From contig CAYUSN010000001.1 in NCBI GenBank assembly GCA_964447415.1, positions 33,735 through 97,734 of the forward strand: a DNA stretch of 64,000 nucleotides. The letters run 5' to 3'. The DNA comes from an uncultured Candidatus Saccharibacteria bacterium (GTDB lineage Bacteria > Patescibacteriota > Minisyncoccia > Phycocordibacterales > EsbW-18). A program made the translations under genes and the position numbers. Under the pieces are notes generated by a model. That model was not told where the DNA came from, searched no databases, and saw only the letters and a list, made by a program, of their open reading frames with translations. Positions 1 to 64,000 of this stretch are shown piece after piece; position 1 is the first letter of the stretch; the number at the start of each line of letters is the position of its first letter.

Positions 1-83
1 TATCAATAAATAAAGGTGAGATGAGGTAATACGCGATACCGAGAATAATCAGCACGCCGAGAATAACAAGTGGTTTTTTCATA
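1..83 (-). CDS. partial CDS (N-terminus only; gene continues left of window): MKKPLVILGVLIILGIAYYLISPLFID..., signal-peptide/TM-like
   Basis: Minus-strand ATG at 83-81 followed by an open frame running to the window edge; hydrophobic N-terminus. Confidence 0.3.
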
Positions 84-126
84 GAAATGGAAAATTAGGA
101 GGTTAGTAATTGTGGGGTGACGTGAT

Positions 127-160
127 AGAGGATGTTAGAACTGTGTTTGAACGAAGAAAT
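127..160. repeat. direct repeat copy 1 (GGTGACGTG-A-TAGAG-GATGTTAGAACTGTGTTTGA)
   Basis: About 36/38 identical to 2044-2080; lies just downstream of the kinase gene stop. Confidence 0.5.
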
Positions 161-204
161 GATGCGAGTATATACGTCCCTTGTCTTTGACTTTTGTTTA
201 TTTC

Positions 205-1221
205 CTAAATCTTTTTCATTTTAGAAAACCAGAACTCTATCTGATCCTCTTTTAGAACAATGTCGTTTGCACCGGCTATTCTACTCCACAAAAAATCTTT
301 CAGTTCGGCGGGTACGTTTTGTTTTTTTATACTTTCTGCTTTATAAAGCAACCAAATAAAAAGATCTATATAAAAGATGGGGAGGAGCTTATTAACCTTA
401 GACAGAACATCTTGAACATCCACCTCTTCACCGTAGTAAGCTGTGATAATTTCTTTTCTTTCTTCATCTGACAAAGTCCTTTTGAGCGTGTACTGGTAAA
501 TATAATCCCAGAGAAGATATGAGATATCTTGAATAGGATTCCCGATGACTGCTGTTTGCCAGTCAATCAGATACCACCCACCCTCTTTATGGAGAATATT
601 CTCCGGGAATAAATCTCTATGTATTAAGGTGGTCCCAGTTAGTAGTTCCGCGTTATCCTTTAGGTACTGTTTGTAAATATCAGCATACTTTGAGAACAGT
701 GAAGCAATCACACTTTTGTTGTTCGTTGAAATAATTGTTAACCAGTTATCGTACAGTTTTATTTTATCCTCAGCGTTTGCATCGTGTCTAAAAGATTTCA
801 CAACCTCCTTTGTATCCACTGCGTGGAGGTTTTTTATTGTATTCGTAACCCCTCTAAAATCCGCCTCCACGCTTTTGTTGTCGTGTTCTAAATATTCTTC
901 AATTAAAAAACCATATGGGAAAAACTTTTTGCTTGAATCAACAAAATATACACGCGGGGCTACGTTGTATTGTTCAAGAAATTTAAGTACTTGGTATTCA
1001 CTTTCAACACTAATCTCATTACCGTTATACCAAACTTGGTCCGGCCAGATATTAAAGCGCATCACATATTTTGAAGCTCCAAAATCAAGAAAGTAGTTAA
1101 TGTTTGCCAACCCTTTACCTAATTCCTTCACGTTCTGTAATTCAGAAAGCCCATTTAAAAATGGGTCATTCAATAACATCCTATTTTTGAAGAAAGATTG
1201 TATCTGTTGGGTTAGGTCCAT
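205..1221 (-). CDS. aminoglycoside/choline-kinase-like (APH/ChoK family) phosphotransferase
   Basis: 338-aa ORF; catalytic-loop-like 'LIHRDLFPENIL' (HxDxxxxN) and 'IDWQTA' DFG-like motif typical of the APH/ChoK-fold kinases. Confidence 0.6.
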   Translation of the reverse strand: MDLTQQIQSFFKNRMLLNDPFLNGLSELQNVKELGKGLANINYFLDFGASKYVMRFNIWPDQVWYNGNEISVESEYQVLKFLEQYNVAPRVYFVDSSKKFFPYGFLIEEYLEHDNKSVEADFRGVTNTIKNLHAVDTKEVVKSFRHDANAEDKIKLYDNWLTIISTNNKSVIASLFSKYADIYKQYLKDNAELLTGTTLIHRDLFPENILHKEGGWYLIDWQTAVIGNPIQDISYLLWDYIYQYTLKRTLSDEERKEIITAYYGEEVDVQDVLSKVNKLLPIFYIDLFIWLLYKAESIKKQNVPAELKDFLWSRIAGANDIVLKEDQIEFWFSKMKKI

Positions 1222-1224
1222 ATT

Positions 1225-1971
1225 TTATATATTAACCACAACTTCTTGGTTTCTAAAATAAAACTTTAATTTATCCGCCAAAACCTCTACTTTGATTGCC
1301 TCACCCTTTTCCGTTAAATCCTTATTCTCTCTAATACTGTGTGCAAGATACAATTCTAAAACTGTGTCGAGCCATTCCCCGTGTGTTATCAATGCGAGTT
1401 TTTCATTCCCACCTTTTCTTTGTCGGGCTATCTCAATTATCCTCTTCAAAAAAGTTTCTACTTTCCCCCTATATTCTTGAATATCCTGTGTTGTTGGATT
1501 TTCTAAAGTTCCCATTCTAGATTTCAAGTAGTAGTCACTTTCCTGTTTAAGCCTTCCCAAAACTTCCGTCATATCTGACAAATATTTTTCCTTATCTCCC
1601 TGTTTCTTATAGATGTTTGTTTTTTCCTTGTCCAACATCTCTACGTTACTTAAACTCTGTCTCCCACCCCCAAGTCTAATCACCTCGTGCCCATGCTGAT
1701 TAAGGGCATCTTCTATGATTTGGGCAGAATTTTGGGCTCGGACTCGTGGGCTCATCATAATATAAACCTTATCTTGCTCCTGAATCTCATTATTTATTCT
1801 TTCCGCCAGATCTTGGATTTGCATTTTACCTTTCTCAGTCAAATCATTCTCTGACCCTGGGTCAGAGAACTCCTCTTTATATTCAGTATCTCCGTGCCTA
1901 ACGATAAAAATCGTAGCGAACGGGACAGGTTCCTTTTCAGTTGATTCAATTTTGTTGAGTCCTCCCTCCAT
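1225..1971 (-). CDS. histidine phosphatase (phosphoglycerate-mutase-like) family protein
   Basis: 248 aa; N-terminal 'IFIVRHGDTEY' RHG catalytic motif; 3-nt gap to the downstream kinase gene implies an operon. Confidence 0.55.
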   Translation of the reverse strand: MEGGLNKIESTEKEPVPFATIFIVRHGDTEYKEEFSDPGSENDLTEKGKMQIQDLAERINNEIQEQDKVYIMMSPRVRAQNSAQIIEDALNQHGHEVIRLGGGRQSLSNVEMLDKEKTNIYKKQGDKEKYLSDMTEVLGRLKQESDYYLKSRMGTLENPTTQDIQEYRGKVETFLKRIIEIARQRKGGNEKLALITHGEWLDTVLELYLAHSIRENKDLTEKGEAIKVEVLADKLKFYFRNQEVVVNI

Positions 1972-2043
1972 ATTATGAGTATACCAGTTCGAGCTACAAC
2001 TAGGGTGCCCGAATATACATTGCTACTTAAGACCTAAAACGAT

Positions 2044-2080
2044 GGGTGACGTGGTAGAGGGATGTTAGAACTGTGTTTGA
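2044..2080. repeat. direct repeat copy 2 (GGTGACGTG-G-TAGAGG-GATGTTAGAACTGTGTTTGA)
   Basis: Near-identical to 127-160; lies between the toxin gene stop (2102) and the phosphatase gene start (1971). Confidence 0.5.
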
Positions 2081-2101
2081 GGAGTTGGACACTCCAACAG
2101 T

Positions 2102-2479
2102 CTATGTGCCGACAAACTCTTGAAAAAGATCGGCGAGTAGCTCTCTTTGAGCGTTATCATGTTTTCCGCCCTCACCTTTATAACTTAAATTGTCCCTCCT
2201 GAATATACCTTGTAATAATATCGTCCCTTCCTCGAGATCAATTACAAAAATGACCCTGAATCCTCCTGACTTCCCTTTTCTTCTTGCCTTATCAGGCAAA
2301 CGTGTGCTCCAGCATTCAAAGCTGGAGTTTTGAAATAGGCAACTTTGGCGATTATGCGGAAGGGGAACGTTTTTAAAGTCCTTCAATGCTCGTTCATAAC
2401 CAGCATAATTACTGTCATCAACCCTTTCCCTCTTCCACCATTTATCAAAACTTTCTGTTCGCTGAACCTGCCAAACCAT
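2102..2479 (-). CDS. RelE/HigB-like type II toxin (mRNA-interferase superfamily; 'GKSGGFRVIF' motif)
   Basis: 125 aa; '...RKGKSGGFRVIFVIDLEEGTILLQGIF' matches the GKSGG-Y/F-R motif of the RelE-like (PF06296/COG4737-type) toxins. Confidence 0.5.
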   Translation of the reverse strand: MVWQVQRTESFDKWWKRERVDDSNYAGYERALKDFKNVPLPHNRQSCLFQNSSFECWSTRLPDKARRKGKSGGFRVIFVIDLEEGTILLQGIFRRDNLSYKGEGGKHDNAQRELLADLFQEFVGT

Positions 2480-2513
2480 AACAGAAAGTTATCCCTGAGG
2501 ACCGTGTACCTTG

Positions 2514-3017
2514 TTAAATCACACGAATTGAATCTTCTCTAAAAAATTCAATGTCATCCGCATTTTTATAATCCAATTCTTTTTGTACATCAGAGAAAAC
2601 CCAAGGTGCCTCACTATGGGTTTGAGCGATCATCTGGTCAGTACTCCACTCCTTAAATTCTTTACACAGATAACCTAAAAGTTTTTTTTCGTACTCATCA
2701 AAAACCTCCATATTAGGAACACCTACAGGCTCGTATCGGTCTCTGTTTCTAAATTTTTTACTCTGTTCCTTTTTTACGCGAATTATTTTCTTTTCTTTTG
2801 CCGTTCCAATTATTTTCTTTTCCAAACTTATTGCGAAAGGACCCATAGGTAAATGGATATATGTTTCTCCGGTCACGCTCTTATTTCGATCGCGATAGGA
2901 AATAAAATCAAGGTAATAGAAAAGCTTGTTGAGCTTTGTTTTACCCAATTTTTCGTTCCCGCATTCGGAGATGAAATAGAGGAGGGCGTTTAGGTACTTC
3001 TCTTGGTCTAGGGCCAT
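2514..3017 (-). CDS. Panacea-domain (DUF4065, SocA/PanA-like) putative antitoxin
   Basis: 167 aa; 'KTKLNKLFYYLDFISYRDRNKSVTGETYIHLPMGPF' resembles the DUF4065/Panacea core; 35-nt gap to the downstream toxin gene. Confidence 0.5.
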   Translation of the reverse strand: MALDQEKYLNALLYFISECGNEKLGKTKLNKLFYYLDFISYRDRNKSVTGETYIHLPMGPFAISLEKKIIGTAKEKKIIRVKKEQSKKFRNRDRYEPVGVPNMEVFDEYEKKLLGYLCKEFKEWSTDQMIAQTHSEAPWVFSDVQKELDYKNADDIEFFREDSIRVI

Positions 3018-3156
3018 TTCAACTGTATTTATAGTCCAGTATAACAGGCTATGACGCGACAGAGAATAGCCGGTGTATAACCAGAAATAGTCTAAAACGA
3101 AGCAAATGAATTTCCTTTTAAGTCCTGAATATCGCTAATTAAGGCCTGATTGGGGG

Positions 3157-3435
3157 CTAAGAAAGCTTTGAGTTCTGTGCGCCCCCGTTTTTGCCGATAC
3201 CAGCGAACAGTGAAAGTAGTTTATAGATTACCCACCCAACTAAATAGATATACACCGGAATAAAGATAAAGAACCAATAGATAAAGAAAGCATCCTTGTC
3301 TGTAAAGAAGTTTCTTATCTCTTCCATCGGACTCGTAGGGATTAAGAAAAAGATATCTAGAAACCAAAATACCATCCAGATGATGGACAGAATCCAATAC
3401 CACCTTATAAATTTGTTTTTTGGTAGTGAGATCAT
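3157..3435 (-). CDS. small integral membrane protein (2-3 TM), hypothetical
   Basis: 92 aa, strongly hydrophobic, W/F-rich. Confidence 0.35.
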   Translation of the reverse strand: MISLPKNKFIRWYWILSIIWMVFWFLDIFFLIPTSPMEEIRNFFTDKDAFFIYWFFIFIPVYIYLVGWVIYKLLSLFAGIGKNGGAQNSKLS

Positions 3436-3502
3436 ATTGTGGTGTGTGCAGTGAAATTTAACCTAAAGTAACACTTTGTAACACTTTTTGAGTCTACCTT
3501 TT

Positions 3503-3585
3503 GGTGTGTGTAGAGATGTTAAGTTTTTAATACTCCTACTTTTTACTACTTTTTCTACCCCCTCCCCCTACGACTTCCACCAAGA
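3503..3585. repeat. conserved 3' coding end plus 3' flank shared by two paralogous secreted-protein genes (copy A)
   Basis: About 85% identical to 4757-4838; covers the last ~6 codons (WWKS*), a C-rich tract and AAAAAGTAG repeats (mRNA sense). Confidence 0.5.
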
Positions 3586-4710
3586 AACAAAAGCACCCCA
3601 GAGCGTTTTGAATAAACCTTGTTTTACTTCTTGATCTGCTTCTCCTTTACTTGCCTCGGAGGTATCTGCCTTTTCTTGTCCTTGAACAATCACAATCCCA
3701 AAAAGTGACTTTGACACCCACCCTATAACCTTTTCACCCGTTCCACCTGCGTCAGTGGTTCCTTCTATGCGATACCACTCACCATCTTTATATTCTCCTG
3801 TGACAACCAGGTTTGAACCCTCAGCATAGTAACGGATTACTCCACAGTCTTGAGATGGGCATTTACGGAACTTTGCTGAGGTAGTGAGCGTACCAATTGC
3901 ACTTAAGGGTTTGATATCGTCTTCCGGAACGTCGAAGTTGGTTTCGACATTTTTTACCTCAATTGGCGGAGGGGTAAAGTTGGGCGTTACTTGCAATACC
4001 TGATTGTTTTGAGTTTTTATGCATGAGGTTTGCGATGAATTCCACTCGTATCCAGATCGGCAATAACAGAGTTCCGAATCACCATATGAATTCGGACCAA
4101 ATTGAATCTGACAGGCCTGGCTAGTTGTAATACAAACGTCATCAAGAGCGAGGTAACCATCATTACAAAAACACTCTGATCCGACTAGTGAGGCATTCTC
4201 TGGACAAGAGGTTTTAAAATCGGTTGACGAGTATCCGTAACTACCATCCGAGCTTTTGGGAATATCCTTAAAAACCACATCCTCCATGTCTCGATTTGGA
4301 GATATAAATGAGTTTTTTGCACACGCTATGGCTTCATAGGTATTAATCGAAGGAAACTTGGCGGTGTTTATCGTTAAATAACCAACGAATTTGTAACCAT
4401 CGTCGACAATGATTGGTGGATTGCTAGCGTATTCATTAAAGGCGCTTTGAGAACTATATTCACTGCCAAACTTCCCATATTCATTAAAGATGGAATCGGA
4501 TTTGTATTCGCTTCCGGCACCATATTCATTGGCAATAGAAAGACTGTTGTATTCATTTCCAATTGCTCCAATAAATATCCACTCATCGAAGTCATACCCA
4601 AAAATTGCCATCCCATCTACATCAAAACAAGAGAGTGAAGACGCTACTGCGGTATTCAGCGAAAAAAGAAAGAAAAGGCTGGCTATAAAATATTTAAGAT
4701 GCTTATCCAT
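3568..4710 (-). CDS. secreted Cys-rich protein with SH3b-like domain and conserved C-terminal tail (GLFKTLWGAFVSWWKS)
   Basis: 380 aa; N-terminal signal peptide; NEY(G)xGSEY repeats; many Cys; 'KDGEWYRIEG...GWVSKSL' is SH3b-like; the C-tail is shared with ORF 4821-5516. Confidence 0.5.
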   Translation of the reverse strand: MDKHLKYFIASLFFLFSLNTAVASSLSCFDVDGMAIFGYDFDEWIFIGAIGNEYNSLSIANEYGAGSEYKSDSIFNEYGKFGSEYSSQSAFNEYASNPPIIVDDGYKFVGYLTINTAKFPSINTYEAIACAKNSFISPNRDMEDVVFKDIPKSSDGSYGYSSTDFKTSCPENASLVGSECFCNDGYLALDDVCITTSQACQIQFGPNSYGDSELCYCRSGYEWNSSQTSCIKTQNNQVLQVTPNFTPPPIEVKNVETNFDVPEDDIKPLSAIGTLTTSAKFRKCPSQDCGVIRYYAEGSNLVVTGEYKDGEWYRIEGTTDAGGTGEKVIGWVSKSLFGIVIVQGQEKADTSEASKGEADQEVKQGLFKTLWGAFVSWWKS

Positions 4711-4756
4711 AGATTTCTGTTTTATCTATCAGGAGATAGGTTGGGTTTATTTTTCA

Positions 4757-4838
4757 GTGTGTGCGGAGAGGTTAAATTTTAAATACTCCTACTTTTTCCT
4801 ACTCTTCCTACCCCCCCCCTCTACGACTTCCACCACGT
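4757..4838. repeat. conserved 3' coding end plus 3' flank (copy B)
   Basis: Aligns with 3503-3585. Confidence 0.5.
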
Positions 4839-5489
4839 AACAAGGGCTTCCCATAAAGTTTTAAATAACCCTTTTTTCTCTGACTGATTTTTTGCGACAT
4901 CCTCACTGATTATGTCTACGGTGTCCGTAGCCGTCGCCGATGACTCTTCAATATTGCGCTCATTGACTGGTTCCGGTTCAATATCGACTTGAACCATAGG
5001 GCGAGGTTCTTCAACGCTTACCGGCGGTGGAGGGGGCTGAATTACGCTCTCTACGGGTGTTTCTTCAACCAACGGCGGGGGTGTCATTAGAGATTCCTGG
5101 TAGGCTTTCTCACCTAAAGCGACACATTCGTCATAAACCTTTTGAACATCGTCGTTGTACTCACGGATTGCTTGGCTCTGGTCTAACAACAGCGCGTCTT
5201 GTCGATCTTGAGAGTCACGTATTAATTTTGCTCTCTCTGCATCCATAGAAGATTGGCTCATTGCCCTAGTCTTCAGCTCTTCTAAATTTTCTAAAAGACT
5301 CCTCTGTTCATTTTCAATGTCTATCGTGTACTGTTCAATGGTCTTCTGTTGCGCCTTGAGTCTATAGTCATAAGCGAGATCATCATATTGGTCTTGGGTA
5401 CACAAAAAATCCGCCTGTGCGAGAAATGGTATTGCCCCCAGAAAAAGTGAAGCTACCAATATTTTTTTTATACCGAGGAAATTTTTCAT
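4821..5489 (-). CDS. secreted coiled-coil / Pro-rich protein with conserved C-terminal tail (GLFKTLWEALVTWWKS)
   Basis: Signal peptide (MKNFLGIKKILVASLFLGAIPFLAQA); alternative upstream start at 5516; same 18-aa tail as ORF 3568-4710. Confidence 0.45.
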   Translation of the reverse strand: MKNFLGIKKILVASLFLGAIPFLAQADFLCTQDQYDDLAYDYRLKAQQKTIEQYTIDIENEQRSLLENLEELKTRAMSQSSMDAERAKLIRDSQDRQDALLLDQSQAIREYNDDVQKVYDECVALGEKAYQESLMTPPPLVEETPVESVIQPPPPPVSVEEPRPMVQVDIEPEPVNERNIEESSATATDTVDIISEDVAKNQSEKKGLFKTLWEALVTWWKS

Positions 5490-5497
5490 AAAATTTA

Positions 5498-6367
5498 TTA
5501 GCCTTCGCACGCCCATCCATCACCGTCTCTGTCGAGCTTAAATTCATCGTATCCGAGAACCTGAACCTGTCCTGTGTAGTTTGGCCCATCGCCAGATCCA
5601 CCAGAACAATCGTAATCGCCTGCGTTTTGCTTCAAGCAACCGGAATAATTTGGATTACATTGCGACGATGCCTTTGCCGGCTTTGGAATTACAGGTGCTG
5701 GAGCTACAGGAATAGGGGCAGGTGCCTTCTCCTCTTCACATACCCCTGAAGCCCAGAGGCCCTTTTTGTTTATTTCTGCATTTTTTTGAGCAAGCTTAAA
5801 CTCATCCTGATATTTGTACGGGAGATCGTAAGTATATTCATATGCATATCCCTCTTTAATCATCAGAAGGTTAAAGTTGGTTCCATCTTCGAGAAAAACA
5901 TACCTAAGTAACCTGTCATATTTGTCCCTCTCTCCCTGGGTATTATCACTTTCCAAATATACATTCTTCCCCGTCAGTACTAGTTTTGCTTTATTAGAAG
6001 CTTCCGCACCGAAACACTCTACAGGCTTCCTAGGATCAACTGTTTCTGGAGTATCTATACCAATGAGCCTTAACCTTTCAACTTTCCCGTCGATAGAAAC
6101 GTCGATAGTATCTCCGTCCACCACCTTAACCACACCGTATGCCTGTTGGGTGAGTGTTTTTGGAGAGGTGCTCGTGGCTTCTGGAACAACGGAAGTCGTA
6201 ATATCCTCCAGCACCTCTGCTTGATTGTTTTCACGACCCCAATAACTAAACCAGCTAAATGGATTCCACCATACAGCCAGTGCTAATTGTGGGGCAAAAA
6301 TGCCAAGCGCTAGGATTAAAACGAGAACTCTCTTTAATTTTTCAGCACTCATGATTCCACGATACAC
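5498..6367 (-). CDS. secreted thermonuclease (SNase/micrococcal-nuclease fold) with C-terminal Excalibur Ca-binding domain
   Basis: 289 aa; signal peptide; 'GKVERLRLIGIDTPE' SNase core; C-terminal 'DCSGGSGDGPNY...DRDGDGWACE' Excalibur-type DxDxDGxxCE. Confidence 0.7.
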   Translation of the reverse strand: MYRGIMSAEKLKRVLVLILALGIFAPQLALAVWWNPFSWFSYWGRENNQAEVLEDITTSVVPEATSTSPKTLTQQAYGVVKVVDGDTIDVSIDGKVERLRLIGIDTPETVDPRKPVECFGAEASNKAKLVLTGKNVYLESDNTQGERDKYDRLLRYVFLEDGTNFNLLMIKEGYAYEYTYDLPYKYQDEFKLAQKNAEINKKGLWASGVCEEEKAPAPIPVAPAPVIPKPAKASSQCNPNYSGCLKQNAGDYDCSGGSGDGPNYTGQVQVLGYDEFKLDRDGDGWACEG

Positions 6368-6429
6368 CTGATAAACAGGAAAACAACAGGTATTGAAAAG
6401 TGTATATTTTTATGGGATAGTGCACTCAA

Positions 6430-7557
6430 ATGAGTATGAAAATAATGGATTCTCGAAATTTCTATCTCCTTTGGTACTTCTCAAAACACGATAAGTGGAA
6501 ACAGATGATGGAGATCTCATATGGAGGCCACTACGAAATGCCTATTGAGCCTTTTTGTAGTCAATACTACAAGGATTTTGTTTGGCTACTGGATGAGGGT
6601 TTTATCACAATAGAAGGGCTTTCATTTGTTGGTAATCAATTTTACAAAGAAATAAAACCCAGACTTTTATCTGCTCTAGATGGAAAACTAAGAAAAATCC
6701 TCGAAAAGAACAAATTCGGATATAAGGATTTCTTTTTACTTGAAGAGGCTTACAAGCAACTGATAGGTAACGGGAAAATACCTATCTCCATAATCATGCA
6801 CTCCCAGAGTTTGAGGGACTACCTTATGGACCCTGATTCAAAAATAAAAGTCCCGGATAAGGAAAAACTAGAGGGATATATTCAAAACTATTCTAAAGTA
6901 ACCGTACAGGAGTCAAAAATTACAGTTGGTTATGAACAGCTCTCTTTGAAAGATTTTTTTACTCTTGATTTGTTAAATTCCAAATACAAAGAGTACTGCG
7001 AACGTGAGTGTGGAAAATATGTTTACCCAACTGGTTCAAAAGAGGCCATCCGTGAATGTTTGGACTCAGAAATTCGTACAGTGGAAGATTCGGCAATATT
7101 CGATTTTGATAACATTTCCTTTCTGCTTCCATCCATGTACTACCTTGAAATGTTGGGCGCACTTGAAATCATTGAAATAGATGAGAATGAACAGGGTTAT
7201 TTTGATGTTCGATATAAATTAACTGGAAATATTCCCACCACCCTCAAGGACTCTGTTTATCTAATTGAATGTACAAAAAAGGATAGTGCAAATATGTTTG
7301 AAATTTACATAAACGGTGACAGAAAAAAACCAATTTCGGTAAAGTACGGTGAACGCTACGCGAAAGTAATCTATGAGATAGCCAATAAAGGGTTTTACCA
7401 ATCTATGGGTGCACACGAAAAAAAATTAGTTCGAGATTATATAAGATATTTTGTTGAAAAGAAGTTGCCAAAAAATTTAGCGGGGGTAAAAATAACCAAT
7501 GAACATCGAGGAAAATTTACTGCCTCGGCAGAAACAGAAATAACAATGAAAAAGTAA
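6430..7557 (+). CDS. hypothetical protein (375 aa, no recognisable motifs)
   Basis: Long AT-rich ORF with coding-like composition; no Walker or other motif seen. Confidence 0.4.
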   Translation: MSMKIMDSRNFYLLWYFSKHDKWKQMMEISYGGHYEMPIEPFCSQYYKDFVWLLDEGFITIEGLSFVGNQFYKEIKPRLLSALDGKLRKILEKNKFGYKDFFLLEEAYKQLIGNGKIPISIIMHSQSLRDYLMDPDSKIKVPDKEKLEGYIQNYSKVTVQESKITVGYEQLSLKDFFTLDLLNSKYKEYCERECGKYVYPTGSKEAIRECLDSEIRTVEDSAIFDFDNISFLLPSMYYLEMLGALEIIEIDENEQGYFDVRYKLTGNIPTTLKDSVYLIECTKKDSANMFEIYINGDRKKPISVKYGERYAKVIYEIANKGFYQSMGAHEKKLVRDYIRYFVEKKLPKNLAGVKITNEHRGKFTASAETEITMKK

Positions 7558-7558
7558 T

Positions 7559-7603
7559 TTCCGAAAAAGTTCCGAAAAGTTCCGACTTCAATTCCGAAAG
7601 TGG
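7559..7603. repeat. tandem TTCCGA(A)AAG-type repeats (4 copies)
   Basis: tttCCGAAAAAGTTCCGAAAAGTTCCGActtcaaTTCCGAAAG between two ORFs; operator-like. Confidence 0.4.
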
Positions 7604-7644
7604 ACCCCTAAAATACAGATACTAAGTAGTCTGTTTTTTTATTT

Positions 7645-7896
7645 ATGCAGATGGAACATGAAAAGGACTTATACCGCGTATCTGATCTAGCGCTTGCATC
7701 AACTCTTTTATGCCTTGGGTGCAGGCTTTGGGCAACAGACCGTTCAGATGAGAGGAGGGTTTCCTTTGTCTTTGAGAGAAACGAGGGACTAGACGAAATA
7801 CTGGAGAATTACTGGACAGGCCAGCTCCGTGTGGAGCCCGTGGCCTTTTTTAGTGCTGTTAAACAGGCTAAAAACAGGATTTATAGCGAATATTAA
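7645..7896 (+). CDS. small phage-like hypothetical protein
   Basis: 83 aa; '...RVSFVFER...ENYWTGQLRVEP...KNRIY' resembles small phage proteins (DUF5659-like); weak. Confidence 0.3.
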   Translation: MQMEHEKDLYRVSDLALASTLLCLGCRLWATDRSDERRVSFVFERNEGLDEILENYWTGQLRVEPVAFFSAVKQAKNRIYSEY

Positions 7897-7900
7897 TCAA

Positions 7901-8116
7901 ATGCCCACCAGAGACGACATAACCAGGTTTCAGGAGCTTTACAGAGAGCATTTCGGAACCGAAATCAGCAGAAAAGAGGCCCTTGAGAAAGGTGCGGGGC
8001 TATTGCGGTTTATGTCGCTTATTTATAGACCAATGGGCAAAGACGAGTTGAAGATTGTTCAAAAGCAAAGAGCCAACACCCTCCATTTATTACAAGAACG
8101 GATTACTAATTTGTAG
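7901..8116 (+). CDS. small hypothetical protein (start moved to the internal ATG at 7901 of ORF 7829-8116)
   Basis: 71 aa beginning MPTRDDITRFQELYREHFGTEISRKEALEKGAG...; the upstream part of the tracked ORF overlaps the previous gene. Confidence 0.3.
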   Translation: MPTRDDITRFQELYREHFGTEISRKEALEKGAGLLRFMSLIYRPMGKDELKIVQKQRANTLHLLQERITNL

Positions 8117-8124
8117 AAACTAAT

Positions 8125-8358
8125 ATGCGTAGTATCGAACGGAGATTTAAAAACTTTCAAACAAAATCAGGAGGATTGAGCAGTTACATGAACTTTGCAC
8201 AAGCAATCTCCGGACAGGGATTCAGTGAGAATAATTTGAGTCGATGGTTCAACAAACTCGTAGAAAAAGATGACTACGATAAGAAAGATCGAAAACAGAT
8301 TATCAAGAATCTCGTACTCCTTTCAAAACCATCTGAGGAGCACCTGTTTGAGGTATAG
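8125..8358 (+). CDS. small hypothetical protein
   Basis: 77-aa ORF in a tightly packed same-strand run. Confidence 0.3.
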   Translation: MRSIERRFKNFQTKSGGLSSYMNFAQAISGQGFSENNLSRWFNKLVEKDDYDKKDRKQIIKNLVLLSKPSEEHLFEV

Positions 8359-8420
8359 GAAGCCACTCAGAAGAACGTTTTATCAGAGCGTGGAGGCAAT
8401 CATCATGAATATGAGAAAGT

Positions 8421-8855
8421 ATGAAAAAAGGATGGATTAAACAATACCGGAGGGATATAGATGACCTCAGAGATTTAACAGAGCCTGAGTATCGTTACTA
8501 CACACTCTCCTGCTTATTTGCTGTATGGGATACAAGAAATAAGCTTTTTGGAACGTTTGACGCACGAACAAAAACAATAAAAGCAGAGCTTCTTCCGAGC
8601 TGGTCTACTGGAAAAATCAACACAACAAAAAATCTCCTCATAAAAAGAGGTTTCTATAAAAAAGTTCCTGACAACCGACTACACATTACAAACGCGAGGA
8701 TTGTTTTTGGTAAGAGTAGGGATGTTGAAAATCTGGTTCAGAATTATGAAGGTAATATTCGTGTGGATGAAAAAGAGATTCAACAGGCTGAAAATCGCCT
8801 GAGTAGTATCGTGGATATGAAAAGGAATCTAGCAAATAGAAAGAGGGTTTCTTGA
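8421..8855 (+). CDS. hypothetical protein
   Basis: 144-aa ORF, basic. Confidence 0.35.
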   Translation: MKKGWIKQYRRDIDDLRDLTEPEYRYYTLSCLFAVWDTRNKLFGTFDARTKTIKAELLPSWSTGKINTTKNLLIKRGFYKKVPDNRLHITNARIVFGKSRDVENLVQNYEGNIRVDEKEIQQAENRLSSIVDMKRNLANRKRVS

Positions 8856-9008
8856 GATTGACATTCACATAACTGAAAACACCTCTCAAGTTAAAGAAAT
8901 ACAGAGAAATACAGAGAAATCTAAATAAACAAAAACCCCAGAAAGTAACTGCTTAACAGTTAAAAAACAGTGAGAGACAGGATGCCTTTTAAGAGATATA
9001 CTATCTAT

Positions 9009-9114
9009 GTTGACCCAAGCGCAGGCACAATCCGAAGTTTTTTTCTTACCTCGTTGCCCTAAAGGGGCGGTCTGCCAACGAGGCTACTCTTCGGAGCAAG
9101 CGCATTGGGTCAAC
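9009..9114. promoter_or_regulatory. ~106-nt nested imperfect palindrome 50-150 bp upstream of the serine recombinase gene (candidate recombination site or structured leader)
   Basis: GTTGACCCAAGCGCA (9009-9023) pairs with TGCGCATTGGGTCAAC (9100-9114); inner CCGAAG/CTTCGG and CCTCGTTG/CAACGAGG arms; apical CCCTAAAGGG. Confidence 0.45.
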
Positions 9115-9162
9115 CAGACCGTCCCTTTAGAGTTTCTGGGTTATTAGCCTTAATACACCCAT

Positions 9163-10782
9163 ATGAGTATTGATAAGAATCAACCAATCAAATACTTCCT
9201 GTATGCTCGGAAATCCTCGGAAAGTGAAGATCGACAGGTTCAGTCGATTGATGATCAGATAAACCGTCTTAAAGAACTGGCGAAGAACCTACATATTCCG
9301 ATAAAAGAAATCCTCACCGAGGCAAAGACCGCAAAGAAACCACACTGCAGACCGGTCTTTGCACAAATGCTCGAACGTATCGAGAAAGGTGAGGCCAGTG
9401 GAATCCTTTGTTGGCAAATAAACCGTCTCTCTAGAAATCCAATCGACAGCGGAAAGTTGGGATGGATGCTTCAGCAAAACATTTTACAGTCCATTCAAAC
9501 CATTGACCGTCAGTATCTCCCTGACGACAACGTACTCCTGTTCAGTGTAGAGAGTGGGATGGCGAACCAGTTCATTATCGATCTGCGCAAAAACAGCCGA
9601 AGAGGTATGGAAGGAAAAGCCGACCGAGGGTGGCTCCCCTCCCGAGCACCGTTGGGGTATTTGAATGACAAGCTGAAGAACACGATTGTTAAAGACCCTG
9701 AACGTTTCGATCTCGTACGAAAGATGTGGAATCTCATGCTTACAGGCAACTACACGCCATCTAAAATATGCGACATTGCAAACAAAGAGTGGGGTTTTCA
9801 GACATCGCAAACAAAGCGTAGTGGTGGAGGAGAACTTGCGCTTAGCGTTTTATACAAAACATTCGCAAACATTTTCTACACAGGAAAATTTGAATGGGCT
9901 GGAAGAGTTTACGAGGGCAACCATGAGCCAATGGTGAGCTTGGAGGAATACGACCGTGTACAGGTAATTCTTGGGCGTGAAGGTAAGCCACGATCTAAAA
10001 CGCACGACTTTGCATATACAGGACTCATGCGTTGTAGTACGTGCGGTTCAATGTTCACAGCAACTGAGAAAAAGAAGTTTATACAAAGCACCGGTGAGAT
10101 TAGAACCTACGTTTACTACCACTGCACCAGAAAAAACAAGAATGTGCGGTGTAACGAAAAGAGCATCACCCTTGAAGTGCTCGAGGGTCAAATTGAGGCT
10201 GAGCTAGAGAGATACGCAATACTTCCCCAATTCCAAGAGTGGGCTATTGAGATCCTTAACCGTGATAACGACAAAGAGATTCAAGAGAGAACCAAGATAT
10301 ACGAGGCACAGCACAAGGCAATCGTGGGCGCACAAAAAGAATTGGATTCACTAACTCAAATGCGGTACAGAGACCTTATCGACGATGAAACCTTCATTCG
10401 GGAACGTGACACCTTAAAAGAAAAAATATCGACACTCACCAACAATCTAAGAGAGACAGAAGATAGGAGTAAGAAATGGTTAGAACTTACTGAGAAAACA
10501 TTTAACTTTGCGTGCTACGCCCGTAAAGAGTTCCTTTTTGGAGACCTCAACAAGAAACGAGAGATCTTCTCGGCACTTGGCTCGAACTTTTCTGTAAAAG
10601 ACCAGAAAGTACGCATTGAAGCCAACGAATGGCTCGTACCTATCGAAAAAGCCTACCCAGAGCTAGAACTTGAGTACAATCGGCTCGAACTAGATAAAAC
10701 CCTTGATACAGCAACACGAAATGAACGTTTTGCTGAACTTATTCTCTCTTGGGGTGCCTACTGGGAATCGAACCCAGATTGA
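9163..10782 (+). CDS. large serine recombinase/integrase (resolvase catalytic domain + recombinase domain + Zn ribbon + coiled coil)
   Basis: 539 aa; 'YARKSSESEDRQVQSIDDQ' catalytic-Ser region; 'CSTCGS...YYHC' Zn-ribbon; the last 33 nt overlap tRNA-His on the opposite strand. Confidence 0.85.
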   Translation: MSIDKNQPIKYFLYARKSSESEDRQVQSIDDQINRLKELAKNLHIPIKEILTEAKTAKKPHCRPVFAQMLERIEKGEASGILCWQINRLSRNPIDSGKLGWMLQQNILQSIQTIDRQYLPDDNVLLFSVESGMANQFIIDLRKNSRRGMEGKADRGWLPSRAPLGYLNDKLKNTIVKDPERFDLVRKMWNLMLTGNYTPSKICDIANKEWGFQTSQTKRSGGGELALSVLYKTFANIFYTGKFEWAGRVYEGNHEPMVSLEEYDRVQVILGREGKPRSKTHDFAYTGLMRCSTCGSMFTATEKKKFIQSTGEIRTYVYYHCTRKNKNVRCNEKSITLEVLEGQIEAELERYAILPQFQEWAIEILNRDNDKEIQERTKIYEAQHKAIVGAQKELDSLTQMRYRDLIDDETFIRERDTLKEKISTLTNNLRETEDRSKKWLELTEKTFNFACYARKEFLFGDLNKKREIFSALGSNFSVKDQKVRIEANEWLVPIEKAYPELELEYNRLELDKTLDTATRNERFAELILSWGAYWESNPD

Positions 10783-10825
10783 GAGCTCCACAAGCTCCAG
10801 TGTTGACCGTTACACCATAGGCACC
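10750..10825 (-). tRNA. tRNA-His (anticodon GTG), with G-1 and genomically encoded CCA
   Basis: Manual cloverleaf: G-1 + GTGCCTA acceptor, D-stem GTGT/ACAC, anticodon loop TTGTGGA, T-loop TTCGATT, 3' ...TAGGCAC-C-CCA. Confidence 0.8.
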
Positions 10826-10953
10826 ATGCGGGACTACTGTACCGAAAAAACGGCGCGAAAGCGAGTGGTTAGTAGCGACGTAGAGCGAGCGAAACGAAAA
10901 AGTAACCTTTTTCATTTCCGAGCCGAGGAGCTAGTATAAGGGCGAAGCCGCTT

Positions 10954-12036
10954 CTATTTTGTGACCTGTATCAGACGCACAGAAGTGTCCGATTCAACAA
11001 CATCAAACCGAACCCTTCCGATGACCAGTCCCTCGCGGGTTTCTACCGACACGCGCCACGCACCGGGCATAATGTTTTCTTTCATTGAATAACTCCTATA
11101 TCCGTTTTCGCGACCGCCCACAATCGGAAACACAACCGTGTTCTCCGTCACCCACCTGCTTCCGGTAAGGTACTGCCACTTGTGCACAACAGATGTTGAG
11201 AGGCGCGCGGGCGCAAATACCGACGTCCACACGAACACCGGCTCACCGGGTGTGCGGTGGTAATCTTCCGAAAGAGAAAACGTGCTTGCAAGCGTGCGTG
11301 GTTCAACATGCAGTTCATACGAGTCCCCCACGCGCGTCATCCAGTGTGCAACCGCCGAATCAGACAGCGTCAACGGCACCGGCGGAATGACGTTGGTCAC
11401 ATAGGCAAACATACACGCGATACTGATTGCTCCGACGGTGAACATGAGGCGGGGTGCCGTCTCGGACACATCGCGCGGAGCAATCAACCGCAATACCGCA
11501 ACAAACACCACAACGAGCACGAGACTTAGCGCAATACCGCCGATAAACTCCAACGCCCCGATGGACCGCACCAGAATCGGCACAAGCATGAGCGAGTACG
11601 ACAAAAGTGCGACGTACAAAACACTCACGTGAAACACCATACGTTCATAGCGCGTGCGAAACGCCTCATTCCCGACAAGCATAAACAGCAAAAAGAGAAT
11701 GAGCGGCCAGGAAGCAGACAACGACGCGCTCCGGACATAAAACACCACAAACGCCGAGAACAGCGCACCAAATGCAATCTGCAGCACGAACGGTGCAACC
11801 GTAATTCCCCATGCGAGCACGCGGTGCTTTTCTTGATTACGTTCACGGTGCGCAAGCAGCACGATACACAACCCGGCAAGCAGGATGTAGGTAGTGAGAA
11901 CAATATTTTCTGCAAGCAGATCAATTCTCCGCAACGTGAGCGAGTCGACGATAAAACCGAAGGCAAGCGCCGCACCCGAGAGTGCCCGCTCGTGTTTTTC
12001 AATCAGTGTTTTTGCCCTGACAATTAATGCCCGCAT
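10954..12036 (-). CDS. polytopic membrane protein with C-terminal soluble domain (DUF2914-like?), start corrected to MRALIVRAK
   Basis: The tracked ORF (to 12186) runs antisense through tRNA-Leu; the first plausible ATG is at 12036; ~8 TM segments followed by a beta-rich C-terminal domain. Confidence 0.5.
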   Translation of the reverse strand: MRALIVRAKTLIEKHERALSGAALAFGFIVDSLTLRRIDLLAENIVLTTYILLAGLCIVLLAHRERNQEKHRVLAWGITVAPFVLQIAFGALFSAFVVFYVRSASLSASWPLILFLLFMLVGNEAFRTRYERMVFHVSVLYVALLSYSLMLVPILVRSIGALEFIGGIALSLVLVVVFVAVLRLIAPRDVSETAPRLMFTVGAISIACMFAYVTNVIPPVPLTLSDSAVAHWMTRVGDSYELHVEPRTLASTFSLSEDYHRTPGEPVFVWTSVFAPARLSTSVVHKWQYLTGSRWVTENTVVFPIVGGRENGYRSYSMKENIMPGAWRVSVETREGLVIGRVRFDVVESDTSVRLIQVTK

Positions 12037-12101
12037 GTGTTCAGAATACCACCAATTGTGTCTCTTTTCTGTTTTCCTACTTTGGTCTATACTGCCTTCG
12101 C

Positions 12102-12185
12102 GCGCAGGTGGCGAAATTGGTAGACGCACTACCTTGAGGTGGTAGCGCCCGCAAGGGCTTGGAGGTTCAAATCCTCTCCTGCGCA
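12102..12185 (+). tRNA. tRNA-Leu (anticodon GAG), type II with long variable arm
   Basis: Acceptor GCGCAGG/CCTGCGC+A; anticodon stem CTACC/GGTAG with loop TTGAGGT; T-loop TTCAAAT. Confidence 0.8.
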
Positions 12186-12216
12186 CAAAGAAAAACGACC
12201 GCTTTCGGCGGTCGTT

Positions 12217-12684
12217 TTACTCTTTTGTTTCGGTGGTTTCTTCGGTCGTTTCTGGTGTTTCCGGTTCTGCCGGAGCTTCCGGTTCTGCAACCTTGCCTCC
12301 CGTTGAAATGTTGACGAACTGCATGCGGCGCATCTGTCGGCGGATTTCGCGTGCCGCTTTTTCGCGGATGTGGTAGAGCTTTGCGCGGCGTGTTTTCACG
12401 TGGCGAAGAATTTCAATCTTATCGATTGCCGGAGAATAGAGCGGAAAAATCTTTTCCACACCGTAGCCGTCTGCAACGCGGCGAACCGTAAAGGTTGCAC
12501 CCGCCGTTGAGCCTCCTTTTCGTCCGATGACGGTGCCCTCAAATGCCTGGAGGCGTGTTTTGCCTTTTTCCTCGACTTTTACCCACACGCGAACAGTGTC
12601 ACCCGCGCGCATCGGAAGTTCCTTGCGCTCGTCCATATCCACCGGCGAGATTTTTACTGCTGTGTGTACCATAATTGTAGGCAC
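12217..12684 (-). CDS. rplS: 50S ribosomal protein L19 with acidic Pro/Glu/Thr-rich C-terminal extension
   Basis: '[10 protein letters not shown]...[40 protein letters not shown]...[10 protein letters not shown]' L19 signature; ~35-aa PE/TE-rich tail. Confidence 0.85.
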
Positions 12685-12719
12685 CGTACTTTAGCACGGA
12701 GGTCAAAAAACGGCAAGAA

Positions 12720-13442
12720 TTACGCCTCCTTCTTCAGAAGCTTCTCCGCCTCAATAAAATCCTCGGGAAGCGGCGCCTCAACGGTTTTTTCCTTCCCCGA
12801 CGGAAGCATGAGCGTCAGTGAGTAGGCATGGAGCGCGACGCGGTCAAAACCGAGTGCGGGACGCTGTTTGGGCGCATACAGTCCGTCGCAGACCACAGGA
12901 TGATTGATCGCTTTCATGTGCACGCGAATCTGATGAGTGCGGCCTGTCTTCGGATGCACCTCCAGATACGAATGTTCTTTTCCCCGCTCAAGCACGTGGT
13001 ATTCGGTAATCGCCTCCCGCATCACCCCCCTGGCGCCGCGTTGTGCGGACCAGAGCCGCGGATCAGTTGAACTTTTGCCGATAGGACGATTGATGATGTC
13101 TTTGTCTTTTGTGACGATACCGTACACAAACGTGCGGTAGATTTTTTTTGCTTCGCGCTCCTGAAACACCGATTTGAGATGCACGAATGCGTCTTCGTTT
13201 TTTGCGATCACCATGACGCCCGTCGTGTCGCCGTCGAGACGATGTACGATGCCGGGGCGCTCAACCGTCATGCCGTTTGAAAGCACCTGCGGTTCACCGA
13301 TACCCGCCGTCTCCGGATACTCCGCCGCCACCCAGTCGGCTACGGTCTGCTCGTCGGTTTTACCGTCGTCGTGCACCAACATACCTGAGGGCTTATTGAT
13401 AAACACCACGTCATTGTCCTCGTAGAGAATGGGGATGTTCAT
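12720..13442 (-). CDS. RluA-family 23S rRNA pseudouridine synthase (no S4 domain)
   Basis: 'HRLDGDTTGVMVIAKN' catalytic Asp motif; 240 aa. Confidence 0.8.
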   Translation of the reverse strand: MNIPILYEDNDVVFINKPSGMLVHDDGKTDEQTVADWVAAEYPETAGIGEPQVLSNGMTVERPGIVHRLDGDTTGVMVIAKNEDAFVHLKSVFQEREAKKIYRTFVYGIVTKDKDIINRPIGKSSTDPRLWSAQRGARGVMREAITEYHVLERGKEHSYLEVHPKTGRTHQIRVHMKAINHPVVCDGLYAPKQRPALGFDRVALHAYSLTLMLPSGKEKTVEAPLPEDFIEAEKLLKKEA

Positions 13443-13448
13443 ATATAT

Positions 13449-13718
13449 CTATTGTACGTAAAATCCTGAGAATTGCCCCGCGGGTTCTTTCCATGCAACC
13501 GTCACGTCACGCACGCGCGCAAGGAAGGGCCCTTTGTGCAGATATTCTATGAGTTTTTTGAGTTTATCCTCCGGTCCCTGCGCCACAACATGCAATTCCC
13601 CTACTCCGCGGTTTTCCACAAACCCCGAAAGCCATAGAGCGCCCGCGTGCCGCAGCACAAATTCGCGGAAACCAACACCTTGTACTTTTCCCGAGACCAC
13701 GGCGTCAATCTCGTGCAT
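13449..13718 (-). CDS. acylphosphatase
   Basis: 89 aa; 'VSGKVQGVGFREFV' plus the 'GxVxNxxDGxV' acylphosphatase signatures. Confidence 0.8.
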   Translation of the reverse strand: MHEIDAVVSGKVQGVGFREFVLRHAGALWLSGFVENRGVGELHVVAQGPEDKLKKLIEYLHKGPFLARVRDVTVAWKEPAGQFSGFYVQ

Positions 13719-13796
13719 ATATCCATTGTGGGTGTTGAGAATTAAAAGTAAATAAGGTATCGTGCGCCTGCAAAATAGCGTAAAATGGTCCGCGTT

Positions 13797-13869
13797 GGGC
13801 GCTTAGCTCAGTTGGTAGAGCAACTCGTTTACACCGAGAAGGTCAGGGGTTCGAGTCCCTTAGCGCCCA
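13797..13869 (+). tRNA. tRNA-Val (anticodon TAC)
   Basis: GGGCGCT acceptor; D-arm AGCTCAGTTGGTAGAGC; anticodon loop TTTACAC; T-arm GGGGTTCGAGTCCCT. Confidence 0.8.
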
Positions 13870-13898
13870 CTGTTGTAGTAGACTGTCTGGTGAGACCT

Positions 13899-13970
13899 CC
13901 TCCCGTAGTTTAACGGATAGAACAGGGGCGTTCTAAGCCTTTGATGGGGGTTCGATTCCCTCCGGGAGGA
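13899..13970 (+). tRNA. tRNA-Arg (anticodon TCT)
   Basis: Acceptor CCTCCCG/CGGGAGG+A; D-loop AACGGATAG; anticodon loop GTTCTAA; T-loop TTCGATT. Confidence 0.75.
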
Positions 13971-13981
13971 CACGAGGAATC

Positions 13982-14299
13982 TTAGTACGGGTCAGGAATT
14001 GAAATACCGCCGTTGAGACGCGACTGGAACGTTGCGGCGCGTGCCGAAAACGCCGAGAGTACATCGCGGATGTGTTCTTTATCTACCTCCTGTGCGCCCG
14101 GCAACTCTAATGTCGATTCTATGACGCGGTTGCCGATGTTGCGTACGGAGAAATAAAAATAGAGTGACAGCGAAATACCGATGATGTTACCGACGGCAAA
14201 CAGCAGTAATAGTCGCGCCCATAATCCGCTATTTGTTCGTGCCACGAACATATTTCTGATTGCGGGGAGTATTTTTTTGTTCAGTCCGTCTTTTGCCAT
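13982..14299 (-). CDS. small membrane protein, hypothetical (possibly pilus-assembly-associated)
   Basis: Start moved to MAKDGLNKK (14299); one or two TM helices; immediately downstream of the pilM/N/O-like genes. Confidence 0.35.
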   Translation of the reverse strand: MAKDGLNKKILPAIRNMFVARTNSGLWARLLLLFAVGNIIGISLSLYFYFSVRNIGNRVIESTLELPGAQEVDKEHIRDVLSAFSARAATFQSRLNGGISIPDPY

Positions 14300-14304
14300 G
14301 CGTG

Positions 14305-14856
14305 TTATTGTTTCAATGTGATACGCACTGTTGCGCGCAACGCCCACCTCGGCTGCGGGGTGTCTTCATCAACACCCGACGTGTCGAGCGTCATTTGTGA
14401 AAGTGACGATTGGTACGGAAGTGCGTCAAGAAGCGACAATAGGTGGGAAACCGAGCGCCACGAACCTTCGGACATTACATTGACGACAAGCACCCCTTCA
14501 CGTGTCTGCGGGTCCTCATTTTCAACCTGCACCTGCAACACCGCAACCGGCGCCCCGACTGAAACACCGAAACCTTCCAACTCCTCAATGATCGTGATGA
14601 TGTCCTCCGGAGTTCGGAAAAAGTCTTTCACACCTTTTCGCTCCTCCGACAGCTCCGCAAGTATTCCCGCCGTGTCACGCACGCGCCGTTCAAGCTGTAT
14701 TTGCATCAGTAATTCTTCCTGTGTCGTTTGTATATGCGCATACTGCCGACGCGTCACAACCACCGCAACCACATACGCACCGATGAGTATCGCGCAGAAA
14801 AATGCCGTAACGTACAGCCGTATCTGTCGTGCCTTTTTTTCCTGTCCTATATTCAT
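14305..14856 (-). CDS. PilO-like type IV pilus assembly protein (single N-terminal TM + periplasmic domain)
   Basis: 183 aa; the topology and its position after the PilN-like gene fit PilO; only weak sequence signal. Confidence 0.4.
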   Translation of the reverse strand: MNIGQEKKARQIRLYVTAFFCAILIGAYVVAVVVTRRQYAHIQTTQEELLMQIQLERRVRDTAGILAELSEERKGVKDFFRTPEDIITIIEELEGFGVSVGAPVAVLQVQVENEDPQTREGVLVVNVMSEGSWRSVSHLLSLLDALPYQSSLSQMTLDTSGVDEDTPQPRWALRATVRITLKQ

Positions 14857-15473
14857 AGCACTGGTACTTCCTCCGCAACAGGGGCGGGGGTGTCTGTTAT
14901 ATACGACCCAAGCCCCACCGGCTCATCAAGGGACACGGTAAGGGTGAACTCAATGTTTTCGTTTTTTGCCAGACTTGATACCGGCACATCAACGCGTGAA
15001 AACAGCGGGGACTGTCGGAGTGCGTCTCCGAACGCAATGAGTGCCGCGCGGGTTGTTGCCGTTCCCAGTATTAAAACGGAAATTTCCTCGTTACCAAGAG
15101 AATATGCAAACTGCCGCACACTCACACCTTCCGGAATCCGCGGCGCAATATCCTCAAGAATTGAAGTCGCCGTACGACGTGAAAGCGACCCCTCAAGCAG
15201 CACGGACCGTTCCGACAGCTCAACAACCTCGCTTCCTCCGCTTTGTTTTCGCTGTAAATCAACAAGTATTTTGGTTGCTTTCAACTGATCATCAAAACCA
15301 CTCGCCCCCGACCACACAACGATAAAGGACGGGATAATAAAAAGTAGCGCAACAACAGCCGAACACATCAGCAGCAGCATACAAACAATCGCGACCCTTC
15401 GTCGGTGTTCCCACAGCACGCGCTTCGCGTCTTTTATTGGAAGCAGATTAACCACACGTCTATTGTATCGCAT
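14853..15473 (-). CDS. pilN: PilN-like type IV pilus assembly protein
   Basis: Start at MRYNRRVVNLLP (conserved N-terminal 'INLLP'-type motif), then a TM segment and a periplasmic domain. Confidence 0.6.
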   Translation of the reverse strand: MRYNRRVVNLLPIKDAKRVLWEHRRRVAIVCMLLLMCSAVVALLFIIPSFIVVWSGASGFDDQLKATKILVDLQRKQSGGSEVVELSERSVLLEGSLSRRTATSILEDIAPRIPEGVSVRQFAYSLGNEEISVLILGTATTRAALIAFGDALRQSPLFSRVDVPVSSLAKNENIEFTLTVSLDEPVGLGSYITDTPAPVAEEVPVL

Positions 15474-15535
15474 CCGGCACCTGTATACATACGCCGAAAA
15501 AAGAAAACCTGTGTACACGCGTCCTGCGTCGGCGA

Positions 15536-16636
15536 TTACTCGTCTTCGCGCAATGCAAGTCCGATCGCCGGAGCGTAGCCGAGTGATTCGGTTTCGGGTA
15601 ATTCAGGAATAAAGGTGTCAAATGAAAACGCATTCTCCCAAACGTTCCCTTTTGTAACCGGAATACGAAGCGCCCCTTCAAGGTGCTCGGGCAACCCGAC
15701 GATGTTTGCGTTCCCGCCCACAAGATACACCCGTTCGACAGGTTTATGTGCGACATCCATACCCTTAATGTCTTTGTGCGTCTGCCAATACACGATGTAC
15801 CGGTCGAGTTCATTGGAAAGTTTTTTGGCAAACGAAGTAAACGCCTCCTGCCCCATCGAATCGTCACGATACCGCAATCCTTGATTGTTTTTTATGTTCG
15901 TCAGATCCTCCGAGGAGGCGTCCGGGAGTACGCTCTGCAGCACCGCATCAATCTCATCGCCGCCGATATCAACGGTGGCGGTGAATCGCACCGCCTGTCC
16001 TTGTGCAATGGCGATACCTGACCGTTTCCGCCCGATGTCCACAATCATTGAAACCTCTTTTGTTTTTTTAGGAATTACCGCACGGGCAACCGCCTGCGCT
16101 TCTATTTCAAGCGACAACGGTTCGAGTCCCGCGGCAAACAGCAAATCCACGTACTCCTGCGCAATCTTCGTGGGGTACGCGGACACCGACACCATTTGCT
16201 GTCCCGGAATAAGCGGAGCACCGGGAACAACCTCAAAATCAATCACCGCGTTGTCCGCCGTCAGCGGCACATTTTCTTCAAGCTTAAACTGAAGTACTTC
16301 TCGAATCTCTTCGTCGGAAAGATGCCTCGGTACGTATGCCGGGAATATATACCCCTCCTCTTCAGGCAACGATGCACGCACAAAATGAATCCCATATTCC
16401 CGGGCCAGCTCCGAAAGCACTTCTACAAGCTTCTTTTTATCTACAATCTTCCCTCCCTCAACAACGCCGTGCGGAACGGAAAATGAAACGAACCGTTTCA
16501 GTTGTCTGCCGTGCTGACGCGTACGTGAGAGTTCGATACATTTGACCGAGTGGTCAGAAATGTCGAGCCCCACCGCAGGCATCAAAAGGTACGGGGGCGT
16601 GGGGAGCACCGAAAAGACCGCAGACGATAACTTCAT
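15536..16636 (-). CDS. pilM: type IV pilus assembly ATPase-fold protein PilM (actin-like)
   Basis: 366 aa; N-terminal 'VGLDISDHSVKCIEL' and an internal 'DIGRKRSGIAIAQG' actin/FtsA-like fold; followed by pilN/O-like genes. Confidence 0.7.
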   Translation of the reverse strand: MKLSSAVFSVLPTPPYLLMPAVGLDISDHSVKCIELSRTRQHGRQLKRFVSFSVPHGVVEGGKIVDKKKLVEVLSELAREYGIHFVRASLPEEEGYIFPAYVPRHLSDEEIREVLQFKLEENVPLTADNAVIDFEVVPGAPLIPGQQMVSVSAYPTKIAQEYVDLLFAAGLEPLSLEIEAQAVARAVIPKKTKEVSMIVDIGRKRSGIAIAQGQAVRFTATVDIGGDEIDAVLQSVLPDASSEDLTNIKNNQGLRYRDDSMGQEAFTSFAKKLSNELDRYIVYWQTHKDIKGMDVAHKPVERVYLVGGNANIVGLPEHLEGALRIPVTKGNVWENAFSFDTFIPELPETESLGYAPAIGLALREDE

Positions 16637-16645
16637 TCCTTTATT

Positions 16646-16990
16646 CTAACCTAAATGCGTGCCGGGTGGCATATCCGCTTCGGGGACAATGAATGAAAAC
16701 TGTTTGTTATCTCCTTCACCGATTGATGCGGCGAATAACATGCCGTTGCTCTCATACCCCTTGATTGTGCGCGGTTCAAGGTTATACACGAACGTTGTTT
16801 TCTTTCCGACAAGCGACTGCGGGTCGGCGACATACTGTTTAATCCCCGAAACAAGCTGACGAGGTTCCGCTTCACCGAAATCAACCATGAGCCGGAGCAG
16901 TTTATCCGTCTCGGGAATTTCCTCGACAGAAATAATCTGTCCGACGCGTATGTCTACTTTTTTAAAATCATCAAACGAGAGGTGCTCCAT
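16646..16990 (-). CDS. tRNA-binding domain protein (CsaA/Trbp111-like, EMAP fold)
   Basis: 'FKKVDIRVGQIISVEEIPETDKLLRLMVDFGE...RQLVSGI' matches the tRNA-binding OB-fold of MetG-C/CsaA. Confidence 0.7.
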   Translation of the reverse strand: MEHLSFDDFKKVDIRVGQIISVEEIPETDKLLRLMVDFGEAEPRQLVSGIKQYVADPQSLVGKKTTFVYNLEPRTIKGYESNGMLFAASIGEGDNKQFSFIVPEADMPPGTHLG

Positions 16991-16991
16991 A

Positions 16992-17378
16992 TCATTTTTG
17001 AAACCGTTTTTTGTCCAGAAACCGCTGTAGAATCACCGCGGCCGCCGACGCATCAATCATATCGTTTGTTCCTGTGAAACGCGACGCCTCCTGTGATGAG
17101 AGCCACTCCTGCTCGAAAATTACCGGCACATTGGCGGCGGCTTCCAGTTCTTTTTTGAACACCTGAATGCGTTCCATTATCGGATTATCGCCACCCTGCA
17201 GATTTGAAGAATACCCGAGCACGATGATGCTGGCGTTTTCTTTCCGCGCGAACGCCGCAATATCGTCTGCAAGCGTTTTTTTGCTCGGAAACACCGCATG
17301 CGGAAACGCAAGTGTTTCGCTTTGATCCGACAGCGCAATACCGACCCGTTTTTCTCCGTAATCAATCCCGAGAATCAT
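16992..17378 (-). CDS. ruvX: putative pre-16S rRNA nuclease / Holliday-junction-resolvase-like YqgF (RuvX)
   Basis: 'MILGIDYGEKRVGIALSD' YqgF N-terminal motif; 128 aa. Confidence 0.8.
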   Translation of the reverse strand: MILGIDYGEKRVGIALSDQSETLAFPHAVFPSKKTLADDIAAFARKENASIIVLGYSSNLQGGDNPIMERIQVFKKELEAAANVPVIFEQEWLSSQEASRFTGTNDMIDASAAAVILQRFLDKKRFQK

Positions 17379-17390
17379 GCAGTGCGCAGG

Positions 17391-17687
17391 TTATGTGTTC
17401 GGTGTGTTCGGTGTCTGCGGGGTGTTTTTCATCATGCTTCCGACTTTTTTCGGAAACAATGTGTCAAAATGAAGTTTTGCAAATCCGAACAAATACACAA
17501 TCTCAAGAATACCGACGGTGTTGATTACCAACAGTGCGATAAACCACCACCCCTGCTCCCGTCGTGATGAGTGCCACAGTGCTAGCCCCTTCCATACGAG
17601 AGACCAAAGCATGAGGATAATAAAAAACGGTGATGCCCACGGCACCCCACCGCCCCATCCGAGTCCCATTGCACTTCCAAAGTCCAT
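17391..17687 (-). CDS. small membrane protein, hypothetical
   Basis: 98 aa with 2-3 TM segments and a C-terminal PNT repeat. Confidence 0.4.
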   Translation of the reverse strand: MDFGSAMGLGWGGGVPWASPFFIILMLWSLVWKGLALWHSSRREQGWWFIALLVINTVGILEIVYLFGFAKLHFDTLFPKKVGSMMKNTPQTPNTPNT

Positions 17688-17722
17688 ATAAATGTATGTT
17701 ATGTTGCGAGTAATACTGCCGG

Positions 17723-17794
17723 TGCTCTCGAGAGGAATCGAACCTCTATTACAAGCTCCGCAAGCTTGCGTCCTATCCGTTGAACGACGAGAGC
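17723..17794 (-). tRNA. tRNA-Arg (anticodon GCG)
   Basis: Reverse complement GCTCTCG..AACGGATAG..CAAGC-TTGCGGA-GCTTG..AGAGGTTCGATTCCTCT-CGAGAGC-A; a GCG anticodon is unusual (the usual bacterial one is ACG). Confidence 0.7.
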
Positions 17795-17828
17795 GCGTCG
17801 CTACTGTATCAGAAAAAGAGATGCGGTT

Positions 17829-18287
17829 CTAGAACCCGAAAAGTTCAAGAAGTTTGTCGGAAAACGTTTCGTGTACCTCCGCCTCTTCAAGATACCGCGA
17901 GAGTGTTTCACGAACATCATCAGCATCAATCCCGTCGAGAAGAATCACGATATGCGGCATGGCAACTTTTCGCGACGTAAGCACAAGGCGGTTCGGAAAC
18001 AGATGCTCCTGCACCCAAAATGACTGGAGTGTTGCGTACGGAAAGAGTGTGGTATCGATTGCAATGCCGCGGTCTGTGATATCACACCTGACCATTTTCG
18101 GATGACGGAGCGCGTGCAAACCAAGCGCAACCGCGCCGATTGCAATTACAAGTCCGAACAGCAGATTACCAAACAAGATGGCCACCACTACCCCGCCGAC
18201 GGCGATAATACCGAGCCCCCAGAACCAGTCTGAGCTCCGCGGCGTATGCTCATATTCAAGCGCCTCCCACGACAAGTGCGTCTGCAT
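17829..18287 (-). CDS. membrane protein, hypothetical (start corrected to MQTHLSWEAL)
   Basis: The tracked 274-aa ORF runs antisense through two tRNA-type genes; downstream of ATG 18287 there are two TM helices plus a soluble domain. Confidence 0.45.
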   Translation of the reverse strand: MQTHLSWEALEYEHTPRSSDWFWGLGIIAVGGVVVAILFGNLLFGLVIAIGAVALGLHALRHPKMVRCDITDRGIAIDTTLFPYATLQSFWVQEHLFPNRLVLTSRKVAMPHIVILLDGIDADDVRETLSRYLEEAEVHETFSDKLLELFGF

Positions 18288-18353
18288 ATATATGTAAGCG
18301 TACCATGTTTGCGTGTTGCTCAAAGAGCGCTTTGTTAGTATCTTCTTGGTACT

Positions 18354-18441
18354 GGTAGGGTGGCGGAGTGGAGAAAAGCCGAACTGCTTCGGGTTTTGTC
18401 CGAAGTGAAGCGAGGTGGGAGACCACGGAGCCGCCCTACTA
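18354..18441 (+). ncRNA. tRNA-like element; its first 18 nt are identical to the adjacent tRNA-Ser but it is not a canonical cloverleaf (pseudo-tRNA or small structured RNA?)
   Basis: GGTAGGGTGGCGGAGTGG..., an 11-bp closing helix with the 3' end ...CCGCCCTACT-A, internal hairpins CTTCGG-GTTTTGT-CCGAAG and GTGG-GAGA-CCAC; no T-loop TTCGA and no D-stem. Confidence 0.3.
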
Positions 18442-18465
18442 GAAAACGGTCCGAGGTATATCGTT

Positions 18466-18552
18466 GGTAGGGTGGCGGAGTGGTCTAACGCACCTGTCTT
18501 GAAAACAGGAGTCCCTTCACGGGGACCGTGAGTTCGAATCTCACCCCTACCG
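18466..18552 (+). tRNA. tRNA-Ser (anticodon TGA), type II
   Basis: Acceptor GGTAGGG/CCCTACC+G; anticodon CCTGT-CTTGAAA-ACAGG; long variable arm; T-loop TTCGAAT. Confidence 0.8.
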
Positions 18553-18612
18553 CATAAATGAAGTACGACCGCCACATCGTGGCGGTCGTTGTGACATCCT
18601 GGAGGACACCAC

Positions 18613-18948
18613 CTAGCGGTCGGGCTTGGAGAGCACCTTCTGAAGCCCCGCAACCATCTGCTTGACCTTGGGGTCCTTCCGCCCCGATGGTTTGCGGCCG
18701 AGAACTTCGTTCTTGCTCAGCCGCCTGATGACATCGAACTTGTCCCCAAACACCGTGAACTGTAGCCGCGCATCCTTCTCCTGAGATCGGAGCGCGTACT
18801 GAGCTTCCACGAGTGTCACCTCGTAGCCGTCACGCGGCACACCGTCGCTGCACGGAAGGTTGTTCTTGATCGCCTCGTCAGTCCGACCCATACCAAGCCG
18901 CTCGTTTGTATATGCGTCGTGCGGCGCCACATAGTATCGAGTCATCAC
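18613..18948 (-). CDS. hypothetical protein
   Basis: 111-aa GC-rich ORF between the tRNAs and rpsT; no motif recognised. Confidence 0.3.
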   Translation of the reverse strand: MMTRYYVAPHDAYTNERLGMGRTDEAIKNNLPCSDGVPRDGYEVTLVEAQYALRSQEKDARLQFTVFGDKFDVIRRLSKNEVLGRKPSGRKDPKVKQMVAGLQKVLSKPDR

Positions 18949-19017
18949 TGCCTCCTTTCTGTCTGGCGAGACGATACCACCGGCATACGAAAAACGCCAG
19001 CCGTTTCTGACTGGTGT

Positions 19018-19284
19018 TTATTTTTCTGATTTTTTGAGAAGCGCCGAGAGGCGTGACTTCTTTCGTGCGGCGGTGTTTTTCTTGATGACACCGCGCTTCG
19101 CCGCTTTATCGATTGCTTTATAGGCGGCCGCGAGTTTTGTCTTTGCTTCTTTTGCTTTGCCGTCGGCAACCAAATCGCGAATCTCTTTTACCACGTCTTT
19201 CATGGCACGCGCGCGGCGCACATTAAACACCCGCTTGCGGGCGCTGTTTCGCATTGCTTTTTTTGCCTGTTGCAGTATCGGCAT
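19018..19284 (-). CDS. rpsT: 30S ribosomal protein S20
   Basis: 88 aa; 'AKKAMRNSARKRVFNVRRARAMKD...' plus the C-terminal 'KNTAARKKSRL' S20 pattern. Confidence 0.85.
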   Translation of the reverse strand: MPILQQAKKAMRNSARKRVFNVRRARAMKDVVKEIRDLVADGKAKEAKTKLAAAYKAIDKAAKRGVIKKNTAARKKSRLSALLKKSEK

Positions 19285-19339
19285 AACGCAGAAAGAATAC
19301 CAGAATGAACCTTTACGTCAAGTTATGTATACTGAAGGC

Positions 19340-19909
19340 ATGATTTCCCACATCAAGGGCACCGTGCTCCACACCGAACCGGGGAGTGTCATTGTTGACG
19401 TCGGCGGCGTCGGCTATACCGTGCACGTGGCACGTGATACGGCTTCAAAAATAAAAATCGGCGGCACTGCGCTTTTCTGGACACATATGGCGGTACGCGA
19501 AACGGCAATGGAGCTGTTCGGGTTTTCCGACCGTGATGAACTCGCCTTCTTTGAAATGCTCCTGGGTGTTCCCGGTATCGGTCCCCGCTCAGCGCTTGCG
19601 GTCTTGTCGCTTGCAAAACCCGAGACGCTCAAAAAGGCGATTGCGGAGGAAAATATCACCTACCTCACCAAAGTATCCGGCATCGGCAAGAAAACCGCCG
19701 AACGAATTATCGTGACGCTCAAAGACAAGTTCACAAAAGACGGCGGAATCGCCGGCGAGTTAGGCGACGACGCCGACGTGGTTGAAGTGCTTGTTTCACT
19801 CGGCTACTCGCAGACACAGGCGCGCGATGCGGTGAAAAAAATTGATGAAACAAAAGTCGGGGCCTCCGAGCGCGTTAAAGACGCGCTCAAAATCCTCGGC
19901 GGCAGATAA
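19340..19909 (+). CDS. ruvA: Holliday junction DNA helicase subunit RuvA
   Basis: 'MISHIKGTV...VDVGGVGYTVHV', HhH 'LLGVPGIGPRSALAVL', 'VSGIGKKTAERII'; the tracked ORF starts earlier but that part overlaps rpsT. Confidence 0.85.
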   Translation: MISHIKGTVLHTEPGSVIVDVGGVGYTVHVARDTASKIKIGGTALFWTHMAVRETAMELFGFSDRDELAFFEMLLGVPGIGPRSALAVLSLAKPETLKKAIAEENITYLTKVSGIGKKTAERIIVTLKDKFTKDGGIAGELGDDADVVEVLVSLGYSQTQARDAVKKIDETKVGASERVKDALKILGGR

Positions 19910-19911
19910 CT

Positions 19912-21201
19912 ATGCTCAACACAATCCTGCGGACGATCGAACGGTTCATACCGAAACGGCTCTACAAGTGGGGTCAGCCGATTTACCACTGGAAACTGTC
20001 ACTTTTGGGAGCCCTTGTGTACCGCTTCCCTTCCCGCACATTCAAGATAGTTGCCGTCACCGGCACGAAGGGAAAATCCTCTACCGTTGAGTTCATCAAT
20101 GCAATTTTGGAAGAAGCGGGACTCGCCACCGCGGTGTTAAGCACGATTCATTTCAAAATAGGCGAGACGGACGAACGTAATCTCTACAAGATGACCATCC
20201 CCGGACGCTTTTTCGTACAGCGCTTTTTGCGGCGCGCGGTGAATGCGCAGTGCGACTGGGCAATTCTTGAGATGACGTCGGAGGGCGCAAAGCAGTTCCG
20301 CCACAAATGGATTGATTTTGACGCGCTCGTGTTTACCAACCTCGCACCCGAGCATATCGAGTCACACGGTTCATATGAAAAATACCGCGACGCAAAACTC
20401 TCCATTGCGCGGCAACTTGCGAAATCGCACAAACCGGCAACGGTGATTGTGGCAAACGCCGATGACCCCGAAGGTAAACTGTTTTTGGATATCGGCACCT
20501 CCTATGCGCTCCCCTTCTCTCTTTCAGACGCGCACGTGCTGCGCATAGGAAAAACATCCTCAACATTTTCATACAAAGGTGTACCGTTTACCGTTCCGCT
20601 CGCCGGAGAATTTAACGTCTACAATGCGCTCGCTGCCGTCGTATTTGCGGAGAGTCAGAACATTCCGCTTGAAACCTGCGCACGGGGTATTGCAAAGCTC
20701 AAAAAAATCCGCGGACGCGCGGAGTTTATCGAAAACAATCTCGGTATTGATATCGTTGTTGACTACGCACACACACCCGACTCTCTCGAGGCACTCTACA
20801 AAGCGTTTTCCGATTCAAAAAATATCTGCGTGTTGGGCAACACCGGCGGAGGACGCGACGTATGGAAGCGTCCGAATATGGCGGCAATCGCGGAGAAGCA
20901 CTGTGCGCACATGATTCTCACCAATGAAGATCCGTACGACGAGGACCCGCACAAAATCATCGACGAAATGGCGGCGGGCGTGAAAGACAAAAATAAACTT
21001 CACATCATTTTGGACCGCCGGGAAGCGATCGCCGAAGCGCTCAAGAGCGCGCCGTATCTGCAGAAGGAACACCCGAAACACCGTGTTGCAGTGCTCATTA
21101 CCGGCAAAGGCACCGACCCCTACATCATGGGGCCGCGTGGCACCAAATTGCCGTGGGATGATGCGACGGTTGTGCGGGAGGAGCTAAAGAAACTACAATA
21201 A
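19912..21201 (+). CDS. Mur ligase family protein, MurE-like (short N-terminal domain)
   Basis: 'KIVAVTGTKGKSST' P-loop, 'DYAHTPDSLEAL' MurE-type motif, C-terminal 'ITGKGTDPY'; 429 aa. Confidence 0.6.
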   Translation: MLNTILRTIERFIPKRLYKWGQPIYHWKLSLLGALVYRFPSRTFKIVAVTGTKGKSSTVEFINAILEEAGLATAVLSTIHFKIGETDERNLYKMTIPGRFFVQRFLRRAVNAQCDWAILEMTSEGAKQFRHKWIDFDALVFTNLAPEHIESHGSYEKYRDAKLSIARQLAKSHKPATVIVANADDPEGKLFLDIGTSYALPFSLSDAHVLRIGKTSSTFSYKGVPFTVPLAGEFNVYNALAAVVFAESQNIPLETCARGIAKLKKIRGRAEFIENNLGIDIVVDYAHTPDSLEALYKAFSDSKNICVLGNTGGGRDVWKRPNMAAIAEKHCAHMILTNEDPYDEDPHKIIDEMAAGVKDKNKLHIILDRREAIAEALKSAPYLQKEHPKHRVAVLITGKGTDPYIMGPRGTKLPWDDATVVREELKKLQ

Positions 21202-21205
21202 AGAT

Positions 21206-21895
21206 ATGAAAGATTTGGTCAAAGTACTCTTCTTCGTCATTGCGGGCATTTTCTTCATTTCCTACGTGCAGGATGCGGGCATCGGTTCAATCGGATTTTC
21301 CGGCAACAGCACGTCGTTCTCCGCCGGCAATACATCCTACACACGGTCATACGACACGAATGATGACGGTGTTGTTTCTGATTGGGAATACCGGCAAGGA
21401 GAAAAGGATCGCATTGAGGACGAGCTCAAGCGTCTGCGCCGTGATCTGGCACGCACACTGTCCGACACACACGAATCTCCGTATGCGGATTTTGTAACGC
21501 TCTCCCGTGGAAACACCGACGCGCGCAATCCGGACAAAGAATACGTTGAAATTGCGGCAAACTACTCAAACAAGGATTCCGTCATAATCTCGGAGTGGAC
21601 GCTCCAAAGCCTTGCTTCGGGAAAAACGGCAACGATACACAAAGGCATTCCCCCTGCCCGCGAAGGACTCTCGCCGACCAACGAATATACAATTAAACTC
21701 ATCGCGGGGAAAAAGCTTTTCGTCATCTCCGGAGACCAGCGCTCACGGACATCATTCGTTGAAGATACGAGCGCATGGGCCGACAAAGAATGGATTGCCG
21801 AGTTGCGTGAGGACGATGATTTGTGGGACGACGAACACGACGCCGTCGTGTTGTTTGACGCAAACGGACTCGTTGTGGACTACATAAGCTATTAG
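21206..21895 (+). CDS. membrane-anchored hypothetical protein
   Basis: N-terminal TM (VLFFVIAGIFFISYV) followed by a soluble domain. Confidence 0.4.
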   Translation: MKDLVKVLFFVIAGIFFISYVQDAGIGSIGFSGNSTSFSAGNTSYTRSYDTNDDGVVSDWEYRQGEKDRIEDELKRLRRDLARTLSDTHESPYADFVTLSRGNTDARNPDKEYVEIAANYSNKDSVIISEWTLQSLASGKTATIHKGIPPAREGLSPTNEYTIKLIAGKKLFVISGDQRSRTSFVEDTSAWADKEWIAELREDDDLWDDEHDAVVLFDANGLVVDYISY

Positions 21896-22419
21896 GCACC
21901 GCCCGTAGAAAACAGGATGATACCTGCGGCAACGGAGACGTTGAGCGACTCTTTCTTTCCGTGCATGGGAATTTCAATCACCTCGTCGCACAGCTGAAGC
22001 ACCTCTTTTGAAAGTCCTTTTGTTTCTTCACCAAACACAAACACTGTCGGTTTTTGATACGAAAACATTTTGAAAGCTTTTGCACGCGCGTCCTGCTCTA
22101 CCGCCACCACACGCACGCCTTCTTTTTTCAGCGCCGCAATTGCCTCCTGTGTGGTCGGCACATGTTCCCATGCAACTGAATTTTGCGCACCAAGCGCGAC
22201 CTTCGCCAAATCTTTGCGGGCTCTGCCGAACCGGTCGACGGGCGCGGGCGTGACACCGCAGAGATAGAGTTTGGAAACACCGGCGGCGTCGCATGTTCGA
22301 AAAAGAGAACCGACGTTGTGAACGCTTCGAACGTTGTCGAGAATCACAAAGGTTTTTTTCATAAACGTATCGTCACGAGTTACTAGGGATTTTACTTCAC
22401 TTCGTTCATAAAATCCCAA
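21892..22419 (-). CDS. SpoU/TrmH-family RNA 2'-O-methyltransferase
   Basis: 'VILDNVRSVHNVGSLFRTCDAAGV' and the 'GEETKGLS...IPMHG...SLNVSVAAGIIL' SPOUT motifs; alternative start at MKKTF (22362). Confidence 0.75.
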   Translation of the reverse strand: MGFYERSEVKSLVTRDDTFMKKTFVILDNVRSVHNVGSLFRTCDAAGVSKLYLCGVTPAPVDRFGRARKDLAKVALGAQNSVAWEHVPTTQEAIAALKKEGVRVVAVEQDARAKAFKMFSYQKPTVFVFGEETKGLSKEVLQLCDEVIEIPMHGKKESLNVSVAAGIILFSTGGA

Positions 22420-22513
22420 GTACTCGCGACCCCGACTCGGCTCCCCCTGCGGTGGATGCCTCCGTCTCGGACAGCTAAAAATCAGTCCGCAGGGACTGAT
22501 TTTCTAAACGCTG

Positions 22514-22587
22514 TCCGCCCAGTAGGATTCGAACCTACGACCCTCTGCTTAAAAGGCAGGTGCTCTACCAGGCTGAGCTATGGGCGG
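22514..22587 (-). tRNA. tRNA-Lys (anticodon TTT)
   Basis: Reverse complement CCGCCCA-TA-GCTCAGCCTGGTAGAGC-A-CCTGC-CTTTTAA-GCAGA-GGGTC-GTAGGTTCGAATCCTAC-TGGGCGG-A; C1:G72 start. Confidence 0.75.
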
Positions 22588-22639
22588 GTAAACGAAAGCA
22601 TTCTACAACAAAAAACACCCTTGCTCAAAGATTTTTTAT

Positions 22640-23350
22640 CTAGAGCCCCAGCACAAAACGCTCCAGCGCAACATCCAAGGACGGCCCACCAGCACGTGCG
22701 TCGTGGTATATCGAGAGCAGTTTTTCTGTAAAATCGTTGAGCTCCTGTTCGGAAAAATGCGTGAGTGCGCCCTTTGCCTTCGTCACCGCAAACGGTTTTA
22801 TCCCTTTTGTATCGCCGCGCGCAACGCGCAACAGTGTTTTTATCTGCCACCACAACGTGCCGTGAATTTCTTCCGGTGCAAAATCGTCCCGCAAAGCGCG
22901 CTGGAGCGCAACCCATGCGCTTTTTTTGTCTCTGCGCGCAACGGCATCGGCAAGAGAAAAAATATTAAACGGTTTTTCACCCGTGTCTTTCTCGTCAAAC
23001 GAACGTGTTTCGTGCGCGTGTTTTTCAAACGCACGCTTTGTCGCCGCATCAGGTTTTTCTGAAAGCACAATAAAAACGTGTTCGGATGCAGTGATGTCTT
23101 TGATACGGTCAAGAAACAGTTCACGTACCGGTTCAAACCCCAGCACAAAATCCAGTACGACCACGTGTTTTTGTTCAAACAACCCCTGACTTTCAATAAG
23201 TTCCGGCAGGCGGGAAAGCGTCTCCCCTTCCTCAGACAGACGAAACACCTGTGCATCGGGGCGCTTCTTTGAAAGACCCGAAAGCATCTTGTGCGATTCG
23301 TCGCGAATTTTTTCCCGATCTGTTCCGTAAAGGACGTACAACATAATCAA
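22640..23350 (-). CDS. holA: DNA polymerase III delta subunit (HolA)
   Basis: 'MLYVLYGTDRE' N-terminus, the AAA-like lid, and the 'HGTLWWQIKTLLRVA' delta signature. Confidence 0.65.
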   Translation of the reverse strand: MIMLYVLYGTDREKIRDESHKMLSGLSKKRPDAQVFRLSEEGETLSRLPELIESQGLFEQKHVVVLDFVLGFEPVRELFLDRIKDITASEHVFIVLSEKPDAATKRAFEKHAHETRSFDEKDTGEKPFNIFSLADAVARRDKKSAWVALQRALRDDFAPEEIHGTLWWQIKTLLRVARGDTKGIKPFAVTKAKGALTHFSEQELNDFTEKLLSIYHDARAGGPSLDVALERFVLGL

Positions 23351-23406
23351 TGTAAATTCGAAATACGAATATCGAAATACGAAACAATATCTACATTCGA
23401 AATATT

Positions 23407-25839
23407 TTAAACATTCGGGTTTTGGTTATTCGGATTTGTTTCGAGTTTCGTTTTTCGTGCTTCGTGCTTAACAAACCCCTTCATTTCGCTCCACCGGCGG
23501 CCCACGGCTGCCTCGGCGACAATCGGCACACCGTCACGCATTTCATCCGGCATCGCCTTCTCCATAATCTCTTTAATTTTCGGCACCACGGAGAGCACCG
23601 CATCGTCGGCAATTTCATAGATAAGCTCATCGTGAATTTGCAGCACCAGACGCACCCGCTCGGACAGCCCCTTCTCAAGAATATATTTCTCCGCATCAAT
23701 CATCGCAATTTTAATGATGTCGGCGGACGTCCCCTGAATAGGCGCGTTCACCGCCTGGCGCTCCGCCTCGGCGCGAATAAACGGCAAAGATGAGCGCACA
23801 CCTGGAAGCTGCCGGCGGCGGCCGAACATCGTCTCAGTGTACCCCTTCGCACGCGCATCGGCTTTTGCCTTTGTAATGTACGCGGTGAGTCCGATGAATG
23901 TGTTTTCGTATTCCGCGAGATACTTCTGCGCATCGGCGCGCGGCATCTGCGCGGTGGAGGCAAGCGCATTGGCACCCATGCCGTAAATAATGCCGAAGTT
24001 GATGACCTTTGCAGTGCGGCGCATGGTGGCCGTCACTTCCTCCGGTTTAACGTCAAAAATTTCCGCAGCAACAGTTGTGTGAATGTCGCCGCCTTCGTGA
24101 AATGTTTTCACGAGCCGCTCATCGCGTGACAGAATCGCGGCGATGCGAAGCTCAATTTGCGAGTAATCCAGCGCGCACAGGGTAAAACCTTTCTGTGCGA
24201 CAAATGCACCGCGCACCGCGCGTCCCAGCTCCGTCTTGATGGGAATGTTCTGCAGATTCGGATTCTGTGACGAGAGACGGCCTGTCGCCGCACCCGTCTG
24301 CACGAACGTGGTATGCAAACGACCGTCAACACCGACGAGTTTCGGAAACGCATCAATGTAGGTGGAAAGGAGTTTTTGCAGTTCACGATACTGTAAAATT
24401 TCGGGAATAATCGGGTGTGCGTCGGCAAGCTTGGTGAGTTCGGATTCACGCGTGGAGCGCTGGCCGGTTGATGTTTTTTTACCGCCTTTCAGTCCCAGTT
24501 TTTCAAACAGCACGTCGCCCAACTGTTTCGGAGAGTTGATGTTAAATTCCCCGCCCGCACGTTTCCAGATTTTTTTCTCCAGCGCGGAAAGTTCTTTGTG
24601 ATAGTCACGCGAAAGCTCTTTGAGAAAGGCGGTATCAAGCGCCACGCCCGTCTCTTTCATCTTTGCGAGAATCGGCGAAAGCGGTTTTTCTATATTTTCA
24701 TACACATCCCACAACCCTTCTTCTTTGATACGCGTAAGTGCTTTTTCGCGCGCCGAGGAAAGCGAGAGTGTTTTGGTAAACGAGAGAATGTCCTCCTCCG
24801 ACGGCGTGGTGAGGTCCGAGTTCAAGAGCCAGACGGCAACCTTCAACTCCTCCATCTCTTCTTCCGAAAGCGCGGGGGACGCATCAGACGGCGTATCGGG
24901 AAACAGTTTCTCGGACATTTTGAACTGTCCCCGGACACGCGCGGACAGCGAACGGAATCCGAGCTCATCAAACAGCGTAAGTACTTTTTTCGGGTCAAAT
25001 GCCTCCTTCCACTCCACCCCAGGCACGGAGAACTCTATCGGTGCGTCACGGCGTATCGTGCCGAGCATTTTGCTAAACTGTGCCTCTTCTTTTCCCTCTT
25101 TAAGCATTTCAATGACACGTTTGGTGATGCCCGCCTTTTCAAATGCGCCTTCGTCTTTTGTAAGGCGTTTGTACATATCTTCGATGCTCCCGAATTCCGT
25201 AATCAGCGTTGTCGCGGTCTTCTCTCCGATTCCTTTGATGCCGGGGATGTTGTCGGAGGGATCGCCGCGCAAACCCTTATAGTCAGGCAGGAGCTCCGGT
25301 CCGAAACCATAGCGCTTTTGCACGTCTTCCTCGTTGTACAACACAGTATCCTGAATTCCTTTACGCAGCGTAAACACCTTTACGCGCTCATCGTCGACAA
25401 GCTGCAGTGTGTCCGTATCCCCTGATGCAATAACCACTTCTATTTCTTTCTTCCGTTTCAACAACTCAACGATCGTGCCGATAATATCGTCGGCCTCGAA
25501 TCCTTCTTTCTGATACATAGGAACGGCAAATGCCGAAAGAATATCCCTTGAGCGCTCAATTTGTGCGATAAGCTCGTCGTCGGCTTTCGCGCGCCCCGCT
25601 TTGTATCCGTCAAACGCATCGTGCCGGTACGTCGGCTTCGGCAAATCATACGCCGCAACAATGTAGTCCGGCTTCAGGTCGTTGATGAATTTCAGAAGCA
25701 TCGCAGAGAGTCCGTACAGCGCGCCCGTCGGCTCGCCCGTTGCGGATGTAAAGTCAGGCAATGCGTGGTACGCGCGGTGAATGATGGCGTGTGCGTCAAG
25801 CACAACGAGTCGTTTTTTCTTTGTGTCTTTTTTAGTCAT
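23407..25839 (-). CDS. polA: DNA polymerase I (5'-3' exonuclease + polymerase; apparently no 3'-5' exonuclease domain)
   Basis: Start taken at MTKKD; 'VLDAHAIIHRAYHALP' 5'-nuclease; 'DYSQIELRIAA', 'QIHDELIYE', 'RRTAKVINFGIIYG' Pol A motifs; ~25-aa C-terminal extension beyond the usual ...WxEAH-type end. Confidence 0.9.
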   Translation of the reverse strand: MTKKDTKKKRLVVLDAHAIIHRAYHALPDFTSATGEPTGALYGLSAMLLKFINDLKPDYIVAAYDLPKPTYRHDAFDGYKAGRAKADDELIAQIERSRDILSAFAVPMYQKEGFEADDIIGTIVELLKRKKEIEVVIASGDTDTLQLVDDERVKVFTLRKGIQDTVLYNEEDVQKRYGFGPELLPDYKGLRGDPSDNIPGIKGIGEKTATTLITEFGSIEDMYKRLTKDEGAFEKAGITKRVIEMLKEGKEEAQFSKMLGTIRRDAPIEFSVPGVEWKEAFDPKKVLTLFDELGFRSLSARVRGQFKMSEKLFPDTPSDASPALSEEEMEELKVAVWLLNSDLTTPSEEDILSFTKTLSLSSAREKALTRIKEEGLWDVYENIEKPLSPILAKMKETGVALDTAFLKELSRDYHKELSALEKKIWKRAGGEFNINSPKQLGDVLFEKLGLKGGKKTSTGQRSTRESELTKLADAHPIIPEILQYRELQKLLSTYIDAFPKLVGVDGRLHTTFVQTGAATGRLSSQNPNLQNIPIKTELGRAVRGAFVAQKGFTLCALDYSQIELRIAAILSRDERLVKTFHEGGDIHTTVAAEIFDVKPEEVTATMRRTAKVINFGIIYGMGANALASTAQMPRADAQKYLAEYENTFIGLTAYITKAKADARAKGYTETMFGRRRQLPGVRSSLPFIRAEAERQAVNAPIQGTSADIIKIAMIDAEKYILEKGLSERVRLVLQIHDELIYEIADDAVLSVVPKIKEIMEKAMPDEMRDGVPIVAEAAVGRRWSEMKGFVKHEARKTKLETNPNNQNPNV

Positions 25840-26278
25840 GTGTCGGAAAAATAACCTCGCGGGTGGTGTCATTAATCCATTTGAAGGAAATCGGAATCGC
25901 ATCCTTCGGCACCGCGCCCTCGATGCGCTCAGGCCACTCAATGACGACAAGCGAACGCGGTGTTGCAAGTGTTGCATCCCATCCGAGCGGCTGCATTTCT
26001 TCCCCGCGTTCAAGGCGGTATGCGTCCACGTGCGTCAGTGACGTAAACTCCTTATGGGTCGTCGGGTATGTTTTCTGCAGCACAAACGTCGGGCTTGTGA
26101 CATGTTCCTCTATACCGAGATGTTTCGCGAGGACTTTCACAAACGCCGTCTTTCCGGCGCCCAAATCACCTGAAAGCGCCACCACAGTTGCCCGGTCAGG
26201 GAGCGCCTGAAGCCGGCCTAAAAACGAAGCTGCGCAGTCAGAAAGTGCATCGAGGGACCCGCATATCACATGTTCCAT
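25832..26278 (-). CDS. tsaE: tRNA threonylcarbamoyladenosine biosynthesis protein TsaE (YjeE)
   Basis: 'VVALSGDLGAGKTAFVK...SPTF' P-loop pattern; 8-nt overlap with the polA start. Confidence 0.8.
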   Translation of the reverse strand: MEHVICGSLDALSDCAASFLGRLQALPDRATVVALSGDLGAGKTAFVKVLAKHLGIEEHVTSPTFVLQKTYPTTHKEFTSLTHVDAYRLERGEEMQPLGWDATLATPRSLVVIEWPERIEGAVPKDAIPISFKWINDTTREVIFPTHD

Positions 26279-26375
26279 ACTGCTATTGTATCACCACGGC
26301 AAAAGGGTTACGTGCGGCACGTTCGTGTGGTACTGTGGCCTTCAGAATTTTGGTTTCCGACTACGGGAGGTTCCT

Positions 26376-26636
26376 ATGGGTACGTTCGTCCCCGCCACGC
26401 AAGACCCCGTTTATGCGGCAATCGGCTCCCGATGGCCGCGCGAAGTCATCATCCGCATGCTACCGAAGGAAAGGGTGCAAAAGAAGCTCATCGCAAGCGG
26501 CCATCTCTCGATGGCCGGTGCCTGGATTGCCGCATGCACTCACATCGAGCGCGCAGCACTCCAAGGCAAGCCACCGCCACCGGAAACGGAAGTTGTTCAC
26601 AGAATCCTCGCCGAACACTCACCGGAGGATCTGTGA
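26376..26636 (+). CDS. small hypothetical protein
   Basis: Internal ATG of tracked ORF 26286-26636; GC-rich; no motif. Confidence 0.25.
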   Translation: MGTFVPATQDPVYAAIGSRWPREVIIRMLPKERVQKKLIASGHLSMAGAWIAACTHIERAALQGKPPPPETEVVHRILAEHSPEDL

Positions 26637-26726
26637 ACCGCGGCTCATGCCGCACCACCACCCGTGCACCCGTCACGCGGTGGTGTGTTTTTCCAAAAAA
26701 CACTCCGTATTTGCTACACTACTGAT

Positions 26727-28451
26727 ATGGTTCAATTCGACGCGGAGAAAGAAGAGAAACAAAAACATAAACTGCAGCAGCTTCGTGAGCAGGAAGAAGA
26801 AGACGCGATGCGGATGCTTTCCGAGAAGTACGGACTGCAGTACATCGACCTGTCCGTCACCTCAATAGAGCCGGACGCGCTCATCATTGTTCCCGAACAG
26901 GATGCGCGTGAAGGCCAGCTTGCGGTATTCGATAAAAAAAACAAAACCCTGCTTGTCGCCGCGCATTCACCAGACAGTGATGCGACAAAAACAGTTCTTG
27001 CTCAACTTGCGGAGAAAGGGTACACATCTGAGTTGTATCTGACATCCACAAAAAGTCTTTCGTTTGCGTGGGAGCGGTACAAAGATCTCTCCTATTCGTC
27101 GGGAAGCACGAAAGGACTGCTTGACGTCGGCGGCGAAGACATCTCGTCGTTTGTCGAATCCGTGCACACCATCCAAGACGTCACAAAATACATCGAGGAA
27201 ACACTGAAGCTCAACCGTGCACACCGAACATCGCGCATCGTTGAAGTGCTCCTCGGCTCGGGACTTGCAACAAAGGCATCCGACATCCACATCGAACCGG
27301 AAGAGGTCGGTGTGCGCGTGCGCATGCGTCTTGACGGCGTGCTCCAGGATGTCGCAACACTCGATGCTGAAACGTACAAACTCGTGCTCTCACGCATTAA
27401 ACTGCTTTCCACACTAAAACTCAACGTCACCAACGAAGCGCAAGACGGTCGCTTTTCCATCCACTTTAAAGAAGTCAACATTGAAATACGCACCTCCATT
27501 CTTCCGGGCAACTACGGAGAATCAATCGTCATGCGTATTCTTAACCCCTCTTCTATTTCAGTGGACATCACCTCACTGGGCATGAGTGAGAACCTATATA
27601 AGGTCGTGCAGGACGCCATCCGCAAACCGAACGGTATGATTCTCACCACCGGTCCGACCGGCTCCGGTAAGACAACGACGCTGTACGCGTTTCTCAAAAG
27701 CGTGCACACACCCGACGTTAAAATCATCACCATTGAAGACCCGGTTGAATACCACCTGAAAGGAATCGTGCAGACGCAGGTGGACTCCGCGCGCGATTAC
27801 ACCTTTTCTTCAGGACTGCGCGCCGCGCTCCGTCAGGACCCTGACATCATCATGGTCGGTGAAATCCGCGACAACGAGACCGCCGAGATTGCCATTCACG
27901 CGGCACTCACCGGGCACCTCGTGTTCTCCACGCTCCACACCAACTCCGCCTCCGGCGCATTCACCCGCCTGATTGACGTCGGTATCAACCCGCGCATTTT
28001 GGGTTCCGCACTCAACCTCGCGCTGGCGCAGCGCCTTGTCCGAACATTGTGTGAGAAATGTAAAGTCGAAGTACCGCTTGAAGGAGAGGAGCGCGCGACT
28101 GTTGAACGCATTCTTGGAACTGTTTTCGATAAGGAAAAAATTGCAAGCGTGCAGAAGGAAAAGGTGTGGCATCCGAAGGAAGGTGGCTGTGAAGCGTGCA
28201 ACGGATTGGGTTACAAAGGACGCATCGGTATTCACGAGGGCATCATTATGGATGCGGCAATTGAGGATGTCGTCGAAACGTCGCCGTCTGAGCGTGAAAT
28301 AAAAAAAGCGGCAATACCGCAGGGTATCCTCACGCTGCCGCAAGACGCCGTCGTAAAAATTTTGCAGGGAAAGACAACCGTGGAGGAGGTCGCCCGTGTC
28401 GTAGACCTCTCGGAGATGCCGCCTTCGGCGGAAACCACGGACACGGTCTAA
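26727..28451 (+). CDS. pilB: type IV pilus assembly ATPase PilB / GspE family
   Basis: 'ILTTGPTGSGKTTTLYA' Walker A, 'IMVGEIRD' Walker B/Asp box, His box 'GHLVFSTLHTN', and the tetracysteine 'CEKCK...CEACNGLGYKGR'. Confidence 0.85.
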   Translation: MVQFDAEKEEKQKHKLQQLREQEEEDAMRMLSEKYGLQYIDLSVTSIEPDALIIVPEQDAREGQLAVFDKKNKTLLVAAHSPDSDATKTVLAQLAEKGYTSELYLTSTKSLSFAWERYKDLSYSSGSTKGLLDVGGEDISSFVESVHTIQDVTKYIEETLKLNRAHRTSRIVEVLLGSGLATKASDIHIEPEEVGVRVRMRLDGVLQDVATLDAETYKLVLSRIKLLSTLKLNVTNEAQDGRFSIHFKEVNIEIRTSILPGNYGESIVMRILNPSSISVDITSLGMSENLYKVVQDAIRKPNGMILTTGPTGSGKTTTLYAFLKSVHTPDVKIITIEDPVEYHLKGIVQTQVDSARDYTFSSGLRAALRQDPDIIMVGEIRDNETAEIAIHAALTGHLVFSTLHTNSASGAFTRLIDVGINPRILGSALNLALAQRLVRTLCEKCKVEVPLEGEERATVERILGTVFDKEKIASVQKEKVWHPKEGGCEACNGLGYKGRIGIHEGIIMDAAIEDVVETSPSEREIKKAAIPQGILTLPQDAVVKILQGKTTVEEVARVVDLSEMPPSAETTDTV

Positions 28452-28468
28452 AAACTTGCCAGAATGCG

Positions 28469-28499
28469 AAACCCCCGCTCCAGTATGGAGCGGGGGTTT
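28469..28499 (+). terminator. 13-bp perfect stem-loop immediately after pilB (no U-tract)
   Basis: AAACCCCCGCTCC-agtat-GGAGCGGGGGTTT. Confidence 0.4.
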
Positions 28500-28544
28500 C
28501 AAACGTTACAAAAAGTCGTAGTATGAGGTCAGATAGTCAGAAAG

Positions 28545-28706
28545 AGGAGAAATCTCTAAGCAAGACCACGAGTTTTGTTAAGGATACTGTTCGCTGCCCC
28601 GACATAATCGAGACAACCAACGGGTCCTCACGAAACTTGTGCATGAGGACCATGACGCTTGCTTAGAGGTTTCTCGTCTCGGAGACGGTAACCCTCGTAC
28701 CGTGTT
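28545..28706 (+). ncRNA. candidate small structured RNA (6S-like closing helix) with its own intrinsic terminator
   Basis: 18-bp long-range helix 28549-28566 / 28660-28677 (one G.U); internal 8-bp hairpin 28625-28652; palindrome CGTCTCGGAGACG; 3' ACGGTA-accctcg-TACCGT + TTTTT at ~28683-28706. Confidence 0.35.
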
Positions 28707-28749
28707 TTTGTATTAAAGAGCAGGAGTATCCTAGCATATTAGTTTAGAT

Positions 28750-29751
28750 ATGTCAAGTACCACCCAAAACGACCCTTCGGATGCTTTTTTTGACGCGTCG
28801 CTGCGTCCTGTGCTTTGGGACGAGTACGTCGGTCAGCCGCAGACGAAGGAAAATCTCCGCATTCTCCTCTCCGCTGCAAAGGAACGTGGACACGCACCCG
28901 AACACATACTCTTTTACGGACCGGCGGGCTTAGGAAAAACCACGCTTGCCCACCTCATTGCACGCGAACTCGGCGGCAACATCAAAATAACCTCCGGACC
29001 CGCCATTGAACGCGTCGGTGACCTTGCGTCTATCCTCACCAACCTCGCCCCCGGCGATATTCTCTTCATCGACGAGATTCACCGGCTCAACAAAGCTATC
29101 GAGGAAATCCTCTACCCTGCTATGGAGTCAGGCCGGCTGGACATCATCATCGGCAAAGGACCGTCGGCGCGCACCGTACAGCTCGAGCTTCCGCCGTTTA
29201 CCCTCGTGGCGGCAACCACACGTGTCGCACTTCTCTCCTCTCCGCTTCGCTCGCGCTTCTCCGGAGGCACGTTCCGCCTTGAGTTTTACTCCGAGGAAGA
29301 AATTCTGAATATTTTGAAACGCTCCGCACACCTGCTCGGCGTTTCAACGGACACCAACGCCCTGCGCGAACTTGCAAAGCGCTCCCGCGCTACACCGCGC
29401 ACCGCAAACTATCTTTTGAAACGCGCGCGCGACTACGCGCAGGTACACAAAAAAGAACTGTCGCTTCCCGTCGTGCACGAAGCGCTTGCACTTTTAGGTG
29501 TTGATGACAAAGGACTCACGCCGACGGACAAGAAGTTGTTATTGCTCATTATTGAAACATTCAACGGTGGTCCCGTCGGACTCTCCACACTTGCCGCGTC
29601 GCTCTCGGAAGACCCCGCCACCATTGAAGAGGTGTACGAGCCGTACCTGATGCGGCTCGGATTCATTGAACGGTCTCCCCGCGGGCGCATCATCACCCAT
29701 AAGGGACGCGCACATGTCGGCACGCCGGCGCCGCAGGAAAATCTTCTGTAA
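28750..29751 (+). CDS. ruvB: Holliday junction ATP-dependent DNA helicase RuvB
   Basis: 'LFYGPAGLGKTTLA' Walker A, 'ILFIDEIHRL' Walker B, sensor and winged-helix C-terminus. Confidence 0.9.
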   Translation: MSSTTQNDPSDAFFDASLRPVLWDEYVGQPQTKENLRILLSAAKERGHAPEHILFYGPAGLGKTTLAHLIARELGGNIKITSGPAIERVGDLASILTNLAPGDILFIDEIHRLNKAIEEILYPAMESGRLDIIIGKGPSARTVQLELPPFTLVAATTRVALLSSPLRSRFSGGTFRLEFYSEEEILNILKRSAHLLGVSTDTNALRELAKRSRATPRTANYLLKRARDYAQVHKKELSLPVVHEALALLGVDDKGLTPTDKKLLLLIIETFNGGPVGLSTLAASLSEDPATIEEVYEPYLMRLGFIERSPRGRIITHKGRAHVGTPAPQENLL

Positions 29752-29755
29752 TATC

Positions 29756-30280
29756 ATGTCCGGTCACAATAAATGGTCGCAAATTAAAGAAAAGAAAGGC
29801 GCCACGGATGCAAAGAAAAGCGCGTTGTTTACCAAATTGGTGAAACTCATCAAGACAGAGGCGCGGCTTGCACATGGCGACCTTAATTCCCCGTCACTGA
29901 AAGCGGCAATTGAGAAAGCAAAAGCGGCGAACATGCCGAAAGACAACATCGACCGTGCAATTTCGTCCGCAAACACAACCGCAGATGAAAAAGTGACGTA
30001 CGAGGCATACGGACCGGGAGGCTGCGCGCTCATCATCGAGGGACTTACCGACTCACGTAACCGCACCTCACAGGAAATCAAGCATGTGCTTTCAAAAAAC
30101 GGACACGCTCTTGCCGCACCCGGTTCGGCGCTTTGGGCGTTTTCTAAAAATCAAGACGGTGTCTGGCAGCCTGCAACCACTGTTCCGCTTTCAGACGACG
30201 ATAGCGCAAAACTTTCAGTACTCATCGAGCAGTTGGAAGATATGGATGACGTACAAGACGTTTACACCAACGCGGAGTAA
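29756..30280 (+). CDS. yebC: YebC/PmpR-family transcriptional regulator (short form)
   Basis: 'MSGHNKWSQIKEKKG...DAKKSALFTKL' YebC N-terminal signature; lies between ruvB and ruvC as in many bacteria. Confidence 0.8.
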   Translation: MSGHNKWSQIKEKKGATDAKKSALFTKLVKLIKTEARLAHGDLNSPSLKAAIEKAKAANMPKDNIDRAISSANTTADEKVTYEAYGPGGCALIIEGLTDSRNRTSQEIKHVLSKNGHALAAPGSALWAFSKNQDGVWQPATTVPLSDDDSAKLSVLIEQLEDMDDVQDVYTNAE

Positions 30281-30289
30281 ACTGTTTGT

Positions 30290-30787
30290 ATGAAAGTGCT
30301 CGGCATTGATCCCGGATACGACCGCCTCGGACTGGCGCTTCTTGAAGGAACCCGCCAACACCACACACTGTTGTTTTCGGAGTGTTTTGAAACAGACCCG
30401 AAAGATCCGTTTGAGATCCGTCTGCACCGCGCCGTCTCGTATGTGCAAAAAATTTTAAAGACGCACACACCGGATACTGTTGCGCTTGAAACACTTTTCT
30501 TCAGCAAAAACCAAAAAACAGCCATGCATGTTGCGGAAACACGCGGCGCACTGTTGTTTGCAATCACCGATGCGGGCGCTTCAGTCGTGCAGCACTCCCC
30601 GCAAGAGGTAAAGGTTGCTGTTGCCGGAAACGGGCGCGGGAGTAAAGATGATGTCGCACACATGCTGCACAAACTACTTCCGCTTCCCTCAAAAAAAATG
30701 CGTGATGATGAATATGACGCGATTGCGGTGGCGCTCACCTGTATGGTAAGCGGGCGGCCGAAAGATACTCTGTCCACAAGGAAATAG
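30290..30787 (+). CDS. ruvC: crossover junction endodeoxyribonuclease RuvC
   Basis: 'MKVLGIDPGYDRLGLAL' RNase-H-fold N-terminus; 165 aa. Confidence 0.85.
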   Translation: MKVLGIDPGYDRLGLALLEGTRQHHTLLFSECFETDPKDPFEIRLHRAVSYVQKILKTHTPDTVALETLFFSKNQKTAMHVAETRGALLFAITDAGASVVQHSPQEVKVAVAGNGRGSKDDVAHMLHKLLPLPSKKMRDDEYDAIAVALTCMVSGRPKDTLSTRK

Positions 30788-30858
30788 CTGCGGGTATTGA
30801 CTGGAAAACTGTATTTGATACAACATAGTGCGCTTCTGCATCTGAACACTTTTAGTGT

Positions 30859-31086
30859 ATGGAGGCAGTACGTTATATAACCGTAATTATGTGTTCTATG
30901 TTTGATACCACCGAGTCCATTGCCACGTTTGTGGCAGAAGACGACGAAGAGGTTGTCGACCCAGCGCTGGTGCCGGGTGCGGGCCTCGACGATGAAGATC
31001 TGCTCGATGCCGATTTAGCACCGGATGAAGACTTAGAGGTAGATGAGGAGGAGGAAGAGGAAGAGGAATACGAGGACGCTGCATAA
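30859..31086 (+). CDS. small highly acidic hypothetical protein (D/E-rich C-terminal half)
   Basis: 75-aa ORF followed by a strong terminator. Confidence 0.3.
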   Translation: MEAVRYITVIMCSMFDTTESIATFVAEDDEEVVDPALVPGAGLDDEDLLDADLAPDEDLEVDEEEEEEEEYEDAA

Positions 31087-31099
31087 ACAACACATATAA

Positions 31100-31130
31100 A
31101 AACACCCCGTACGGGGTGTTTTTATTTTTA
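31100..31130. terminator. bidirectional intrinsic terminator between convergent genes
   Basis: ACACCCC-gtac-GGGGTGT flanked by an A-run upstream and TTTTTATTTTT downstream. Confidence 0.6.
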
Positions 31131-31208
31131 TCCAGCACTTAGTTTGGCACAGCTTTAGTTGAGGATATCTTATGAGATAAAAAATACTGCAGCAGAAAAA
31201 GTGCCAAA

Positions 31209-32459
31209 CTAGGTGCTGGATGAACCTTTTTTCTTCATTTTGAAGACAATCTTGAGAAACTTTTTCTTGCCGATTTTTATGATGAGCGGCTTTGAAATGA
31301 GCACTTTCGGGTCGTTGATTTTTTCCCCCGTTTCCATATTCTTCAGCCCCCCACCCTCAACAAGCCGGCGGATTTCTGATTTCGACGGTGCCATTCCTTC
31401 ACGAATAAGGACGTCCTCAAGCGTTGCGTTTCCGGTTACCGACGTTTCTTGAATATCCTCCGGAAGTTCCTTATTTGAAAAGACGCTCACAAATACCTCC
31501 TGTGCTTTGCGCGCATCCGCCTCCGAGTGATACAGCGTCACAATCTCGTATGCAAGCCGCATCTTTGCTTCGCGCGGCGGCAACTTGAGTACATTTTCAA
31601 TATCGGAAAGCGACAACTCCGTGCAGTCAATAAAACACTGTCGCAATCCGGCATCAGGGAGTCGCATAACTTTTGCATACATATCTTTCGGCTCATCGCT
31701 CATACCGATACCGGTGCCGCGGCTTTTACTCATCATTTTTTCTCCGGTTACCGGATCCTCCAGAAGCGTCGTGGTTATCACAAACTTCTGCCGCCCCTGC
31801 ATTTTTTCAGCAAGCGTCCTGCCTGCAAGCATATTAAACGTCTGGTCGGTCCCGCCGATTTCAACGTCCGCAGTAAGCGCGACGGAGTCATACCCCTGCA
31901 TAAGCGGGTAAAAGAACTCATGCACGTACAACGGCTTGTTTTCCCGAAGACGGCGCTGAAACGCGTCCCGCTGAATCATTTGTTGGACGGTAAAATTCGA
32001 CGCAATATCGGCAAGATCGGAGAACGTAAGTTTCGAGAGCCACCGGCTGTTAAACTCAAACAGTATCGGATTCTTTTTATCACTGAAGTCCAGGATTTTT
32101 CCAATTTGCTGCTTGTACGTCCTGAGGTTTTTTATAACCTCCTGCCGCGTCAAACGCGACCGAGCCGCCGTTTTATCGCTCGGGTCGCCGATCATCGCCG
32201 TAAAATCACCGATAAGCACAATAATCTTATGTCCGAGCGCGTGAAGCCGTTTTAACAGAAAGAAGTTTGTTGAGTGCCCCAGGTGTACGTACGGCGCGGT
32301 CGGGTCAATGCCGACGTACACGCGCAGTTGTCTGCCGGAAAGAAGCTCTTTCGTAAGCGCGCCTTTTGAAGGAAAAACTGAGTCCACAGAACGCGAAAGA
32401 ATTTCCTCAATGCGTGCTGGGTCCGCTGTTGTCTTCGGTGTCGGTGTGCGTTTTGCCAT
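31209..32459 (-). CDS. tyrS: tyrosyl-tRNA synthetase
   Basis: 'GIDPTAPYVHLGHST' (HIGH), 'KMMSKSRG' (KMSKS), and a C-terminal S4 domain. Confidence 0.85.
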   Translation of the reverse strand: MAKRTPTPKTTADPARIEEILSRSVDSVFPSKGALTKELLSGRQLRVYVGIDPTAPYVHLGHSTNFFLLKRLHALGHKIIVLIGDFTAMIGDPSDKTAARSRLTRQEVIKNLRTYKQQIGKILDFSDKKNPILFEFNSRWLSKLTFSDLADIASNFTVQQMIQRDAFQRRLRENKPLYVHEFFYPLMQGYDSVALTADVEIGGTDQTFNMLAGRTLAEKMQGRQKFVITTTLLEDPVTGEKMMSKSRGTGIGMSDEPKDMYAKVMRLPDAGLRQCFIDCTELSLSDIENVLKLPPREAKMRLAYEIVTLYHSEADARKAQEVFVSVFSNKELPEDIQETSVTGNATLEDVLIREGMAPSKSEIRRLVEGGGLKNMETGEKINDPKVLISKPLIIKIGKKKFLKIVFKMKKKGSSST

Positions 32460-32523
32460 ATACGAGGGTCAGTGTACCACATTTATATTTGTGATACTTT
32501 GCTATACTCAACAGGCAGATTGT

Positions 32524-34953
32524 ATGGTCAAAAAACAGCCACATCCCCGTTTTACACTTCTCCTTTTAGTGCTAGGTATCGGCGCCGTCGCCTTCGGCCT
32601 GGTGTTTTTGTGGGCAGCCTCGCTTCGCCTTCCGGATTTTGACGTGGCCGTCGACCGGATTGTTAAACAGTCAACAAAAATATATGACCGCACGGGCGAG
32701 GTGCTCTTGTACGATGTGCACGAAACCGTACAGCGTACCGTCATACCGTTCGACCAAATTACCCAACACACTAAAGATGCTACGGTCGCCATCGAAGATG
32801 AGGAGTTTTATGAACACGAGGGCGTAAAGGTTTCCGCCTTCTTCCGCGCCGTCCTGGTAAACCTCCTTTCCTTCCGATTCAGTCAAGGCGGCTCAACCAT
32901 CACACAACAGGTGGTCAAAAACGCGCTGCTCACTCAGGAAAAAACCATCACCCGAAAGATAAAGGAGTGGGTGCTTTCAGTAAAACTCGACCGGGAACTC
33001 ACTAAAGAGGAAATTCTTTCGTTGTACCTCAACGAGTCGCCGTACGGAGGCAGCCTCTACGGCATTCAAGAGGCCTCTCAGACATTTTTTCATAAAGACG
33101 CATCCGAGATCACCCTCGCCGAATCCGCATACCTCGCGGCGCTTCCGCAGGCGCCGACCTACTACTCACCGTACGGCGAACACCGCGACGCGCTTGATGC
33201 GCGAAAAAATCTGGTGCTCGAACGTATGTTGGAAAACGAGTTCATCACACAGGAAGAGTACGACACGGCAAAGACGGAGGTGGTTGAGTTTAAACCACGC
33301 CCCGAAAAACGGCTCCTCGCTCCCCACTTTGTTTTTTATGTCCGCGAAATTCTTGAAAAAAAATACGGGGCACGCGCACTTGAGGAAGACGGTCTCCGTG
33401 TCATCACCACACTGGACTACAAACTTCAGGAGCAGGCGGAACAGCTCGTGCTTGAGGGTGCAAAAGAAAATGAAGAAAAATTTAAGGCCGAAAACGCCGG
33501 GTTGGTTGCGGTTGATCCGAAAACAGGTCAGATCCTGGTACTGGTCGGTTCCCGTGATTATTTTGATACAGATATTGATGGGAACGTTAATATTGCGCTT
33601 GCAAAACGCCAGCCGGGGTCCGCATTCAAACCGTTTGTGTATGCGACGGCGTTTTTGAAGGGGTTTACGCCGGAGACAATATTGTTTGACCTGCCGACGC
33701 AATTCTCGACCAACTGTAAGCCGTCCGACACCTCACATGAAGACCCGTGCTACTACCCCGAAAACTATGACTCCAAGTTCCGCGGCCCCATCTCCATCCG
33801 CAGCGCACTTGCACAATCAGTCAACATCCCCGCAGTAAAGGCGCTCTACCTCGCCGGAATCAATGACTCGATAAAAACCGCACGCTCTATGGGAATTTCA
33901 ACCCTGACCGACGCATCACGGTACGGTCTCACTCTTGTGCTCGGAGGAGGTGAGGTCACCTTGTTGGATATTACGTCGGCGTACGGTGTGTTTGGAAACG
34001 ACGGGGTACGCAACCCGACCACACCTATTCTAAAAGTTGAGCGCTCTGACGGGACGGTGCTTGAAGAGTTCACTGCGCGCCCATCTAAAGTGCTCAATGA
34101 AAACGTCGCCCGTCAGATATCAGACATTCTCTCTGACAACGCCGCGCGAGCGCCGTCGTTTGGAACAAACTCCGCACTTTATTTCCCGAATCAGGACGTC
34201 GCCGCAAAGACCGGAACAACAAACGACTATCGTGACGTCTGGATTATTGGTTACACACCAAACCTTGCGGTCGGTATGTGGGGGGGAAATAACGATAACA
34301 CCCCGATTGATAAAAGTGTTGCCGGTTTTGTAATTGCTCCGCTGTGGCGCCGTTTTATGGATGTAGCGCTCCCCACACGGCAAACCGAGTCTTTTATTCT
34401 GCCGTCGCGTCCGTCGGTTTCTAAGCCGGTCCTCGCGGGAATCTGGCAGGGCGGCGTCGTACAAAAATCAACCAGATCCTCCACCACCGTGATTCAGGAT
34501 GTTCACGAAATTCTTCATTGGGTTGACCGCGACAACCCTCTTGGCCCCGTACCGAACAAGCCTGGCAGTGACCCCCAGTACACCTTCTGGGAATACCCCG
34601 TCCGCGCATGGGCAGCACGCAACGGACACACAACAGGGAAAGAAGTTACCGTCCCACTATCACTTTCCGAAGAAGAGGACGCTACCGAAAGTCTTGTACG
34701 GATAAGCGGGCTTAAAGAAACATACGATCGGAATGACACCCTCTCTTTTACTCTCCGCGCAAACACCGACGCGTTTTCATACGCGGAGGTTCTTATAAAC
34801 GGAGATAGTATAAAAAAGTCCGTCAAAGACGGCCGTGTGTCCCTGTCTCTTTCATCAATCACAAATCTTGCCGATTCTAATGTACTTTCTATTATTGCCC
34901 ACACCAACAATAATACGACTGAAAAAACCGAGTATCTTTTCTCGGTTGAGTAG
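32524..34953 (+). CDS. class A penicillin-binding protein (PBP1A-type transglycosylase/transpeptidase)
   Basis: Start at MVKKQ; N-terminal TM, 'EDEEFYEHEGV' GT51 motif, 'STITQQ', 'SAFKPF' (SxxK), 'KTGTT' transpeptidase motifs. Confidence 0.85.
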   Translation: MVKKQPHPRFTLLLLVLGIGAVAFGLVFLWAASLRLPDFDVAVDRIVKQSTKIYDRTGEVLLYDVHETVQRTVIPFDQITQHTKDATVAIEDEEFYEHEGVKVSAFFRAVLVNLLSFRFSQGGSTITQQVVKNALLTQEKTITRKIKEWVLSVKLDRELTKEEILSLYLNESPYGGSLYGIQEASQTFFHKDASEITLAESAYLAALPQAPTYYSPYGEHRDALDARKNLVLERMLENEFITQEEYDTAKTEVVEFKPRPEKRLLAPHFVFYVREILEKKYGARALEEDGLRVITTLDYKLQEQAEQLVLEGAKENEEKFKAENAGLVAVDPKTGQILVLVGSRDYFDTDIDGNVNIALAKRQPGSAFKPFVYATAFLKGFTPETILFDLPTQFSTNCKPSDTSHEDPCYYPENYDSKFRGPISIRSALAQSVNIPAVKALYLAGINDSIKTARSMGISTLTDASRYGLTLVLGGGEVTLLDITSAYGVFGNDGVRNPTTPILKVERSDGTVLEEFTARPSKVLNENVARQISDILSDNAARAPSFGTNSALYFPNQDVAAKTGTTNDYRDVWIIGYTPNLAVGMWGGNNDNTPIDKSVAGFVIAPLWRRFMDVALPTRQTESFILPSRPSVSKPVLAGIWQGGVVQKSTRSSTTVIQDVHEILHWVDRDNPLGPVPNKPGSDPQYTFWEYPVRAWAARNGHTTGKEVTVPLSLSEEEDATESLVRISGLKETYDRNDTLSFTLRANTDAFSYAEVLINGDSIKKSVKDGRVSLSLSSITNLADSNVLSIIAHTNNNTTEKTEYLFSVE

Positions 34954-34954
34954 T

Positions 34955-35212
34955 TTACTGAATATCACGCACTATCCGCTTTCCGACCTCCTGTTCAAGT
35001 TGGTCGAGAATAATTGTTTTTTTAAATAAAAGGGTGTTTTTTACCGCACTTTCAAGTGTGCAGTACGCTACCGGACCGATAATACGTATATTCTTCTCCA
35101 ACACTGTTCTATTAAGCTCTTTTGAAAGAATGGTGCTGAGGTGTTTTTTTACCACACCGTCCGGCGGCGCAAAACGGGCGTATTTAGAAAGAAAATCACG
35201 AAGTATCTGCAT
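34955..35212 (-). CDS. DUF721 (DciA-like) protein downstream of dnaN
   Basis: 85 aa; C-terminus '...LLFKKTIILDQLEQEVGKRIVRDIQ' resembles the DUF721 end; classic position after dnaN. Confidence 0.55.
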   Translation of the reverse strand: MQILRDFLSKYARFAPPDGVVKKHLSTILSKELNRTVLEKNIRIIGPVAYCTLESAVKNTLLFKKTIILDQLEQEVGKRIVRDIQ

Positions 35213-35213
35213 A

Positions 35214-36314
35214 CTATCGGTTCATTGGCATCACAATATATAGAAATGATTTATCCCCAACCGAACGAATACACGTCGGCTTTCCTTGTCCGGCAAACTG
35301 CAATACCACACTGTCTGATGTAATTGATTGTAGGCCGTCGAGTACATATGCGTAGTTAAAATTCATTTCAATGTCTTCTCCGTTAACTGCAGCATCTAAA
35401 CACATCTCACCCTCTCCTGTTTCCGGGTTTGCTGTTTTTATACCGCATGTTTTTTTACTATGTGAAACCGCAACGGTTAATTTATTAAACTGATCGGAAA
35501 AAATACGAACATGCTTCAACGCATCCGCAAGATCTTGTTTTAGAAGTGTTATTTCCGTTGTAAAACTTTTCGGAATAATTTGTTTATAGTCAGGAAATAC
35601 ACCCTCCACCGCGCGTGATGTTATATATTTATTTTCCAATACAAAACCTATTTGATGTACGTCGCCGGTTACGGTGACATCTCCGTCGAATGTGTCTAAG
35701 TGGCGGAGCATCTCTCCGACGTTTTTAAGTGGTATAAGAAGCGTCTCTAGTCCCTGGATTGTGTCCGCTTTTACCCGCTTCTCCGCGAGTCGGAATGAGT
35801 CTGTGGCAACACACACAATATACCCCCCGTCATTGTAAAGGTAGACGCTTGAGAGCTCCGGTTTAATACTTCCCAACGAGGCACCCCACCAGACGCTTTT
35901 TAGACCGTCACAAAGTGTTTTTGCTGAAATAGAAAAGAGTTTTTTTGAGGAAAGTTTTGGAAGCGCCGGAAAATCCTCATGTGAAAGTGTTGCTACCCGT
36001 GTCGTACTTTTTTGCGTACCGACGGTAATATATAACCCCTCTGTGGTGATAGTAACCGAACCTGAGGCGGTGAGTGTTCCTAACAGCGCACCAAGCGTGT
36101 CGGCAGGCACTGCAACCACACCATCCTCTTCAACCTCCGCCGGAACAGTTATTTCAATACCGAGATCTAAATTGGTCGCCCGTACCACAACCGTATTTCC
36201 TGAGGCAGTCAGAAGTACACACCGTAGTACCGGTAGTGAAAGATTTTTTCCTGCAACCCTCTCTACACCAACAACGGCGTTATACAGGTTTTCTTTTTGT
36301 ACGGTTATTTTCAT
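35214..36314 (-). CDS. dnaN: DNA polymerase III beta sliding clamp
   Basis: 366 aa, three-domain clamp pattern, directly downstream of dnaA. Confidence 0.85.
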   Translation of the reverse strand: MKITVQKENLYNAVVGVERVAGKNLSLPVLRCVLLTASGNTVVVRATNLDLGIEITVPAEVEEDGVVAVPADTLGALLGTLTASGSVTITTEGLYITVGTQKSTTRVATLSHEDFPALPKLSSKKLFSISAKTLCDGLKSVWWGASLGSIKPELSSVYLYNDGGYIVCVATDSFRLAEKRVKADTIQGLETLLIPLKNVGEMLRHLDTFDGDVTVTGDVHQIGFVLENKYITSRAVEGVFPDYKQIIPKSFTTEITLLKQDLADALKHVRIFSDQFNKLTVAVSHSKKTCGIKTANPETGEGEMCLDAAVNGEDIEMNFNYAYVLDGLQSITSDSVVLQFAGQGKPTCIRSVGDKSFLYIVMPMNR

Positions 36315-36535
36315 AAATAAGAATTTATTATTACTATTAGCACGGTGAATTAGTGGATAAGAGAGAAAAAAAGAGTATAGAGATTATGTTTTTCAGTTAG
36401 TGGTGCGTGTAGAACTCTTTAATAACAACAGGTGATTTTTGAATAAGTTTTTTTAAATGGTACTAAAAGTATTTTTTTCCCCACACCACACACAAAGAAC
36501 TAGAAACTTATACATTTGTTATACACAGTTTGTTT
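36315..36535. promoter_or_regulatory. candidate chromosomal replication origin (AT-rich dnaA-dnaN intergenic region with DnaA-box-like 9-mers)
   Basis: ~221 bp at ~28% GC; AGTGGATAA (36352-36360) and TTATACACA (36519-36527) are each 8/9 to TTATCCACA or its complement; rpmH-dnaA-dnaN synteny. Confidence 0.4.
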
Positions 36536-37906
36536 TTATAACAACGCACGCACTTGGGCAATTTCCTGTTCAAGTTGGTGATCATTTTTTAAATCCTCTT
36601 TTACTTTCTCGTAGGAGTGAATTACGGTGGTGTGGTCTCTTCCGCCGAGTTTTTGTCCTATCATCGGATACGGAAGACTAAAATCCTCACGAAGCAAATA
36701 CATAATAATTTGCCGCGGCTTTACCACCTCTTTTTTTCTGCTTTTTTTATAAATACTGTCCTCATCCAAACTGTAAAAATCGGCGACAATCTTTACCACA
36801 TCCTTTACCGACACCATTTTCTTCGGTTTGATGTTGTTTTTAATTACCTCCCGTATTTCCTGTAGATTTAAATCACGTTTTTTAAGCTGAATCTGACACA
36901 CAATTGAATTGAGTGCCCCCTCAATCTCCCGGATATTACCCTCGATGCTGTTGGCGAGGTGGGTCACCACATCATCCGACAACACAATATTGTGTTCGGT
37001 GGCCTTTGTTTTTACGATGGCGAGACGGGATTCCTGGTCCGGCGGAGGTATATCAACCGTCATACCCGCGTTAAACCGCGATTTTAAGCGGTCTGCGAGG
37101 CTTTGGATGTAATTTGGGTGTCGGTCAGATGAAAAAATAATCTGTCCGTTACGGTCAAAAATTTCGTTAAACAGATGAAAGAGCTCCTCCTGGGTTTTTT
37201 CTTTATTTGAGAGAAATTGAACGTCGTCCATGATGAGCACATCATACTTCCGGTATTTTTCCTTGAAGTTATTAACCGCATTAATTTGAATGGCGTTGAC
37301 CAAGTCCTGCGCAAAACGCTCCGAGGTGACATAAAAAACTTTTTTGTCCGGATATTTCTTTTTTATTTCATTTCCAAGCGCCTGTATGAGGTGTGTCTTT
37401 CCGTGACCGGTCTGTCCGTAGACAAAAAACGGATTGTACCGAAGGCCGGGTTTCTCCAAAATTGCCTGCGCGGCCGCGTGTGCAAGTTCGTTAAACGATC
37501 CGACAACAAAAGAATCAAATGTATACCGCGGGTTGAGGTTGTCCGCTTTGTTGATATATAAATCGCGCAGCGGAAGTTCGTCCCCTGTCGTCCCCTGCTG
37601 CTGGGATGAGTATGAGGAGATTTTTGTGTCACTCGGCGCCTTTGTGGAGATAACATACTCAACCGACCGGATGGTGTAGGAGATGTCGCGGAGTGTTTTG
37701 AGTACCATTTTGTGGTACTTGTCGGCAATAAGGTCTTTGGTGAACGCGTTGGGAACGCCGACAAACACTACCCCGTCTTCAACCTTGACGACGTGGGTGT
37801 CTTTAAACCACGTTTTAAAGATTGCCTTAGAAACCAAAAACTCTATTGAGCCGAGCACCTGCTTCCATAAGTCTTTTGTGTCTGTGGGGGTGATGGTGTC
37901 GGTCAT
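36536..37906 (-). CDS. dnaA: chromosomal replication initiator DnaA
   Basis: 'NPFFVYGQTGHGKTHL' Walker A, 'VLIMDDVQFL' Walker B, C-terminal HTH 'MYLLREDFSLPYPMIGQKLGGRDHTTVIH'. Confidence 0.9.
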   Translation of the reverse strand: MTDTITPTDTKDLWKQVLGSIEFLVSKAIFKTWFKDTHVVKVEDGVVFVGVPNAFTKDLIADKYHKMVLKTLRDISYTIRSVEYVISTKAPSDTKISSYSSQQQGTTGDELPLRDLYINKADNLNPRYTFDSFVVGSFNELAHAAAQAILEKPGLRYNPFFVYGQTGHGKTHLIQALGNEIKKKYPDKKVFYVTSERFAQDLVNAIQINAVNNFKEKYRKYDVLIMDDVQFLSNKEKTQEELFHLFNEIFDRNGQIIFSSDRHPNYIQSLADRLKSRFNAGMTVDIPPPDQESRLAIVKTKATEHNIVLSDDVVTHLANSIEGNIREIEGALNSIVCQIQLKKRDLNLQEIREVIKNNIKPKKMVSVKDVVKIVADFYSLDEDSIYKKSRKKEVVKPRQIIMYLLREDFSLPYPMIGQKLGGRDHTTVIHSYEKVKEDLKNDHQLEQEIAQVRALL

Positions 37907-38046
37907 GGGAGAAAAGTGTCCACGTATTATATACGTGAAAGAGAATATACAAGCTTGAGAAAAGGAGAAAACTATGTTTATAATGTGGGGACAACACCAT
38001 TAGTAAAACGACAGTCCACAACACACCATAAAAAAGTCAAAAAACT

Positions 38047-38181
38047 ATGAAACGAACATATCAACCAAAGAAGAGAAAACGGGCAAAAACACACGGATTT
38101 CTTGTTCGTATGAAGACGGTTGGGGGGCGTAAGATGGTGAAGCGCCGCCGGATAAAGGGACGAAAGAAACTCGCGGTTTAA
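38047..38181 (+). CDS. rpmH: 50S ribosomal protein L34
   Basis: 44 aa [44 protein letters not shown]; absent from the ORF track (<60 aa); found by hand. Confidence 0.85.
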
Positions 38182-38192
38182 AATTCTCTGCG

Positions 38193-38510
38193 ATGATTTC
38201 AAAAAAACATCGCCTCACTACACCACGATTCGACGCCGTGTTTGCGAACGGCGTCGTTTTTCGTTCGAAACATTTTCTCGTGCGGGCACTGGCGGGCTCC
38301 CCTACCCCCGCATTTGCCGTTGTTGTCGGAAAAAAAATCGCAAAGACCGCGGTGCGGCGGAACGCACTTCGCAGAAAAGTGTTTCGGTGCCTTTCAAAAC
38401 ATCTGCAGGAGAAAAAAGAACCGCACGGTGAATATATTTTTTTTCTGCGCACAGGCAATGTCTCTGTGGAGGAGCTGTGTGATGAAATACACCGCGCACT
38501 GACGTCATAA
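38193..38510 (+). CDS. rnpA: RNase P protein component
   Basis: 105 aa; basic, with the 'AVVVGKKIAKTAVRRNALRRK' RnpA motif; directly after rpmH. Confidence 0.85.
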   Translation: MISKKHRLTTPRFDAVFANGVVFRSKHFLVRALAGSPTPAFAVVVGKKIAKTAVRRNALRRKVFRCLSKHLQEKKEPHGEYIFFLRTGNVSVEELCDEIHRALTS

Positions 38511-38554
38511 ACAGCTGTCTGGTATTACCGCGCGCTTGCGTATACAATAGCCGC

Positions 38555-39295
38555 ATGTCACAGGGAATTTTCTTCACACTTATCACACAGCCGCTGTACA
38601 ACGGCATTGTCGGACTCATTCACCTTCTCCCGTGGGCGGATCTCGGTGTGGTGATTATTATTTTTACAATACTCGTACGTTTTATTCTGTTTCCTGTTGC
38701 ACAAAAGGCGCTTCGCACACAGCTCGCGCTGCAGAAAGTACAGCCGAAGATGGATGAAATAAAGGAAAAGTATAAAAACGACCGGCAGGCGCAGGCGTTG
38801 AAAATGATGGAGTTGTATAAAGAGTACAAAGTGAACCCGTTTTCAAGTGTTTTGTTTATGTTCATCCAGATTCCGATTATTTTCGGATTGTACTTTATGT
38901 TTGTGCGCACGGGACTGCCGGACATTCATCCGGACTTTTTGTACTCGTTTATGTCCGTTCCGCCGCCCGTTTCAACGTTTTTTTTGGGTTTTATTGACGT
39001 CGCACAGAAGAGTTTGCCGTTTGCAATACTCGCCGGTGTCTCGCAGTTTTTTCAGGCCTACTTCATGAAAATGCCGGAACCGTCGGGTGCAAAAGAGTCG
39101 TTTGGCGCAACGTTTCAAAAAAGCATGTCGTTTCAGATGAAGTATGTGTTCCCGATTCTTATTGTGTTTATTGCCGCGGCGCTTCCCGGAAGCGTGGCGC
39201 TCTACTGGACCACAAGCAATCTTTTTTCCATCGTACAGGAGAGCATCCTGCGGAGAAAAATGAAAGAGAATCCCGCACGGCAGACCGATGTTTAG
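38555..39295 (+). CDS. yidC: membrane protein insertase YidC (short, Gram-positive-type)
   Basis: 246 aa, 5 TM segments, 'YKEYKVNPFSS' and 'PGSVALYWTTSNLFSIVQ' YidC motifs. Confidence 0.85.
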   Translation: MSQGIFFTLITQPLYNGIVGLIHLLPWADLGVVIIIFTILVRFILFPVAQKALRTQLALQKVQPKMDEIKEKYKNDRQAQALKMMELYKEYKVNPFSSVLFMFIQIPIIFGLYFMFVRTGLPDIHPDFLYSFMSVPPPVSTFFLGFIDVAQKSLPFAILAGVSQFFQAYFMKMPEPSGAKESFGATFQKSMSFQMKYVFPILIVFIAAALPGSVALYWTTSNLFSIVQESILRRKMKENPARQTDV

Positions 39296-40566
39296 TACGA
39301 GTTGTCCGTAGAGGGCACGTTTGAAGCGGCGAGGGAGAGATTGACGAGCCACAACGAGCCGTCTTTTTTATTTATGAAAGCGAGGTGGGTTCCGTCTTGC
39401 GATACCGACAGGTGTGTCATATCCAGACCCTCCGTCACAACGTCGCTCGGGTTAAGCAGGTAGGTCGCGGTGCCGTTTGTGGTATCGATTTTCCAAAGCG
39501 TATCAATGAACGATACGGAACCCTGATACCAATCATCAGGAAGCTTCTGGGTTGCGTTACTTGGAAGTGCACAGTACACCACCGTGGTGTTTTCCCACAC
39601 ACACTTCTCGGGGAGTGTTGCAATCGACAAGGGGGTTGTCTGACGTGTTGCGGTAGTATACGCAACAACGCCCGCGCCGTTTTGCCCCATGCGTCCCAAT
39701 AGAAGTAGTGTCCCGTCAGGGTTCGGGAGTACGGTAAGGCCGGGTGTAGTGGAAGAAACACGCCCGAGCGCACCTGAGGAGGGGTTGAGTGAAAAAGTGT
39801 TGCCGCCGACGGTTCCTGACGGTGCTGTGGTGAGAAAGATTGTTGAACCGGCATTCCATGAGGACTGCCACTGATAGAACGGGTGTGAAAATACACTGCG
39901 TGTTCCTGAATCGGATACAACAAAACCGTTGCTGCCGGTCGGTGACTTCACGGTGTAAAAGACCTGGTGTTGAGAAGGGTGTACAGCAACGGTGAGTGTG
40001 TTGGCGGGCAGGAATGTGCCAGATAGACGGGACTCAGACGGGCTGCTTGTCGAGAGCTCGGCAATTCTTCCTAGGAAGGACTCTACAGTTTCCCCGTCTT
40101 CTTCCTGTATGCGGCGGAACACAACGGTGTTTCCAAAGTTTCCGAACAGTGCTTCGCTCACGCGCGGAATGGTTGTGTTTGAAACACGCGTTGCCTGACC
40201 TGATGCAAGTGAATAGTCATAGATGTGTCCGGTTTCCCGCTCCACGTAGCGGATTGCATACTCGGTGGAGGTGCCGACAAGTCTTTGGATGGCTGTTACG
40301 CCTGCGGTCGGGGTATCGGAAATTTTTATGAGCGCCGAAGCGCGCACGGACGGTGTGTCGGAGAAGCCCGGCGTGTCCGTGTCGCCTGTGTCGGGCGTTG
40401 TCCCGGTGTCGTCGCTAAACATACCGAACGGATTAAATGTCCTTTCACCCGTGTCGGCCGTATCGGGGACCGACCCCTCATCTCCGCGCATCAAAAACCA
40501 CCACGCGCCGGCAAACACAAGGATAAACACGACAAGAATTGCGAGAATGATGAGTGTTTTTTTCAT
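39292..40566 (-). CDS. N-terminally anchored secreted protein, beta-propeller-like (last gene of the T4SS-like operon)
   Basis: N-terminal TM plus S/T/G-rich repeats; 'DGTHLAFINKKDGSLWLVNL' is PD40/TolB-like. Confidence 0.35.
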   Translation of the reverse strand: MKKTLIILAILVVFILVFAGAWWFLMRGDEGSVPDTADTGERTFNPFGMFSDDTGTTPDTGDTDTPGFSDTPSVRASALIKISDTPTAGVTAIQRLVGTSTEYAIRYVERETGHIYDYSLASGQATRVSNTTIPRVSEALFGNFGNTVVFRRIQEEDGETVESFLGRIAELSTSSPSESRLSGTFLPANTLTVAVHPSQHQVFYTVKSPTGSNGFVVSDSGTRSVFSHPFYQWQSSWNAGSTIFLTTAPSGTVGGNTFSLNPSSGALGRVSSTTPGLTVLPNPDGTLLLLGRMGQNGAGVVAYTTATRQTTPLSIATLPEKCVWENTTVVYCALPSNATQKLPDDWYQGSVSFIDTLWKIDTTNGTATYLLNPSDVVTEGLDMTHLSVSQDGTHLAFINKKDGSLWLVNLSLAASNVPSTDNSY

Positions 40567-40569
40567 ATC

Positions 40570-41511
40570 TTATTGTTCAGCAACCGACGAGCACGCCGTC
40601 ACGAAGTTTTTACACTCCGGAGTGTTTTTTCCGACACATACATGCCAGTGTTGTCCACCCTCGCTCTCGAGCCAGTAGTATGTGGTGGAGTTTTTTCGGA
40701 CCCATAAATCGTCGTCCCCGTAATCGTTGCACTGCGTGGAGTTGTTTCGTATATATGCTCCAAGCTTGACGGCAAGTTTAGACTTAAGGTCAAACACGGG
40801 TTTACCGACTCCGTGCGTTTGATGATTCGGTTCCGTTCCTCCGGTGATGATTACGGATGTAGACACAGGACAATTCTTTGGCCACTTGTCCTCAGGGCAC
40901 TTCCCCACTTCCGCGGCAAGTCTTTGCAGTTCACCGAGGGCGGCAGGATGGAGCCCTGCGACATTAATACAGTTTGGGGCACCTTGTCCCGGTTGACAGG
41001 CGTCTTGGTTGATACCGACCCCCCGCACTTTCATTGCTTCCCGCGCGGACTCTTCCTCGGCGGGCGGTGCTGGTGGTGCTGGTGGTGCTGGTGGAGCGGT
41101 ACTGACCGTGCCGCCCACTTCTTGGAGTGTCTGAAAGAGTTTGAAGTTCACCAAGTCGGGGTTGATTTGTTGCAGAATAAGAACGGTGGAGAGCGCAAGT
41201 ATTAACCCGCCGATAATACCGAAAAAGGCCTTTTTTGCGTTCTCCTTACTTCCCACGACATCCGAGGTCATATATACCACCCCGTTGTAGACAAACAGCA
41301 CAACTGCCAACAAAACCGCAATGGCAAGACCGAAGCTGAAGAACGCATTAAGGTAACCCGCGAGCCCACCCTCCGGTGCGACGTTCCCAATGAACGGCAA
41401 ATCTTTTACGAGAAGTTCGTAGTGTCCCGTCACTTGACCGAACACTACCGCCGGAAGGAGTATGGCGGCGATGAGGGAGATGCCCATGATTGTAGTCGTG
41501 TGTTTTTTCAT
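40570..41511 (-). CDS. VirB2/TrbC-like pilin-type N-terminus fused to a PAPP linker and a Cys-rich extracellular domain
   Basis: Signal peptide followed by two hydrophobic helices separated by a short polar loop (VirB2 topology), then APPAPPAPPAPPA, then a ~190-aa domain with >=10 Cys. Confidence 0.35.
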   Translation of the reverse strand: MKKHTTTIMGISLIAAILLPAVVFGQVTGHYELLVKDLPFIGNVAPEGGLAGYLNAFFSFGLAIAVLLAVVLFVYNGVVYMTSDVVGSKENAKKAFFGIIGGLILALSTVLILQQINPDLVNFKLFQTLQEVGGTVSTAPPAPPAPPAPPAEEESAREAMKVRGVGINQDACQPGQGAPNCINVAGLHPAALGELQRLAAEVGKCPEDKWPKNCPVSTSVIITGGTEPNHQTHGVGKPVFDLKSKLAVKLGAYIRNNSTQCNDYGDDDLWVRKNSTTYYWLESEGGQHWHVCVGKNTPECKNFVTACSSVAEQ

Positions 41512-41515
41512 ACGG

Positions 41516-42226
41516 TTATTCGAAGGTGACGTTTATACTTTCAGTTGCCCGCTGTAACAGGTTTTTAACGCCGTTGAGTGAAAGCTGTATATACACAGAA
41601 CTCGGCTCATCGGCCTGTGCAGAGAGCGTTCCGGTTACGGCTTCGGGGAGTTTTGTGCCGTTTGCACTCCATGTGTATGAAAGTGAACTATCCGTGCGTG
41701 ATGTTGCGGTGAAAAAAAACGGGTAAGCTTCGATATCAAAGTTTTTTTCAGTTGTGACGATGTTCCGCGGCAAGGCGCGCTCAAAAACGATGCCCTCGAG
41801 TGGTTTGTTTTGGTAGAGGCGGACAAACGGCTGTGTTTGGAGAACACGAACTGAACCGAACTCGGAATCGGTCCCGTCGGATACCTGCACAGAGACAAGC
41901 GGTGATTCTCCGAACTGCGAGCCGGAGAAGACAAACGAACGCTTCCCTACACCGGACTGAGCGCCGTCCACGACCCCCTCCCTTTTCCATGTATAGGTAA
42001 GTGTGTCCGGATTTCCCTGCTCCGTCGGAGGCAGTGCATACACAGTGACCTCTCCCCCCACCGGATACAGCGCCTTGCCCCGATACAAGGGCGGAATATA
42101 CGAGTGAGACTCCCAGATTAGCTCAACGGACGAGCTAATGCTGTTTCTCGCCAAGTTAATTTGTGCGTCCGAAAAAAGCGGAAAAGCAAGGAGGCAGAAA
42201 AGTGTTGTAAAAAAAATCTTTTTCAT
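41516..42226 (-). CDS. secreted hypothetical protein
   Basis: Signal peptide MKKIFFTTLFCLLAFPLFSDA; beta-rich. Confidence 0.35.
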   Translation of the reverse strand: MKKIFFTTLFCLLAFPLFSDAQINLARNSISSSVELIWESHSYIPPLYRGKALYPVGGEVTVYALPPTEQGNPDTLTYTWKREGVVDGAQSGVGKRSFVFSGSQFGESPLVSVQVSDGTDSEFGSVRVLQTQPFVRLYQNKPLEGIVFERALPRNIVTTEKNFDIEAYPFFFTATSRTDSSLSYTWSANGTKLPEAVTGTLSAQADEPSSVYIQLSLNGVKNLLQRATESINVTFE

Positions 42227-42753
42227 ATTTCCGACGGTGAAGGGTACATGTCAGTCATATGGGGTCTTGCCTCTCGTTTTGCATATTCCCCTGCGGACCG
42301 AGAACCCCAGTCAGCGTTTTTTATGGATTCAGGAATGCGATCCACAACGCTCTTTGTCACCGACTGTACGGTGCCCGCGGCTTTTGTAAGGTTGCCGAGG
42401 TTTGGCACACCTTTTTTACTCAGAAGCTGTATGCCGGTCTTTTCTTCTGCTCTGGTCAGTGCAATCATAAGTATAACACCGACGGTGATGGCAGGCAGGG
42501 CGCTTATCGCCGGAACGAGCTCAATAATATATGCTGACAGCATCGTCAGGAGTTTTTTAGGTGTGACCAACGGAAGTCCGAGAATTAAAAACCAGATAAG
42601 AAAAATCACGAAAGAACCGACATCCGCGAACGCCTGTCCGACAACCGGAATGATTGAGATAATGTCGAGAATAATCGCAGTTGCAATCATAAGTGCCGCC
42701 GCTGTATCGCTGATTTTAGATTCTTTTTTTTCTTGTTGCTGGTTTTCGTCCAT
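42223..42753 (-). CDS. integral membrane protein (3 TM), T4SS-associated
   Basis: 176 aa, hydrophobic core; 4-nt overlap with the neighbouring genes. Confidence 0.35.
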   Translation of the reverse strand: MDENQQQEKKESKISDTAAALMIATAIILDIISIIPVVGQAFADVGSFVIFLIWFLILGLPLVTPKKLLTMLSAYIIELVPAISALPAITVGVILMIALTRAEEKTGIQLLSKKGVPNLGNLTKAAGTVQSVTKSVVDRIPESIKNADWGSRSAGEYAKREARPHMTDMYPSPSEI

Positions 42754-42755
42754 AG

Positions 42756-44696
42756 TTACTCCACATTCTTAAGGTCGACGTTTGCCGTGACGCCGCCTTC
42801 CGTGGGTGGATGTGTGTCGCCGTGGGAAGTGACCTTTTCGGCAAGCGGGGGTACATCCACCGTTTTCTTTTCGTCCTGTGTTTTTTGCAGACGCCACTCA
42901 TCGCGTGACTTTTGGAGCGCCATGAGTTGTGACGGATCGGAAGTAATAATCTGGTCTTCCGTATACGATGCGATGGTTTTGATGGCAACGTGCTTGAGGC
43001 CGGCAAAAAAGATTCCCTCCCCCACCTCCGATTCAAGAAGCAGGTACTTCTCCTCATCAGTGAGGTTGAAGGTCTGCTGCACCAAGTCAATGGATGACGG
43101 TGATTGCTTCAAAAGCAGCTGGATGGACGAGTTGGTGATAATCGGCAGTCCGTACGGAGAGCGCAAGAAGTCCCCCACATCTTGTGTGATGGTGGCGATG
43201 CCGAGATAGTATTTGCGTCCGCGCTTTGCAAGTCCGAACAAAAGCGATGCGGTGTCCTCTTCCTTCATCATCCACCACGCCTCATCCACGACGAGCAGGC
43301 GTTTTTTGAGTGTGCGGCGTACCGCACCCCAGATGTAGTGTGTGATGAGGTACATAGCAACCGGCTTGAGCTCGTCTTCCATGTCGCGCACGGAGAACAC
43401 AACGAACTTTTTATTGATATCGACGTTTGTCGGTTGGTTTATGAATCCTGACCACGTTCCTTTGGTGTACTTGGTGAGACGCTGCACCAGTGACTCACCC
43501 CCTTCCATGCCGGCAAGCACAAGCTCGAAGTCCGACAACAGCGGCGACTCGGTTCCTGAAAAGTCGCGCTCCCCTGTGATGTCTTTAAGCGCGTAGGTTT
43601 CCGTGATGGCGCGGTCAATAATGGCGTCTTCCTCGGGGGTAAGTCCGCCGAACATGATGCGGAAGAGACCGACCAACGTCACAATCTGCGAACGCAGCAC
43701 ATTTGCGGGTGTTTCATCTTCGCGCACAGGCGGCAGGTCAAACGGGTTGATGTGGTGCTCGGAAGTAAGTGAGATGTTGAAATAACGTCCGCCCATAGCC
43801 TCGGACATGTGTTCATACTCGCGTTCCGGGTCAATCACAATGACGTCGGTGTCAAACATCAGCGTGCGGAGAATTTCAAGTTTTGTCGCGTATGATTTTC
43901 CGGCACCGGAGGTTGCAAAGGTCACCGAGTTGTAGTTCGGCATTGAAAAGCGGTCAAACAGAATGAGGCCTGAGTTGTGCCGGTTAAGACCGTAGAGGAT
44001 TCCTTTGTCGGAGGTGAGGTCAAACGACACAAACGGAAAGAAGCTTGAAAGCGGGGACGTGTTGAGCTTGCTGTGTACACCGAGCTCGTCTTGTCCGATG
44101 GGGAGCACGCTGCGGAAGCCCTGCTCTTGCTGAAAGAGCGCTGGTTTCAAGTAGATAAGACGGCTTTCAAGCAGGGAGCGTATCTCGGACTCCATTTTAT
44201 CGAGGTCGTCTTCCTTGTCCGCATAGATGGATATATAGAGACCGACATCAAAAAGCTTCTCGGTTGCCTGTTGCAGTTGGTCGCGGAGGAGCTCGAGGTT
44301 TTGGTATGCAGCGTCAAGCATCGGGTCGCGCACAAGCCCGCGCTCTTCGCGGATGTGGATCTGGCTTTGCACTTCAGCGACGCGCTTGCGAAATTCTTTA
44401 AGCACGGTTGCGGTATCTACAGGAATGATGGAAATGGAGATATCGAATACTTTGTCGATATTGATAATCGGCGAGAGCCAGTTGTCAGGCAGAAAGCGCG
44501 GATATGAAATCGCAAAAAACGTGCGGACAACCTTGTCGCCGAGGTTAAGTGCGCGCGATGACACACGCAACGCTGACGGTGCGATGATGTCCTGCAGCTC
44601 AAGCACACCCGCCTCATAGATGTCTTTCGGCAACACCGGCGTTATCTGCGGCATGTCTTTTTTCTTTTTTCCTACGATGATGTCGAAAATTCCCAT
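42756..44696 (-). CDS. virB4: type IV secretion system ATPase VirB4/TrbE/TraC family
   Basis: 'TFATSGAGKSYATK' Walker A, 'LLVVDEAWWMM' Walker B, 'GIATITQDVGDF'; N-terminal 'SYPRFLPDNWLSPII' VirB4-N pattern. Confidence 0.85.
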   Translation of the reverse strand: MGIFDIIVGKKKKDMPQITPVLPKDIYEAGVLELQDIIAPSALRVSSRALNLGDKVVRTFFAISYPRFLPDNWLSPIINIDKVFDISISIIPVDTATVLKEFRKRVAEVQSQIHIREERGLVRDPMLDAAYQNLELLRDQLQQATEKLFDVGLYISIYADKEDDLDKMESEIRSLLESRLIYLKPALFQQEQGFRSVLPIGQDELGVHSKLNTSPLSSFFPFVSFDLTSDKGILYGLNRHNSGLILFDRFSMPNYNSVTFATSGAGKSYATKLEILRTLMFDTDVIVIDPEREYEHMSEAMGGRYFNISLTSEHHINPFDLPPVREDETPANVLRSQIVTLVGLFRIMFGGLTPEEDAIIDRAITETYALKDITGERDFSGTESPLLSDFELVLAGMEGGESLVQRLTKYTKGTWSGFINQPTNVDINKKFVVFSVRDMEDELKPVAMYLITHYIWGAVRRTLKKRLLVVDEAWWMMKEEDTASLLFGLAKRGRKYYLGIATITQDVGDFLRSPYGLPIITNSSIQLLLKQSPSSIDLVQQTFNLTDEEKYLLLESEVGEGIFFAGLKHVAIKTIASYTEDQIITSDPSQLMALQKSRDEWRLQKTQDEKKTVDVPPLAEKVTSHGDTHPPTEGGVTANVDLKNVE

Positions 44697-44699
44697 AGG

Positions 44700-45365
44700 T
44701 TATTTGACCGCCGACAATGCAATCGGTTTTTCTGAATCGCCCGGGTTGAACAGTTTGTAGTAGAGCTCCACGAGCTCCTCGGTCTGCAGTTGCACCGCGC
44801 GGATACCCGCGCGCGAGAGGTTTTGCGACACGACGGCGACACGTTGTTCAAGCTGACTACGGTGTTCCTCAAACGCAATTATTTTCTGTTCGGGATTTTC
44901 TTTACCTTTACCGAATCCGCCGAGTACACCTCCTAACGCCCCCTTCACTCCCCCTTTTGCCGCAGACACAACAGCCGGTGAGTACGGAACAACGACAAAA
45001 AAGCTTTTTGACATGATGTTGACGTTTTCCGTGAAGCCTTTGACGAACTCGATGTATTCACGCGTCTGAATTTTAATGAGTTCGATCGTTTGTTCTTTAA
45101 TCTGGTTTTCCAGAAGCGCAATATACGGTCGAATGTCTAACTCACGGGATTGAATGAAAATCTGCGTCGGAAACTCGATGGAATTCAGCAGGTTCTGAAA
45201 CTGCATAATAATAGCCGCTTGCTCGTCTTCTGACTTGAGCGCAAAGTTAAGGGAACTGCACAACAGCACCGCGCGCATGGAGCCGTCCTTGAGAATGACG
45301 ATGCCGCTGCGGATTTCTTTGATGGGGACGAATACCTGCGCACTCTGCGCTTTTTGTTGCGCCAT
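44700..45365 (-). CDS. T4SS-associated conserved hypothetical protein
   Basis: 221 aa, no TM; Gly-rich 'AKGGVKGALGGVLGGFGKGK' segment; lies between the VirB3-like and VirB4 genes. Confidence 0.35.
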   Translation of the reverse strand: MAQQKAQSAQVFVPIKEIRSGIVILKDGSMRAVLLCSSLNFALKSEDEQAAIIMQFQNLLNSIEFPTQIFIQSRELDIRPYIALLENQIKEQTIELIKIQTREYIEFVKGFTENVNIMSKSFFVVVPYSPAVVSAAKGGVKGALGGVLGGFGKGKENPEQKIIAFEEHRSQLEQRVAVVSQNLSRAGIRAVQLQTEELVELYYKLFNPGDSEKPIALSAVK

Positions 45366-45443
45366 ATATCGTATGGTAGCGGAAAAAAGGGATTTCGTCA
45401 GCCTGTATAAGTGAATTGCGGGGTTTCTGTGAGGCGCGGATGT

Positions 45444-45857
45444 TTACTCCTGCTCGCTGTACAGTGAATCATGCACGTCGAGGCTCCACGCAAGGTCGCG
45501 GAGCTTGGAGTCGGAGAGCCGGGGGACGGTGACGCCGATATCCTGCGTCTCAGACACCCCCTTCTTTTCGGCTTTTCTCGGCTCCTTTTTCCAGATATAG
45601 AGTTTGCTTGAAAGAAGAAAACGAAAAGCCGACTCGAGAAAAAAAACGAACGGTTTCTCATTTACTTTATAGAACGCAAGCGCCACCGCGAGCCCGGCGA
45701 CTGCCAGAATAAGCGGCACCCCGATGATTTTCGGGACAAACACCCAAATCACGACGGCAAGACCCGCTCCGCCGGCGAGGTAGATGAACTGTTTGAACGT
45801 GAAAGGTCCGAACACCTTGTCTTCAACGTCGATGAACTGCGGTACTTCAAATTTCAT
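45444..45857 (-). CDS. VirB3/PrgI-like small membrane protein
   Basis: 137 aa; 'MKFEVPQFIDVEDKVFGPFTFKQFIYLAGGAGLAVVIWVF...' followed by two TM helices, as in PrgI/VirB3 proteins upstream of VirB4. Confidence 0.45.
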   Translation of the reverse strand: MKFEVPQFIDVEDKVFGPFTFKQFIYLAGGAGLAVVIWVFVPKIIGVPLILAVAGLAVALAFYKVNEKPFVFFLESAFRFLLSSKLYIWKKEPRKAEKKGVSETQDIGVTVPRLSDSKLRDLAWSLDVHDSLYSEQE

Positions 45858-45978
45858 CCCGTTAGAGATAAGAAACGCGGGGCGTTTCCATCGTTATCAC
45901 ACCTTCGTGTGCACACGAACAATATGTCGACGTTTTTTGAATGGCAGGCACGAACATACAAAGGTAATCTCTAACGGG
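45858..45978. promoter_or_regulatory. structured leader: 12-bp perfect inverted repeat bracketing 97 nt and abutting the start codon, plus a 12-bp perfect palindrome
   Basis: CCCGTTAGAGAT (45858-45869) / ATCTCTAACGGG (45967-45978); CGTGTGCACACG at 45906-45917. Confidence 0.4.
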
Positions 45979-45986
45979 ATTCATGG

Positions 45987-46604
45987 CTATTTTATCGGTT
46001 CTCGGTACGGGTCAACGCCGGTGTGAGCTGGTTTTGTTGGTGGTGTCTGCGTCGGTGTCTCGCCGATACTGGTTGTTTCCGCGGGCATACGAAATACTCC
46101 CTCCATTTTTTCTTTTGCGAAGCTCATATCTGATGTGGTGGTTGTGTTTTTTTGCGCCGCAGGCTGTGCGACAGGTTGCTGTGGCGTCGTCTGTGCCGGC
46201 GCCTGTTTTTGCGGAAGAATACCTGCAGCGGGCGGCTGGGATTCGGTTGCAACACGCTCCTCACCGCTAAATTGTTTCTCACTTTTTTCAAGAAACTCAG
46301 TAAGATCGTGTCGGATTTTTTCGAATACATCCTTATTGATGTCTGTGACTATGGCAGATGCGGTACTCGGTGGTATGTGCCCCTGTCGTATGAGGTTGTT
46401 CATAAACGTCGAGGGGCTTTCCAAACCGAGCATGATAAGCATCACCTCCTCTTCAAGTACACCCCCCTGGTCGACGCGTAGCTGGTGTTTGGCGGCAAGT
46501 GCCTGTACATATTTGGACGAGTCAATGTGCAGGAGCGCCTCGCGCACCCGGGGCGGCATGATGGCGAGCTGTTTTTTGATGATGTCTTGTGGTGTCGAGC
46601 TCAT
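45987..46604 (-). CDS. hypothetical soluble protein (T4SS operon)
   Basis: 205 aa; Q/P/T-rich middle region. Confidence 0.35.
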   Translation of the reverse strand: MSSTPQDIIKKQLAIMPPRVREALLHIDSSKYVQALAAKHQLRVDQGGVLEEEVMLIMLGLESPSTFMNNLIRQGHIPPSTASAIVTDINKDVFEKIRHDLTEFLEKSEKQFSGEERVATESQPPAAGILPQKQAPAQTTPQQPVAQPAAQKNTTTTSDMSFAKEKMEGVFRMPAETTSIGETPTQTPPTKPAHTGVDPYREPIK

Positions 46605-46610
46605 GGTTGT

Positions 46611-48794
46611 TTATGGTCCGGGTGGGGTCGGTGTGGCTGGTGGTGTCGCCGGAGTTGCGGGTGCGGTGGGAGCTGCGGGTGTCCCTCCGGTCGTCTGTTG
46701 TGGCGGAGTTAATTCGGATTCCTGTTGTTTCATAACGTCCAGGATTTGTTTTGCGAGAGCCTCCTCGGGTTTTTCTTTGCTTTTTCTGAGCGTGTCGCCT
46801 GCCTGCCGCGTGGATGTAAAGGCTCCGGTGGAAAGCGTTTCTCCGTATGCGCGCTGCGAACCGGATGTCTGACCGGAAGCCTGCTTCACTATTTTGGAGA
46901 GATCTCCCATGGCGGTTATGTACGACCTGATACTACCACCCAATCCGTCACGGTATGCATTCAATCCCCGCTCCGCATTGTCCGCCTTATCCTCGAGTGT
47001 TTTTCGTTTAGCAGAGTCTAGTTCGAGTTTTGCGCTTTGACGAAGGGCTTTTATGTAATCCCCCCGTTCGTTTATTACCTTCATTGCGGCATCGGCCTCC
47101 TTTCTTTGTGCGTTTGTAAGCTGTGCACTGGCTTTCGCGAGCGCTTCTCGTTCATCCGAGCCTTTTCCTTGAAGCTCACGAAGTGCGCCTTGTGCCCTTT
47201 CAAGATCAGCTACTGCGTCATCGCGTTTCTTTCGAGCCGCTTCGCGCTCTTTTTCAGATCCGGACAGTGCGTCCACAGAGGTCCATTCATCTCGGGCTGT
47301 TGCCAGCGCTCTTTTCTTTTCCTCTATCTCCTTCTTCTGGTCCGCGATTGCCATTGCAGGCGCGTATTTCTTTCCCCGCTCCTCCAGTTTTTCTGTCCGT
47401 GCCTTGCGCGCACCCACTAAACCACCCTTATTACTAGCCTCTCCAAAATCACCGCCCACACTTTTGATACCCCGTGCATCAAATGTTGAGGTTTTTAGCC
47501 TGTCACCACCGAGAAGAAGACCTTTGGCAAGAGAGCCCGAGAAGCCACCGCTCTTTGCCTGTTCTCCAAGCCACGAGGATTGCGACATTCTTTCCCCGAC
47601 CCGCCCAAGCGTGTTTCGTCCTAGCGCCGCGGCACCACCAAACGCTGCCTTGCCGGTCCACTTTGCAACCGCATTACCGGACATGTTTGCCGTCTGCTTT
47701 GATGCGACAAGGGCGACAATTAAAAGTCCGATGACAATGACATACTGAACAACAACTGATACGAGATTTGCAAGTGCGGCTCCGGCCCCGCCTCCTGTAG
47801 CGAGTATTGCTCCTTGCACACCCTCCTTAAAGCCCGGGTCGTTAATCACCAACACAACGACTAATATAAGCACAAAGAACACCGGTGCAAATGTTGCCTG
47901 GTCGGCAAGTGTTTTCCACCATTTTTCCGAGTGTTTTTTCAGTTGTGGGAGCAATTCTCCGATAAAGGCAATGGGGGACGTTATCATCAAGATGATAAAC
48001 ATTACAAACCGCACCAAAAGCATGACCGCCATTACAAACAAAACGAATGCCGCAACGAGTATGGTGACGATTCCCAACAGTGTGCTAAAGAGAGCGTACA
48101 CCCCCGCACTGACCCCCGTGAAGGCGGATGCGCCGCCCTCAAGTGCAGCACCGAGTTTGCCCTCATCACCGATGATGCGCGTCAAACTCAACCCGTTCAT
48201 TATTGAGGTTGTCAGTCCGGTTGTGGGGATGACACCAAAAAGCTTCTGCCCGCCCCCCCGTTGTTTGATGTTTGCCGCGGCTTTATAGAACTCATAGGCG
48301 GTGAGGTTGGATACATCAATGACCACCTTTGTAAACATCAAACTGAAGTTGATGAGCAGTGCGGCGATGATGATTTTCGGAATAAGTGATTTGTTGTACG
48401 GACCGCTTCCCCACGAACCCAAGATGATGTTGATGGAGACAAGGAGGAGCACGAACACGAACAAAATATTGGCGACATCACGTATAGCACGCCACGCGAG
48501 ATTAATTGCTTGGATGCCGGTATACCCCGGCTGCCCACCCTCTATTATCAGGCGCATTTTTACGATGGTAATGTCGATGACAAGCTCAAGAACAAAGGCG
48601 GCAAGCGCAAGAAAAAGACCGAACGCCTGAAGGACCATGTTGAGAAGAAGTGTCACTCCGTCCACAAAGGCGTTCCCTGCCCAAGAAAATGGGTCCCACC
48701 ATTCGGCGGATACGGTTTGGGGAAGAAGTAAAAAGGCGGACACAAAAAGCACCGGCAGCAGAAACTTCAGATTTTTTTTGAACCACGTGTACAT
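46611..48794 (-). CDS. VirB6/TrbL-like polytopic membrane protein with long charged coiled-coil C-terminal region and P/T-rich tail
   Basis: 727 aa; signal peptide, >=6 TM segments, then ~300 aa of coiled-coil-like K/E/A-rich sequence ending in PATPATPPATPTPPGP. Confidence 0.5.
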   Translation of the reverse strand: MYTWFKKNLKFLLPVLFVSAFLLLPQTVSAEWWDPFSWAGNAFVDGVTLLLNMVLQAFGLFLALAAFVLELVIDITIVKMRLIIEGGQPGYTGIQAINLAWRAIRDVANILFVFVLLLVSINIILGSWGSGPYNKSLIPKIIIAALLINFSLMFTKVVIDVSNLTAYEFYKAAANIKQRGGGQKLFGVIPTTGLTTSIMNGLSLTRIIGDEGKLGAALEGGASAFTGVSAGVYALFSTLLGIVTILVAAFVLFVMAVMLLVRFVMFIILMITSPIAFIGELLPQLKKHSEKWWKTLADQATFAPVFFVLILVVVLVINDPGFKEGVQGAILATGGGAGAALANLVSVVVQYVIVIGLLIVALVASKQTANMSGNAVAKWTGKAAFGGAAALGRNTLGRVGERMSQSSWLGEQAKSGGFSGSLAKGLLLGGDRLKTSTFDARGIKSVGGDFGEASNKGGLVGARKARTEKLEERGKKYAPAMAIADQKKEIEEKKRALATARDEWTSVDALSGSEKEREAARKKRDDAVADLERAQGALRELQGKGSDEREALAKASAQLTNAQRKEADAAMKVINERGDYIKALRQSAKLELDSAKRKTLEDKADNAERGLNAYRDGLGGSIRSYITAMGDLSKIVKQASGQTSGSQRAYGETLSTGAFTSTRQAGDTLRKSKEKPEEALAKQILDVMKQQESELTPPQQTTGGTPAAPTAPATPATPPATPTPPGP

Positions 48795-48803
48795 AAACTA
48801 ATG

Positions 48804-50537
48804 CTACGGCTCAAACTCGACGGAAATATTGTTCCACCTCCAACCGTCTGTGTTGCCCTCATTTCCTTCAGCGCTTCCATATGCGCCGAGTTGGAGGAAG
48901 TACCCTGTCTGGCCTTTAGAATTCGTGCTTGAAATAAATTCAGCAGTTGGGCTGAGATTGATGCGCACCACCTGGCTGCCGCCTTGGCGTACGATAACCT
49001 CGGCACGACCTGCCGCAGGCTCGTAGTCGACCTCAAATGTGTATGTCTGACCGGTCTGGAGCCCGAAGTTCTGTGACTTTTGGTTTGAGTTGTCTACCAC
49101 ACAGCTGTCTAGTTGTGTGACGGCGCGTACTTTATCGGGGCTGTCCTGCACAGCGGTTACCTCTATGATACGGTTTGCACCACCGGCCCAATCGATACTG
49201 CCGCGGTTTAACCACAAGACGTTGTACTGCGTTCCGGGCCCGTTCCACTCTCCTACTGTAAGGTCAAGGGAAATCACGATACGCCTGTAATCGCCCCAGC
49301 GTTTGCCTGCAGGAAGCGGTAGGTTTTCACCGAAGTAGTCGTTTACCGTAGCCGACGTGTAGGTGATGCTTGATCCGGGTGTGCCCGATGTCGGGTTTGT
49401 TGGTGTGCACTGACCGCCACCCCCGCCATCATCATCTCCCCAGATGCCGCCGGTATCAACGAGCGGGTCGTCGAAGTCTGTCTCATAGTCGTAGCCGGTG
49501 AGGCCCTCATCTTTCGTAAGAATGTCGGTAAGGAGGTAGACCGCGACCAAGCTGATGATTTCATTGATTTCATCTGCCGCGACGATTGAATCAAGTTTTA
49601 TCCCGAACGATTTTTCAAGACTTGTTTTAATAGTGTCTCCCGGTGTGATGACCTGTGCCGGGTCACAGTAACTGTAGTAATCTTCGTGCACGGTGCCGTC
49701 CTCCTCCACCCAATCCTCTGTGTAGCAGTTTTGCACTTCCTTGCTCAGGAAGCCGTTGGCAAAATCAAGCTTCCATTTTGATTCATCAGCTTTTTCGGCA
49801 ACAACTTTGTTGAGCTCCTCTACGGTTTCAAGATATGCGCCGTACGGAGTGTTGTACGGGTTTGCCGCCATTTCTATCCACGCCTCCCACCCACCCGCAT
49901 AGAAATCTCCGCCAAGGAATGCGTCGACATCGACGCCCGCCATTTGGGAGAGCGTACAGCTTGTCAGACCGCTTCCTCCGTAGCCGCCGTATCCTCCGCT
50001 ACGCCCGGACAGTCCTTGGTAGTATTGCGTGAGCGCAAGTTGGATTTGGGCGCGAAACGGTGAACAGAGAAATCCGCCGCCGATGTTTTGTATGTAGGTG
50101 CCCGCGGCCTGGTCGGCGATACCGGTAAGGTATTGGGTGATGTTTTGCACGAACGACGGGTTGCCGCCGTACCCCTTCTGTGACCAGCCCACTGCCTGTC
50201 CGGTGACGAGTTCAAGAAGCGCGTTTTTTGTCGCTGACACAAGACAGTCCTCAATCATGTCCTTTACGGCGCTTGCCCAGTCAGTGACCGGCACTTGCGT
50301 GAGCGCAAAACCGAGCACTGCGCTTATAACAAACTGGATAAGTGCGGCTTCGGCACATTGCTCAGCGTATTTTTCGAATAGTTCATCAAAGGACGGTCCG
50401 TCGTAATACGTCTGTTCTTCCTCTTGTGCGTATGCTTGCGGCACATATGCGGCGGAGAAAAATCCAGTACAGAAAACCGCAAGGAGCAGCGAAGCGGCTA
50501 TTTTTTGGAGTGTGCGTGATTGAAATAAAAAAATCAT
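48804..50537 (-). CDS. large secreted protein (577 aa), hypothetical; G-rich segment and beta-rich C-terminal half
   Basis: Signal peptide; 'GGYGGYGGSG'; 'DDDGGGGGQCTP'. Confidence 0.4.
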   Translation of the reverse strand: MIFLFQSRTLQKIAASLLLAVFCTGFFSAAYVPQAYAQEEEQTYYDGPSFDELFEKYAEQCAEAALIQFVISAVLGFALTQVPVTDWASAVKDMIEDCLVSATKNALLELVTGQAVGWSQKGYGGNPSFVQNITQYLTGIADQAAGTYIQNIGGGFLCSPFRAQIQLALTQYYQGLSGRSGGYGGYGGSGLTSCTLSQMAGVDVDAFLGGDFYAGGWEAWIEMAANPYNTPYGAYLETVEELNKVVAEKADESKWKLDFANGFLSKEVQNCYTEDWVEEDGTVHEDYYSYCDPAQVITPGDTIKTSLEKSFGIKLDSIVAADEINEIISLVAVYLLTDILTKDEGLTGYDYETDFDDPLVDTGGIWGDDDGGGGGQCTPTNPTSGTPGSSITYTSATVNDYFGENLPLPAGKRWGDYRRIVISLDLTVGEWNGPGTQYNVLWLNRGSIDWAGGANRIIEVTAVQDSPDKVRAVTQLDSCVVDNSNQKSQNFGLQTGQTYTFEVDYEPAAGRAEVIVRQGGSQVVRINLSPTAEFISSTNSKGQTGYFLQLGAYGSAEGNEGNTDGWRWNNISVEFEP

Positions 50538-51538
50538 GAGGATGGTGCGGCGGGGTTTATAAGCAGATACCCGGGTTCCGTTTTGGAGAACGTAATATCC
50601 GCGTTTTCAAACACAGTGCGCAACGCCCTGAACGCTTCCCCGCGCCGAGTCGTGCTTTCATTATAGGTTGTGAACACAGAAAGTGCGAGAAGCGGATCTT
50701 CGGTGAAACTGTGGAAATCATTTACCGTGCTTCGTACCAGCGAAAGCGCGTTGATGATGCCGAGATGTGCAGAAACGATATTTTTTGGGACGCTTATTTG
50801 AAGCAATCCGGCGAGTACATAGTCGTATTGTGCGATGACCTCTTTGAGATCCCGGAGGAATGTTGTTTCGTCTCCTGTCTGCATGAATGACACCAACACA
50901 ATAAGTTCATTCTTCACCTCGTCACCTTCAGGGACCGAGAGCAGTGCACCGACATCGTTTCCGTATTCCCGAAGCGCCTTCTCGTCTGATTGTGCTGAGG
51001 CGCGTACATCAGACAGCGAGTACACCCGCGGTGCCGTTTGCTCGGGCGGGTCGTATGCCGGGATGCTTTGTACGATTGCAAGTGCATCGTCTTTTGAGAG
51101 CGGTTGTCCTGATTGTTTGAGCGCCAGGTAGTTGGAAAGCAAAAGCCCCGAGACCTGTTCGGTGTACGAAAGGGATTCCCAGTTCGGGTCATCTGTCGGG
51201 TCAATAAGCTTTGCAAATTCCTGTTGTCGGGTCAGCGCCGTGTTTTGTGCCTCCTGTTTTTCAGTGGCGTCTGAAATACCGTCTCCGTCGGTGTCAGGAT
51301 TGTTCGGGTCAAAGCCCCACAACATCTCCTCCCAGTTTTTGAGGCCGTCTCCGTCGGTATCAAGTTCTTCCGTGTAGGTTTTTTCGGTGCCGGTTACCGT
51401 AATGTCGGGCTCGTCCGTCCCTGGTGCCTTTGAATCACTTCGTATAAGCCATGTGGCGGCGACAATTGCGATGACAACAATGGCGAGTGCGACAACTTTA
51501 CTGCTTGGTTTGGTTTGTTCCATGTGCATACACCCCAA
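50534..51538 (-). CDS. membrane-anchored protein with thrombospondin-type-3-like Ca-binding repeats (first gene of operon)
   Basis: N-terminal TM; '[12 protein letters not shown]' and '[12 protein letters not shown]' DxDxDG repeats. Confidence 0.4.
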
Positions 51539-51586
51539 CCCGCACGCGCGGGTTCTTTATGTTGTATTTTACGTTATACTGTCTGC

Positions 51587-52303
51587 ATGCGCACCTATTT
51601 TTTGGGATATCTGGGTATATCCAGCACTAATGCATTAGTGCTGGATATAGCTGTTCTGTTCCTTTTTTTCCCACTGTTTGCCTTTGCCGCGACTTTTTCG
51701 CGCGACCTTACGTTGGGCGACAGCGGACAGGATGTGCTTGAACTGCAGAAAATTTTTAATGCGGATGAACGAACGCGCGTTGCCGTGTCCGGGCCGGGTT
51801 CTCCCGGAAACGAGACGGTATATTTCGGCGTTTTGACGGCGGACGCCGTACGGCGATACCAGGAGCTCTACGCCCCAGAAATCCTTATTCCGCTTGGTCT
51901 TTCGGTCGGGACGGGGTATTTCGGGCAATCCACGCGTTTGCACATGGCAGGGGCGCCGAAGCCGTTTGATAACATAAAAAAAGAGCCGGAGAAGATTGGC
52001 AGACCGAAGATTGACAGTATTACTCCTCAGAAAGGCGGTGTGGGAACGAAGGTGACGATTTACGGAAGCGGTTTTTCTGCGACAGGCAATAACGTTGTTT
52101 CCGCCCTTGAAGTGTTTCGTGATATTCCGTCACCGGACGGACGAACCCTCGAAATCACGATTAAGGGGCCGTTTCCCGAAGAGTTTCTTGAAAAAAACAG
52201 GGAATTCTATCAGAAATACAAGCCGGAGATGGAGTATACTATTGGGGTAAAAAACGATTATGGTGAGAGCAACTTCGGTTCCTTTATTTTCACTTTTTAC
52301 TAA
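51587..52303 (+). CDS. secreted peptidoglycan-binding-domain (PG_binding_1-like) + IPT/TIG-like domain protein
   Basis: '[18 protein letters not shown]...[12 protein letters not shown]' PGBD pattern; '[24 protein letters not shown]' IPT-like. Confidence 0.5.
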
Positions 52304-52305
52304 CC

Positions 52306-52818
52306 ATGACCACGCGCACATTTCTTCCTCGTTTCGCCGGTTTTCTATTTTTGTGTGCGGTCGCGGTGCTTCTCGGGTTTTTACCGTCGAGTCCGCTCCC
52401 TGCTGAAAAGGCTGAGGCGCAATTAAACTATCTGGTGCCCTTCGGGGGGGAGCTTGTGTATACCGATTACACAACCTGCAGTTGTGGATTCATTATTTTT
52501 ACCATCAATGACGTTTCGACGAATCGAGAGCATCGGGTCATATGGTTTTATTTTCTGCAATTCCTCAGCGATATCGGTCTGGATTTCGGTATTTTTGAAG
52601 GTTTAATACCGCGTGTGTATTTATATTGTATCGGCCCCAAATGGGCAACCGGCTCATGCTTCTGGGGCAACCCGAATACCGTCGGAAATTATTTCCCGTA
52701 TGAGGGTGCAACCTGTTGGATGATTAACCCTGAGTTGACACCTCCGTGCGTTCCTGTGGAAGGGGCGGGGGACGGGTATCTCATCGGTATGGGAACCTCA
52801 GCGTTTGATGCGTTCTAA
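52306..52818 (+). CDS. secreted Cys/aromatic-rich hypothetical protein
   Basis: Signal peptide; 170 aa. Confidence 0.35.
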   Translation: MTTRTFLPRFAGFLFLCAVAVLLGFLPSSPLPAEKAEAQLNYLVPFGGELVYTDYTTCSCGFIIFTINDVSTNREHRVIWFYFLQFLSDIGLDFGIFEGLIPRVYLYCIGPKWATGSCFWGNPNTVGNYFPYEGATCWMINPELTPPCVPVEGAGDGYLIGMGTSAFDAF

Positions 52819-53589
52819 CTCAAGCCAGTCGGACAGGGACAATTCCTCCGCACGGGCGCTCTGTGAGTGTCCGCGCTTTGCAAGAAACACTTCGAGTGTT
52901 TCTTTTGTAAAATGAGATGAGAGATTTGAGGGGAGTACTTTTCGTTTGTGCGCAAATCCGGCTTTCACGATTTCAAAAAATCTTTTTTCAGAGACGCTTG
53001 TAAAATTATTTTTTGAAATGTTGTCGATGAGAAGCACGGCGGAATCCACTTTCGGCGCTGGAGAGAAATATTTTTTGGAAACACTCGTCACCAGCTTCGG
53101 CGTACCGTACGCTTTCACGGAAATCGAGAGAATACTTTCTTTTCCGTCGCGCGCAACAATACGTTGTGCGACTTCTTTTTGCACTAACAGCACTGCACAC
53201 GACGGCGGATGTATATGTGAGAGAAACTTCTCCAAAATTTCTCCGGTGATGTAGTACGGAATGTTGGCGACGAGTTTGTATCCGCCGTGCAGTACGTCGT
53301 GTTCCGCCGGAGTGAACCGCAATACATCATCTTCAATGAGTGTAAGGTGGTGTGACGAGATTTCTTTTTTAAATTTTTCCTGCAACAGCGGCAGCAGTTC
53401 GCGGTCTTTCTCAACAGCAACAACCCGTGCACCCGCGGACAACAACGCTTCGGTGAGAACTCCCTTCCCCGGTCCGATTTCAAGTACGACATCACCGCCG
53501 TTGATACGCGCCGAATCAATCATCCGCGCGACGACTATTTTTGACTTCAGAAAATTCTGCCCCAGAGATTTTTTCGGTCGGTGTCTCAT
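52798..53589 (-). CDS. rsmA: 16S rRNA (adenine1518/1519-N6) dimethyltransferase RsmA/KsgA
   Basis: 'KKSLGQNFL' N-terminus, 'VLEIGPGKGVLT' SAM motif, and 'NIPYYIT'. Confidence 0.85.
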   Translation of the reverse strand: MRHRPKKSLGQNFLKSKIVVARMIDSARINGGDVVLEIGPGKGVLTEALLSAGARVVAVEKDRELLPLLQEKFKKEISSHHLTLIEDDVLRFTPAEHDVLHGGYKLVANIPYYITGEILEKFLSHIHPPSCAVLLVQKEVAQRIVARDGKESILSISVKAYGTPKLVTSVSKKYFSPAPKVDSAVLLIDNISKNNFTSVSEKRFFEIVKAGFAHKRKVLPSNLSSHFTKETLEVFLAKRGHSQSARAEELSLSDWLELERIKR

Positions 53590-53590
53590 A

Positions 53591-55519
53591 TCAGAATTCT
53601 ATATCAAGCAATCCGCGGCCGCCTCCGGATGAGATCCATGTATCCGAGGGCGTCACGTCGTGTGTGAGTTCGGCGTCGATTTCCGTGAGAAACTGCGACG
53701 GCGCGTTTACCGACGGGGTGCCGAAAATGGTGCGGATAAGGGTATGGGTGAGATGCGCTTGTTTTTTCGCGCGGGTGAGCGCGACGTAAAATAACCGGCG
53801 TTCCTCCTCGCGTTCCTCCGGTGTTTCGCGCATTTCGCTCCGCTCGTCGGGAAACAGTCCTTCTTCAAGTCCGGTGATGAATACGTGTGCAAATTCAAGC
53901 CCTTTTGCCGCGTGGATGGTCATAAGCTTCACCGACTCCTCGTTGTTTTTGAGCGCATCCTGGTCGGATGCCAACAGCGCGTTTTCCAGAAATGAATGCA
54001 GTGCTTCATCCGATGGCAATGCGTCGTAGCGCAGTGCAATGGTTGCCAATTCGCGGACGTTATCGAGCCGCTCGTGGTCATCGTCGGTGCCCTGCGACAA
54101 ATCGTGTTCAATACCGGATTCTTTAACGACAAATTTTATGACGTCTGAGGGTTTGTGTGTGTGCGAAAAGTCGGCGATGCGTGACAGCAGGTTTCGGAAT
54201 GCGGTCACCTTCTCGCGCATTTTTGCAGGGAGCGTGTGTTCCTGTCCTGAGAGCACGCGCAGGAGCGTGGTTTTGCCGATACCGCGTGCAGGTACATTGA
54301 TGATGCGCGACACCGCGGTGGTGTTGTCCGGGTTGAGTGCCGCGACGATGTAGGAGAGTACGTCTTTCACTTCTTTGCGTTCAAAAAAACGCGTGCCGAG
54401 CATCTGGTAGGACACACGCGCATTGAGAAATGCCTCTTCAAGCGCGCGTGATTGAAAGTTTGCACGGAACAAAACCGCAATTTCCTGTGCGGGCACGCCT
54501 TCCTCGATAAGTTCCTGCGCGCGCGCCGCAACCCACTGCGCCTCGTCCGTTTCAGACGCTGCGGTGTAAATTTCTATCGGCTCCCCTGCATCTCCGGAGG
54601 TGAACAGATTTTTTTCTTTGCGTACTTCATTCTGCGCGATGGCGCGGTTTGCCGCGGTGAGAATGGTTTGTGTCGAGCGGTAATTTTCTTCAAGCGTGAC
54701 AACTTCGACATTGTGAAAATCTTCCTCGAATTTTGCCAAGTTGCGTATGTCGGCGCTGCGCCATGTGTAGATGCACTGGTCGTGATCACCTACGACACAG
54801 ATGTTTGAGTGTCCCGCGGCAAGCAGACGCGTGAGTTCATACTGCACGGTGTTGGTGTCCTGGTATTCGTCCACATGAATGTGCGACCAGCGATGTTGAT
54901 ATGCGCGCAGGATATCGGGATTTTTTTGAAGCAGTGTGAGTGTTGCAAGTAGCAAATCGTCGAAGTCGAATGCTTTTTCCTGCGCGAGCGCTTCCTGGTA
55001 GCGTTCCCACACAGGAACGGCCATACGTTCAAACGGTGTGTGTGCTTTTTCGCGGAATTCCGAAAGCAAACGCATTTCGTTTTTATTTTTTGAAATAACG
55101 GAGAGGAACGCTGACGGTGAGTGTTGTTTCGGATCCAATCCGACGTCTTTAAGGATGCGTTTGATAGTTGAGAGTGAGTCGTCGCGGTCAAAGATGGAGA
55201 AAAATTTCGGAATACCAAGCAGGCGGTGATTCTCACGGAGGATTTTGACACCAAGGGAGTGGAACGTGCCGATAAACGGCGACGGAGTCCCCGGCGGGAG
55301 CAGTTTGGCGACCCGATCGCGCATTTCCCCGGCTGCTTTGTTGGTAAACGTGATGGCGAGAATTTTTTCAGGTAGGACGCCGGAGTTGATGAGGTTGAGG
55401 ATGCGGTGCGTGATGACGCGCGTTTTGCCGGTTCCGGCGCCGGCGATGATAAGGAGCGGTCCGTCGCGGTGCTCCACCGCCTTTTTTTGTGCGGGATTGA
55501 GCCCGTCTGTGTGTGACAT
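53591..55519 (-). CDS. UvrD/PcrA/Rep-family superfamily-1 DNA helicase
   Basis: 'LIIAGAGTGKTRV' Walker A, 'HIHVDEYQDTN' Walker B, 'VFRANFQSR', and the C-terminal 'TIHAAKGLEF' motif. Confidence 0.85.
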   Translation of the reverse strand: MSHTDGLNPAQKKAVEHRDGPLLIIAGAGTGKTRVITHRILNLINSGVLPEKILAITFTNKAAGEMRDRVAKLLPPGTPSPFIGTFHSLGVKILRENHRLLGIPKFFSIFDRDDSLSTIKRILKDVGLDPKQHSPSAFLSVISKNKNEMRLLSEFREKAHTPFERMAVPVWERYQEALAQEKAFDFDDLLLATLTLLQKNPDILRAYQHRWSHIHVDEYQDTNTVQYELTRLLAAGHSNICVVGDHDQCIYTWRSADIRNLAKFEEDFHNVEVVTLEENYRSTQTILTAANRAIAQNEVRKEKNLFTSGDAGEPIEIYTAASETDEAQWVAARAQELIEEGVPAQEIAVLFRANFQSRALEEAFLNARVSYQMLGTRFFERKEVKDVLSYIVAALNPDNTTAVSRIINVPARGIGKTTLLRVLSGQEHTLPAKMREKVTAFRNLLSRIADFSHTHKPSDVIKFVVKESGIEHDLSQGTDDDHERLDNVRELATIALRYDALPSDEALHSFLENALLASDQDALKNNEESVKLMTIHAAKGLEFAHVFITGLEEGLFPDERSEMRETPEEREEERRLFYVALTRAKKQAHLTHTLIRTIFGTPSVNAPSQFLTEIDAELTHDVTPSDTWISSGGGRGLLDIEF

Positions 55520-55682
55520 AGTGAAAACACATCATAGCACGGGCGGTTTTTTGCATTTTTGAAGGCAAGGATGAAACAAAACAACCTTTTTATTTTTTGT
55601 CAATCTACAAAACATTACGTTCATCTGTCTTTCACAATGAAAACATCTTCGTTGTCAATAGTTTGGCGGTGTCAGAAAACAC

Positions 55683-55710
55683 AAAAAACGGCTCTACAGA
55701 GCCGTTTTTG
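55683..55710. terminator. orphan bidirectional stem-loop with flanking A-run and T-run inside a divergent intergenic region
   Basis: aaaaAACGGCTCT-aca-GAGCCGTTtttt. Confidence 0.5.
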
Positions 55711-55719
55711 ACATATCCC

Positions 55720-55860
55720 CTACGCTCGGAGTAGTCCACTTCTTTATTGCCCCTTTATCACCTGGGACGTAGAATTAAAGACGTTCCGAAACGAGAGAGT
55801 AAGCGCCCCTCCCCAAAAGAGAGGGGTCCACGCTTGAGACGGCGGCATTACAACCTAAAA
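55720..55860. ncRNA. candidate structured element (riboswitch or sRNA?) upstream of the LysM-M23 peptidase gene
   Basis: Three consecutive hairpins: CTAC-gctcgga-GTAG, GGGACGT-agaattaaag-ACGTTCC, CCCCTC-cccaaaaga-GAGGGG. Confidence 0.25.
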
Positions 55861-55921
55861 AAGGCATATAATACCTTCATATCGGGAAATCGGTTCCTCC
55901 ACTGCCCTTTTTGCGGGCCGG

Positions 55922-56929
55922 ATGAAAGATAAGATTCTCGCGAAACGCTTCTGGAAGCACGTTCTTTTTCGTTTCGCGGTCTCGGTGTTGCCCTTCGTCT
56001 CGTACGGCGGGCTTCTTGGTATGTACGGCGCGCTGCCCTCAGTCGGCGCCCAGGAGGAGTTCCCAAACGTACACCTAACCTCAATTTCTATGCCGCTGTT
56101 GCAGAGCACCGGAAACCCGAACCCGAAGCTTGCCGTTGCCTCACCTTCCAACATCGTTGCCGGTGTTGCGCTGGCGTCAGATAGCAATCCAATGGCCGAT
56201 GAAGCGCGAAAAGCGTCCTCGGACCAGATTTCCGTGTACGTTGTCCGTGAGGGTGACACGCTTTCTCAGATTGCCGACATGTTTGAAGTTTCAATCAACA
56301 CTATCCGCTGGGCCAATGACATGACCGGAAAATCAACAATCCGCCCCGGTCAGACGCTCGTGATTTTGCCCGTGACCGGCATCCGGCACGTGGTGAAGAA
56401 AGGCGACACCATCAAGAGTATTGCCAAAAAGTATAAGGGTGATGTGGGTGAGATTCTCTCCTACAACGGTTTCGAAGAGGACGTGCAGCTGACAATCGGA
56501 CAGGAGGTCATTGTGCCTGACGGAGAAATTGCCGCGCCGACAAGTAGTGGAGGCGGTGCACCGCGCTCATACGCCGGTCCGTCGTACGCCGGATACTACC
56601 TGCGCCCGGTTAACGGTACTCGTTCGCAGGGGTTGCATGGACACAACGGTGTTGATATTGCGGCACCTGCCGGATCGCCGATTTACGCAGCGGCGGCGGG
56701 AGAGGTTATCATCGCAAGCACGGGAGGATGGAACGGAGGGTACGGAAATTATGTCGTCGTGAAGCATAGCAACGGCACGCAGACGCTCTATGCGCACAAT
56801 TCAAGTAACGCGGTATCGGCAGGTCAGACGGTAGCGCAGGGAGATGTTATCGGGTACGTGGGGTCCACGGGACGCTCAACGGGATCACACGTGCACTTTG
56901 AAGTCCGTGGTGCGGCGAATCCGTTCTAG
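55922..56929 (+). CDS. LysM-domain (x2) + M23-family metallopeptidase (cell-wall hydrolase)
   Basis: Two 'Y.VR.GDTL..IA' LysM repeats; 'HNGVDIAAPAGSPIYAAAAGEV', 'GNYVVVKH', 'YAHNS', 'TGRSTGSHVHFEV' M23 motifs. Confidence 0.85.
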   Translation: MKDKILAKRFWKHVLFRFAVSVLPFVSYGGLLGMYGALPSVGAQEEFPNVHLTSISMPLLQSTGNPNPKLAVASPSNIVAGVALASDSNPMADEARKASSDQISVYVVREGDTLSQIADMFEVSINTIRWANDMTGKSTIRPGQTLVILPVTGIRHVVKKGDTIKSIAKKYKGDVGEILSYNGFEEDVQLTIGQEVIVPDGEIAAPTSSGGGAPRSYAGPSYAGYYLRPVNGTRSQGLHGHNGVDIAAPAGSPIYAAAAGEVIIASTGGWNGGYGNYVVVKHSNGTQTLYAHNSSNAVSAGQTVAQGDVIGYVGSTGRSTGSHVHFEVRGAANPF

Positions 56930-56991
56930 GAAAGGGCCGGTAGCATGTGGGGACACACGCTACGGGTTTTGATCTAGAAATGTCCAAACCT

Positions 56992-57018
56992 CAAAAAACA
57001 CCCTCACGGGTGTTTTTT
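56992..57018. terminator. bidirectional intrinsic terminator between the M23 peptidase gene and the comM remnant
   Basis: aaaaaACACCC-tcac-GGGTGTtttttg. Confidence 0.55.
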
Positions 57019-57035
57019 GCCTGAGGGGTGTTTTG

Positions 57036-57660
57036 TTATGCGAGCAATACTTTCGGGCGGTACTGGAGCGCTTCAAGAATATGCGGTGTGCCCACATCTT
57101 CGGCGTTTTCCAAATCGGCAATCGTGCGTGCAATTTTTATGACGCGGTGATAGCCGCGGGCGGAAAGCTCAAGCGCCCCCGCTGATTCATTGAGAAGCGT
57201 GCGTGTCTGCGTATCAAGCGGAACGAATGTGTCGAGGTCGCGCACCGACATCTCGCTGTTCTTCTTTTTTCCTGTGTCGCGCAGTCGTATCTCCTGTATG
57301 GCGCGCGCACGGATAACACGTGCGCGTATGTCTTCGCTCGTTTCTCCCGACGGTGCGCGTGACAGGGCTTCGTGTGCAACAGGCGCAACTTCCGTCCACA
57401 AATCAATACGATCCATCACAGGACCCGACATTTTTCGCTGGTATCGCGAAAGTATGTGCGGAGAACAGGTGCACGCACGAGCACTTCCCCACTTTCCGCA
57501 CGGACACGGATTAAATGCAACGACGGTAAGCGCGTCTGCGGGAAACAGCGCTGAACCTTTTGCGCGCGAAACCGAGACAATACGTTCTTCAAGCGGCTGA
57601 CGGAGCGCTTCGATAACACGACGGTCAAATTCGGGAAATTCGTCCAGTATTTCTGTCCCA
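57036..57660 (-). pseudogene. comM: comM/yifB (Mg-chelatase-like AAA+ competence protein) 3' fragment: Walker B through C-terminus only; the N-terminal ~285 aa are replaced by inserted AT-rich DNA
   Basis: 'GTEILDEFPEFDRRVIEALRQPLEE...AFNPCPCG...GPVMDRIDL...YHRVIKIARTIADL' matches the ComM C-terminal half; the tracked ORF's first ~30 aa derive from the AT-rich insert. Confidence 0.7.
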
Positions 57661-57701
57661 CAAACCTTTAGAAAAGATGTCAAAAAAGGTAAAATTACCC
57701 C

Positions 57702-59363
57702 ATGACAACCCATCCCCACGATGAAGCAGAAAGCCAACGAGCTAAACACACGAGCGACATTTTGGGGTCTAAATCCGAGAAAATTGTTGTAGTTGCTGGG
57801 CCTGGAACAGGTAAAACTTTCCTTTTCAGTAAAATCCTTGAGGGCAAAACAGGAGGCAACACACTGACCCTCTCCTTCATAAATGCCCTCGTAGATGATT
57901 TGTCCCTCGGCTTATGTGGTCTTTCAGAAGTAAAGACCTTGCATGGATTCTCGATGTCTACCTTAAATGGAGCTGGCAAGACAAAGATTAAGATTTTTCC
58001 AAAACTTTGTGAGGTCATTAAAAAAGACGCAGAAATGCTCTTAGGAAAGAAAGTGGATTTTGAAAAAATGTTCCAAACAGGAGAAGCAGACGAAGATCTT
58101 ATTACCTTTTACAAAAAAAGAAAAGACTCATATGGCTCTTTTTATGGATTCTCAGACGCTGTTTATGCAGTTGTGAAGTATATGGAAGCGTACCCAGATA
58201 AGATTCCTGCCTTTGCTCAGATTGTTGTCGATGAATTCCAGGATTTCAATAAGATAGAAGTAAGCCTTATTGAACTACTTGCCTCAAAGAGTCCAATTGT
58301 GATTGCTGGGGATGATGACCAGTCTTTATATGTCGATTTAAAGAGTGCTAGTCCAGAATTTATTAGGGAGATTCATGGGCCAAAGCGTCCTGAGTATGAA
58401 TCTTTTAATTTGCCTTTTTGCTCTCGTTCTACGCAGGTAATCGTAGAAGCAATAAACGATGTAACGAGCAAAGCAAAAGAGAATGGCCTGTTGGATGGAC
58501 GGGTCGAGAAACCATATCAATACTTCACTTGTAAGGATAAAGATAAGGAAAGCACAGCAAATCCAAAAATAGTTCACGCACAGGTATTTGAAAAAGCCGT
58601 GCCGCAGTTCATTCAAAGCGAAATGTGCGAAATTGCAAAAACCGAGCGCAAGAAAGTAAGTGTCCTGGTCATTATCCCTCCCCAACTTAAGAGTCGTTTA
58701 TTACCTTACTACTCGAAGAAGCTCAAAGAGAAAGGATTTAAAAATATTGCCAGTGTTGATTCATCTTCAAATAAGGGATTAACACTCATGGATGCTCTCC
58801 ATCTCTTATTAGATGATAATAAATGTGAACTCGCTTGGCGCATCGTTGCACAGACTCTACTAGACGAAAAAGACTTCAAGACCCTATTAGAAACAACGAA
58901 TAGTGGTAAAAAAGTATCAGAACTTCTATCAAAAGATATAAAAAAGCAGGTAAATGAGTATGTGCAGTGCCTTAAAAAGATTCGTGACGAAAAGGAATGC
59001 GATACCGAGAAACTTGACGAACTATTTAAAGCAATAGGGATTGACCCACTTCAAATCGCATCCGAAAAAATCAAAGAAGAAATTCAAAGTAAGGATTGGA
59101 ACGGAACCAGCAGGAGAGAAATTAAAGAAATGGATATTGCAGTGACTACAATACCTAGTTCAAAAGGACTAGCGGCAGATTATGTTTTTATTACCCACTT
59201 TGACCAACCTTACTTTTCTCAAAAAGGAAAAGTGACTGATGGAGATGTATATAACTTCCTGGTCGCGCTCACTCGCGCTCGTAAGAAGGCATATTTGATT
59301 TCTACTCAAGAGAAGAATCGCCCCACAATCTTGGATTGGATAGATAAAGACCGTATCCAATAG
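57702..59363 (+). CDS. UvrD-like SF1 helicase (compact, 553 aa) carried on the inserted element
   Basis: 'VVVAGPGTGKTFL' Walker A, 'IVVDEFQDFN' Walker B, and the C-terminal 'SSKGLAADYVFI' motif VI-like. Confidence 0.7.
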   Translation: MTTHPHDEAESQRAKHTSDILGSKSEKIVVVAGPGTGKTFLFSKILEGKTGGNTLTLSFINALVDDLSLGLCGLSEVKTLHGFSMSTLNGAGKTKIKIFPKLCEVIKKDAEMLLGKKVDFEKMFQTGEADEDLITFYKKRKDSYGSFYGFSDAVYAVVKYMEAYPDKIPAFAQIVVDEFQDFNKIEVSLIELLASKSPIVIAGDDDQSLYVDLKSASPEFIREIHGPKRPEYESFNLPFCSRSTQVIVEAINDVTSKAKENGLLDGRVEKPYQYFTCKDKDKESTANPKIVHAQVFEKAVPQFIQSEMCEIAKTERKKVSVLVIIPPQLKSRLLPYYSKKLKEKGFKNIASVDSSSNKGLTLMDALHLLLDDNKCELAWRIVAQTLLDEKDFKTLLETTNSGKKVSELLSKDIKKQVNEYVQCLKKIRDEKECDTEKLDELFKAIGIDPLQIASEKIKEEIQSKDWNGTSRREIKEMDIAVTTIPSSKGLAADYVFITHFDQPYFSQKGKVTDGDVYNFLVALTRARKKAYLISTQEKNRPTILDWIDKDRIQ

Positions 59364-59401
59364 ATTCCCCAGTATCGTCCCTCTGAGAGTGTTGTGGGAA
59401 C

Positions 59402-61154
59402 TTACACACCTCCTTTTGTGTGGTACATGCCTGGATTAGCAACAAGTAAATCACGGCTTCGCTCGTGCTGGCTCAATGTTTTGATGTGCAAAATAAGTCT
59501 CATGTTGTCCTGCTGTGAAACAGGCTCGATGTGTTTATCACTCATTACACGTGTCGAAACGGGAAACCTAAAGAATACCTCTGCATAGTTCTTCTTAGGG
59601 AATAGGTTAATCCTCTCAATGAACAGACGGAGTATGTATTGCTTGTCCTCGTAGCTGACATTTTCCAGTCTCGTCTTGATTTGCTCATACAATTTTTTAA
59701 GCACGACCCCTCTGTCTTTCCGTTCGTCACGTTTAATGAGTACCTGTTCAAATTTAGCTTTCTGATTCTCCATTGCTTCAATGTTCTCGTTACACTCCCT
59801 CAAGTGTTGTTCACACTCTTTCTCTGGAAGACTCTTAAACATGAAAGCTCTGGTAATCCGAGCACGTTGTTCTAGGAGTGATTTGATTTGCTTTTCACAC
59901 TGAGCAATCTTCTCCTTTGCCTTGTCTGCATTTGAATTCTTGAATGTGTACTCTTCCAGTTTTGGTATCACATTCTCAGGGTCTTTAAGTATGGAAACGA
60001 GACACTCCCAAATCGGCTCGAGTCGTGTCTCGGCGTACTGGTATCGCACAAATTTATTCTCTGGATTATTCGCGTTCTCTAACATATGTGTGATAGTACT
60101 TTCCTAGTGTTCGTGAATCCTTTCCAATTTTTGGGGTTTGATACCCACTCTGCAACTTGTTACCTGTCTCTCCACAATAAAGGAGTGTTGAATACAGGTA
60201 TGGTCTCTTGGTGTTTCGCTTTGAGTTCTCTCGATTCTTTTTGAGTTGTTGGATTGAAGCCTGAAACATCTCCTTGCTAATAATCTGCGGAACTTTAATC
60301 GGTATCCACTCTTCCTCTGGTCTCTGATGTTCTTCTTCCAGTACAGCGTCAAGATACTTAAATGGCCTCTTGTACTTTCTGTAGTAGAAGTCGCCCGTGT
60401 ATACCTCGTTAACTAACAGCCGATTTATGCTCCGCTTCCACCAGTAGTTAAACGTCTTTCGTTTCTTCTGTGTGTTGTGCTTCGGAGCTGGCATTTCCAA
60501 TTGGTTTGCTCGCTTTGTGATTTCAGTGAGTGAGCAACGCTCGTACACAAGCCAGTGATAGAACTGCTTCACGACCTCAGCTTCCTCTGGGATGATGTGT
60601 AGTTGCTTTGTTTTCTTATCTACCTTGTAGCCATAGGGAGGAACTCCTGTGACCCACTTGTTGTCTCGTGCGGCCTGTTCACGTCCTCCACTCATTCGTT
60701 CCCTAATAACTTCTCGTTCAAGCTCCGCTAGGCTTCCCAGCATTTGAAGAACAAACCTACCGTTTGGGGTACTGGTATCGAATGATTCAGTACATGACTT
60801 AAATTCAATGCCCAACTCAAGAAGTTTCTCTACGGCGTCCAGAAGCTTTCTCGTGCTTCTAAAGAATCTGTCGAGACGATAGACGATGACGATATCGAAT
60901 TTCTTAGCTTTTGCATCCTCGAACAACTGCTTCAATCCCTCACGTTTCTCGATAGCAAGTGAACCTGACTTTCCCTCGTCTCCATAAGTGAGTATCGTTT
61001 CGTTGTCATAGATATCTGGCTGGCTCTCGCAGAACTTTTGTAGTCGTTCTTTTTGTACCTTGATTCCATACTTGTCGTCCTTTGCCTGCTCATCAGTAGA
61101 GACTCGCGTGTATAGTGCAACCCTCTTCTTTTGTATTTTTAATTCACTTTGCAT
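59402..61154 (-). pseudogene. large serine recombinase split by a frameshift (ORFs 61154-60066 and 60085-59402) with degenerate Zn-ribbon ligands
   Basis: N-terminal 'VALYTRVSTDEQ' resolvase domain + recombinase domain; the Zn ribbon reads CGETG...YYHT (Cys lost); the coiled-coil tail continues in another frame with a 20-nt overlap. Confidence 0.55.
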
Positions 61155-61576
61155 GGCTTTTTGTTTCCACGTTCAAACTCCACTAAGAGCCGGCCCGCGA
61201 CCTCAGTGAATTTGCCGACCATGTCTAATGTTTCTGTTGCCGACATCAAAACCACGTTATGGTTTTGTAATATCTCCATGAGCTTACACATCTGTTGAGT
61301 ATCACGATAGATTCTGTCCAACCTGTAGACTGCTAGGATGTCGAACTTTCCTTGCCCAATATCTTTTAGGAGTCGATTTAGTGCAGGTCTATGTGTTGCA
61401 GGTAGAGAACCTGAATATGCCCGGTCTACATATGTGTTTTCTTCTTTGACCTGTAAGTTTTGCGCTTCACAGGATTCAAGAACAGTTGCCTTTTGGACAT
61501 CCACTCCGTTGCGTTGCCAATCGGTAGACGTTCGTAGGTATATAGCTACTCTCTTGTTCGTTTGTTCTTTTTTCAT
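61139..61576 (-). CDS. small serine recombinase (resolvase catalytic domain only, no HTH)
   Basis: 145 aa; 'VAIYLRTSTDWQ...', 'ILAVYRLDRIYRD', 'GVVLMSATE'. Confidence 0.75.
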   Translation of the reverse strand: MKKEQTNKRVAIYLRTSTDWQRNGVDVQKATVLESCEAQNLQVKEENTYVDRAYSGSLPATHRPALNRLLKDIGQGKFDILAVYRLDRIYRDTQQMCKLMEILQNHNVVLMSATETLDMVGKFTEVAGRLLVEFERGNKKPCKVN

Positions 61577-61722
61577 AATTTTATGTTTGTGAACCTCACT
61601 ACCAGTCGTCCGTTTTTATTTTTGACATTGAACTTCTTAGTCTTTGGAAACCCTGCATTATTGAGCAGGTCTCGTACAAAGCTTTCTGGGGTGAATTTCT
61701 TAGTTTTGGTTTGTTTTTTCAT
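61573..61722 (-). CDS. 49-aa lysine-rich basic protein, stop overlapping the resolvase ATG (ATGA); candidate recombination directionality factor or DNA-binding accessory protein
   Basis: MKKQTKTKKFTPESFVRDLLNNAGFPKTKKFNVKNKNGRLVVRFTNIKL; not in the ORF track (<60 aa). Confidence 0.4.
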   Translation of the reverse strand: MKKQTKTKKFTPESFVRDLLNNAGFPKTKKFNVKNKNGRLVVRFTNIKL

Positions 61723-62037
61723 ATTCCTATAAAATGGCTTAGGTAAGCCGTTTATAGGACATATTAGATAAGGTAGTTACAACTATGTACAGGTGTCCTG
61801 TCTATAAGCCCTTCTGTGATTCGCGCGCGTAGTTTTCAATTTCTCCTTCTGGAAGGAAAAACAAACTATCTGCTACATGGCTCATTTCAAACTACATTTC
61901 CAGCAAACAAACCATTTTGTAATTTATTTTTTGTTAATAATCTATCTATTGTCTGAACCACCATGAGTACACTTTTCCGCATTCTGCATGAATCAAATCT
62001 ATCCAACTTTGAATCACCATGATTCACGCAAGTGTAC

Positions 62038-62742
62038 TTATAGAGATATCCTTGGCCCTTCTTGGTCTTTCTGCCTCTGCACATATGCCACCAAGCTTGC
62101 CCACTTCCTTTCCAAATCTACTGGTGAGCCAATCACTGGTGCATACTTCTTTCCATTTGTGACTCCCACAAGAGATATCGCTTGCTCCACCATATCCACT
62201 CCATAATGCTTAATGAGTTTTTCTATTGCTCGCACCTGTCTTTTTTCTTCCTTAAACTCATCCGTCTTGTGGTGTGCAATCAACCTAAACATCTCAATCA
62301 TCCTCTCCGCCTCCGTAGTCAATGACACCTTAACGTCCTCCGCCTCGCCCTCGACCGCTTCCGCAAGGACCAAGCTAATGTCATTTGTTTTGTATTTTGA
62401 CCTGTGAACCACGATGAATCCTTTTTCTTCGAGAGCTTTTAATGCTCTTGGAACTTGTGCCTTGCTTACGCCCGCTCCCTTGTTCCTTTCCCCGATACCT
62501 GACACAAACTGGCTAATGCTAATTTTGTCCCTCGTTTTTAAGTAGCCGTATGTGTTCCGAAGAATGAAGTCCAGACACTTTTGTTCGGCTCCGCTAAGTG
62601 AATGCCACCATGACTCAAGAATTGTTGGATACTTGAAGAAGTCCCTCTTGTACTCCTTTTTGAATCCGGGGAATCTCTTATTCTGTTCATGGTTGTTATT
62701 TGTCATGCGCTCCGTTCTTGAGATCTCCTGGAAAGGGTTCAA
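62038..62742 (-). CDS. winged-HTH DNA-binding protein, putative replication-initiation/replisome-organiser-like
   Basis: 'SLSGAEQKCLDFILRNTYGY...ISISQFVSGIGERNKGAGVSKAQVPRALKALEEKGFIVV' wHTH pattern. Confidence 0.4.
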   Translation of the reverse strand: MNPFQEISRTERMTNNNHEQNKRFPGFKKEYKRDFFKYPTILESWWHSLSGAEQKCLDFILRNTYGYLKTRDKISISQFVSGIGERNKGAGVSKAQVPRALKALEEKGFIVVHRSKYKTNDISLVLAEAVEGEAEDVKVSLTTEAERMIEMFRLIAHHKTDEFKEEKRQVRAIEKLIKHYGVDMVEQAISLVGVTNGKKYAPVIGSPVDLERKWASLVAYVQRQKDQEGPRISL

Positions 62743-62900
62743 TCCAATGTTCTTTAAATGGTCTTTCTCCTCTCACTATCTGTCCGTGCATGACAGGATT
62801 CTTTCGCTCTAGCCAACGCATGAACTTGTCTTTTCTTGGCTCAATCCAACGGCTTCTCTCCAACCAGTCCTCTGGTAGTGTCTCTTTTAGTTTTCCCATG

Positions 62901-63221
62901 CTATTTCTGGTTAGAATCAATAATTGCTTTCAAGGTTTGCTTCTGAGCGTCAACCGCAAAACACTTTCGCAAATGTTCCCAATACTCTGCTTGTCTCCGC
63001 ATGGAATTTGCAATTTGCGCCATCCGAGTGTTTGCCAACAGGTAGTTGCCTTGCTCCATTTCACTGATATTGAGCTTGATAGCCCCAACCCACTTTTCTG
63101 TAACCTCACCGAGAACATCAAGTCCGTGTTGACTCTGTTCAATCAAAGTCTCTTGGTAGCACTTGTCGAACTCCACCTTTGTTGGGTCGAGCGTTATTGT
63201 TATCTTGTTCGTTTTCTCCAT
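62901..63221 (-). CDS. hypothetical protein (phage-like)
   Basis: Start taken at MEKTNKITITLD; overlaps an alternative-frame ORF 63139-63435, so there may be a frameshift. Confidence 0.3.
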   Translation of the reverse strand: MEKTNKITITLDPTKVEFDKCYQETLIEQSQHGLDVLGEVTEKWVGAIKLNISEMEQGNYLLANTRMAQIANSMRRQAEYWEHLRKCFAVDAQKQTLKAIIDSNQK

Positions 63222-63489
63222 GGCTTTGTTTGTTATGATTTTGTAATTTAACAGGGGTGTTGAGAATAAAATCAAAGAGTAACGACCACATTGTCTCGTT
63301 TTCGACAACGCCACCTTCATTTGTTTTTGCATTACACTCCCGCATGTTCCTATAAAAACAAAGCAGGATTTCCTCCGCTGGAAATTCTTTTTTTACTCCA
63401 GTGGATAAACCAAAAGACCCAGTTTTAATAAGCAAAATGAAAACACCCCTTTTGAGTGTGGTGTTAAAATATTTCGTGTTTAACTCCAG

Positions 63490-64000
63490 TTAATCTTTCA
63501 CAGTAAGGAGCACTTCGTTTCTTGTGCAGGTCAGAGACATGTCATAGCCCTCTCTCGTTAAGTTTTTTACAACACCCCTGATTCTGGCCATAAGAGAATC
63601 AGTTTTATTTTTACCCCTTAATTCGTCAATACTCACTACGAGTCCAGCATTTTTAGTAAACAAATCAAAACGCACTCCATTCCCCGCCTTGAGCACTTTG
63701 CCATTTTGTAAGTGTCGTCTGTTACCCCATAGTTCTTCAAAAATCCGCAAGGTAGCAGTTTTATTTCTATATTTTTCTCCACGAAATTCGTGAGTCGGTA
63801 GCCCATCCTTCTTAAGTGTTTTTGTATCTAAACGATACGCTGTCTTTCCAGACACTTCCTCCTCTTTATTTTTTTGCCCCGTGCTCTTTGTGGAGTATGT
63901 GTCTATAAAATTTGTAAGTCTTTCAAAATCCAGAACCTTAACTGGGAAGAACTTTTCAAAAGTTGCAGTATTCCCCTCATCATCAATTTCTGCAAAGTCC
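63490..64000 (-). CDS. hypothetical protein, partial (frame stays open to the window edge; the tracked start at 63855 is actually GTG in-frame)
   Basis: The reverse-complement frame reads ...DFAEIDDEGNTATFEKFFPVKVLDFERL...EEEVSGKTAYRLDTK... with no stop up to position 64000. Confidence 0.35.
   Translation of the reverse strand, partial: DFAEIDDEGNTATFEKFFPVKVLDFERLTNFIDTYSTKSTGQKNKEEEVSGKTAYRLDTKTLKKDGLPTHEFRGEKYRNKTATLRIFEELWGNRRHLQNGKVLKAGNGVRFDLFTKNAGLVVSIDELRGKNKTDSLMARIRGVVKNLTREGYDMSLTCTRNEVLLTVKD

Follow-up and report, generated by a model that had tools for sequence, protein, structure and literature searches.

A conserved structured element upstream of ruvB

What occupies the 298-nt spacer between a PilB-like gene and ruvB, and which of its strands matters? 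Both questions are raised by a locus in the window, as we call the whole 64,000-nt stretch of DNA that was analyzed. There, ruvB is the first gene of ruvB-yebC-ruvC, a gene order common to its relatives. The plus strand of the spacer folds at −121 kcal/mol, compared with −75 ± 4.8 kcal/mol for 200 shuffled sequences (z = −9.6), and the minus strand reaches z = −10.2. The structure goes far beyond chance on either strand, but the strand could not be assigned from the single window sequence.

A first-pass annotation had read the spacer as an independent, 6S-like small-RNA gene on the plus strand with its own terminator, and the helices and hairpins that it described are all present where it placed them or within a few bases (Table 1). 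Its 18-bp long-range helix is found as drawn, pairing positions 28547 to 28564 with 28658 to 28675 through one T.G (G.U in RNA) pair and enclosing 93 nt; the sequence of the helix arm occurs only at these two sites in 64 kb, with 0.04 occurrences expected by chance. The perfect hairpin that had been placed at the end of pilB is also real, but its GC-rich stem (GAAACCCCCGCUCC/GGAGCGGGGGUUUC) has 14 bp rather than 13. It is probably the end of pilB and possibly ends a minus-strand RNA as well; a free U-run flanks it on neither side, and its minus strand gave weak partial Rfam matches to terminator hairpins. The 8-bp inner hairpin (GGTCCTCA/TGAGGACC) can likewise form, but it proved to be an alternative pairing that is not conserved among relatives: it overlaps the conserved AGGA and competes with the AGGA/UCCU helix of the long arm described below (H3). 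The sequence CGTCTCGGAGACG comes next, followed on the plus strand by a hairpin at 28685 to 28703 and GTTTTTG.

Table 1. Positions of genes, structural elements, and predicted signals in the window
Feature	Position	Strand	Remarks
PilB-like ORF	26664-28451		Type II/IV secretion ATPase of the PilB/GspE kind; Pfam T2SSE, E = 1e-115
GC-rich perfect hairpin, 14 bp	28469-28501	.	Between pilB and the element
TAGTAT, -10-like box	28519-28524	+	13 nt before the element, 16 nt after TTTCAA (28497-28502)
U-rich stretch UUUCUCCUCUUUCU	28533-28546	-	At or after the 3' end of P1; possible termination zone
P1, 3' strand	28542-28566	-	H4 absent here
H3, long arm	28567-28641	-	From alignments and constrained fold
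Inner hairpin, 8 bp	28623-28630 with 28644-28651
H2 (CAUG-GUCCU-CAUG)	28642-28654	-	From constrained fold
P1, 5' strand	28657-28680	-	Core AACCUCUAAGCAAG
Predicted 5' leader, ~40 nt	28681-28721	-	Inferred start at ~28721 (G), 7 nt past the -10
Terminator-like 6-bp hairpin (ACGGTA-ACCCTCG-TACCGT) plus GTTTTT	28685-28709	+	From consensus scan
Predicted extended -10	28728-28736	-	TG 28736-28735, C, TAGGAT 28733-28728; 17 nt past the -35
ruvB	28750-29751	+	ATG at 28750; Pfam RuvB_N/RuvB_C
Predicted -35, TTGACA	28751-28756	-	Reverse complement of ruvB codons 1-3 (A-TGTCAA-G)

The absence of protein-coding potential, already noted in the first reading, holds. Neither a 47-aa plus-strand open reading frame (ORF) nor a 38-aa minus-strand ORF has a Pfam match, and the small plus-strand ORF is not conserved, extending over 4 to 59 codons in relatives and lacking its ATG in two of them. 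We therefore rejected a small protein gene and, on the same lack of ORF conservation, a role for the plus-strand TAGTAT box as start-codon context.

Distribution and linkage to ruvB

Among 185,579 species genomes, the closest RuvB proteins are 66 to 71% identical to that of the window and all belong to metagenome-assembled genomes of the Patescibacteria/candidate phyla radiation. The helix arms (AAATCTCTAAGCAAT and ATTGCTTAGAGATTT) and the inner motifs recur upstream of ruvB in 11 to 12 of the closest Patescibacteria genomes and are kept there even where a different gene lies on the other side. Ahead of ruvB-yebC-ruvC, the element is likewise present in 10 of 10 organisms closely related to that of the window (RuvB 78 to 92% identical). 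For metagenomes, we used a pattern made of the two arm cores only, blind to ruvB, which recovered at least 120 loci. Every listed locus with enough flanking DNA (110 of 110) has ruvB on the same side of the element, 33 to 355 nt away; in the remaining 10, the contig ends before ruvB could appear. The orientation of the element relative to ruvB is fixed in the listed loci, regardless of the other neighboring gene. Counts of AGGAT and GTCCT are misleading about orientation where these motifs covaried, and orientation was set relative to ruvB instead.

More than 130 loci, with neighbors that are otherwise shuffled, gave no case of the RNA apart from ruvB, and 2.9 million viral contigs contained no copy of the element. 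A mobile element (a miniature inverted-repeat element or insertion sequence remnant) or an uptake-sequence-like repeat was rejected in view of arms that are unique in 64 kb, the single locus, and the lack of viral copies. The window itself belongs to a sublineage of 11 sequences (the window, L201, and L203 to L211), which is treated separately from the main family where the two differ.

Fold and covariation

When 65 diverse copies, read antisense to ruvB, were aligned with MAFFT, RNAalifold found compensatory changes in 25 of 43 pairs. We also built a covariance model from the MAFFT alignment and a consensus of single-sequence folds and realigned 98 hits to it. In the resulting alignment, which is fitted to the model and has two wrong-strand hits among its 96 distinct rows, 86.5% of the cells are paired, versus 70.9% in shuffles and 39 to 49% with slid partners, and 49 of 62 pairs show compensatory changes, a number matched by 0 of 500 shuffles; the RNAalifold result on the MAFFT alignment stands as independent support. 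Covariation in homologous regions, which the first-pass annotation had proposed as a check on its reading, was thus found by both routes. When RNAalifold was given the plus-strand alignment of the 120 listed copies, it recovered only the closing helix, P1, and further structure appeared only when the opposite strand was aligned.

P1 comprises 22 to 28 bp, with compensatory changes in 21 of 28 pairs across the family; its outer part covaries freely, and its 14-bp core is nearly invariant, among L081 to L200 by construction of the search pattern. A hairpin that abuts the 3' strand of P1 (H4) occurs in most relatives, with compensatory changes in 8 of 9 pairs in the main family, and is missing in the window lineage. 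In the long arm, H3, the AGGA/UCCU helix is invariant and the inner helix is rich in G.U pairs; an asymmetric internal loop, also conserved, is part of the same arm. Support for the small hairpin H2 is weak, since it varies and aligns poorly across the main family; two sequences of the sublineage alignment have G-C in place of A-U at one of its four pairs. Against the covariance model, the window copy scores 53 bits with H4 deleted (26 model positions reduced to 2 nt), and the 3' side of the junction, between H3 and P1, is down to about 2 unpaired nucleotides in the window lineage. Constraining the window copy to the family-like fold costs 1.6 kcal/mol (−68.4 versus −70.0 kcal/mol for the minimum-energy fold).

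From these patterns of conservation, we conclude that the spacer very probably harbors a genuine RNA family. A new structured RNA family of Patescibacteria with more than 130 sequences, which we term the ruvB-facing RNA, is well supported.

Strand of the RNA

Four independent lines, namely, G.U/A.C asymmetry, folding energies, a U-run, and a predicted promoter, place the RNA antisense to ruvB, and we hold this sequence-based assignment for the family with high confidence. In columns with a Watson-Crick majority, G.U pairs outnumber A.C combinations by 335 to 116 (27 columns versus 9; p = 0.004). One P1 pair is GU in 45 sequences, GC in 45, and AU in 6, and two H3 pairs are UG in 78 and GU in 77; these G.U combinations would become A.C mismatches if read on the ruvB strand. 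The fold is more stable antisense to ruvB in 112 of the 120 listed copies, with a mean gain of 12.6 kcal/mol, part of which reflects G+U richness (shuffled sequences differ by 5.9 kcal/mol). With composition controlled by mononucleotide shuffles, the z score is −7.9 antisense to ruvB versus −6.0 on the other strand and is lower in 25 of 30 cases. A run of at least four U residues begins within 14 nt past the P1 core in 72 of 108 main-family loci among the matches listed, and in the largest subfamily P1 and U7 make up a textbook intrinsic terminator on the strand antisense to ruvB. On the ruvB strand of main-family loci, P1 is preceded by an A-run, often abutted by an upstream terminator, and not followed by a U-run. 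The covariance model also scores higher on the minus strand, but as that was the orientation of its training alignment, the score was not counted toward the strand assignment.

For the window copy itself, the minus strand is likely. The small-RNA gene of the first-pass annotation survives as a conserved, structured, noncoding element, but most likely not on the plus strand, against which asymmetry, energies, U-tract, and promoter all speak. The hairpin taken for its terminator (28685 to 28709) is a plus-strand feature inside the predicted 5' leader of the minus-strand RNA; since the minus strand has an A-run before this hairpin and no U's after it, it is not the terminator of the small RNA. 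The locus also carries a caution for reading sequence alone: a near-palindromic RNA gene folds both ways, and only G.U/A.C asymmetry and promoter logos reveal the strand.

Predicted promoter and transcript ends

Two conserved motifs mark the start of ruvB: one is ATGTCAAG, at the start itself, and the other is TAGCATA, some 12 nt ahead of the ATG. On the reverse strand, they become TTGACA, a 17-nt spacer ending in TRTGn, and then TAnnnT. Among the matches listed, TGTC[AT]A is present at the ruvB start in 116 of 122 loci. A logo of 115 unique loci from those matches was anchored on TGTCAA (TTGACA reversed), with the TRTGn and TAnnnT columns playing no part in the selection; its counts are T 92, R 98, T 99, and G 100, followed by T 101, A 101, nnn, and T 104. 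Such conservation, as judged from the sequence, is that of a sigma-70 -10 element combined with an extended -10 of the Gram-positive style. Also among the matches listed, 93 of 115 loci have a purine at the seventh position past the -10 hexamer, and the ruvB start codon is ATG, GTG, or TTG in 113 of 115.

A promoter scanner returned this site as the only promoter-like one on either strand between 28380 and 28820, with 10 of 12 matches plus the TG. It is kept in all 11 sublineage loci, and the start region GYUCUUU is conserved in the window sublineage. The predicted 3' end would lie either within 28546 to 28533 (an RNA of ~185 nt) or at the hairpin at 28501 to 28469 (~255 nt); past P1, the window copy is only U/C rich, and a clean minus-strand U-tract terminator is absent. 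The predicted size is therefore ~180 to 255 nt in the window, and it is ~160 to 175 nt in the shortest relatives.

A possible link to ruvB expression

The ruvB gene has a promoter candidate of its own. Among the matches listed, 54 of 102 loci have a near-perfect plus-strand extended -10, TGCTATAAT (a TGnTATAAT candidate), at a distance of 55 or 77 nt upstream of the ruvB ATG, versus 12 for the matched control on the other strand. It sits between the element and the small-RNA promoter, and its position differs between subfamilies, while the small RNA and its own promoter stay constant. With this geometry, the two promoters would face each other and the predicted transcripts would overlap by ~10 to 35 nt at their 5' ends; if ruvB mRNA instead started from the TAGTAT box, the overlap would include the whole element.

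The explanation that we favor, with slightly better than even confidence, is that the spacer is the gene for a structured small RNA, read from the minus strand of the window and antisense to ruvB. RNA polymerase would start at about 28721 from a near-consensus sigma-70-type promoter whose -35 lies inside the ruvB start. The transcript would run away from ruvB through a short leader and then P1, H2, and H3 (with H4 in most relatives) and would end at the U-rich stretch past P1 or at the hairpin at 28469 to 28501. Polymerase bound at the small-RNA promoter would cover the start region of ruvB, and firing of this promoter may hinder transcription of ruvB-yebC-ruvC by occlusion or polymerase collision, and also by antisense base pairing to the 5' region of ruvB. 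The folded domain would be stable and would accumulate, probably with a protein bound to it.

The fold, its conservation, the fixed position and orientation relative to ruvB, and the predicted promoter come from sequence comparison, and we infer promoter interference from promoter geometry alone. We regard functional coupling of the small RNA to ruvB expression as an evenly balanced question. That the pair is never separated in more than 130 loci with variable neighbors argues for coupling; the strict synteny could also have been frozen by the overlap of promoter and start codon, which would be hard to undo. A complex conserved fold is not needed for promoter interference, an observation that counts against coupling. 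We consider it quite improbable that the folded RNA serves as a decoy or sensor, a branched rod-like nucleic acid mimic bound by RuvB, RuvC, RuvA, or YebC. Were this so, a promoter in the ruvB start codon would make the RNA part of a feedback loop on Holliday-junction processing in Patescibacteria.

Alternative explanations

The main rival of the coupling mechanism is a trans-acting housekeeping or protein-binding RNA that has no regulatory tie to ruvB and whose synteny was frozen by the promoter/start-codon overlap. We doubt this explanation but regard it as a serious possibility. It would account for the complex conserved fold with its invariant nucleotides and conserved G.U pairs, for a predicted promoter that looks strong and constitutive, and for the way in which the ruvB promoter shifts between subfamilies around an RNA and promoter that stay fixed. 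However, promoters re-evolve easily, yet the RNA was never found apart from ruvB despite the shuffled neighbors, and the face-to-face arrangement of its promoter with that of ruvB recurs. That the RNA is 6S RNA, whose architecture the first-pass annotation had seen in it, or a functional analogue sequestering RNA polymerase through mimicry of an open promoter, is very unlikely. The length of ~160 to 200 nt, the long closing helix, the strong predicted promoter, and the standalone gene would all suit 6S RNA, and neither the window nor the loci examined carry an annotated 6S RNA; a standalone gene of ~150 to 200 nt with a predicted promoter and a U-run fits 6S RNA, yet this feature is not specific to it. 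Neither RF00013 nor related families match the window copy or L092 even at an E value of ≤10, the interior consists of covarying hairpins instead of an open central bubble, the 3' side is almost without unpaired nucleotides in the window lineage, and P1 is perfect and sequence invariant, whereas 6S stems are bulged and variable in sequence. A DNA-level element controlling ruvB (a mobile inverted repeat, a cruciform, or paired protein-binding sites) is scarcely credible. The near invariance of both 14-bp arm cores would be unusual for an RNA helix and speaks for such an element, but there is one copy per window, all 110 listed copies stand at ruvB and none occurs in the viral contigs, compensatory changes are seen in an outward extension of P1 and in three inner helices, and a strand-asymmetric G.U pattern would be meaningless for double-stranded DNA.

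The remaining rival keeps the functional RNA on the plus strand, as a riboswitch- or attenuator-like 5' leader of ruvB or as a plus-strand small RNA running from ~28531 to 28685-28709, or, in a weaker form restricted to the window lineage, as one partner of a sense/antisense pair. We consider it unlikely, and the evidence for it comes from the window sublineage. The TAGTAT box may be a plus-strand promoter with a start near 28531. It is present in 10 of the 11 sublineage loci, and the eleventh has TAAAAT, which keeps the TAnnnT form; the box lies 8 to 14 nt before the element and 16 nt past CTTTC[AT][AT]. The scan of 28380 to 28820 gave no other plus-strand promoter for ruvB. A hairpin and T-run comparable to the terminator-like site in the window follow the element on the plus strand in about 5 of the 11 loci, and the plus strand folds more stably in 4 of them. 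In 10 of 11, a C.A mismatch in P1 on the minus strand corresponds to a U.G pair on the plus strand, and the 11 sequences give only a weak strand signal (G.U:A.C of 55:33 toward the minus strand, with 1x1 mismatches counted). On the other hand, the family-wide asymmetry favors the opposite strand. None of the sublineage loci has lost the minus-strand promoter. In the main family, TAGTAT is not enriched (11 occurrences versus 8 on the other strand, among the matches listed), and the A-run before P1, the missing U-run after it, and the upstream terminator that often abuts it do not suit a plus-strand RNA. As to the leader form, the ruvB promoter candidate lies past the element in the 54 of 102 listed loci mentioned above, so that in those loci the element would be no ruvB leader. 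A ruvB riboswitch or leader was rejected for the family on the grounds of strand and of the position of the ruvB promoter candidate. A plus-strand transcript as first drawn, either a long ruvB leader that includes an attenuator or a complementary small RNA, may nevertheless exist in the window lineage in addition to the minus-strand small RNA that we favor.

Comparison with known systems

A search of Rfam 15 (4,227 families) on both strands gave no match at the gathering score for the window and 12 typical loci, nor at an E value of ≤10 for the window element and L092, so that the scan proposed by the first-pass annotation for 6S RNA (RF00013), SRP RNA, and other families identified none of them. 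The search otherwise returned tRNAs elsewhere in the window and chance-level partial matches to terminator hairpins. The full-text literature that was searched, comparative genomics papers included, mentions neither this RNA nor 6S RNA in these phyla. Readings based on motif resemblance to SRP RNA, Y RNA, a tRNA-like cloverleaf, retron msr/msd, and twister-sister were rejected; partner genes that would go with them (Ro, reverse transcriptase) are not adjacent.

The ruvB-facing RNA resembles 6S RNA (ssrS) in being a standalone gene of ~160 to 200 nt whose ends pair in a long closing helix and whose predicted promoter is of the housekeeping type, but it differs in its multistem junction of covarying hairpins, its perfect and invariant closing helix, and the absence of a covariance model match. 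The 6S-like architecture claimed in the first reading gives way to a covarying multistem junction with no open central bubble.

IS10 (RNA-OUT/RNA-IN) provides an example of a cis-antisense RNA whose promoter faces that of its target at the 5' end of the target gene, and pR/pL interference is known from phage 186. The likeness lies in a strong promoter, here a predicted one, within the start region of the target and firing in the opposite direction: a predicted TTGACA-N17-TAnnnT stands opposite ruvB codons 1 to 3 in 116 of 122 loci among the matches listed, and roughly half of the family has a ruvB promoter candidate facing it from 55 to 77 nt before the ATG, so that the 5' ends would overlap. 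In contrast to those systems, the greater part of the RNA belongs to a large conserved fold that takes no part in the overlap, and the target is a chromosomal repair operon rather than a transposase or a phage switch. With a predicted start ~29 nt before the ATG, the RNA would also leave the start codon and ribosome-binding region of ruvB uncovered, unlike in IS10 and phage 186.

With raiA, OLE, ROOL, and HEARO, the ruvB-facing RNA shares a lineage-restricted, complex covarying fold, invariant loop or bulge nucleotides, and orphan status. It is smaller than most of these RNAs, has no match in Rfam 15, and is set apart by its absolute linkage to one gene and by the placement of its predicted promoter in a start codon. 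A riboswitch or leader of ruvB would likewise stand directly before the gene and could have a P1-closed multihelix junction with conserved junction nucleotides, and in the window a terminator-like hairpin lies between element and gene. However, the strand signal is the opposite one, the ruvB promoter candidate lies past the element in 54 of 102 listed loci, and P1, at 22 to 28 bp and invariant, is far longer and more rigid than the P1 helices of riboswitches.

Implications

Patescibacteria have tiny genomes, and to our knowledge almost none of their noncoding RNAs have been characterized. The element described here adds to them an RNA class of ~160 nt that is backed by covariation, has no match in Rfam 15, and counts more than 130 representatives. 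Its tie to the first gene of ruvB-yebC-ruvC is without exception in these loci, presumably because its predicted promoter is written into the start codon of that gene. If control of the operon is not its role, the RNA would be a new orphan, probably protein bound, in a major uncultivated lineage. If it does control the operon, it would represent a new form of regulation of Holliday-junction processing in organisms in which the usual damage-response regulator is not evident.

Sequence features at and near the predicted small RNA

The sequence with which the minus-strand small RNA is predicted to begin, GYUCUUU (AAAGARC on the plus strand; window 28716-28721), is kept in the window's sublineage, as seen when the equivalent positions were examined in the relatives' loci L201-L211, and this start is not conserved in the main family of metagenome loci (L081-L200). 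On the pilB side, the UUUC/GAAA ends of the GC-rich hairpin sit within its stem, and so neither strand offers a free U-run. The distance from this hairpin to the TAGTAT box, the plus-strand -10-like box just before the element, is a constant 16 nt in most of the window's sublineage, and therefore the hairpin may contribute to a -35-like region as well as acting as a terminator.

In the main-family spacers (e.g., L092, L100, L101, and L118), plus-strand TGCTATAAT occurs at two discrete positions, -55 and -77 from the ruvB ATG, a placement that suggests two spacer architectures, each specific to a subfamily. A second box, TGATAC, is often found at -54 in these spacers.

Features around the pilB-ruvB spacer (window coordinates)
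Feature	Position	Location
14-bp GC-rich hairpin	28469-28501	3' of pilB
ruvB, then TACO1/YebC-family gene, then ruvC	28750-30787	
TACO1/YebC-family gene	within 29666-30280	3' of ruvB
ruvC	30290-30787	after TACO1/YebC-family gene

Genomic context and divergent relatives

The window's ruvB-yebC-ruvC order is common to all close relatives retrieved, with no adjacent ruvA. In one relative, a gene with 23S-rRNA-intervening-sequence-protein/bAvd domains adjoins ruvC (L208:2713-3007); this family is linked to diversity-generating retroelements. Among other RNA genes, seven tRNA genes (Rfam gathering hits) are spread across ~12 kb at window 10753-22587, and across the whole 64-kb window no gene for rRNA, SRP, RNase P, tmRNA, or 6S RNA was found.

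The covariance model of the family also gave a very weak match at window 23361-23462 on the plus strand (17.7 bits, E 0.34), within or adjoining an 868-aa minus-strand open reading frame; this match is probably due to chance. At six other Patescibacteria ruvB loci (L012, L019, L024, L028, L054, and L064), the model found no match. Weak matches were obtained in a Sungiibacteriota MAG (L011:3745-3918; 34 bits) and in a Paceibacterota MAG (L013:3559-3720; 27 bits), the latter with ruvB ~280 nt from the element and a ruvB start that differs from ATGTCAAG. Together, these two matches suggest that more divergent members of the family exist.

Follow-up and report, generated by a model that had tools for sequence, protein, structure and literature searches.

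A chromosomal type IV secretion gene cluster of Patescibacteria with a VirB2-like pilin joined to a probable peptidoglycan hydrolase domain

In the 64-kb stretch of DNA analysed (the window), an ORF check found 11 ORFs, all on the minus strand at 39292-51538, where an earlier reading made from the sequence alone (the sequence-only reading) had placed an eleven-gene cluster with type IV secretion system (T4SS) genes. Junctions within the cluster measure -4 to +9 nt, with two exceptions, g205-prgI (129 nt) and prgI-trsD (78 nt). The genes and their flanks are as follows.

35214-39295: yidC/dnaA/dnaN flank
35214-36314: dnaN, flank of the T4SS cluster
36536-37906: dnaA, flank of the T4SS cluster
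38555-39295: yidC, flank, convergent with g424 and overlapping its end by 4 nt
39292-40566, minus strand: g424, last gene of the operon; membrane-anchored, extracytoplasmic protein
40570-41511, minus strand: fusion of a pilin and a putative enzyme, 313 aa; signal peptide, T4SS pilin hairpin, (PAP)n linker, Cys-rich C-domain
40573-41064: Cys-rich C-domain of the fusion (residues ~150-313)
41176-41358: VirB2-like pilin Pfam match of the fusion (residues 52-112)
41516-42226, minus strand: g236, secreted protein with repeated 'YTWK-NG' modules
42223-42753, minus strand: g176, small membrane protein with ~3 helices
42756-44696, minus strand: VirB4 ATPase, 646 aa, central and C-terminal P-loop domains (conju_CD1110, P-loop_TraG)
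44700-45365, minus strand: TrsD-like protein, 221 aa (VirB4 N-terminal profile match)
45444-45857, minus strand: PrgI/VirB3-like two-helix membrane protein, 137 aa (Pfam PrgI PF12666)
45987-46604, minus strand: g205, soluble protein; N-terminal domain, Pro/Gln-rich linker, C-terminal DPYREPI
46611-48794, minus strand: VirB6/TrbL-like protein, 727 aa (Pfam TrbL matches of homologues, fold search)
48804-50537, minus strand: g577, secreted protein, directly upstream of the VirB6 gene
50534-51529, minus strand: g334, first gene; N-terminal membrane anchor, TSP3-type repeats, conserved C-terminal domain
52798-53589: ksgA, flank on the other side of the T4SS cluster
52798-55519: ksgA/uvrD flank

The window also contains the type IV pilus genes pilM, pilN and pilB, separate from the T4SS cluster. 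The only recombinase genes found in it, three of the serine type, lie in low-GC islands apart from the cluster, of which there are two.

The cluster sits in the core chromosome, with yidC-dnaA-dnaN on one side and ksgA-uvrD on the other, and its GC content (~52%) equals that of the neighbouring DNA. For comparison, 80 related loci or genomes were fetched via VirB4 homologues; all 80 closest genome relatives are metagenome-assembled genomes (MAGs) with VirB4 72-89% identical, and most are labelled as Patescibacteria/CPR lineages. When conservation of the operon order was checked, as the sequence-only reading had proposed, the 11 genes and both flanks were found in identical order in dozens of these 80 loci from Patescibacteria MAGs. 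The arrangement is therefore not due to chance, and its recurrence in dozens of species argues for vertical inheritance and not for mobility. No integrase belonging to the cluster was found in or beside it, and the window's remaining large ORFs, scanned with Pfam, contained no relaxase, VirD4/T4CP or VirB11, as had been noted by eye.

The VirB4 call was upheld by the Walker A (SGAGKS) and Walker B (LLVVDEAW) motifs visible in the translation, by a score of 366 bits against NCBIfam conju_CD1110 (cut-off 325), and by a match to Pfam P-loop_TraG (E 2.6e-22). The best match is CD1110, from a clostridial conjugative transposon, of which the 646-aa protein spans only positions 185-734. The adjacent 221-aa protein matches NCBIfam VirB4_plasma at positions 99-233 (E 2.3e-14), CD1110 at positions 8-78 and, weakly, TrsD (NCBIfam, E 0.019). 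Its gene ends in a TAA stop codon, and a TrsD-like ORF stands apart from virB4 with varying spacing in 80 of 80 loci, hence the separation is not due to a frameshift. As judged by these profile matches, the product of 44700-45365 is the VirB4 N-terminal domain encoded as a TrsD-like gene of its own, giving a split VirB4 motor. It had been counted from sequence among seven secreted or membrane proteins of unknown function, a description that also fails for the 205-aa protein, which is probably cytoplasmic.

The 137-aa protein, a two-helix hairpin in the hydropathy scan, was correctly recognised as VirB3/PrgI-like, scoring 42.8 bits against Pfam PrgI PF12666 (cut-off 27, E 8e-11); prgI lies two positions upstream of virB4 and was detected in 77 of the 80 loci. 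The 727-aa protein is polytopic over residues 1-~420 (hydropathy scan), followed by a long coiled-coil, Pro/Thr-rich cytoplasmic tail. The window's own protein gave no direct Pfam match, while in its family of 85 homologues 6 of 62 match Pfam TrbL/VirB6 PF04610 (best E 3.3e-9). When an AlphaFold model of residues 1-420 (pLDDT 81.2, pTM 0.74) was compared with the PDB using Foldseek, the top four matches were R388 TrwI/VirB6 (prob 1.00, E 0.012-0.046), the best being 8rt9_F (E 0.012, TM 0.41 normalised to the target), with DotA at rank 5 and more TrwI/VirB6 chains at ranks 6-7. Together, homologues and predicted fold lend moderate support to the original assignment of this protein as VirB6-like, and it would represent an 'extended VirB6'. 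VirB4 is accordingly not the sole T4SS component of the cluster, as PrgI and the pilin are recognised by profile and the VirB6-like protein by homologues and fold. No operon protein matches the VirB8 family (PrgL/TraM) in Pfam, NCBIfam or PDB sequence profiles.

Six other accessory proteins accompany the pilin fusion, and their roles we infer from the features below. The listed g334 ORF starts with TTG at 51538, and the ATG at 51529 corresponds to Met4; because Met4 is invariant in an alignment of 46 homologues, the true start is probably the ATG. The protein, described earlier as a Ca-repeat membrane protein, does carry TSP3 repeats (Pfam TSP3_bac, 36.9 bits, cut-off 25) and a single N-terminal anchor (one hydrophobic segment, residues 9-36, in the hydropathy scan); calcium-binding repeats are the sole matches of its profile among PDB sequences, and the gene occupies the same position in 48 of 80 related loci.

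The g577 protein has a signal-like segment at residues 12-33 (hydropathy scan); its N-terminal region (~90-345) is conserved and contains cysteines, and its C-terminal region varies, with W118, C158, C194, C271 and C291 invariant in 44 homologues. Nothing matched in the Pfam or PDB profile searches of the protein itself. Some homologues bear F5/8-type-C lectin or Ig-like domains, and DUF4141 was seen in 2 of 120; in Bacteroides conjugative transposons, DUF4141 genes are part of the tra clusters. The g577 gene, present in 60 of 80 loci, possibly encodes a surface or tip adhesin, in the VirB5 position.

For g205, the hydropathy scan revealed no hydrophobic segment and neither signal peptide nor membrane helix, and nothing matched in Pfam or PDB. 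All 44 aligned homologues keep D198, P199, Y200 and E202; each of 59 loci has a single ORF whose product ends in DPYRE, and g205 homologues fill the VirB6-PrgI slot in the loci mapped. This protein is probably cytoplasmic, a probable adaptor of the secretion machine. The g176 protein, for which three transmembrane segments had been proposed, shows ~3 helices in the hydropathy scan (its hydrophobic stretches fall within residues 14-103); all 31 aligned homologues have D30, the gene was detected in 41 of 80 loci, and nothing matched in Pfam or PDB. An N-terminal signal-like sequence precedes internal repeats in g236 (72 of 80 loci), with two 'YTWK-NG' modules here and three in most relatives; the modules are probably Ig-like, all PDB matches being Ig-like and non-significant. 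Finally, g424 (57 of 80 loci) was thought to be an anchored beta-propeller protein, and it has a single N-terminal anchor (hydrophobic segment at residues 1-29 in the hydropathy scan) and a weak TolB match over ~100 residues in the profile search of PDB sequences (E 0.0012), in keeping with a probable TolB-like beta-propeller.

Median identity among the related loci is 77% for VirB4, 60% for TrsD, 51% for PrgI, 30% for VirB6 and 26-31% for the surface proteins, and the pilin tails fall into 37 unrelated clusters. This gradient of conservation fits a conserved motor with variable, presumptively host-facing parts.

The 313-aa fusion has hydrophobic segments at residues 4-30, 49-86 and 93-117 (hydropathy scan) and AlphaFold helices at 50-82 and 86-116. 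It scores 24.5 bits against PF18895 (T4SS_pilin), just under the curated cut-off of 26.6; close homologues reach 37.5 bits and also match TrbC, and the family HMM built in this analysis finds the window pilin at E 1.9e-34. The pilin topology seen by eye (signal peptide and two helices) is thus joined by a T4SS_pilin domain supported by homologues and family HMM. Only one pilin-domain gene was detected in the window, and the family HMM search found no free small pilin.

The isolated C-domain matched no Pfam family, even at E 10, its profile had no matches among PDB sequences, and hhalign found no relation to the M15_3 tail of the related locus L071. It belongs to a large family for which there is no Pfam model and whose members are mostly fused to T4SS pilins, 110 of 150 relatives being PF18895-positive. 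In 150 diverse homologues, the residues H233-x7-D241, E282 and H288-x-H290 are invariant or nearly so, with His and Asp one residue further apart than is usual in M15/M74; the zinc-ligand motif of LAS enzymes combines His-x(3-6)-Asp with a His of H-x-H and a catalytic Glu or His. Similarity in fold to LAS zinc peptidases is weak, as is the hhalign alignment to MepA (P 0.024), in which H230/H233/D241 align with H110/H113/D120, and the sequence-profile test for a curated LAS family (Pfam, PDB LAS families) was negative. The Cys-rich tail is probably a peptidoglycan hydrolase, a candidate LAS-type zinc peptidase. Pilins encoded at this position in related genomes bear M15_3, SLT, CHAP or NlpC/P60 tails instead; the clearest fusion (L071:13734-14624) is one ORF with both T4SS_pilin (26.9 bits) and Peptidase_M15_3 (58.5 bits). 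Given these tails on equivalent pilins, the pilin appears to be a carrier of interchangeable peptidoglycan hydrolases. This fusion seems to be a new feature, with no description found in the searchable literature.

We tentatively propose that the Paceibacteria T4SS pilin carries swappable wall hydrolases so that a pilus, or pilin platform, digests host peptidoglycan at the contact site, although this falls somewhat short of an even chance. Rather unlikely, though the strongest competitor, is that the fusion is a membrane-anchored VirB1 analogue, in which the pilin hairpin is only an anchor or docking element and the enzyme opens the cell's own wall for a pilus-less Gram-positive-style channel. 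According to PMC12102498 and PMC10633639, Gram-positive T4SSs are generally without pili and need a VirB1-type hydrolase. The single pilin-domain gene and lack of a free small pilin in the window point the same way, and a 160-aa globular domain on each subunit might impede helical packing. Against this reading, both termini of VirB2-type pilins face outward in the F- and T-pilus structures. Such termini could let a linker-tethered domain sit on the filament surface. Moreover, the tails are hypervariable between close genomes, which is more typical of host-facing parts; as a cell's own wall is conserved, a housekeeping enzyme would be expected to vary less, and the 37 clusters count against an autolysin. 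In addition, tubular structures, possibly T4SS pili, have been reported at a parasite-host interface of Patescibacteria (bioRxiv 10.64898/2026.06.21.733656).

The cluster consists of a split VirB4, PrgI/VirB3, an extended VirB6, a single VirB2-like pilin and seven conserved accessory proteins, five of which are surface-exposed or membrane-bound. With a probability of about 0.75, it is a chromosomal, vertically inherited T4SS of the Paceibacteria/Parcubacteria group, derived from MPF-FATA systems and not now used for conjugation, and works as follows. VirB3, VirB4 and VirB6 would form a membrane translocon, to which cytoplasmic g205 would dock via its invariant C-terminal peptide. The pilin would insert with both ends outside, and the machine would polymerise or at least present it, the Pro-rich linker exposing the zinc-peptidase-like wall hydrolase domain outside the cell; the fusion protein would in this way unite the roles of VirB2 and VirB1. 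Local cutting of peptidoglycan, in the own wall and/or that of the host, would allow the conduit to reach the host envelope, and the fast-evolving secreted g577, g236, g424 and g334 would serve as adhesins or as a scaffold where the cells make contact. As cargo, the system may either export effectors to the host or import molecules from it, and DNA conjugation by the cluster is unlikely. The non-conjugative role in CPR-host interaction suggested by the sequence-only reading fits the chromosomal context and the literature.

A decidedly improbable alternative is a T4SS for DNA uptake, comparable to ComB of Helicobacter or archaeal Ced, with host DNA as a nucleotide source. The missing relaxase and T4CP in the window would suit this, as would the lack of nucleotide synthesis in Patescibacteria (PMC12857230) and a local VirB4 match to CedB (NCBIfam, E 5.4e-7), but the latter is restricted to the P-loop region and, at 28.6 bits, lies far under the cut-off of 700. 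Furthermore, competence in Southlakia relies on type IV pili and ComEC, deletion of comEC stops transformation but not viability while the T4SS stays essential, and the window has its own separate pilM, pilN and pilB. That the cluster is an integrated conjugative element or remnant (ICE or plasmid) is scarcely credible, for although its components descend from MPF-FATA conjugation systems, with CD1110 as best VirB4 match, and serine recombinase genes and low-GC islands occur in the window, the recombinases are at least 8 kb off, at 40% GC versus 52% and with housekeeping genes between, the yidC/dnaA/dnaN and ksgA/uvrD flanks recur in identical order in dozens of species, and relaxase and T4CP are absent from the window's large ORFs.

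The chromosomal, non-conjugative T4SS favoured here leaves the overall picture of the Patescibacteria T4SS, the first T4SS on which its own bacterium was shown to depend for growth (PMC12857230), unchanged. The locus does show eleven genes travelling together in one large class, Paceibacteria, and gives names or testable roles to hypothetical proteins, among them the split VirB4 N-domain, the adaptor with an invariant C-terminal peptide and, in the VirB5 position, the possible tip adhesin. Fusing pilin and hydrolase suggests a concrete and testable way of breaching cell walls, and the pilin tail type is a marker that may correlate with host range. If the pilin is indeed a hydrolase carrier, fast tail swapping would track host wall chemistry, and a pilus with enzymatic subunits would merge the functions of VirB2 and VirB1.

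The system is already known, being the Patescibacteria T4SS of Wang et al. 2023 and Quinonero-Coronel et al. 2025, whose genes these ultra-small bacteria (CPR) have on the chromosome beside the replication origin. Since it is described in papers of 2023-2025 (PMC10633639, PMC12102498 and a section of PMC12857230), its earlier characterisation as under-described is outdated. In PMC12102498, the Patescibacteria VirB4 clade goes with TrsD, PrgI, VirB6 and PF18895 pilins and without a relaxase, the T4SS is placed near dnaA, dnaN and ksgA in Paceibacteria, and VirB8 is reported as mostly undetectable in the phylum. According to PMC10633639 and PMC12857230, Southlakia epibionticum needs the T4SS and its pilins to grow as an epibiont, and this need is independent of ComEC. 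The same VirB4, separate TrsD, PrgI/VirB3, VirB6 and PF18895 pilin are shared with Southlakia (SEML1_0006-0019) and other Patescibacteria-clade systems, which also have no relaxase nearby, and the dnaA/dnaN/ksgA-side position is the one reported for Paceibacteria. However, Southlakia has an array of six pilin genes in place of the one here, and its peptidase and lysozyme are separate genes downstream of virB4, whereas here the hydrolase-like domain is fused to the pilin. The available text of PMC12102498 and PMC10633639 does not name g334, g577, g205, g176, g236, g424 or the fusion tail.

The PrgH(VirB6)-PrgI(VirB3)-PrgJ(VirB4) order is shared with MPF-FATA systems (pCF10 Prg/Pcf, pIP501 Tra, pGO1 Trs, CTn2 CD1110), which likewise do without outer-membrane core proteins, and pGO1 also has a TrsD-like protein. 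These systems need a wall hydrolase of the VirB1 class, and SLT and CHAP domains occur in some monoderm T4SSs, as stated in PMC12102498. In contrast to MPF-FATA systems, the cluster has no coupling protein, relaxase or PrgB-type adhesin, and no VirB8-like PrgL was detected in it; it is chromosomal and non-mobile, includes a VirB2-type pilin, which MPF-FATA systems lack, and has its hydrolase domains attached to that pilin and not in a separate VirB1.

With the diderm VirB2/TrbC/TraA pilins, the window pilin shares the signal peptide, the two hydrophobic helices with a short basic loop between them and the Pfam T4SS_pilin match, and some members of its family match TrbC. Canonical pilins of this type are small, single-domain proteins, whereas the window pilin, at 313 aa, continues into a Pro-rich linker and then an enzyme-like, Cys-rich domain of ~160 aa. 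Set against the LAS enzymes (MepA/M74, VanX-VanY/M15, the Sonic hedgehog N-terminal domain and pneumococcal VldE), to which it gives no profile-level match, the C-domain has extra conserved cysteines, is always extracytoplasmic and is mostly fused to a pilin.

All eleven minus-strand ORFs claimed by the sequence-only reading were found in the window, and the topologies that it proposed were reproduced by a hydropathy scan. Neighbouring genes of the operon overlap by up to 4 nt or lie up to 9 nt apart, except for gaps of 129 nt upstream of prgI and 78 nt upstream of the gene for the 221-aa protein, and the last operon gene, g424 (accessory proteins are named by their length in amino acids), shares 4 nt with the convergent yidC. 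As Met4 of g334, the product of the first gene, is invariant in an alignment of 46 homologues, the ATG at 51529, rather than the TTG at 51538, is the probable start of translation. Scans for promoters and terminators with consensus patterns were uninformative.

The 646-aa VirB4 matched the NCBIfam model conju_CD1110 with 366 bits (cut-off 325), with only profile positions 185-734 covered. The 221-aa protein matched positions 99-233 of the mycoplasma VirB4 model (NCBIfam, E 2.3e-14), positions 8-78 of the CD1110 model and, weakly, TrsD. As judged by this coverage, the N-terminal part absent from VirB4 is supplied by the 221-aa gene. Given that this gene ends in a TAA stop codon and is an ORF of its own, at variable spacing, in 80/80 related loci, the TrsD/VirB4 split is a genuine and conserved organisation of the genes, which corresponds to 'TrsD' of the literature. 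The stop codon and the two ORFs, kept despite differing spacing, dismiss a frameshift or read-through artefact. At 44694-44702, the TrsD TAA, one codon (CCT) and the VirB4 ATG share a reading frame, as they do in related locus L004, and the spacing in other relatives is 7 or 53 nt. Because the in-frame arrangement is not conserved, a read-through fusion is unlikely as a rule. The 137-aa protein was identified by Pfam as PrgI/VirB3 (42.8 bits, cut-off 27). The 727-aa protein gave no direct match to Pfam, and 6 of 62 aligned homologues matched TrbL/VirB6, with E-values down to 3.3e-9. When an AlphaFold model of its residues 1-420 (pLDDT 81) was searched against the PDB with Foldseek, the top four matches were chains of R388 VirB6 (TrwI), Legionella DotA ranked fifth, and further TrwI/VirB6 chains occupied ranks 6-7; the TrwI/VirB6 matches had probabilities of 0.98-1.00, E-values of 0.012-0.15 and target-normalised TM-scores of 0.40-0.44. 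Though these E-values are modest, the homologue matches and the fold search agree, and the predicted VirB6-like identity therefore stands. The last 300 residues form a coiled-coil and a Pro/Thr-rich tail.

A VirB4 scan of one genome per species identified 282 relatives, of which the best 80, with 72-89% identity, were taken. All 80 are MAGs; their labels are mostly Patescibacteria, Paceibacterota or Parcubacteria, and in some cases generic 'Saccharibacteria' or plain 'bacterium'. The order ksgA-g334-g577-VirB6-g205-PrgI-TrsD-VirB4-g176-g236-pilin-g424-yidC-dnaA-dnaN holds in nearly all loci whose flanks are complete. Median identities over the 80 loci drop from the motor (VirB4 77%, TrsD 60%, PrgI 51%) outward, being 36% for the pilin N-terminal part, 30% for VirB6, 31% for g424 and g236, 29% for g577 and 26% for g334 and g205. 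These comparisons point to a fixed, vertically inherited eleven-gene module with fast-evolving surface parts. In one locus (L001:8751-9206, contig CAZFMQ010000003.1), the prgI homologue lies on the strand opposite to the remaining operon, which is explained by a small inversion at this site or else by an artefact of assembly.

The operon is part of the core chromosome. On one side it is adjoined by yidC, dnaA and dnaN, and on the other by a divergent gene for a secreted PG_binding/TIG protein, followed by ksgA, uvrD and an M23/LysM peptidase gene. A mobile island was rejected, as the operon does not differ in GC content (about 52%) from the housekeeping genes next to it and synteny is kept across species. 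Pfam scans of the large ORFs of the 64-kb window found no relaxase, VirD4-type coupling protein or VirB11. Features of this region are as follows.

26664-28451, plus strand, T2SSE ATPase, sharing the window with pilM and pilN
51587-52303, plus strand, secreted PG_binding_1 and IPT/TIG protein, divergent from the operon
55922-56929, plus strand, secreted M23 peptidase with LysM repeats, past uvrD

In 9 related loci, a homologue of the PG_binding_1 and IPT/TIG gene is found at the equivalent position, and a VirB1-like activity could come from its product or from the M23/LysM peptidase. Given pilM and pilN in the same window, the T2SSE ATPase is read as PilB of a type IV pilus; the pilus genes (pilN and pilM at 14853-16636 on the minus strand, and the PilB-type ATPase) share this origin-proximal region with the T4SS. 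A 34-nt perfect palindrome with 17-nt arms and no spacer (TATATCCAGCACTAATG/CATTAGTGCTGGATATA, 51616-51649) occurs once in the window, about 90 nt upstream of the first start codon of the operon and within the signal-peptide coding part of 51587-52303. None of the 81 loci fetched contains it, which excludes a conserved operator.

Both window ends carry low-GC (about 40%) islands with serine recombinases.

9163-10782, plus strand, large serine recombinase, 3' end overlapping tRNA-His (10750-10824, minus strand)
57036-57749, minus strand, ComM/Mg-chelatase-like ORF without roughly the first 107 profile positions, abutting low-GC DNA
57702-59363, plus strand, UvrD-like helicase, in low-GC DNA
60066-61154 and 61139-61576, minus strand, two serine recombinase genes, in low-GC DNA

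The block at 1-10824 (about 40% GC versus 52%) encodes an APH-family kinase, a histidine phosphatase, a SocA/Panacea antitoxin, an SH3 protein and a secreted, Excalibur-containing SNase nuclease, and looks like an element integrated at tRNA-His. A second mobile element, with comM as its insertion site, is the probable identity of the segment at 57036-64000.

The operon system is the one described in Patescibacteria by Quinonero-Coronel et al. 2025 (PMC12102498), where a monophyletic VirB4 clade nested in MPF-FATA is accompanied by TrsD, PrgI/VirB3, VirB6 and PF18895 VirB2-like pilins, the relaxase is almost always absent, and the Paceibacteria loci lie near dnaA, dnaN and ksgA. In Southlakia epibionticum, the T4SS genes and pilins are essential by Tn-seq (Wang et al. 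2023, PMC10633639). A 2025 review of T4SS nomenclature treats the Patescibacteria system as a special case, with essentiality independent of ComEC-mediated DNA uptake (PMC12857230), and tubular structures reported at a parasite-host interface may be T4SS pili (2026 preprint, bioRxiv 10.64898/2026.06.21.733656). The observation made in the sequence-only reading is thus confirmed and its T4SS interpretation was right, with corrections; its description of the system as under-described is outdated, since these publications (PMC12102498, PMC10633639, PMC12857230) treat it. Conjugation is an unlikely function of the operon, and the ComEC result makes DNA uptake a minority possibility.

The accessory proteins differ in character. 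The g334 protein has a membrane anchor and calcium-binding TSP3 repeats followed by a conserved C-terminal domain, and its profile found only calcium-binding repeats among PDB sequences. Profile searches with g236, g577, g205 and g176 against PDB sequences gave nothing significant. The g236 protein is secreted and built of repeated YTWK-NG modules, with only non-significant Ig-like matches in that search; g176 has about three membrane helices and no matches; g424 combines a membrane anchor with a weak TolB-propeller match (E 0.0012). The soluble g205 fills the slot between VirB6 and PrgI in the loci mapped and has a low-complexity Pro/Gln linker before a C-terminal DPYREP(I) peptide that is invariant in the alignment of its homologues (A9); in 59 loci exactly one ORF per locus ends in DPYRE. 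The peptide looks like a short linear docking motif, and g205 may be a cytoplasmic adaptor that docks through it. The secreted g577 is conserved in its N-terminal region, which contains cysteines, and variable at the C-terminus, with an F5/8-type-C lectin or Ig-like domain in some homologues. DUF4141, genes for which sit inside tra gene clusters of Bacteroides conjugative transposons, was found in 2 of 120 g577 homologues, and tblastn of a DUF4141-positive homologue against plasmids gave no meaningful match. The DUF4141 link, and a gene that immediately precedes the one for VirB6, hint at a VirB5-like (pilus-tip) role for g577.

The 313-aa pilin fusion (40570-41511, minus strand) consists of a signal peptide, a T4SS_pilin hairpin, a (PAP)n linker and a Cys-rich C-domain. 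Its T4SS_pilin match reaches 24.5 bits (cut-off 26.6), and close homologues reach up to 37.5 bits and also touch TrbC. An exhaustive profile search with the C-domain gave 1317 cluster representatives at E<=1e-3. Among the best 150 of these, 110 carry T4SS_pilin, 10 TrbC, 2 SLT and 1 a phage lysozyme domain, and none of the 150 has a Pfam model over the C-domain itself. Residues E227, H230 and D241 are invariant in the 150, and C172, C181, G224-T226, H233, E282, H288 and H290 are near-invariant. This yields H-x2-H-x7-D ... E-x5-H-x-H, a pattern similar to that of the LAS peptidase zinc site. In support of a LAS identity, local hhalign with E. coli MepA paired the zinc-motif segment with H110, H113 and D120, of which H113 and D120 are zinc ligands of MepA, at a P of only 0.024; global alignment to MepA was uninformative. 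The confident AlphaFold C-domain (pLDDT about 85) also favours this identity. Against it, Foldseek of the pilin-fusion model against the PDB returned only noise, and neither the C-domain profile against PDB sequences nor Pfam on the isolated domain gave a match at E<=10. In addition, hhalign revealed no relation between the family and the M15_3 and SGYR-motif pilin tails of loci L071 and L040. We assign a LAS peptidase identity a probability of about 0.6.

One pilin gene occupies the pilin position in 69 of the 80 loci (two in 7 loci), and the C-domain of the window was found in only 7 of these. A tail of 60-280 aa is present on nearly every pilin at this position, and BLAST sorts these tails into 37 clusters unrelated to one another. 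Pfam on 52 tails identified CHAP in 5, SLT in 3, Peptidase_M15_3 (E 2e-16) and NlpC/P60 in 2 each, and Amidase_5 and Peptidase_M15_2 in 1 each. Single ORFs that join both parts include the following.

L071:13734-14624, T4SS_pilin (26.9 bits) and Peptidase_M15_3 (58.5 bits)
L018:15373-16728, pilin and SLT (37 bits)
L019:14870-15865, pilin and SLT (26.7 bits)
L011, L018 and L022, weaker CHAP or NlpC/P60 matches

Since pilins at the same position carry hydrolase tails, the tail in the window is probably also a peptidoglycan hydrolase, this positional equivalence being the strongest argument. Alongside the parts list, the split motor, the conserved, non-mobile chromosomal module and the fusion architecture, all of them shown by the analysis, a mechanism can be proposed. 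VirB3, VirB4 (with TrsD) and VirB6 would form a membrane channel, and the pilin would be presented or polymerised with the hydrolase tail outside, a topology consistent with the conserved cysteines and with SKENAKK as a positive-inside loop. The tail would cut peptidoglycan, in the wall of the cell itself and/or in that of the host, and contact would be made via the variable secreted proteins.

What may be new, and merits follow-up, is the set of interchangeable hydrolase modules on the pilin; no mention of pilin-hydrolase fusions was found in the literature searched, and they may have been noted elsewhere. In some two-pilin loci (L071, L018), the two tails tend to differ in type, peptidase on one pilin and glycosidase on the other. 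The pairing mirrors the architecture of VirB1 in some monoderm T4SSs, in which a lytic transglycosylase and a CHAP peptidase are the two domains of one protein (PMC12102498).

What the first reader, a model, noticed from the sequence alone, without database searches (positions are those of the whole stretch)
40570..41511. Pilin-topology protein fused to a Cys-rich extracellular domain via a PAPP repeat linker
The N-terminal 110 aa have VirB2/TrbC-like topology (signal peptide, two hydrophobic helices, short polar loop). They are followed by APPAPPAPPAPPA and a domain with >=10 cysteines (CQPGQGAPNC...CPEDKWPKNC...CNDYG...CVGKNTPEC...C). Canonical T4SS pilins are ~100 aa. A pilin with a built-in disulfide-rich tip domain would be an unusual adhesin design.
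Basis: seen in the sequence. Interest (0 to 1): 0.5.

Follow-up and report, generated by a model that had tools for sequence, protein, structure and literature searches.

The report
Pilin fused to cell-wall peptidase
This gene, in the type IV secretion operon of an ultrasmall Patescibacteria (CPR) bacterium, joins a pilin-like membrane hairpin to what looks like a zinc peptidase that cuts bacterial cell wall; the design is common in these bacteria, I found no description of it, and it may explain how their secretion machine gets through a cell wall.

Summary
It has a Sec signal peptide, a VirB2-like two-helix hairpin, an (APP)4 linker and a cysteine-containing outer domain with 8 Cys, not >=10. 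The hairpin scores 24.5 bits against Pfam T4SS_pilin, just under the cutoff, but 111 of 150 relatives match.

The gene lies in a chromosomal Patescibacteria type IV secretion operon (VirB6-like, PrgI, TrsD, VirB4) next to yidC-rnpA-dnaA.

The fusion is common: 1,310 50%-identity clusters, and 113 species genomes in a truncated scan.

Best reading: a peptidoglycan peptidase dedicated to the secretion system and tethered by a pilin module, a candidate for the 'missing VirB1'. Between near-identical strains the pilin part is 92% identical and the enzyme part 39%. That swapped cassette leaves a host-directed, pilus-displayed lysin open.

The parts
40570..41511 (-). Whole gene: pilin module + linker + LAS-like peptidase domain (313 aa plus stop codon)
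   Evidence: ORF list and sequence; full-length homologues P0001-P0008.
41437..41511 (-). Signal peptide, aa 1-25 (MKKHTTTIMGISLIAAILLPAVVFG), with predicted cleavage after VFG/VFA
   Evidence: Hydrophobic segment 7-25. Identity to P0001 jumps from 52% (aa 1-25) to 99% (aa 26-125), as expected for a leader that is removed. The cleavage itself is inferred.
41137..41436 (-). Mature VirB2-like pilin module, aa 26-125: conserved YELLV.DLPFIG motif, helix 50-82, Lys-rich loop, helix 86-116, INPDLV motif
   Evidence: Pfam T4SS_pilin over aa 52-112, 24.5 bits against a cutoff of 26.6. NCBIfam Mbov_0395 pilin-like, weak. AF2 helices. 111 of 150 relatives match T4SS_pilin and 10 match TrbC. 92-99% identical in close relatives.
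41062..41136 (-). Linker, aa 126-150, ending in (APP)4
   Evidence: Low pLDDT at 128-138. Family linkers have a median length of 36 aa and are rich in P/G/T/S.
41066..41094 (.). Perfect 9-bp tandem repeat (GGTGCTGGT x3.2) that encodes the APP repeats. It lies at the 5' edge of the divergent cassette.
   Evidence: Tandem Repeats Finder; nucleotide identity profile against L001.
40573..41061 (-). C-terminal domain, aa 151-313: predicted LAS-type (Hedgehog/DD-peptidase fold) zinc peptidase with 8 Cys. It behaves as a hypervariable or swapped cassette.
40789..40845 (-). Motif 1, TGGTEPNHQTHGVGKPVFD (aa 223-241): E227, H230, H233, D241
   Evidence: In 320 relatives: E227 320, H230 320, H233 312, D241 320. 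hhalign places H233 and D241 on Shh zinc ligands H140 and D147. The ligand numbering is from my own knowledge.
40642..40668 (-). Motif 2, ESEGGQHWH (aa 282-290): E282, H288, H290
   Evidence: In 320 relatives: E282 270, H288 319, position 290 is H in 269 and D in 50.
40969..40998 (-). Conserved Cys pair C172...C181 (CQPGQGAPNC), probably a disulfide
   Evidence: 308 of 320 for each Cys. The disulfide is inferred.
39292..40566 (-). Downstream partner gene (424 aa, N-terminal membrane anchor, no known domain)
   Evidence: Homologue present in 68 of 113 related loci. No Pfam or PDB sequence match.
41516..42226 (-). Upstream partner gene (236 aa; reads like an N-terminal signal peptide, though the hydropathy scan found no hydrophobic segment; no known domain)
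   Evidence: Homologue in 50 of 113 related loci. No Pfam or PDB sequence match. No hydrophobic segment at the scan threshold.
42223..42753 (-). 176-aa protein with about 4 hydrophobic segments; its C-terminal part is variable
   Evidence: Nucleotide identity dips at 42393-42219.
42756..44696 (-). VirB4-type ATPase (646 aa)
   Evidence: NCBIfam conju_CD1110, 366 bits (cutoff 325); Pfam P-loop_TraG.
44700..45365 (-). TrsD-like protein (221 aa, resembles the N-terminal part of VirB4)
   Evidence: NCBIfam VirB4_plasma N-terminal match. Separate gene in L001 and L004 as well. TrsD is described for Patescibacteria in PMC12102498.
45444..45857 (-). PrgI / VirB3-like protein (137 aa)
   Evidence: Pfam PrgI, 42.8 bits.
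46611..48794 (-). Polytopic membrane protein (727 aa, about 10 hydrophobic segments in the scan, two pairs overlapping, so roughly 8 helices); VirB6-like by topology only
   Evidence: Hydropathy scan; homologues in 11 related loci. No Pfam hit.

Best explanation
The gene encodes a two-part envelope protein of a Patescibacteria type IV secretion system (T4SS).

Part 1 is a VirB2-type pilin module: a Sec leader that is cut near G25/Q26, then a two-helix membrane hairpin with a Lys-rich loop, so the C-terminus points out of the cell.

Part 2, carried on a roughly 35-residue proline-rich tether, is a small disulfide-stabilised zinc peptidase of the LAS (Hedgehog/DD-peptidase) fold. It is predicted to cut the peptide part of peptidoglycan.

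The pilin module places the enzyme at the secretion machine, where VirB2 normally docks. There the enzyme opens the cell wall locally so that the channel or pilus can pass. This is the job done by VirB1-type hydrolases (PrgK, TraG, CwlT) in Gram-positive systems, and homologues of those are mostly missing near virB4 in Patescibacteria.

I commit to the producer's own wall as the first substrate. The same tethered enzyme could also act on the host wall; see rival 1.

Shown: the architecture, the operon context, the spread of the family, the conserved residues and the fold resemblance.

Inferred: leader cleavage, topology, zinc binding, peptidoglycan as substrate, and which wall is cut.
For: Pilin module:
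- Pfam T4SS_pilin over aa 52-112; 111 of 150 relatives match, best E 8e-14.
- Leader plus helical hairpin.

T4SS context:
- PrgI, TrsD, VirB4 and a polytopic VirB6-like gene in one co-directional operon.
- The same gene order is found in L001 and in a distant Patescibacteria genome, L004.
- VirB4 lies within the same 8-kb frame in 41 of 113 species loci.

Enzyme:
- AF2 model at pLDDT 94.3.
- In 320 relatives: E227, H230 and D241 in all 320, H288 in 319, H233 in 312, position 290 H or D in 319, E282 in 270.
- The actinomycete branch of the same family (hhalign 99.65%) has the canonical S-H-x2-G-x-K-x-D ... H-W-D motif.
- hhalign against human ShhN puts the His and Asp on Shh H140 and D147 (E 0.026).

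Peptidoglycan as substrate:
- Domain fusions with Phage_lysozyme (P0106), SLT (P0034) and PG_binding_1 (P0199).
- A T4SS_pilin+SLT fusion gene lies directly beside the pilin-LAS gene in L033. Proteins of about 334 aa with two predicted membrane helices (2TM) plus an SLT domain lie nearby in five other loci.
- UniProt names one member 'Peptidase M15B domain-containing'.

Precedent:
- In Southlakia epibionticum the essential gene next to virB4 (SEML1_0007) carries an ECOD Hedgehog/DD-peptidase domain.
- PMC12102498 reports that most Patescibacteria with VirB2-like pilins lack VirB1.
Against: - No sequence profile links the domain to any M15, M74 or Hedgehog family: Pfam, NCBIfam, PHROGs and PDB profiles were all negative.
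- The His-to-Asp spacing in the Patescibacteria branch is x7, not the canonical x6.
- I could not inspect model coordinates, so I have not shown that the conserved residues come together in space.
- An enzyme that only serves the producer's own wall would not be expected to differ by 61% between strains whose DnaA and VirB4 are 96-97% identical.
- The pilin core is more conserved (92-99%) than the other membrane parts of the operon (62-72%). That suits a polymerising pilin better than a simple anchor.
Confidence: 0.5

Rival explanations
1. Same enzyme, different target. The pilin module really polymerises into a T4SS pilus, and each subunit (or a subset) displays the peptidase on its flexible tether. 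The pilus therefore carries a wall-cutting enzyme to the host bacterium, on which these epibionts depend. The enzyme cassette is swapped between strains to match, or escape, different hosts.
For: - The C-terminal domain is a sharply bounded divergent cassette. It is 39% aa identical where flanking genes are 79-99% identical. Nucleotide identity falls to 35-60% only over roughly 41080-40560 and is 88% again at the next gene.
- The pilin core is 92-99% conserved, more than the VirB6-like protein at 62%.
- It is the only pilin-like ORF in the 64-kb window and in 75 of 98 related 8-kb loci.
- Free secreted relatives occur in actinomycetes, and copies occur in a springtail and another eukaryote, as is seen for bacteriolytic enzymes.
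- T4SS and pilins are essential for epibiotic growth in S. epibionticum.
- From my own knowledge: in solved VirB2/TraA pili the pilin termini face outward.
Against: - No pilus has been seen for any of these systems.
- A 163-aa domain on every subunit is sterically demanding.
- Gram-positive T4SS hydrolases are membrane-anchored and act on the producer's own wall.
- Fast evolution of exposed proteins can also be driven by phages or host defences, whatever the target.
- Other extracellular parts of this operon also diverge fast, at 62-69%.
Confidence: 0.3
2. One reading: the C-terminal domain is a non-catalytic, disulfide-knotted binding module (an adhesin tip) on a pilin.
For: - Eight cysteines, an extracellular location and hypervariability between strains.
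- Hedgehog-N, a top structural match, acts as a ligand in animals.
Against: - The residues that are (near-)invariant across 320 sequences are exactly the metal and catalytic set (E, H, H, D, H, H/D), while the surface is free to vary.
- Only 2 of the 8 Cys are conserved in the family.
- Fusion partners are wall-cutting or wall-binding domains.
Confidence: 0.07
3. A general cell-wall remodelling enzyme (for growth or division) whose two-helix anchor merely resembles a pilin, and whose position next to the T4SS genes and oriC is incidental.
For: - The window protein's T4SS_pilin score is below Pfam's cutoff.
- In the 8-kb frames only 41 of 113 loci show VirB4, while yidC (43) and dnaA (36) are about as frequent.
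- The family also has members with a single anchor, and free secreted members outside Patescibacteria.
Against: - 111 of 150 relatives match T4SS_pilin, down to E 8e-14, and 10 match TrbC/VirB2.
- The gene is inside the operon, 3-4 nt from its neighbours.
- The 8-kb frames are arbitrary cuts, so 41 of 113 is a lower bound.
- In this lineage the T4SS operon itself abuts yidC-dnaA (PMC12102498).
Confidence: 0.08
4. A polymorphic toxin: a conserved delivery module with a variable C-terminal toxin domain, paired with an immunity protein.
For: Conserved N-terminal part, repeat linker and swapped C-terminal cassette.
Against: - The cassettes are all the same enzyme family with the same conserved residues.
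- The downstream gene is a 424-aa anchored protein, 82% identical between the two strains and present in 68 of 113 loci. It does not co-vary as an immunity gene would.
Confidence: 0.03

Closest known systems
VirB2-like pilins of Patescibacteria T4SS (Pfam PF18895 T4SS_pilin; Quinonero-Coronel et al. 2025, PMC12102498; pilin array of Southlakia epibionticum, Wang et al. 2023, PMC10633639)
   Same: Leader plus two-helix hairpin, PF18895-type sequence, encoded beside virB4/prgI/trsD near dnaA.
   Different: Those pilins are roughly 120-180 aa with no extra domain and often occur in arrays. This one carries a 163-aa enzyme-like domain and is the only pilin-like gene in the window. Neither paper mentions such a fusion in the passages I searched.
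SEML1_0007 of Southlakia epibionticum (essential; adjacent to VirB4; ECOD 'Hedgehog/DD-peptidase' domain at aa 951-1105, Table S2 of PMC10633639)
   Different: It is a 1,113-aa protein with the domain at its far C-terminus, and no pilin module is reported. I could not fetch its sequence, so homology to this family is untested.
Membrane-anchored peptidoglycan hydrolases of Gram-positive T4SSs (VirB1-like: PrgK of pCF10, TraG of pIP501, CwlT of ICEBs1)
   Same: Encoded in the T4SS operon, N-terminal membrane anchor, extracytoplasmic wall-cutting domain(s). This is the proposed role here. The properties of these enzymes are from my own knowledge and from the summary in PMC12102498.
   Different: Their catalytic domains are SLT/muramidase, CHAP, NlpC/P60 or LytM, not LAS. 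Their anchor is a plain transmembrane helix, not a pilin hairpin.
LAS zinc peptidases (MEROPS M15 VanX/VanY/LdcB/phage L-Ala-D-Glu peptidases, M74 MepA, VldE C-terminal domain, Hedgehog N-domain)
   Same: Order of secondary structure: helix, then strand (TGGTE), His...Asp loop and strand, helix, strands, and a final strand carrying H-x-H/D. Conserved His/Asp/His plus Glu. Best structural matches.
   Different: No sequence-profile match to any of these families. An extra N-terminal Cys-loop region (C...CT[NS]). His-x7-Asp in the Patescibacteria branch. Disulfides.
Small secreted actinomycete proteins of the same domain family (e.g. WP_204051082 of Microbispora siamensis; the PG_binding_1 fusion WP_398008549 of Streptomyces)
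   Same: Same domain family (hhalign 99.65%, E 3.8e-25) with the same conserved residues.
   Different: No pilin module. The motif ends in H-W-D rather than H-W-H. No genomic context was examined for them.

Membership tests
VirB2/TrbC-type T4SS pilin (Pfam PF18895 / PF04956) | Sequence match to the family model above its curated threshold | tested here: inconclusive
   The window protein scores 24.5 bits against a cutoff of 26.6 (E 2.8e-5) over aa 52-112. 111 of 150 full-length relatives match at E<=0.01 (best 8e-14), and 10 also match TrbC.
VirB2/TrbC-type T4SS pilin (Pfam PF18895 / PF04956) | Cleavable leader followed by two hydrophobic helices joined by a short basic loop | tested here: met
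   Hydrophobic segments at 7-25, 56-74 and 95-113. AF2 helices at 2-28, 50-82 and 86-116. Conservation steps up at residue 25/26.
VirB2/TrbC-type T4SS pilin (Pfam PF18895 / PF04956) | Encoded with VirB3/VirB4/VirB6-type genes | tested here: met
   Same-strand operon with PrgI, TrsD, VirB4 and a polytopic protein. The gene order is kept in L001 and L004.
VirB2/TrbC-type T4SS pilin (Pfam PF18895 / PF04956) | Small single-domain protein (mature pilin well under 150 aa) | tested here: not met
   313 aa, of which 163 aa form an extra C-terminal domain.
VirB2/TrbC-type T4SS pilin (Pfam PF18895 / PF04956) | Polymerises into an extracellular pilus | not testable with these tools
No pilus has yet been shown for any Patescibacteria T4SS (review PMC12857230).
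LAS zinc metallopeptidases (Hedgehog/DD-peptidase fold; M15, M74, Hedgehog-N) | The fold | tested here: met
LAS zinc metallopeptidases (Hedgehog/DD-peptidase fold; M15, M74, Hedgehog-N) | Metal and catalytic signature: His-x(3-7)-Asp, then a later His in an H-x-H or H-x-D motif, plus a Glu | tested here: met
   In 320 relatives: H233 in 312, D241 in 320, H288 in 319, position 290 H in 269 and D in 50, E282 in 270; H230 and E227 in all 320. The register matches Shh H140 and D147 in hhalign. Whether these residues cluster in space was not checked, because no coordinates were available.
LAS zinc metallopeptidases (Hedgehog/DD-peptidase fold; M15, M74, Hedgehog-N) | Sequence-profile match to a curated LAS family model | tested here: not met
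   No Pfam, NCBIfam or PHROG family at E<=1 for 103 domain sequences or for actinomycete members. No PDB sequence hit with three profiles. hhalign against a single ShhN sequence gave E 0.33 and 0.026.
LAS zinc metallopeptidases (Hedgehog/DD-peptidase fold; M15, M74, Hedgehog-N) | Binds zinc and cleaves a peptide bond of peptidoglycan | not testable with these tools
   Needs biochemistry.
T4SS-associated peptidoglycan hydrolases (VirB1-like) | [quoted passage not shown] | tested here: met
T4SS-associated peptidoglycan hydrolases (VirB1-like) | SLT / lysozyme-like (or CHAP / NlpC-P60) catalytic domain | tested here: not met
   No such domain in the window protein. Related loci do carry pilin+SLT fusions next to the pilin-LAS gene.
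T4SS-associated peptidoglycan hydrolases (VirB1-like) | Needed for assembly or function of the T4SS | not testable with these tools
   Indirect only: the LAS-domain gene SEML1_0007 next to virB4 is essential in S. epibionticum.
Polymorphic toxin with immunity protein | A variable C-terminal domain paired with a co-varying downstream immunity gene | tested here: not met
   The cassette is variable. The downstream gene, however, is 82% conserved between the two strains and widespread, in 68 of 113 loci.

The most novel reading that the evidence does not exclude
The pilin module is a true polymerising T4SS pilin. The filament therefore carries a brush, or a tip, of tethered zinc peptidases: a 'self-drilling' pilus. 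It first cuts its way through the producer's own wall and then through the wall of the host bacterium. The enzyme cassette is exchanged by recombination at the (APP)n repeat to track different host cell walls. Together with the neighbouring pilin-SLT fusions, this would make the VirB2 hairpin a general carrier for wall-degrading enzymes in Patescibacteria. It would also give a concrete mechanism for why their T4SS is essential for life on a host.
Probability: 0.3. Interest if true: 0.8.

Novelty: new variant of a known kind. Interest (0 to 1): 0.6.

Why it matters
Patescibacteria make up a large share of bacterial diversity and live attached to other microbes. Their type IV secretion system is the only one known to be essential for the organism that carries it (PMC10633639, PMC12857230), yet what it does is unknown.

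Two puzzles stated in the literature are these. First, the systems look like Gram-positive conjugation machines but carry VirB2-like pilins. Second, most lack a recognisable VirB1 wall hydrolase (PMC12102498).

This finding links the two. In many lineages the 'pilin' gene next to virB4 is a pilin-hydrolase fusion, either a LAS peptidase or, in neighbouring genes, an SLT transglycosylase. Three consequences follow:
- Counts of 'pilins' in these genomes partly count tethered enzymes.
- There is now a candidate for the missing wall-opening function.
- The strain-to-strain cassette swapping points to the part of the machine that meets the outside world, possibly the host wall.

All of this can be tested with a 163-residue domain that should be easy to express.

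Tried and rejected
Searches that gave nothing:
- The search for homologous proteins with the C-terminal domain alone found nothing, although an 82%-identical domain exists. I treat this as a limit of the word index, not as a result.
- Foldseek against PDB gave no significant hit, with either the full-length model or the domain model.
- Profiles A2, A3 and A5 against PDB sequences gave no hits.
- Pfam, PHROGs and NCBIfam gave nothing for the domain.
- The afdb50 fold library was not available.
I replaced it with a back-translated motif scan.
- phmmer against PDB sequences found no informative match for either neighbouring partner gene: the 424-aa protein hit only an antibody heavy chain at E 0.15, and the 236-aa protein hit nothing.

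Ideas considered and dropped:
- A frameshifted VirB4. The 221-aa plus 646-aa split is conserved in distant relatives and corresponds to TrsD plus VirB4 as published.
- A diversity-generating retroelement as the cause of the domain's variability. The idea came from a 23S_rRNA_IVP (Avd-like) gene in L001 and L004. I set it aside because the divergence spans the whole domain and includes indels, and because the window lacks that gene. It was not tested further.
- A polymorphic toxin with an immunity gene. The downstream gene does not co-vary.
Full report
**1. The observation.**
The window holds an ATG-initiated ORF at 40570..41511 on the minus strand, 313 aa long. A hydropathy scan finds three hydrophobic segments at aa 7-25, 56-74 and 95-113. 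A full-length AlphaFold model built on an 11-sequence alignment (mean pLDDT 74) gives helices 2-28, 50-82 and 86-116. That is a leader followed by a helical hairpin with a short Lys-rich connecting loop.

The stretch TAPPAPPAPPAPPAE follows at aa 138-152. It is encoded by a perfect 9-bp tandem repeat at 41066-41094. With that one correction the description is accurate.

**2. The gene is real and sits in a type IV secretion operon.**
All neighbours are on the same strand, with gaps or overlaps of a few bases. Reading along the operon, they are:
- a 334-aa protein with TSP3 repeats;
- a 577-aa protein;
- a 727-aa polytopic membrane protein (about 10 hydrophobic segments in the scan, VirB6-like by topology only);
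- a 205-aa protein;
- PrgI/VirB3 (Pfam, 42.8 bits);
- a 221-aa TrsD-like protein;
- a VirB4 ATPase (NCBIfam conju_CD1110, 366 bits);
- a 176-aa membrane protein;
- a 236-aa protein of unknown function that reads like a secreted protein;
- the gene in question;
- a 424-aa anchored protein.

Then come yidC, rnpA, dnaA and dnaN.

The same order is found around homologue P0002 (locus L001) and around the distant homologue P0007, from a 'Patescibacteria group bacterium' (locus L004). This is the chromosomal T4SS near the replication origin described for Patescibacteria by Quinonero-Coronel et al. 2025 (PMC12102498). That paper also describes the separate TrsD gene, the VirB2-like pilins, and the usual absence of VirB1.

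**3. The N-terminal part is a VirB2-type pilin module.**
Pfam T4SS_pilin (PF18895) matches aa 52-112 at 24.5 bits, just under the 26.6-bit cutoff. NCBIfam gives a weak match to a mycoplasma 'pilin-like conjugal transfer protein'. Of 150 full-length relatives, 111 match T4SS_pilin (best E 8e-14) and 10 also match TrbC/VirB2.

Against the closest homologue, identity is 52% over aa 1-25 and 99% over aa 26-125. This fits removal of the leader near VFG|Q. By analogy with VirB2/TraA topology (my own knowledge), the two termini of the mature hairpin face outward, so the linker and C-terminal domain are extracytoplasmic. That location also fits the cysteines.

A profile built from the pilin parts of 108 relatives finds no other pilin-like ORF in the 64-kb window, nor in L001 or L004.

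**4. The C-terminal domain is a large family that Pfam and NCBIfam do not model.**
A profile of nine C-terminal domains, scored against 1.84 billion cluster representatives, found 1,310 proteins at E<=1e-3 and 509 at E<=1e-10. Most of the best 150 are 270-320 aa with the domain at the C-terminus. Of 155 scanned, 107 have three or four hydrophobic segments upstream of it.

Of these, 113 encode the domain, and in 102 the pilin module is on the same ORF. The 7 misses are chance hits in unrelated phyla.

The record titles that name a group name many Patescibacteria: Paceibacterota/Parcubacteria, Moraniibacteriota, Zambryski-, Jorgensen-, Ryan-, Giovannoni-, Lipton-, Brenner-, Azam- and Nomurabacteria, and genomes labelled Saccharibacteria. 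Others carry only generic labels or different ones (see the passing note on Bdellovibrionales).

Within the arbitrary 8-kb frames, homologues of the 424-aa neighbour occur in 68 loci, the 236-aa neighbour in 50, yidC in 43, VirB4 in 41 and dnaA in 36.

**5. What the domain is.**

The order of elements in the model is the LAS core order: helix 189-202, strand IITG, His...Asp loop and strand VFDLK, helix, three strands, and a final strand HWHVCV.

Across 320 family members that cover both motifs, the conserved residues are E227, H230 and D241 in all 320, H288 in 319, H233 in 312, position 290 as H in 269 and D in 50, and E282 in 270. That is the His...Asp / H-x-H(D) / Glu set of LAS zinc peptidases.

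hhalign of the family profiles against human ShhN is at best marginal on its own (E 0.33 for A3, 0.026 for A5). My typed ShhN sequence was verified as 100% identical to PDB 6e1h_C. Both runs put H233 on Shh H140 and D241 on Shh D147, the zinc ligands by my own knowledge, and put G-H230 on the G-H of Shh's G-H-H.

**6. Negative results that limit the claim.**
Foldseek against PDB found nothing significant with either model, and listed no LAS protein for the domain model. Profiles A2, A3 and A5 hit no PDB sequence. Pfam, NCBIfam and PHROGs have no family that matches the domain at E<=1.

I could not read model coordinates, so I have not shown that the conserved residues form one site. I put the LAS assignment itself at about 0.8.

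**7. Evidence that the substrate is peptidoglycan.**
- Family members with other architectures carry wall-directed partners. P0106 is domain + Phage_lysozyme, P0034 is SLT + domain, and the Streptomyces protein P0199 is PG_binding_1 + domain.
- The Patescibacteria domain and a set of small secreted actinomycete proteins are one family (hhalign 99.65%, E 3.8e-25).
- The actinomycete branch shows the textbook S-H-x2-G-x-K-x-D ... H-W-D pattern.
- UniProt names one of these proteins 'Peptidase M15B domain-containing protein'.
- Copies also occur in the springtail Folsomia candida and in a EukProt transcript.
- In locus L033 the gene next to the pilin-LAS gene is T4SS_pilin + SLT, both above Pfam cutoffs. 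Five loci labelled Saccharibacteria have proteins of about 334 aa, with two predicted membrane helices plus an SLT domain, near the pilin-LAS gene.
- In the only Patescibacterium studied genetically, the essential gene beside virB4 (SEML1_0007) carries an ECOD 'Hedgehog/DD-peptidase' domain. The next gene (SEML1_0006) carries lysozyme-like and cysteine-proteinase domains (Wang et al. 2023, Table S2).

**8. An unexpected feature: the enzyme domain is a swapped cassette.**
The window and L001 come from very close relatives. Amino-acid identities are:

| Protein or segment | Identity |
|---|---|
| TrsD | 99% |
| VirB4 | 96.6% |
| DnaA | 96.5% |
| YidC | 94% |
| Fusion, pilin core (aa 26-125) | 92% |
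| 424-aa flanking gene | 82% |
| 236-aa flanking gene | 79% |
| Fusion, C-terminal domain | 39% |

Nucleotide identity is about 75-85% on both sides. It falls to 35-60% only between roughly 41080 and 40560, and is 88% in the first 60 nt of the next gene. The 5' edge of the divergent block coincides with the 9-bp repeat.

All cassettes keep the conserved residues. Divergence of this size cannot have arisen in place; it indicates allele exchange.

The pilin core is also more conserved than the other membrane or extracellular parts of the operon, which are 62-72% identical.

**9. Mechanism.**
The best-supported reading (0.5) is a peptidoglycan peptidase dedicated to the T4SS. The pilin module takes it to the machine. 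The tether, about 36 residues at the family median and rich in P/G/T/S, lets it reach into the wall. The enzyme opens the wall for the channel or filament, as VirB1-type enzymes do elsewhere. [quoted passage not shown]

The main rival (0.3) keeps the enzyme but has the module polymerise, so that the peptidase is displayed on a pilus and directed at the host wall. Three observations favour it: the cassette swapping, the very high conservation of the pilin core, and the fact that this is the only pilin in most loci (75 of 98).

The remaining readings are less likely, for the reasons given under each rival: an adhesin (0.07), a wall enzyme unrelated to the T4SS (0.08) and a polymorphic toxin (0.03).

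**10. Novelty.**
The parts are known kinds: VirB2-like pilins of Patescibacteria, LAS peptidases, and T4SS wall hydrolases. The combination is new as far as I could find.

Full-text searches for pilin, Patescibacteria/CPR, T4SS and hydrolase or peptidase terms returned only PMC12102498 and the review PMC12857230 as relevant. In both, 'fusion' refers only to VirB3-VirB4, and the pilins are treated as plain pilins. The library holds open-access papers only, so this is not proof of absence.

I rate it a new variant of a known kind, with interest 0.6.

Noticed in passing
L033:1024-2292 (-), next to L033:2333-3451 (-); also L024:6542-7543, L058:2046-3023, L077:3116-4117, L080:511-1527, L082:6637-7650: Other enzyme fusions built on the same hairpin. 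L033 has a T4SS_pilin + SLT (lytic transglycosylase) gene directly beside the pilin-LAS gene. Five loci labelled Saccharibacteria have proteins of about 334 aa with two predicted membrane helices plus an SLT domain nearby. P0009, P0010 and two further ORFs are pilins with other Cys-rich C-terminal domains that I could not identify.
   Followed up: partly
window 40560-41080 compared with L001: The C-terminal domain is the most divergent segment of the whole locus between two near-identical strains: 39% aa identity, against 94-99% for housekeeping and cytoplasmic T4SS proteins. The boundaries are sharp, and the 5' boundary falls at the 9-bp (APP)n repeat.
   Followed up: yes
window 42219-42393 (C-terminal part of the 176-aa membrane protein, 42223-42753): A second short block of low nucleotide identity with indels relative to L001 (37-63%, against about 80% in the flanks).
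   Followed up: no
L001:5682-6065 (-) and L004:5674-6018 (+); the corresponding window gap is 45366-45443: Relatives carry a 23S_rRNA_IVP-family gene (the family that includes Avd proteins of diversity-generating retroelements) between prgI and trsD. The window has only a 78-nt gap there. I did not look for a reverse transcriptase or for template/variable repeats.
   Followed up: no
window 44700-45365 and 42756-44696: VirB4 appears split into a 221-aa N-terminal-like protein and a 646-aa ATPase. The split is conserved in distant relatives and corresponds to the published TrsD + VirB4 arrangement, so it is not a frameshift.
   Followed up: yes
window 39292-40566 and 41516-42226: The two genes flanking the fusion (424 aa with an N-terminal anchor, and 236 aa that reads like a secreted protein) travel with it in 68 and 50 of 113 species loci. 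Neither has a Pfam match or an informative PDB sequence match. They are candidate partners of unknown function.
   Followed up: partly
window 50534-51538: The first gene of the operon (334 aa, N-terminal anchor) carries bacterial thrombospondin type-3 (TSP3) calcium-binding repeats.
   Followed up: no
P0201 (Folsomia candida) and P0185 (EukProt transcript): Members of the domain family, with signal peptides, occur in a springtail genome and in a eukaryotic transcriptome. This suggests transfer of a bacterial wall-cutting enzyme to eukaryotes, or contamination.
   Followed up: no
L007, L012, L016, L017, L025, L028, L044, L059, L067, L069, L075, L094: Genomes labelled 'uncultured Bdellovibrionales/Pseudobdellovibrionaceae' (binchicken assemblies) carry the domain ORF, in most cases fused to the pilin module. 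Either the labels are wrong or the family reaches beyond Patescibacteria.
   Followed up: no
one search compared: The word-indexed protein search returned nothing for the 163-aa domain alone, although a homologue with an 82%-identical domain is in the same database. Negative results from that tool with short queries should not be trusted.
   Followed up: partly
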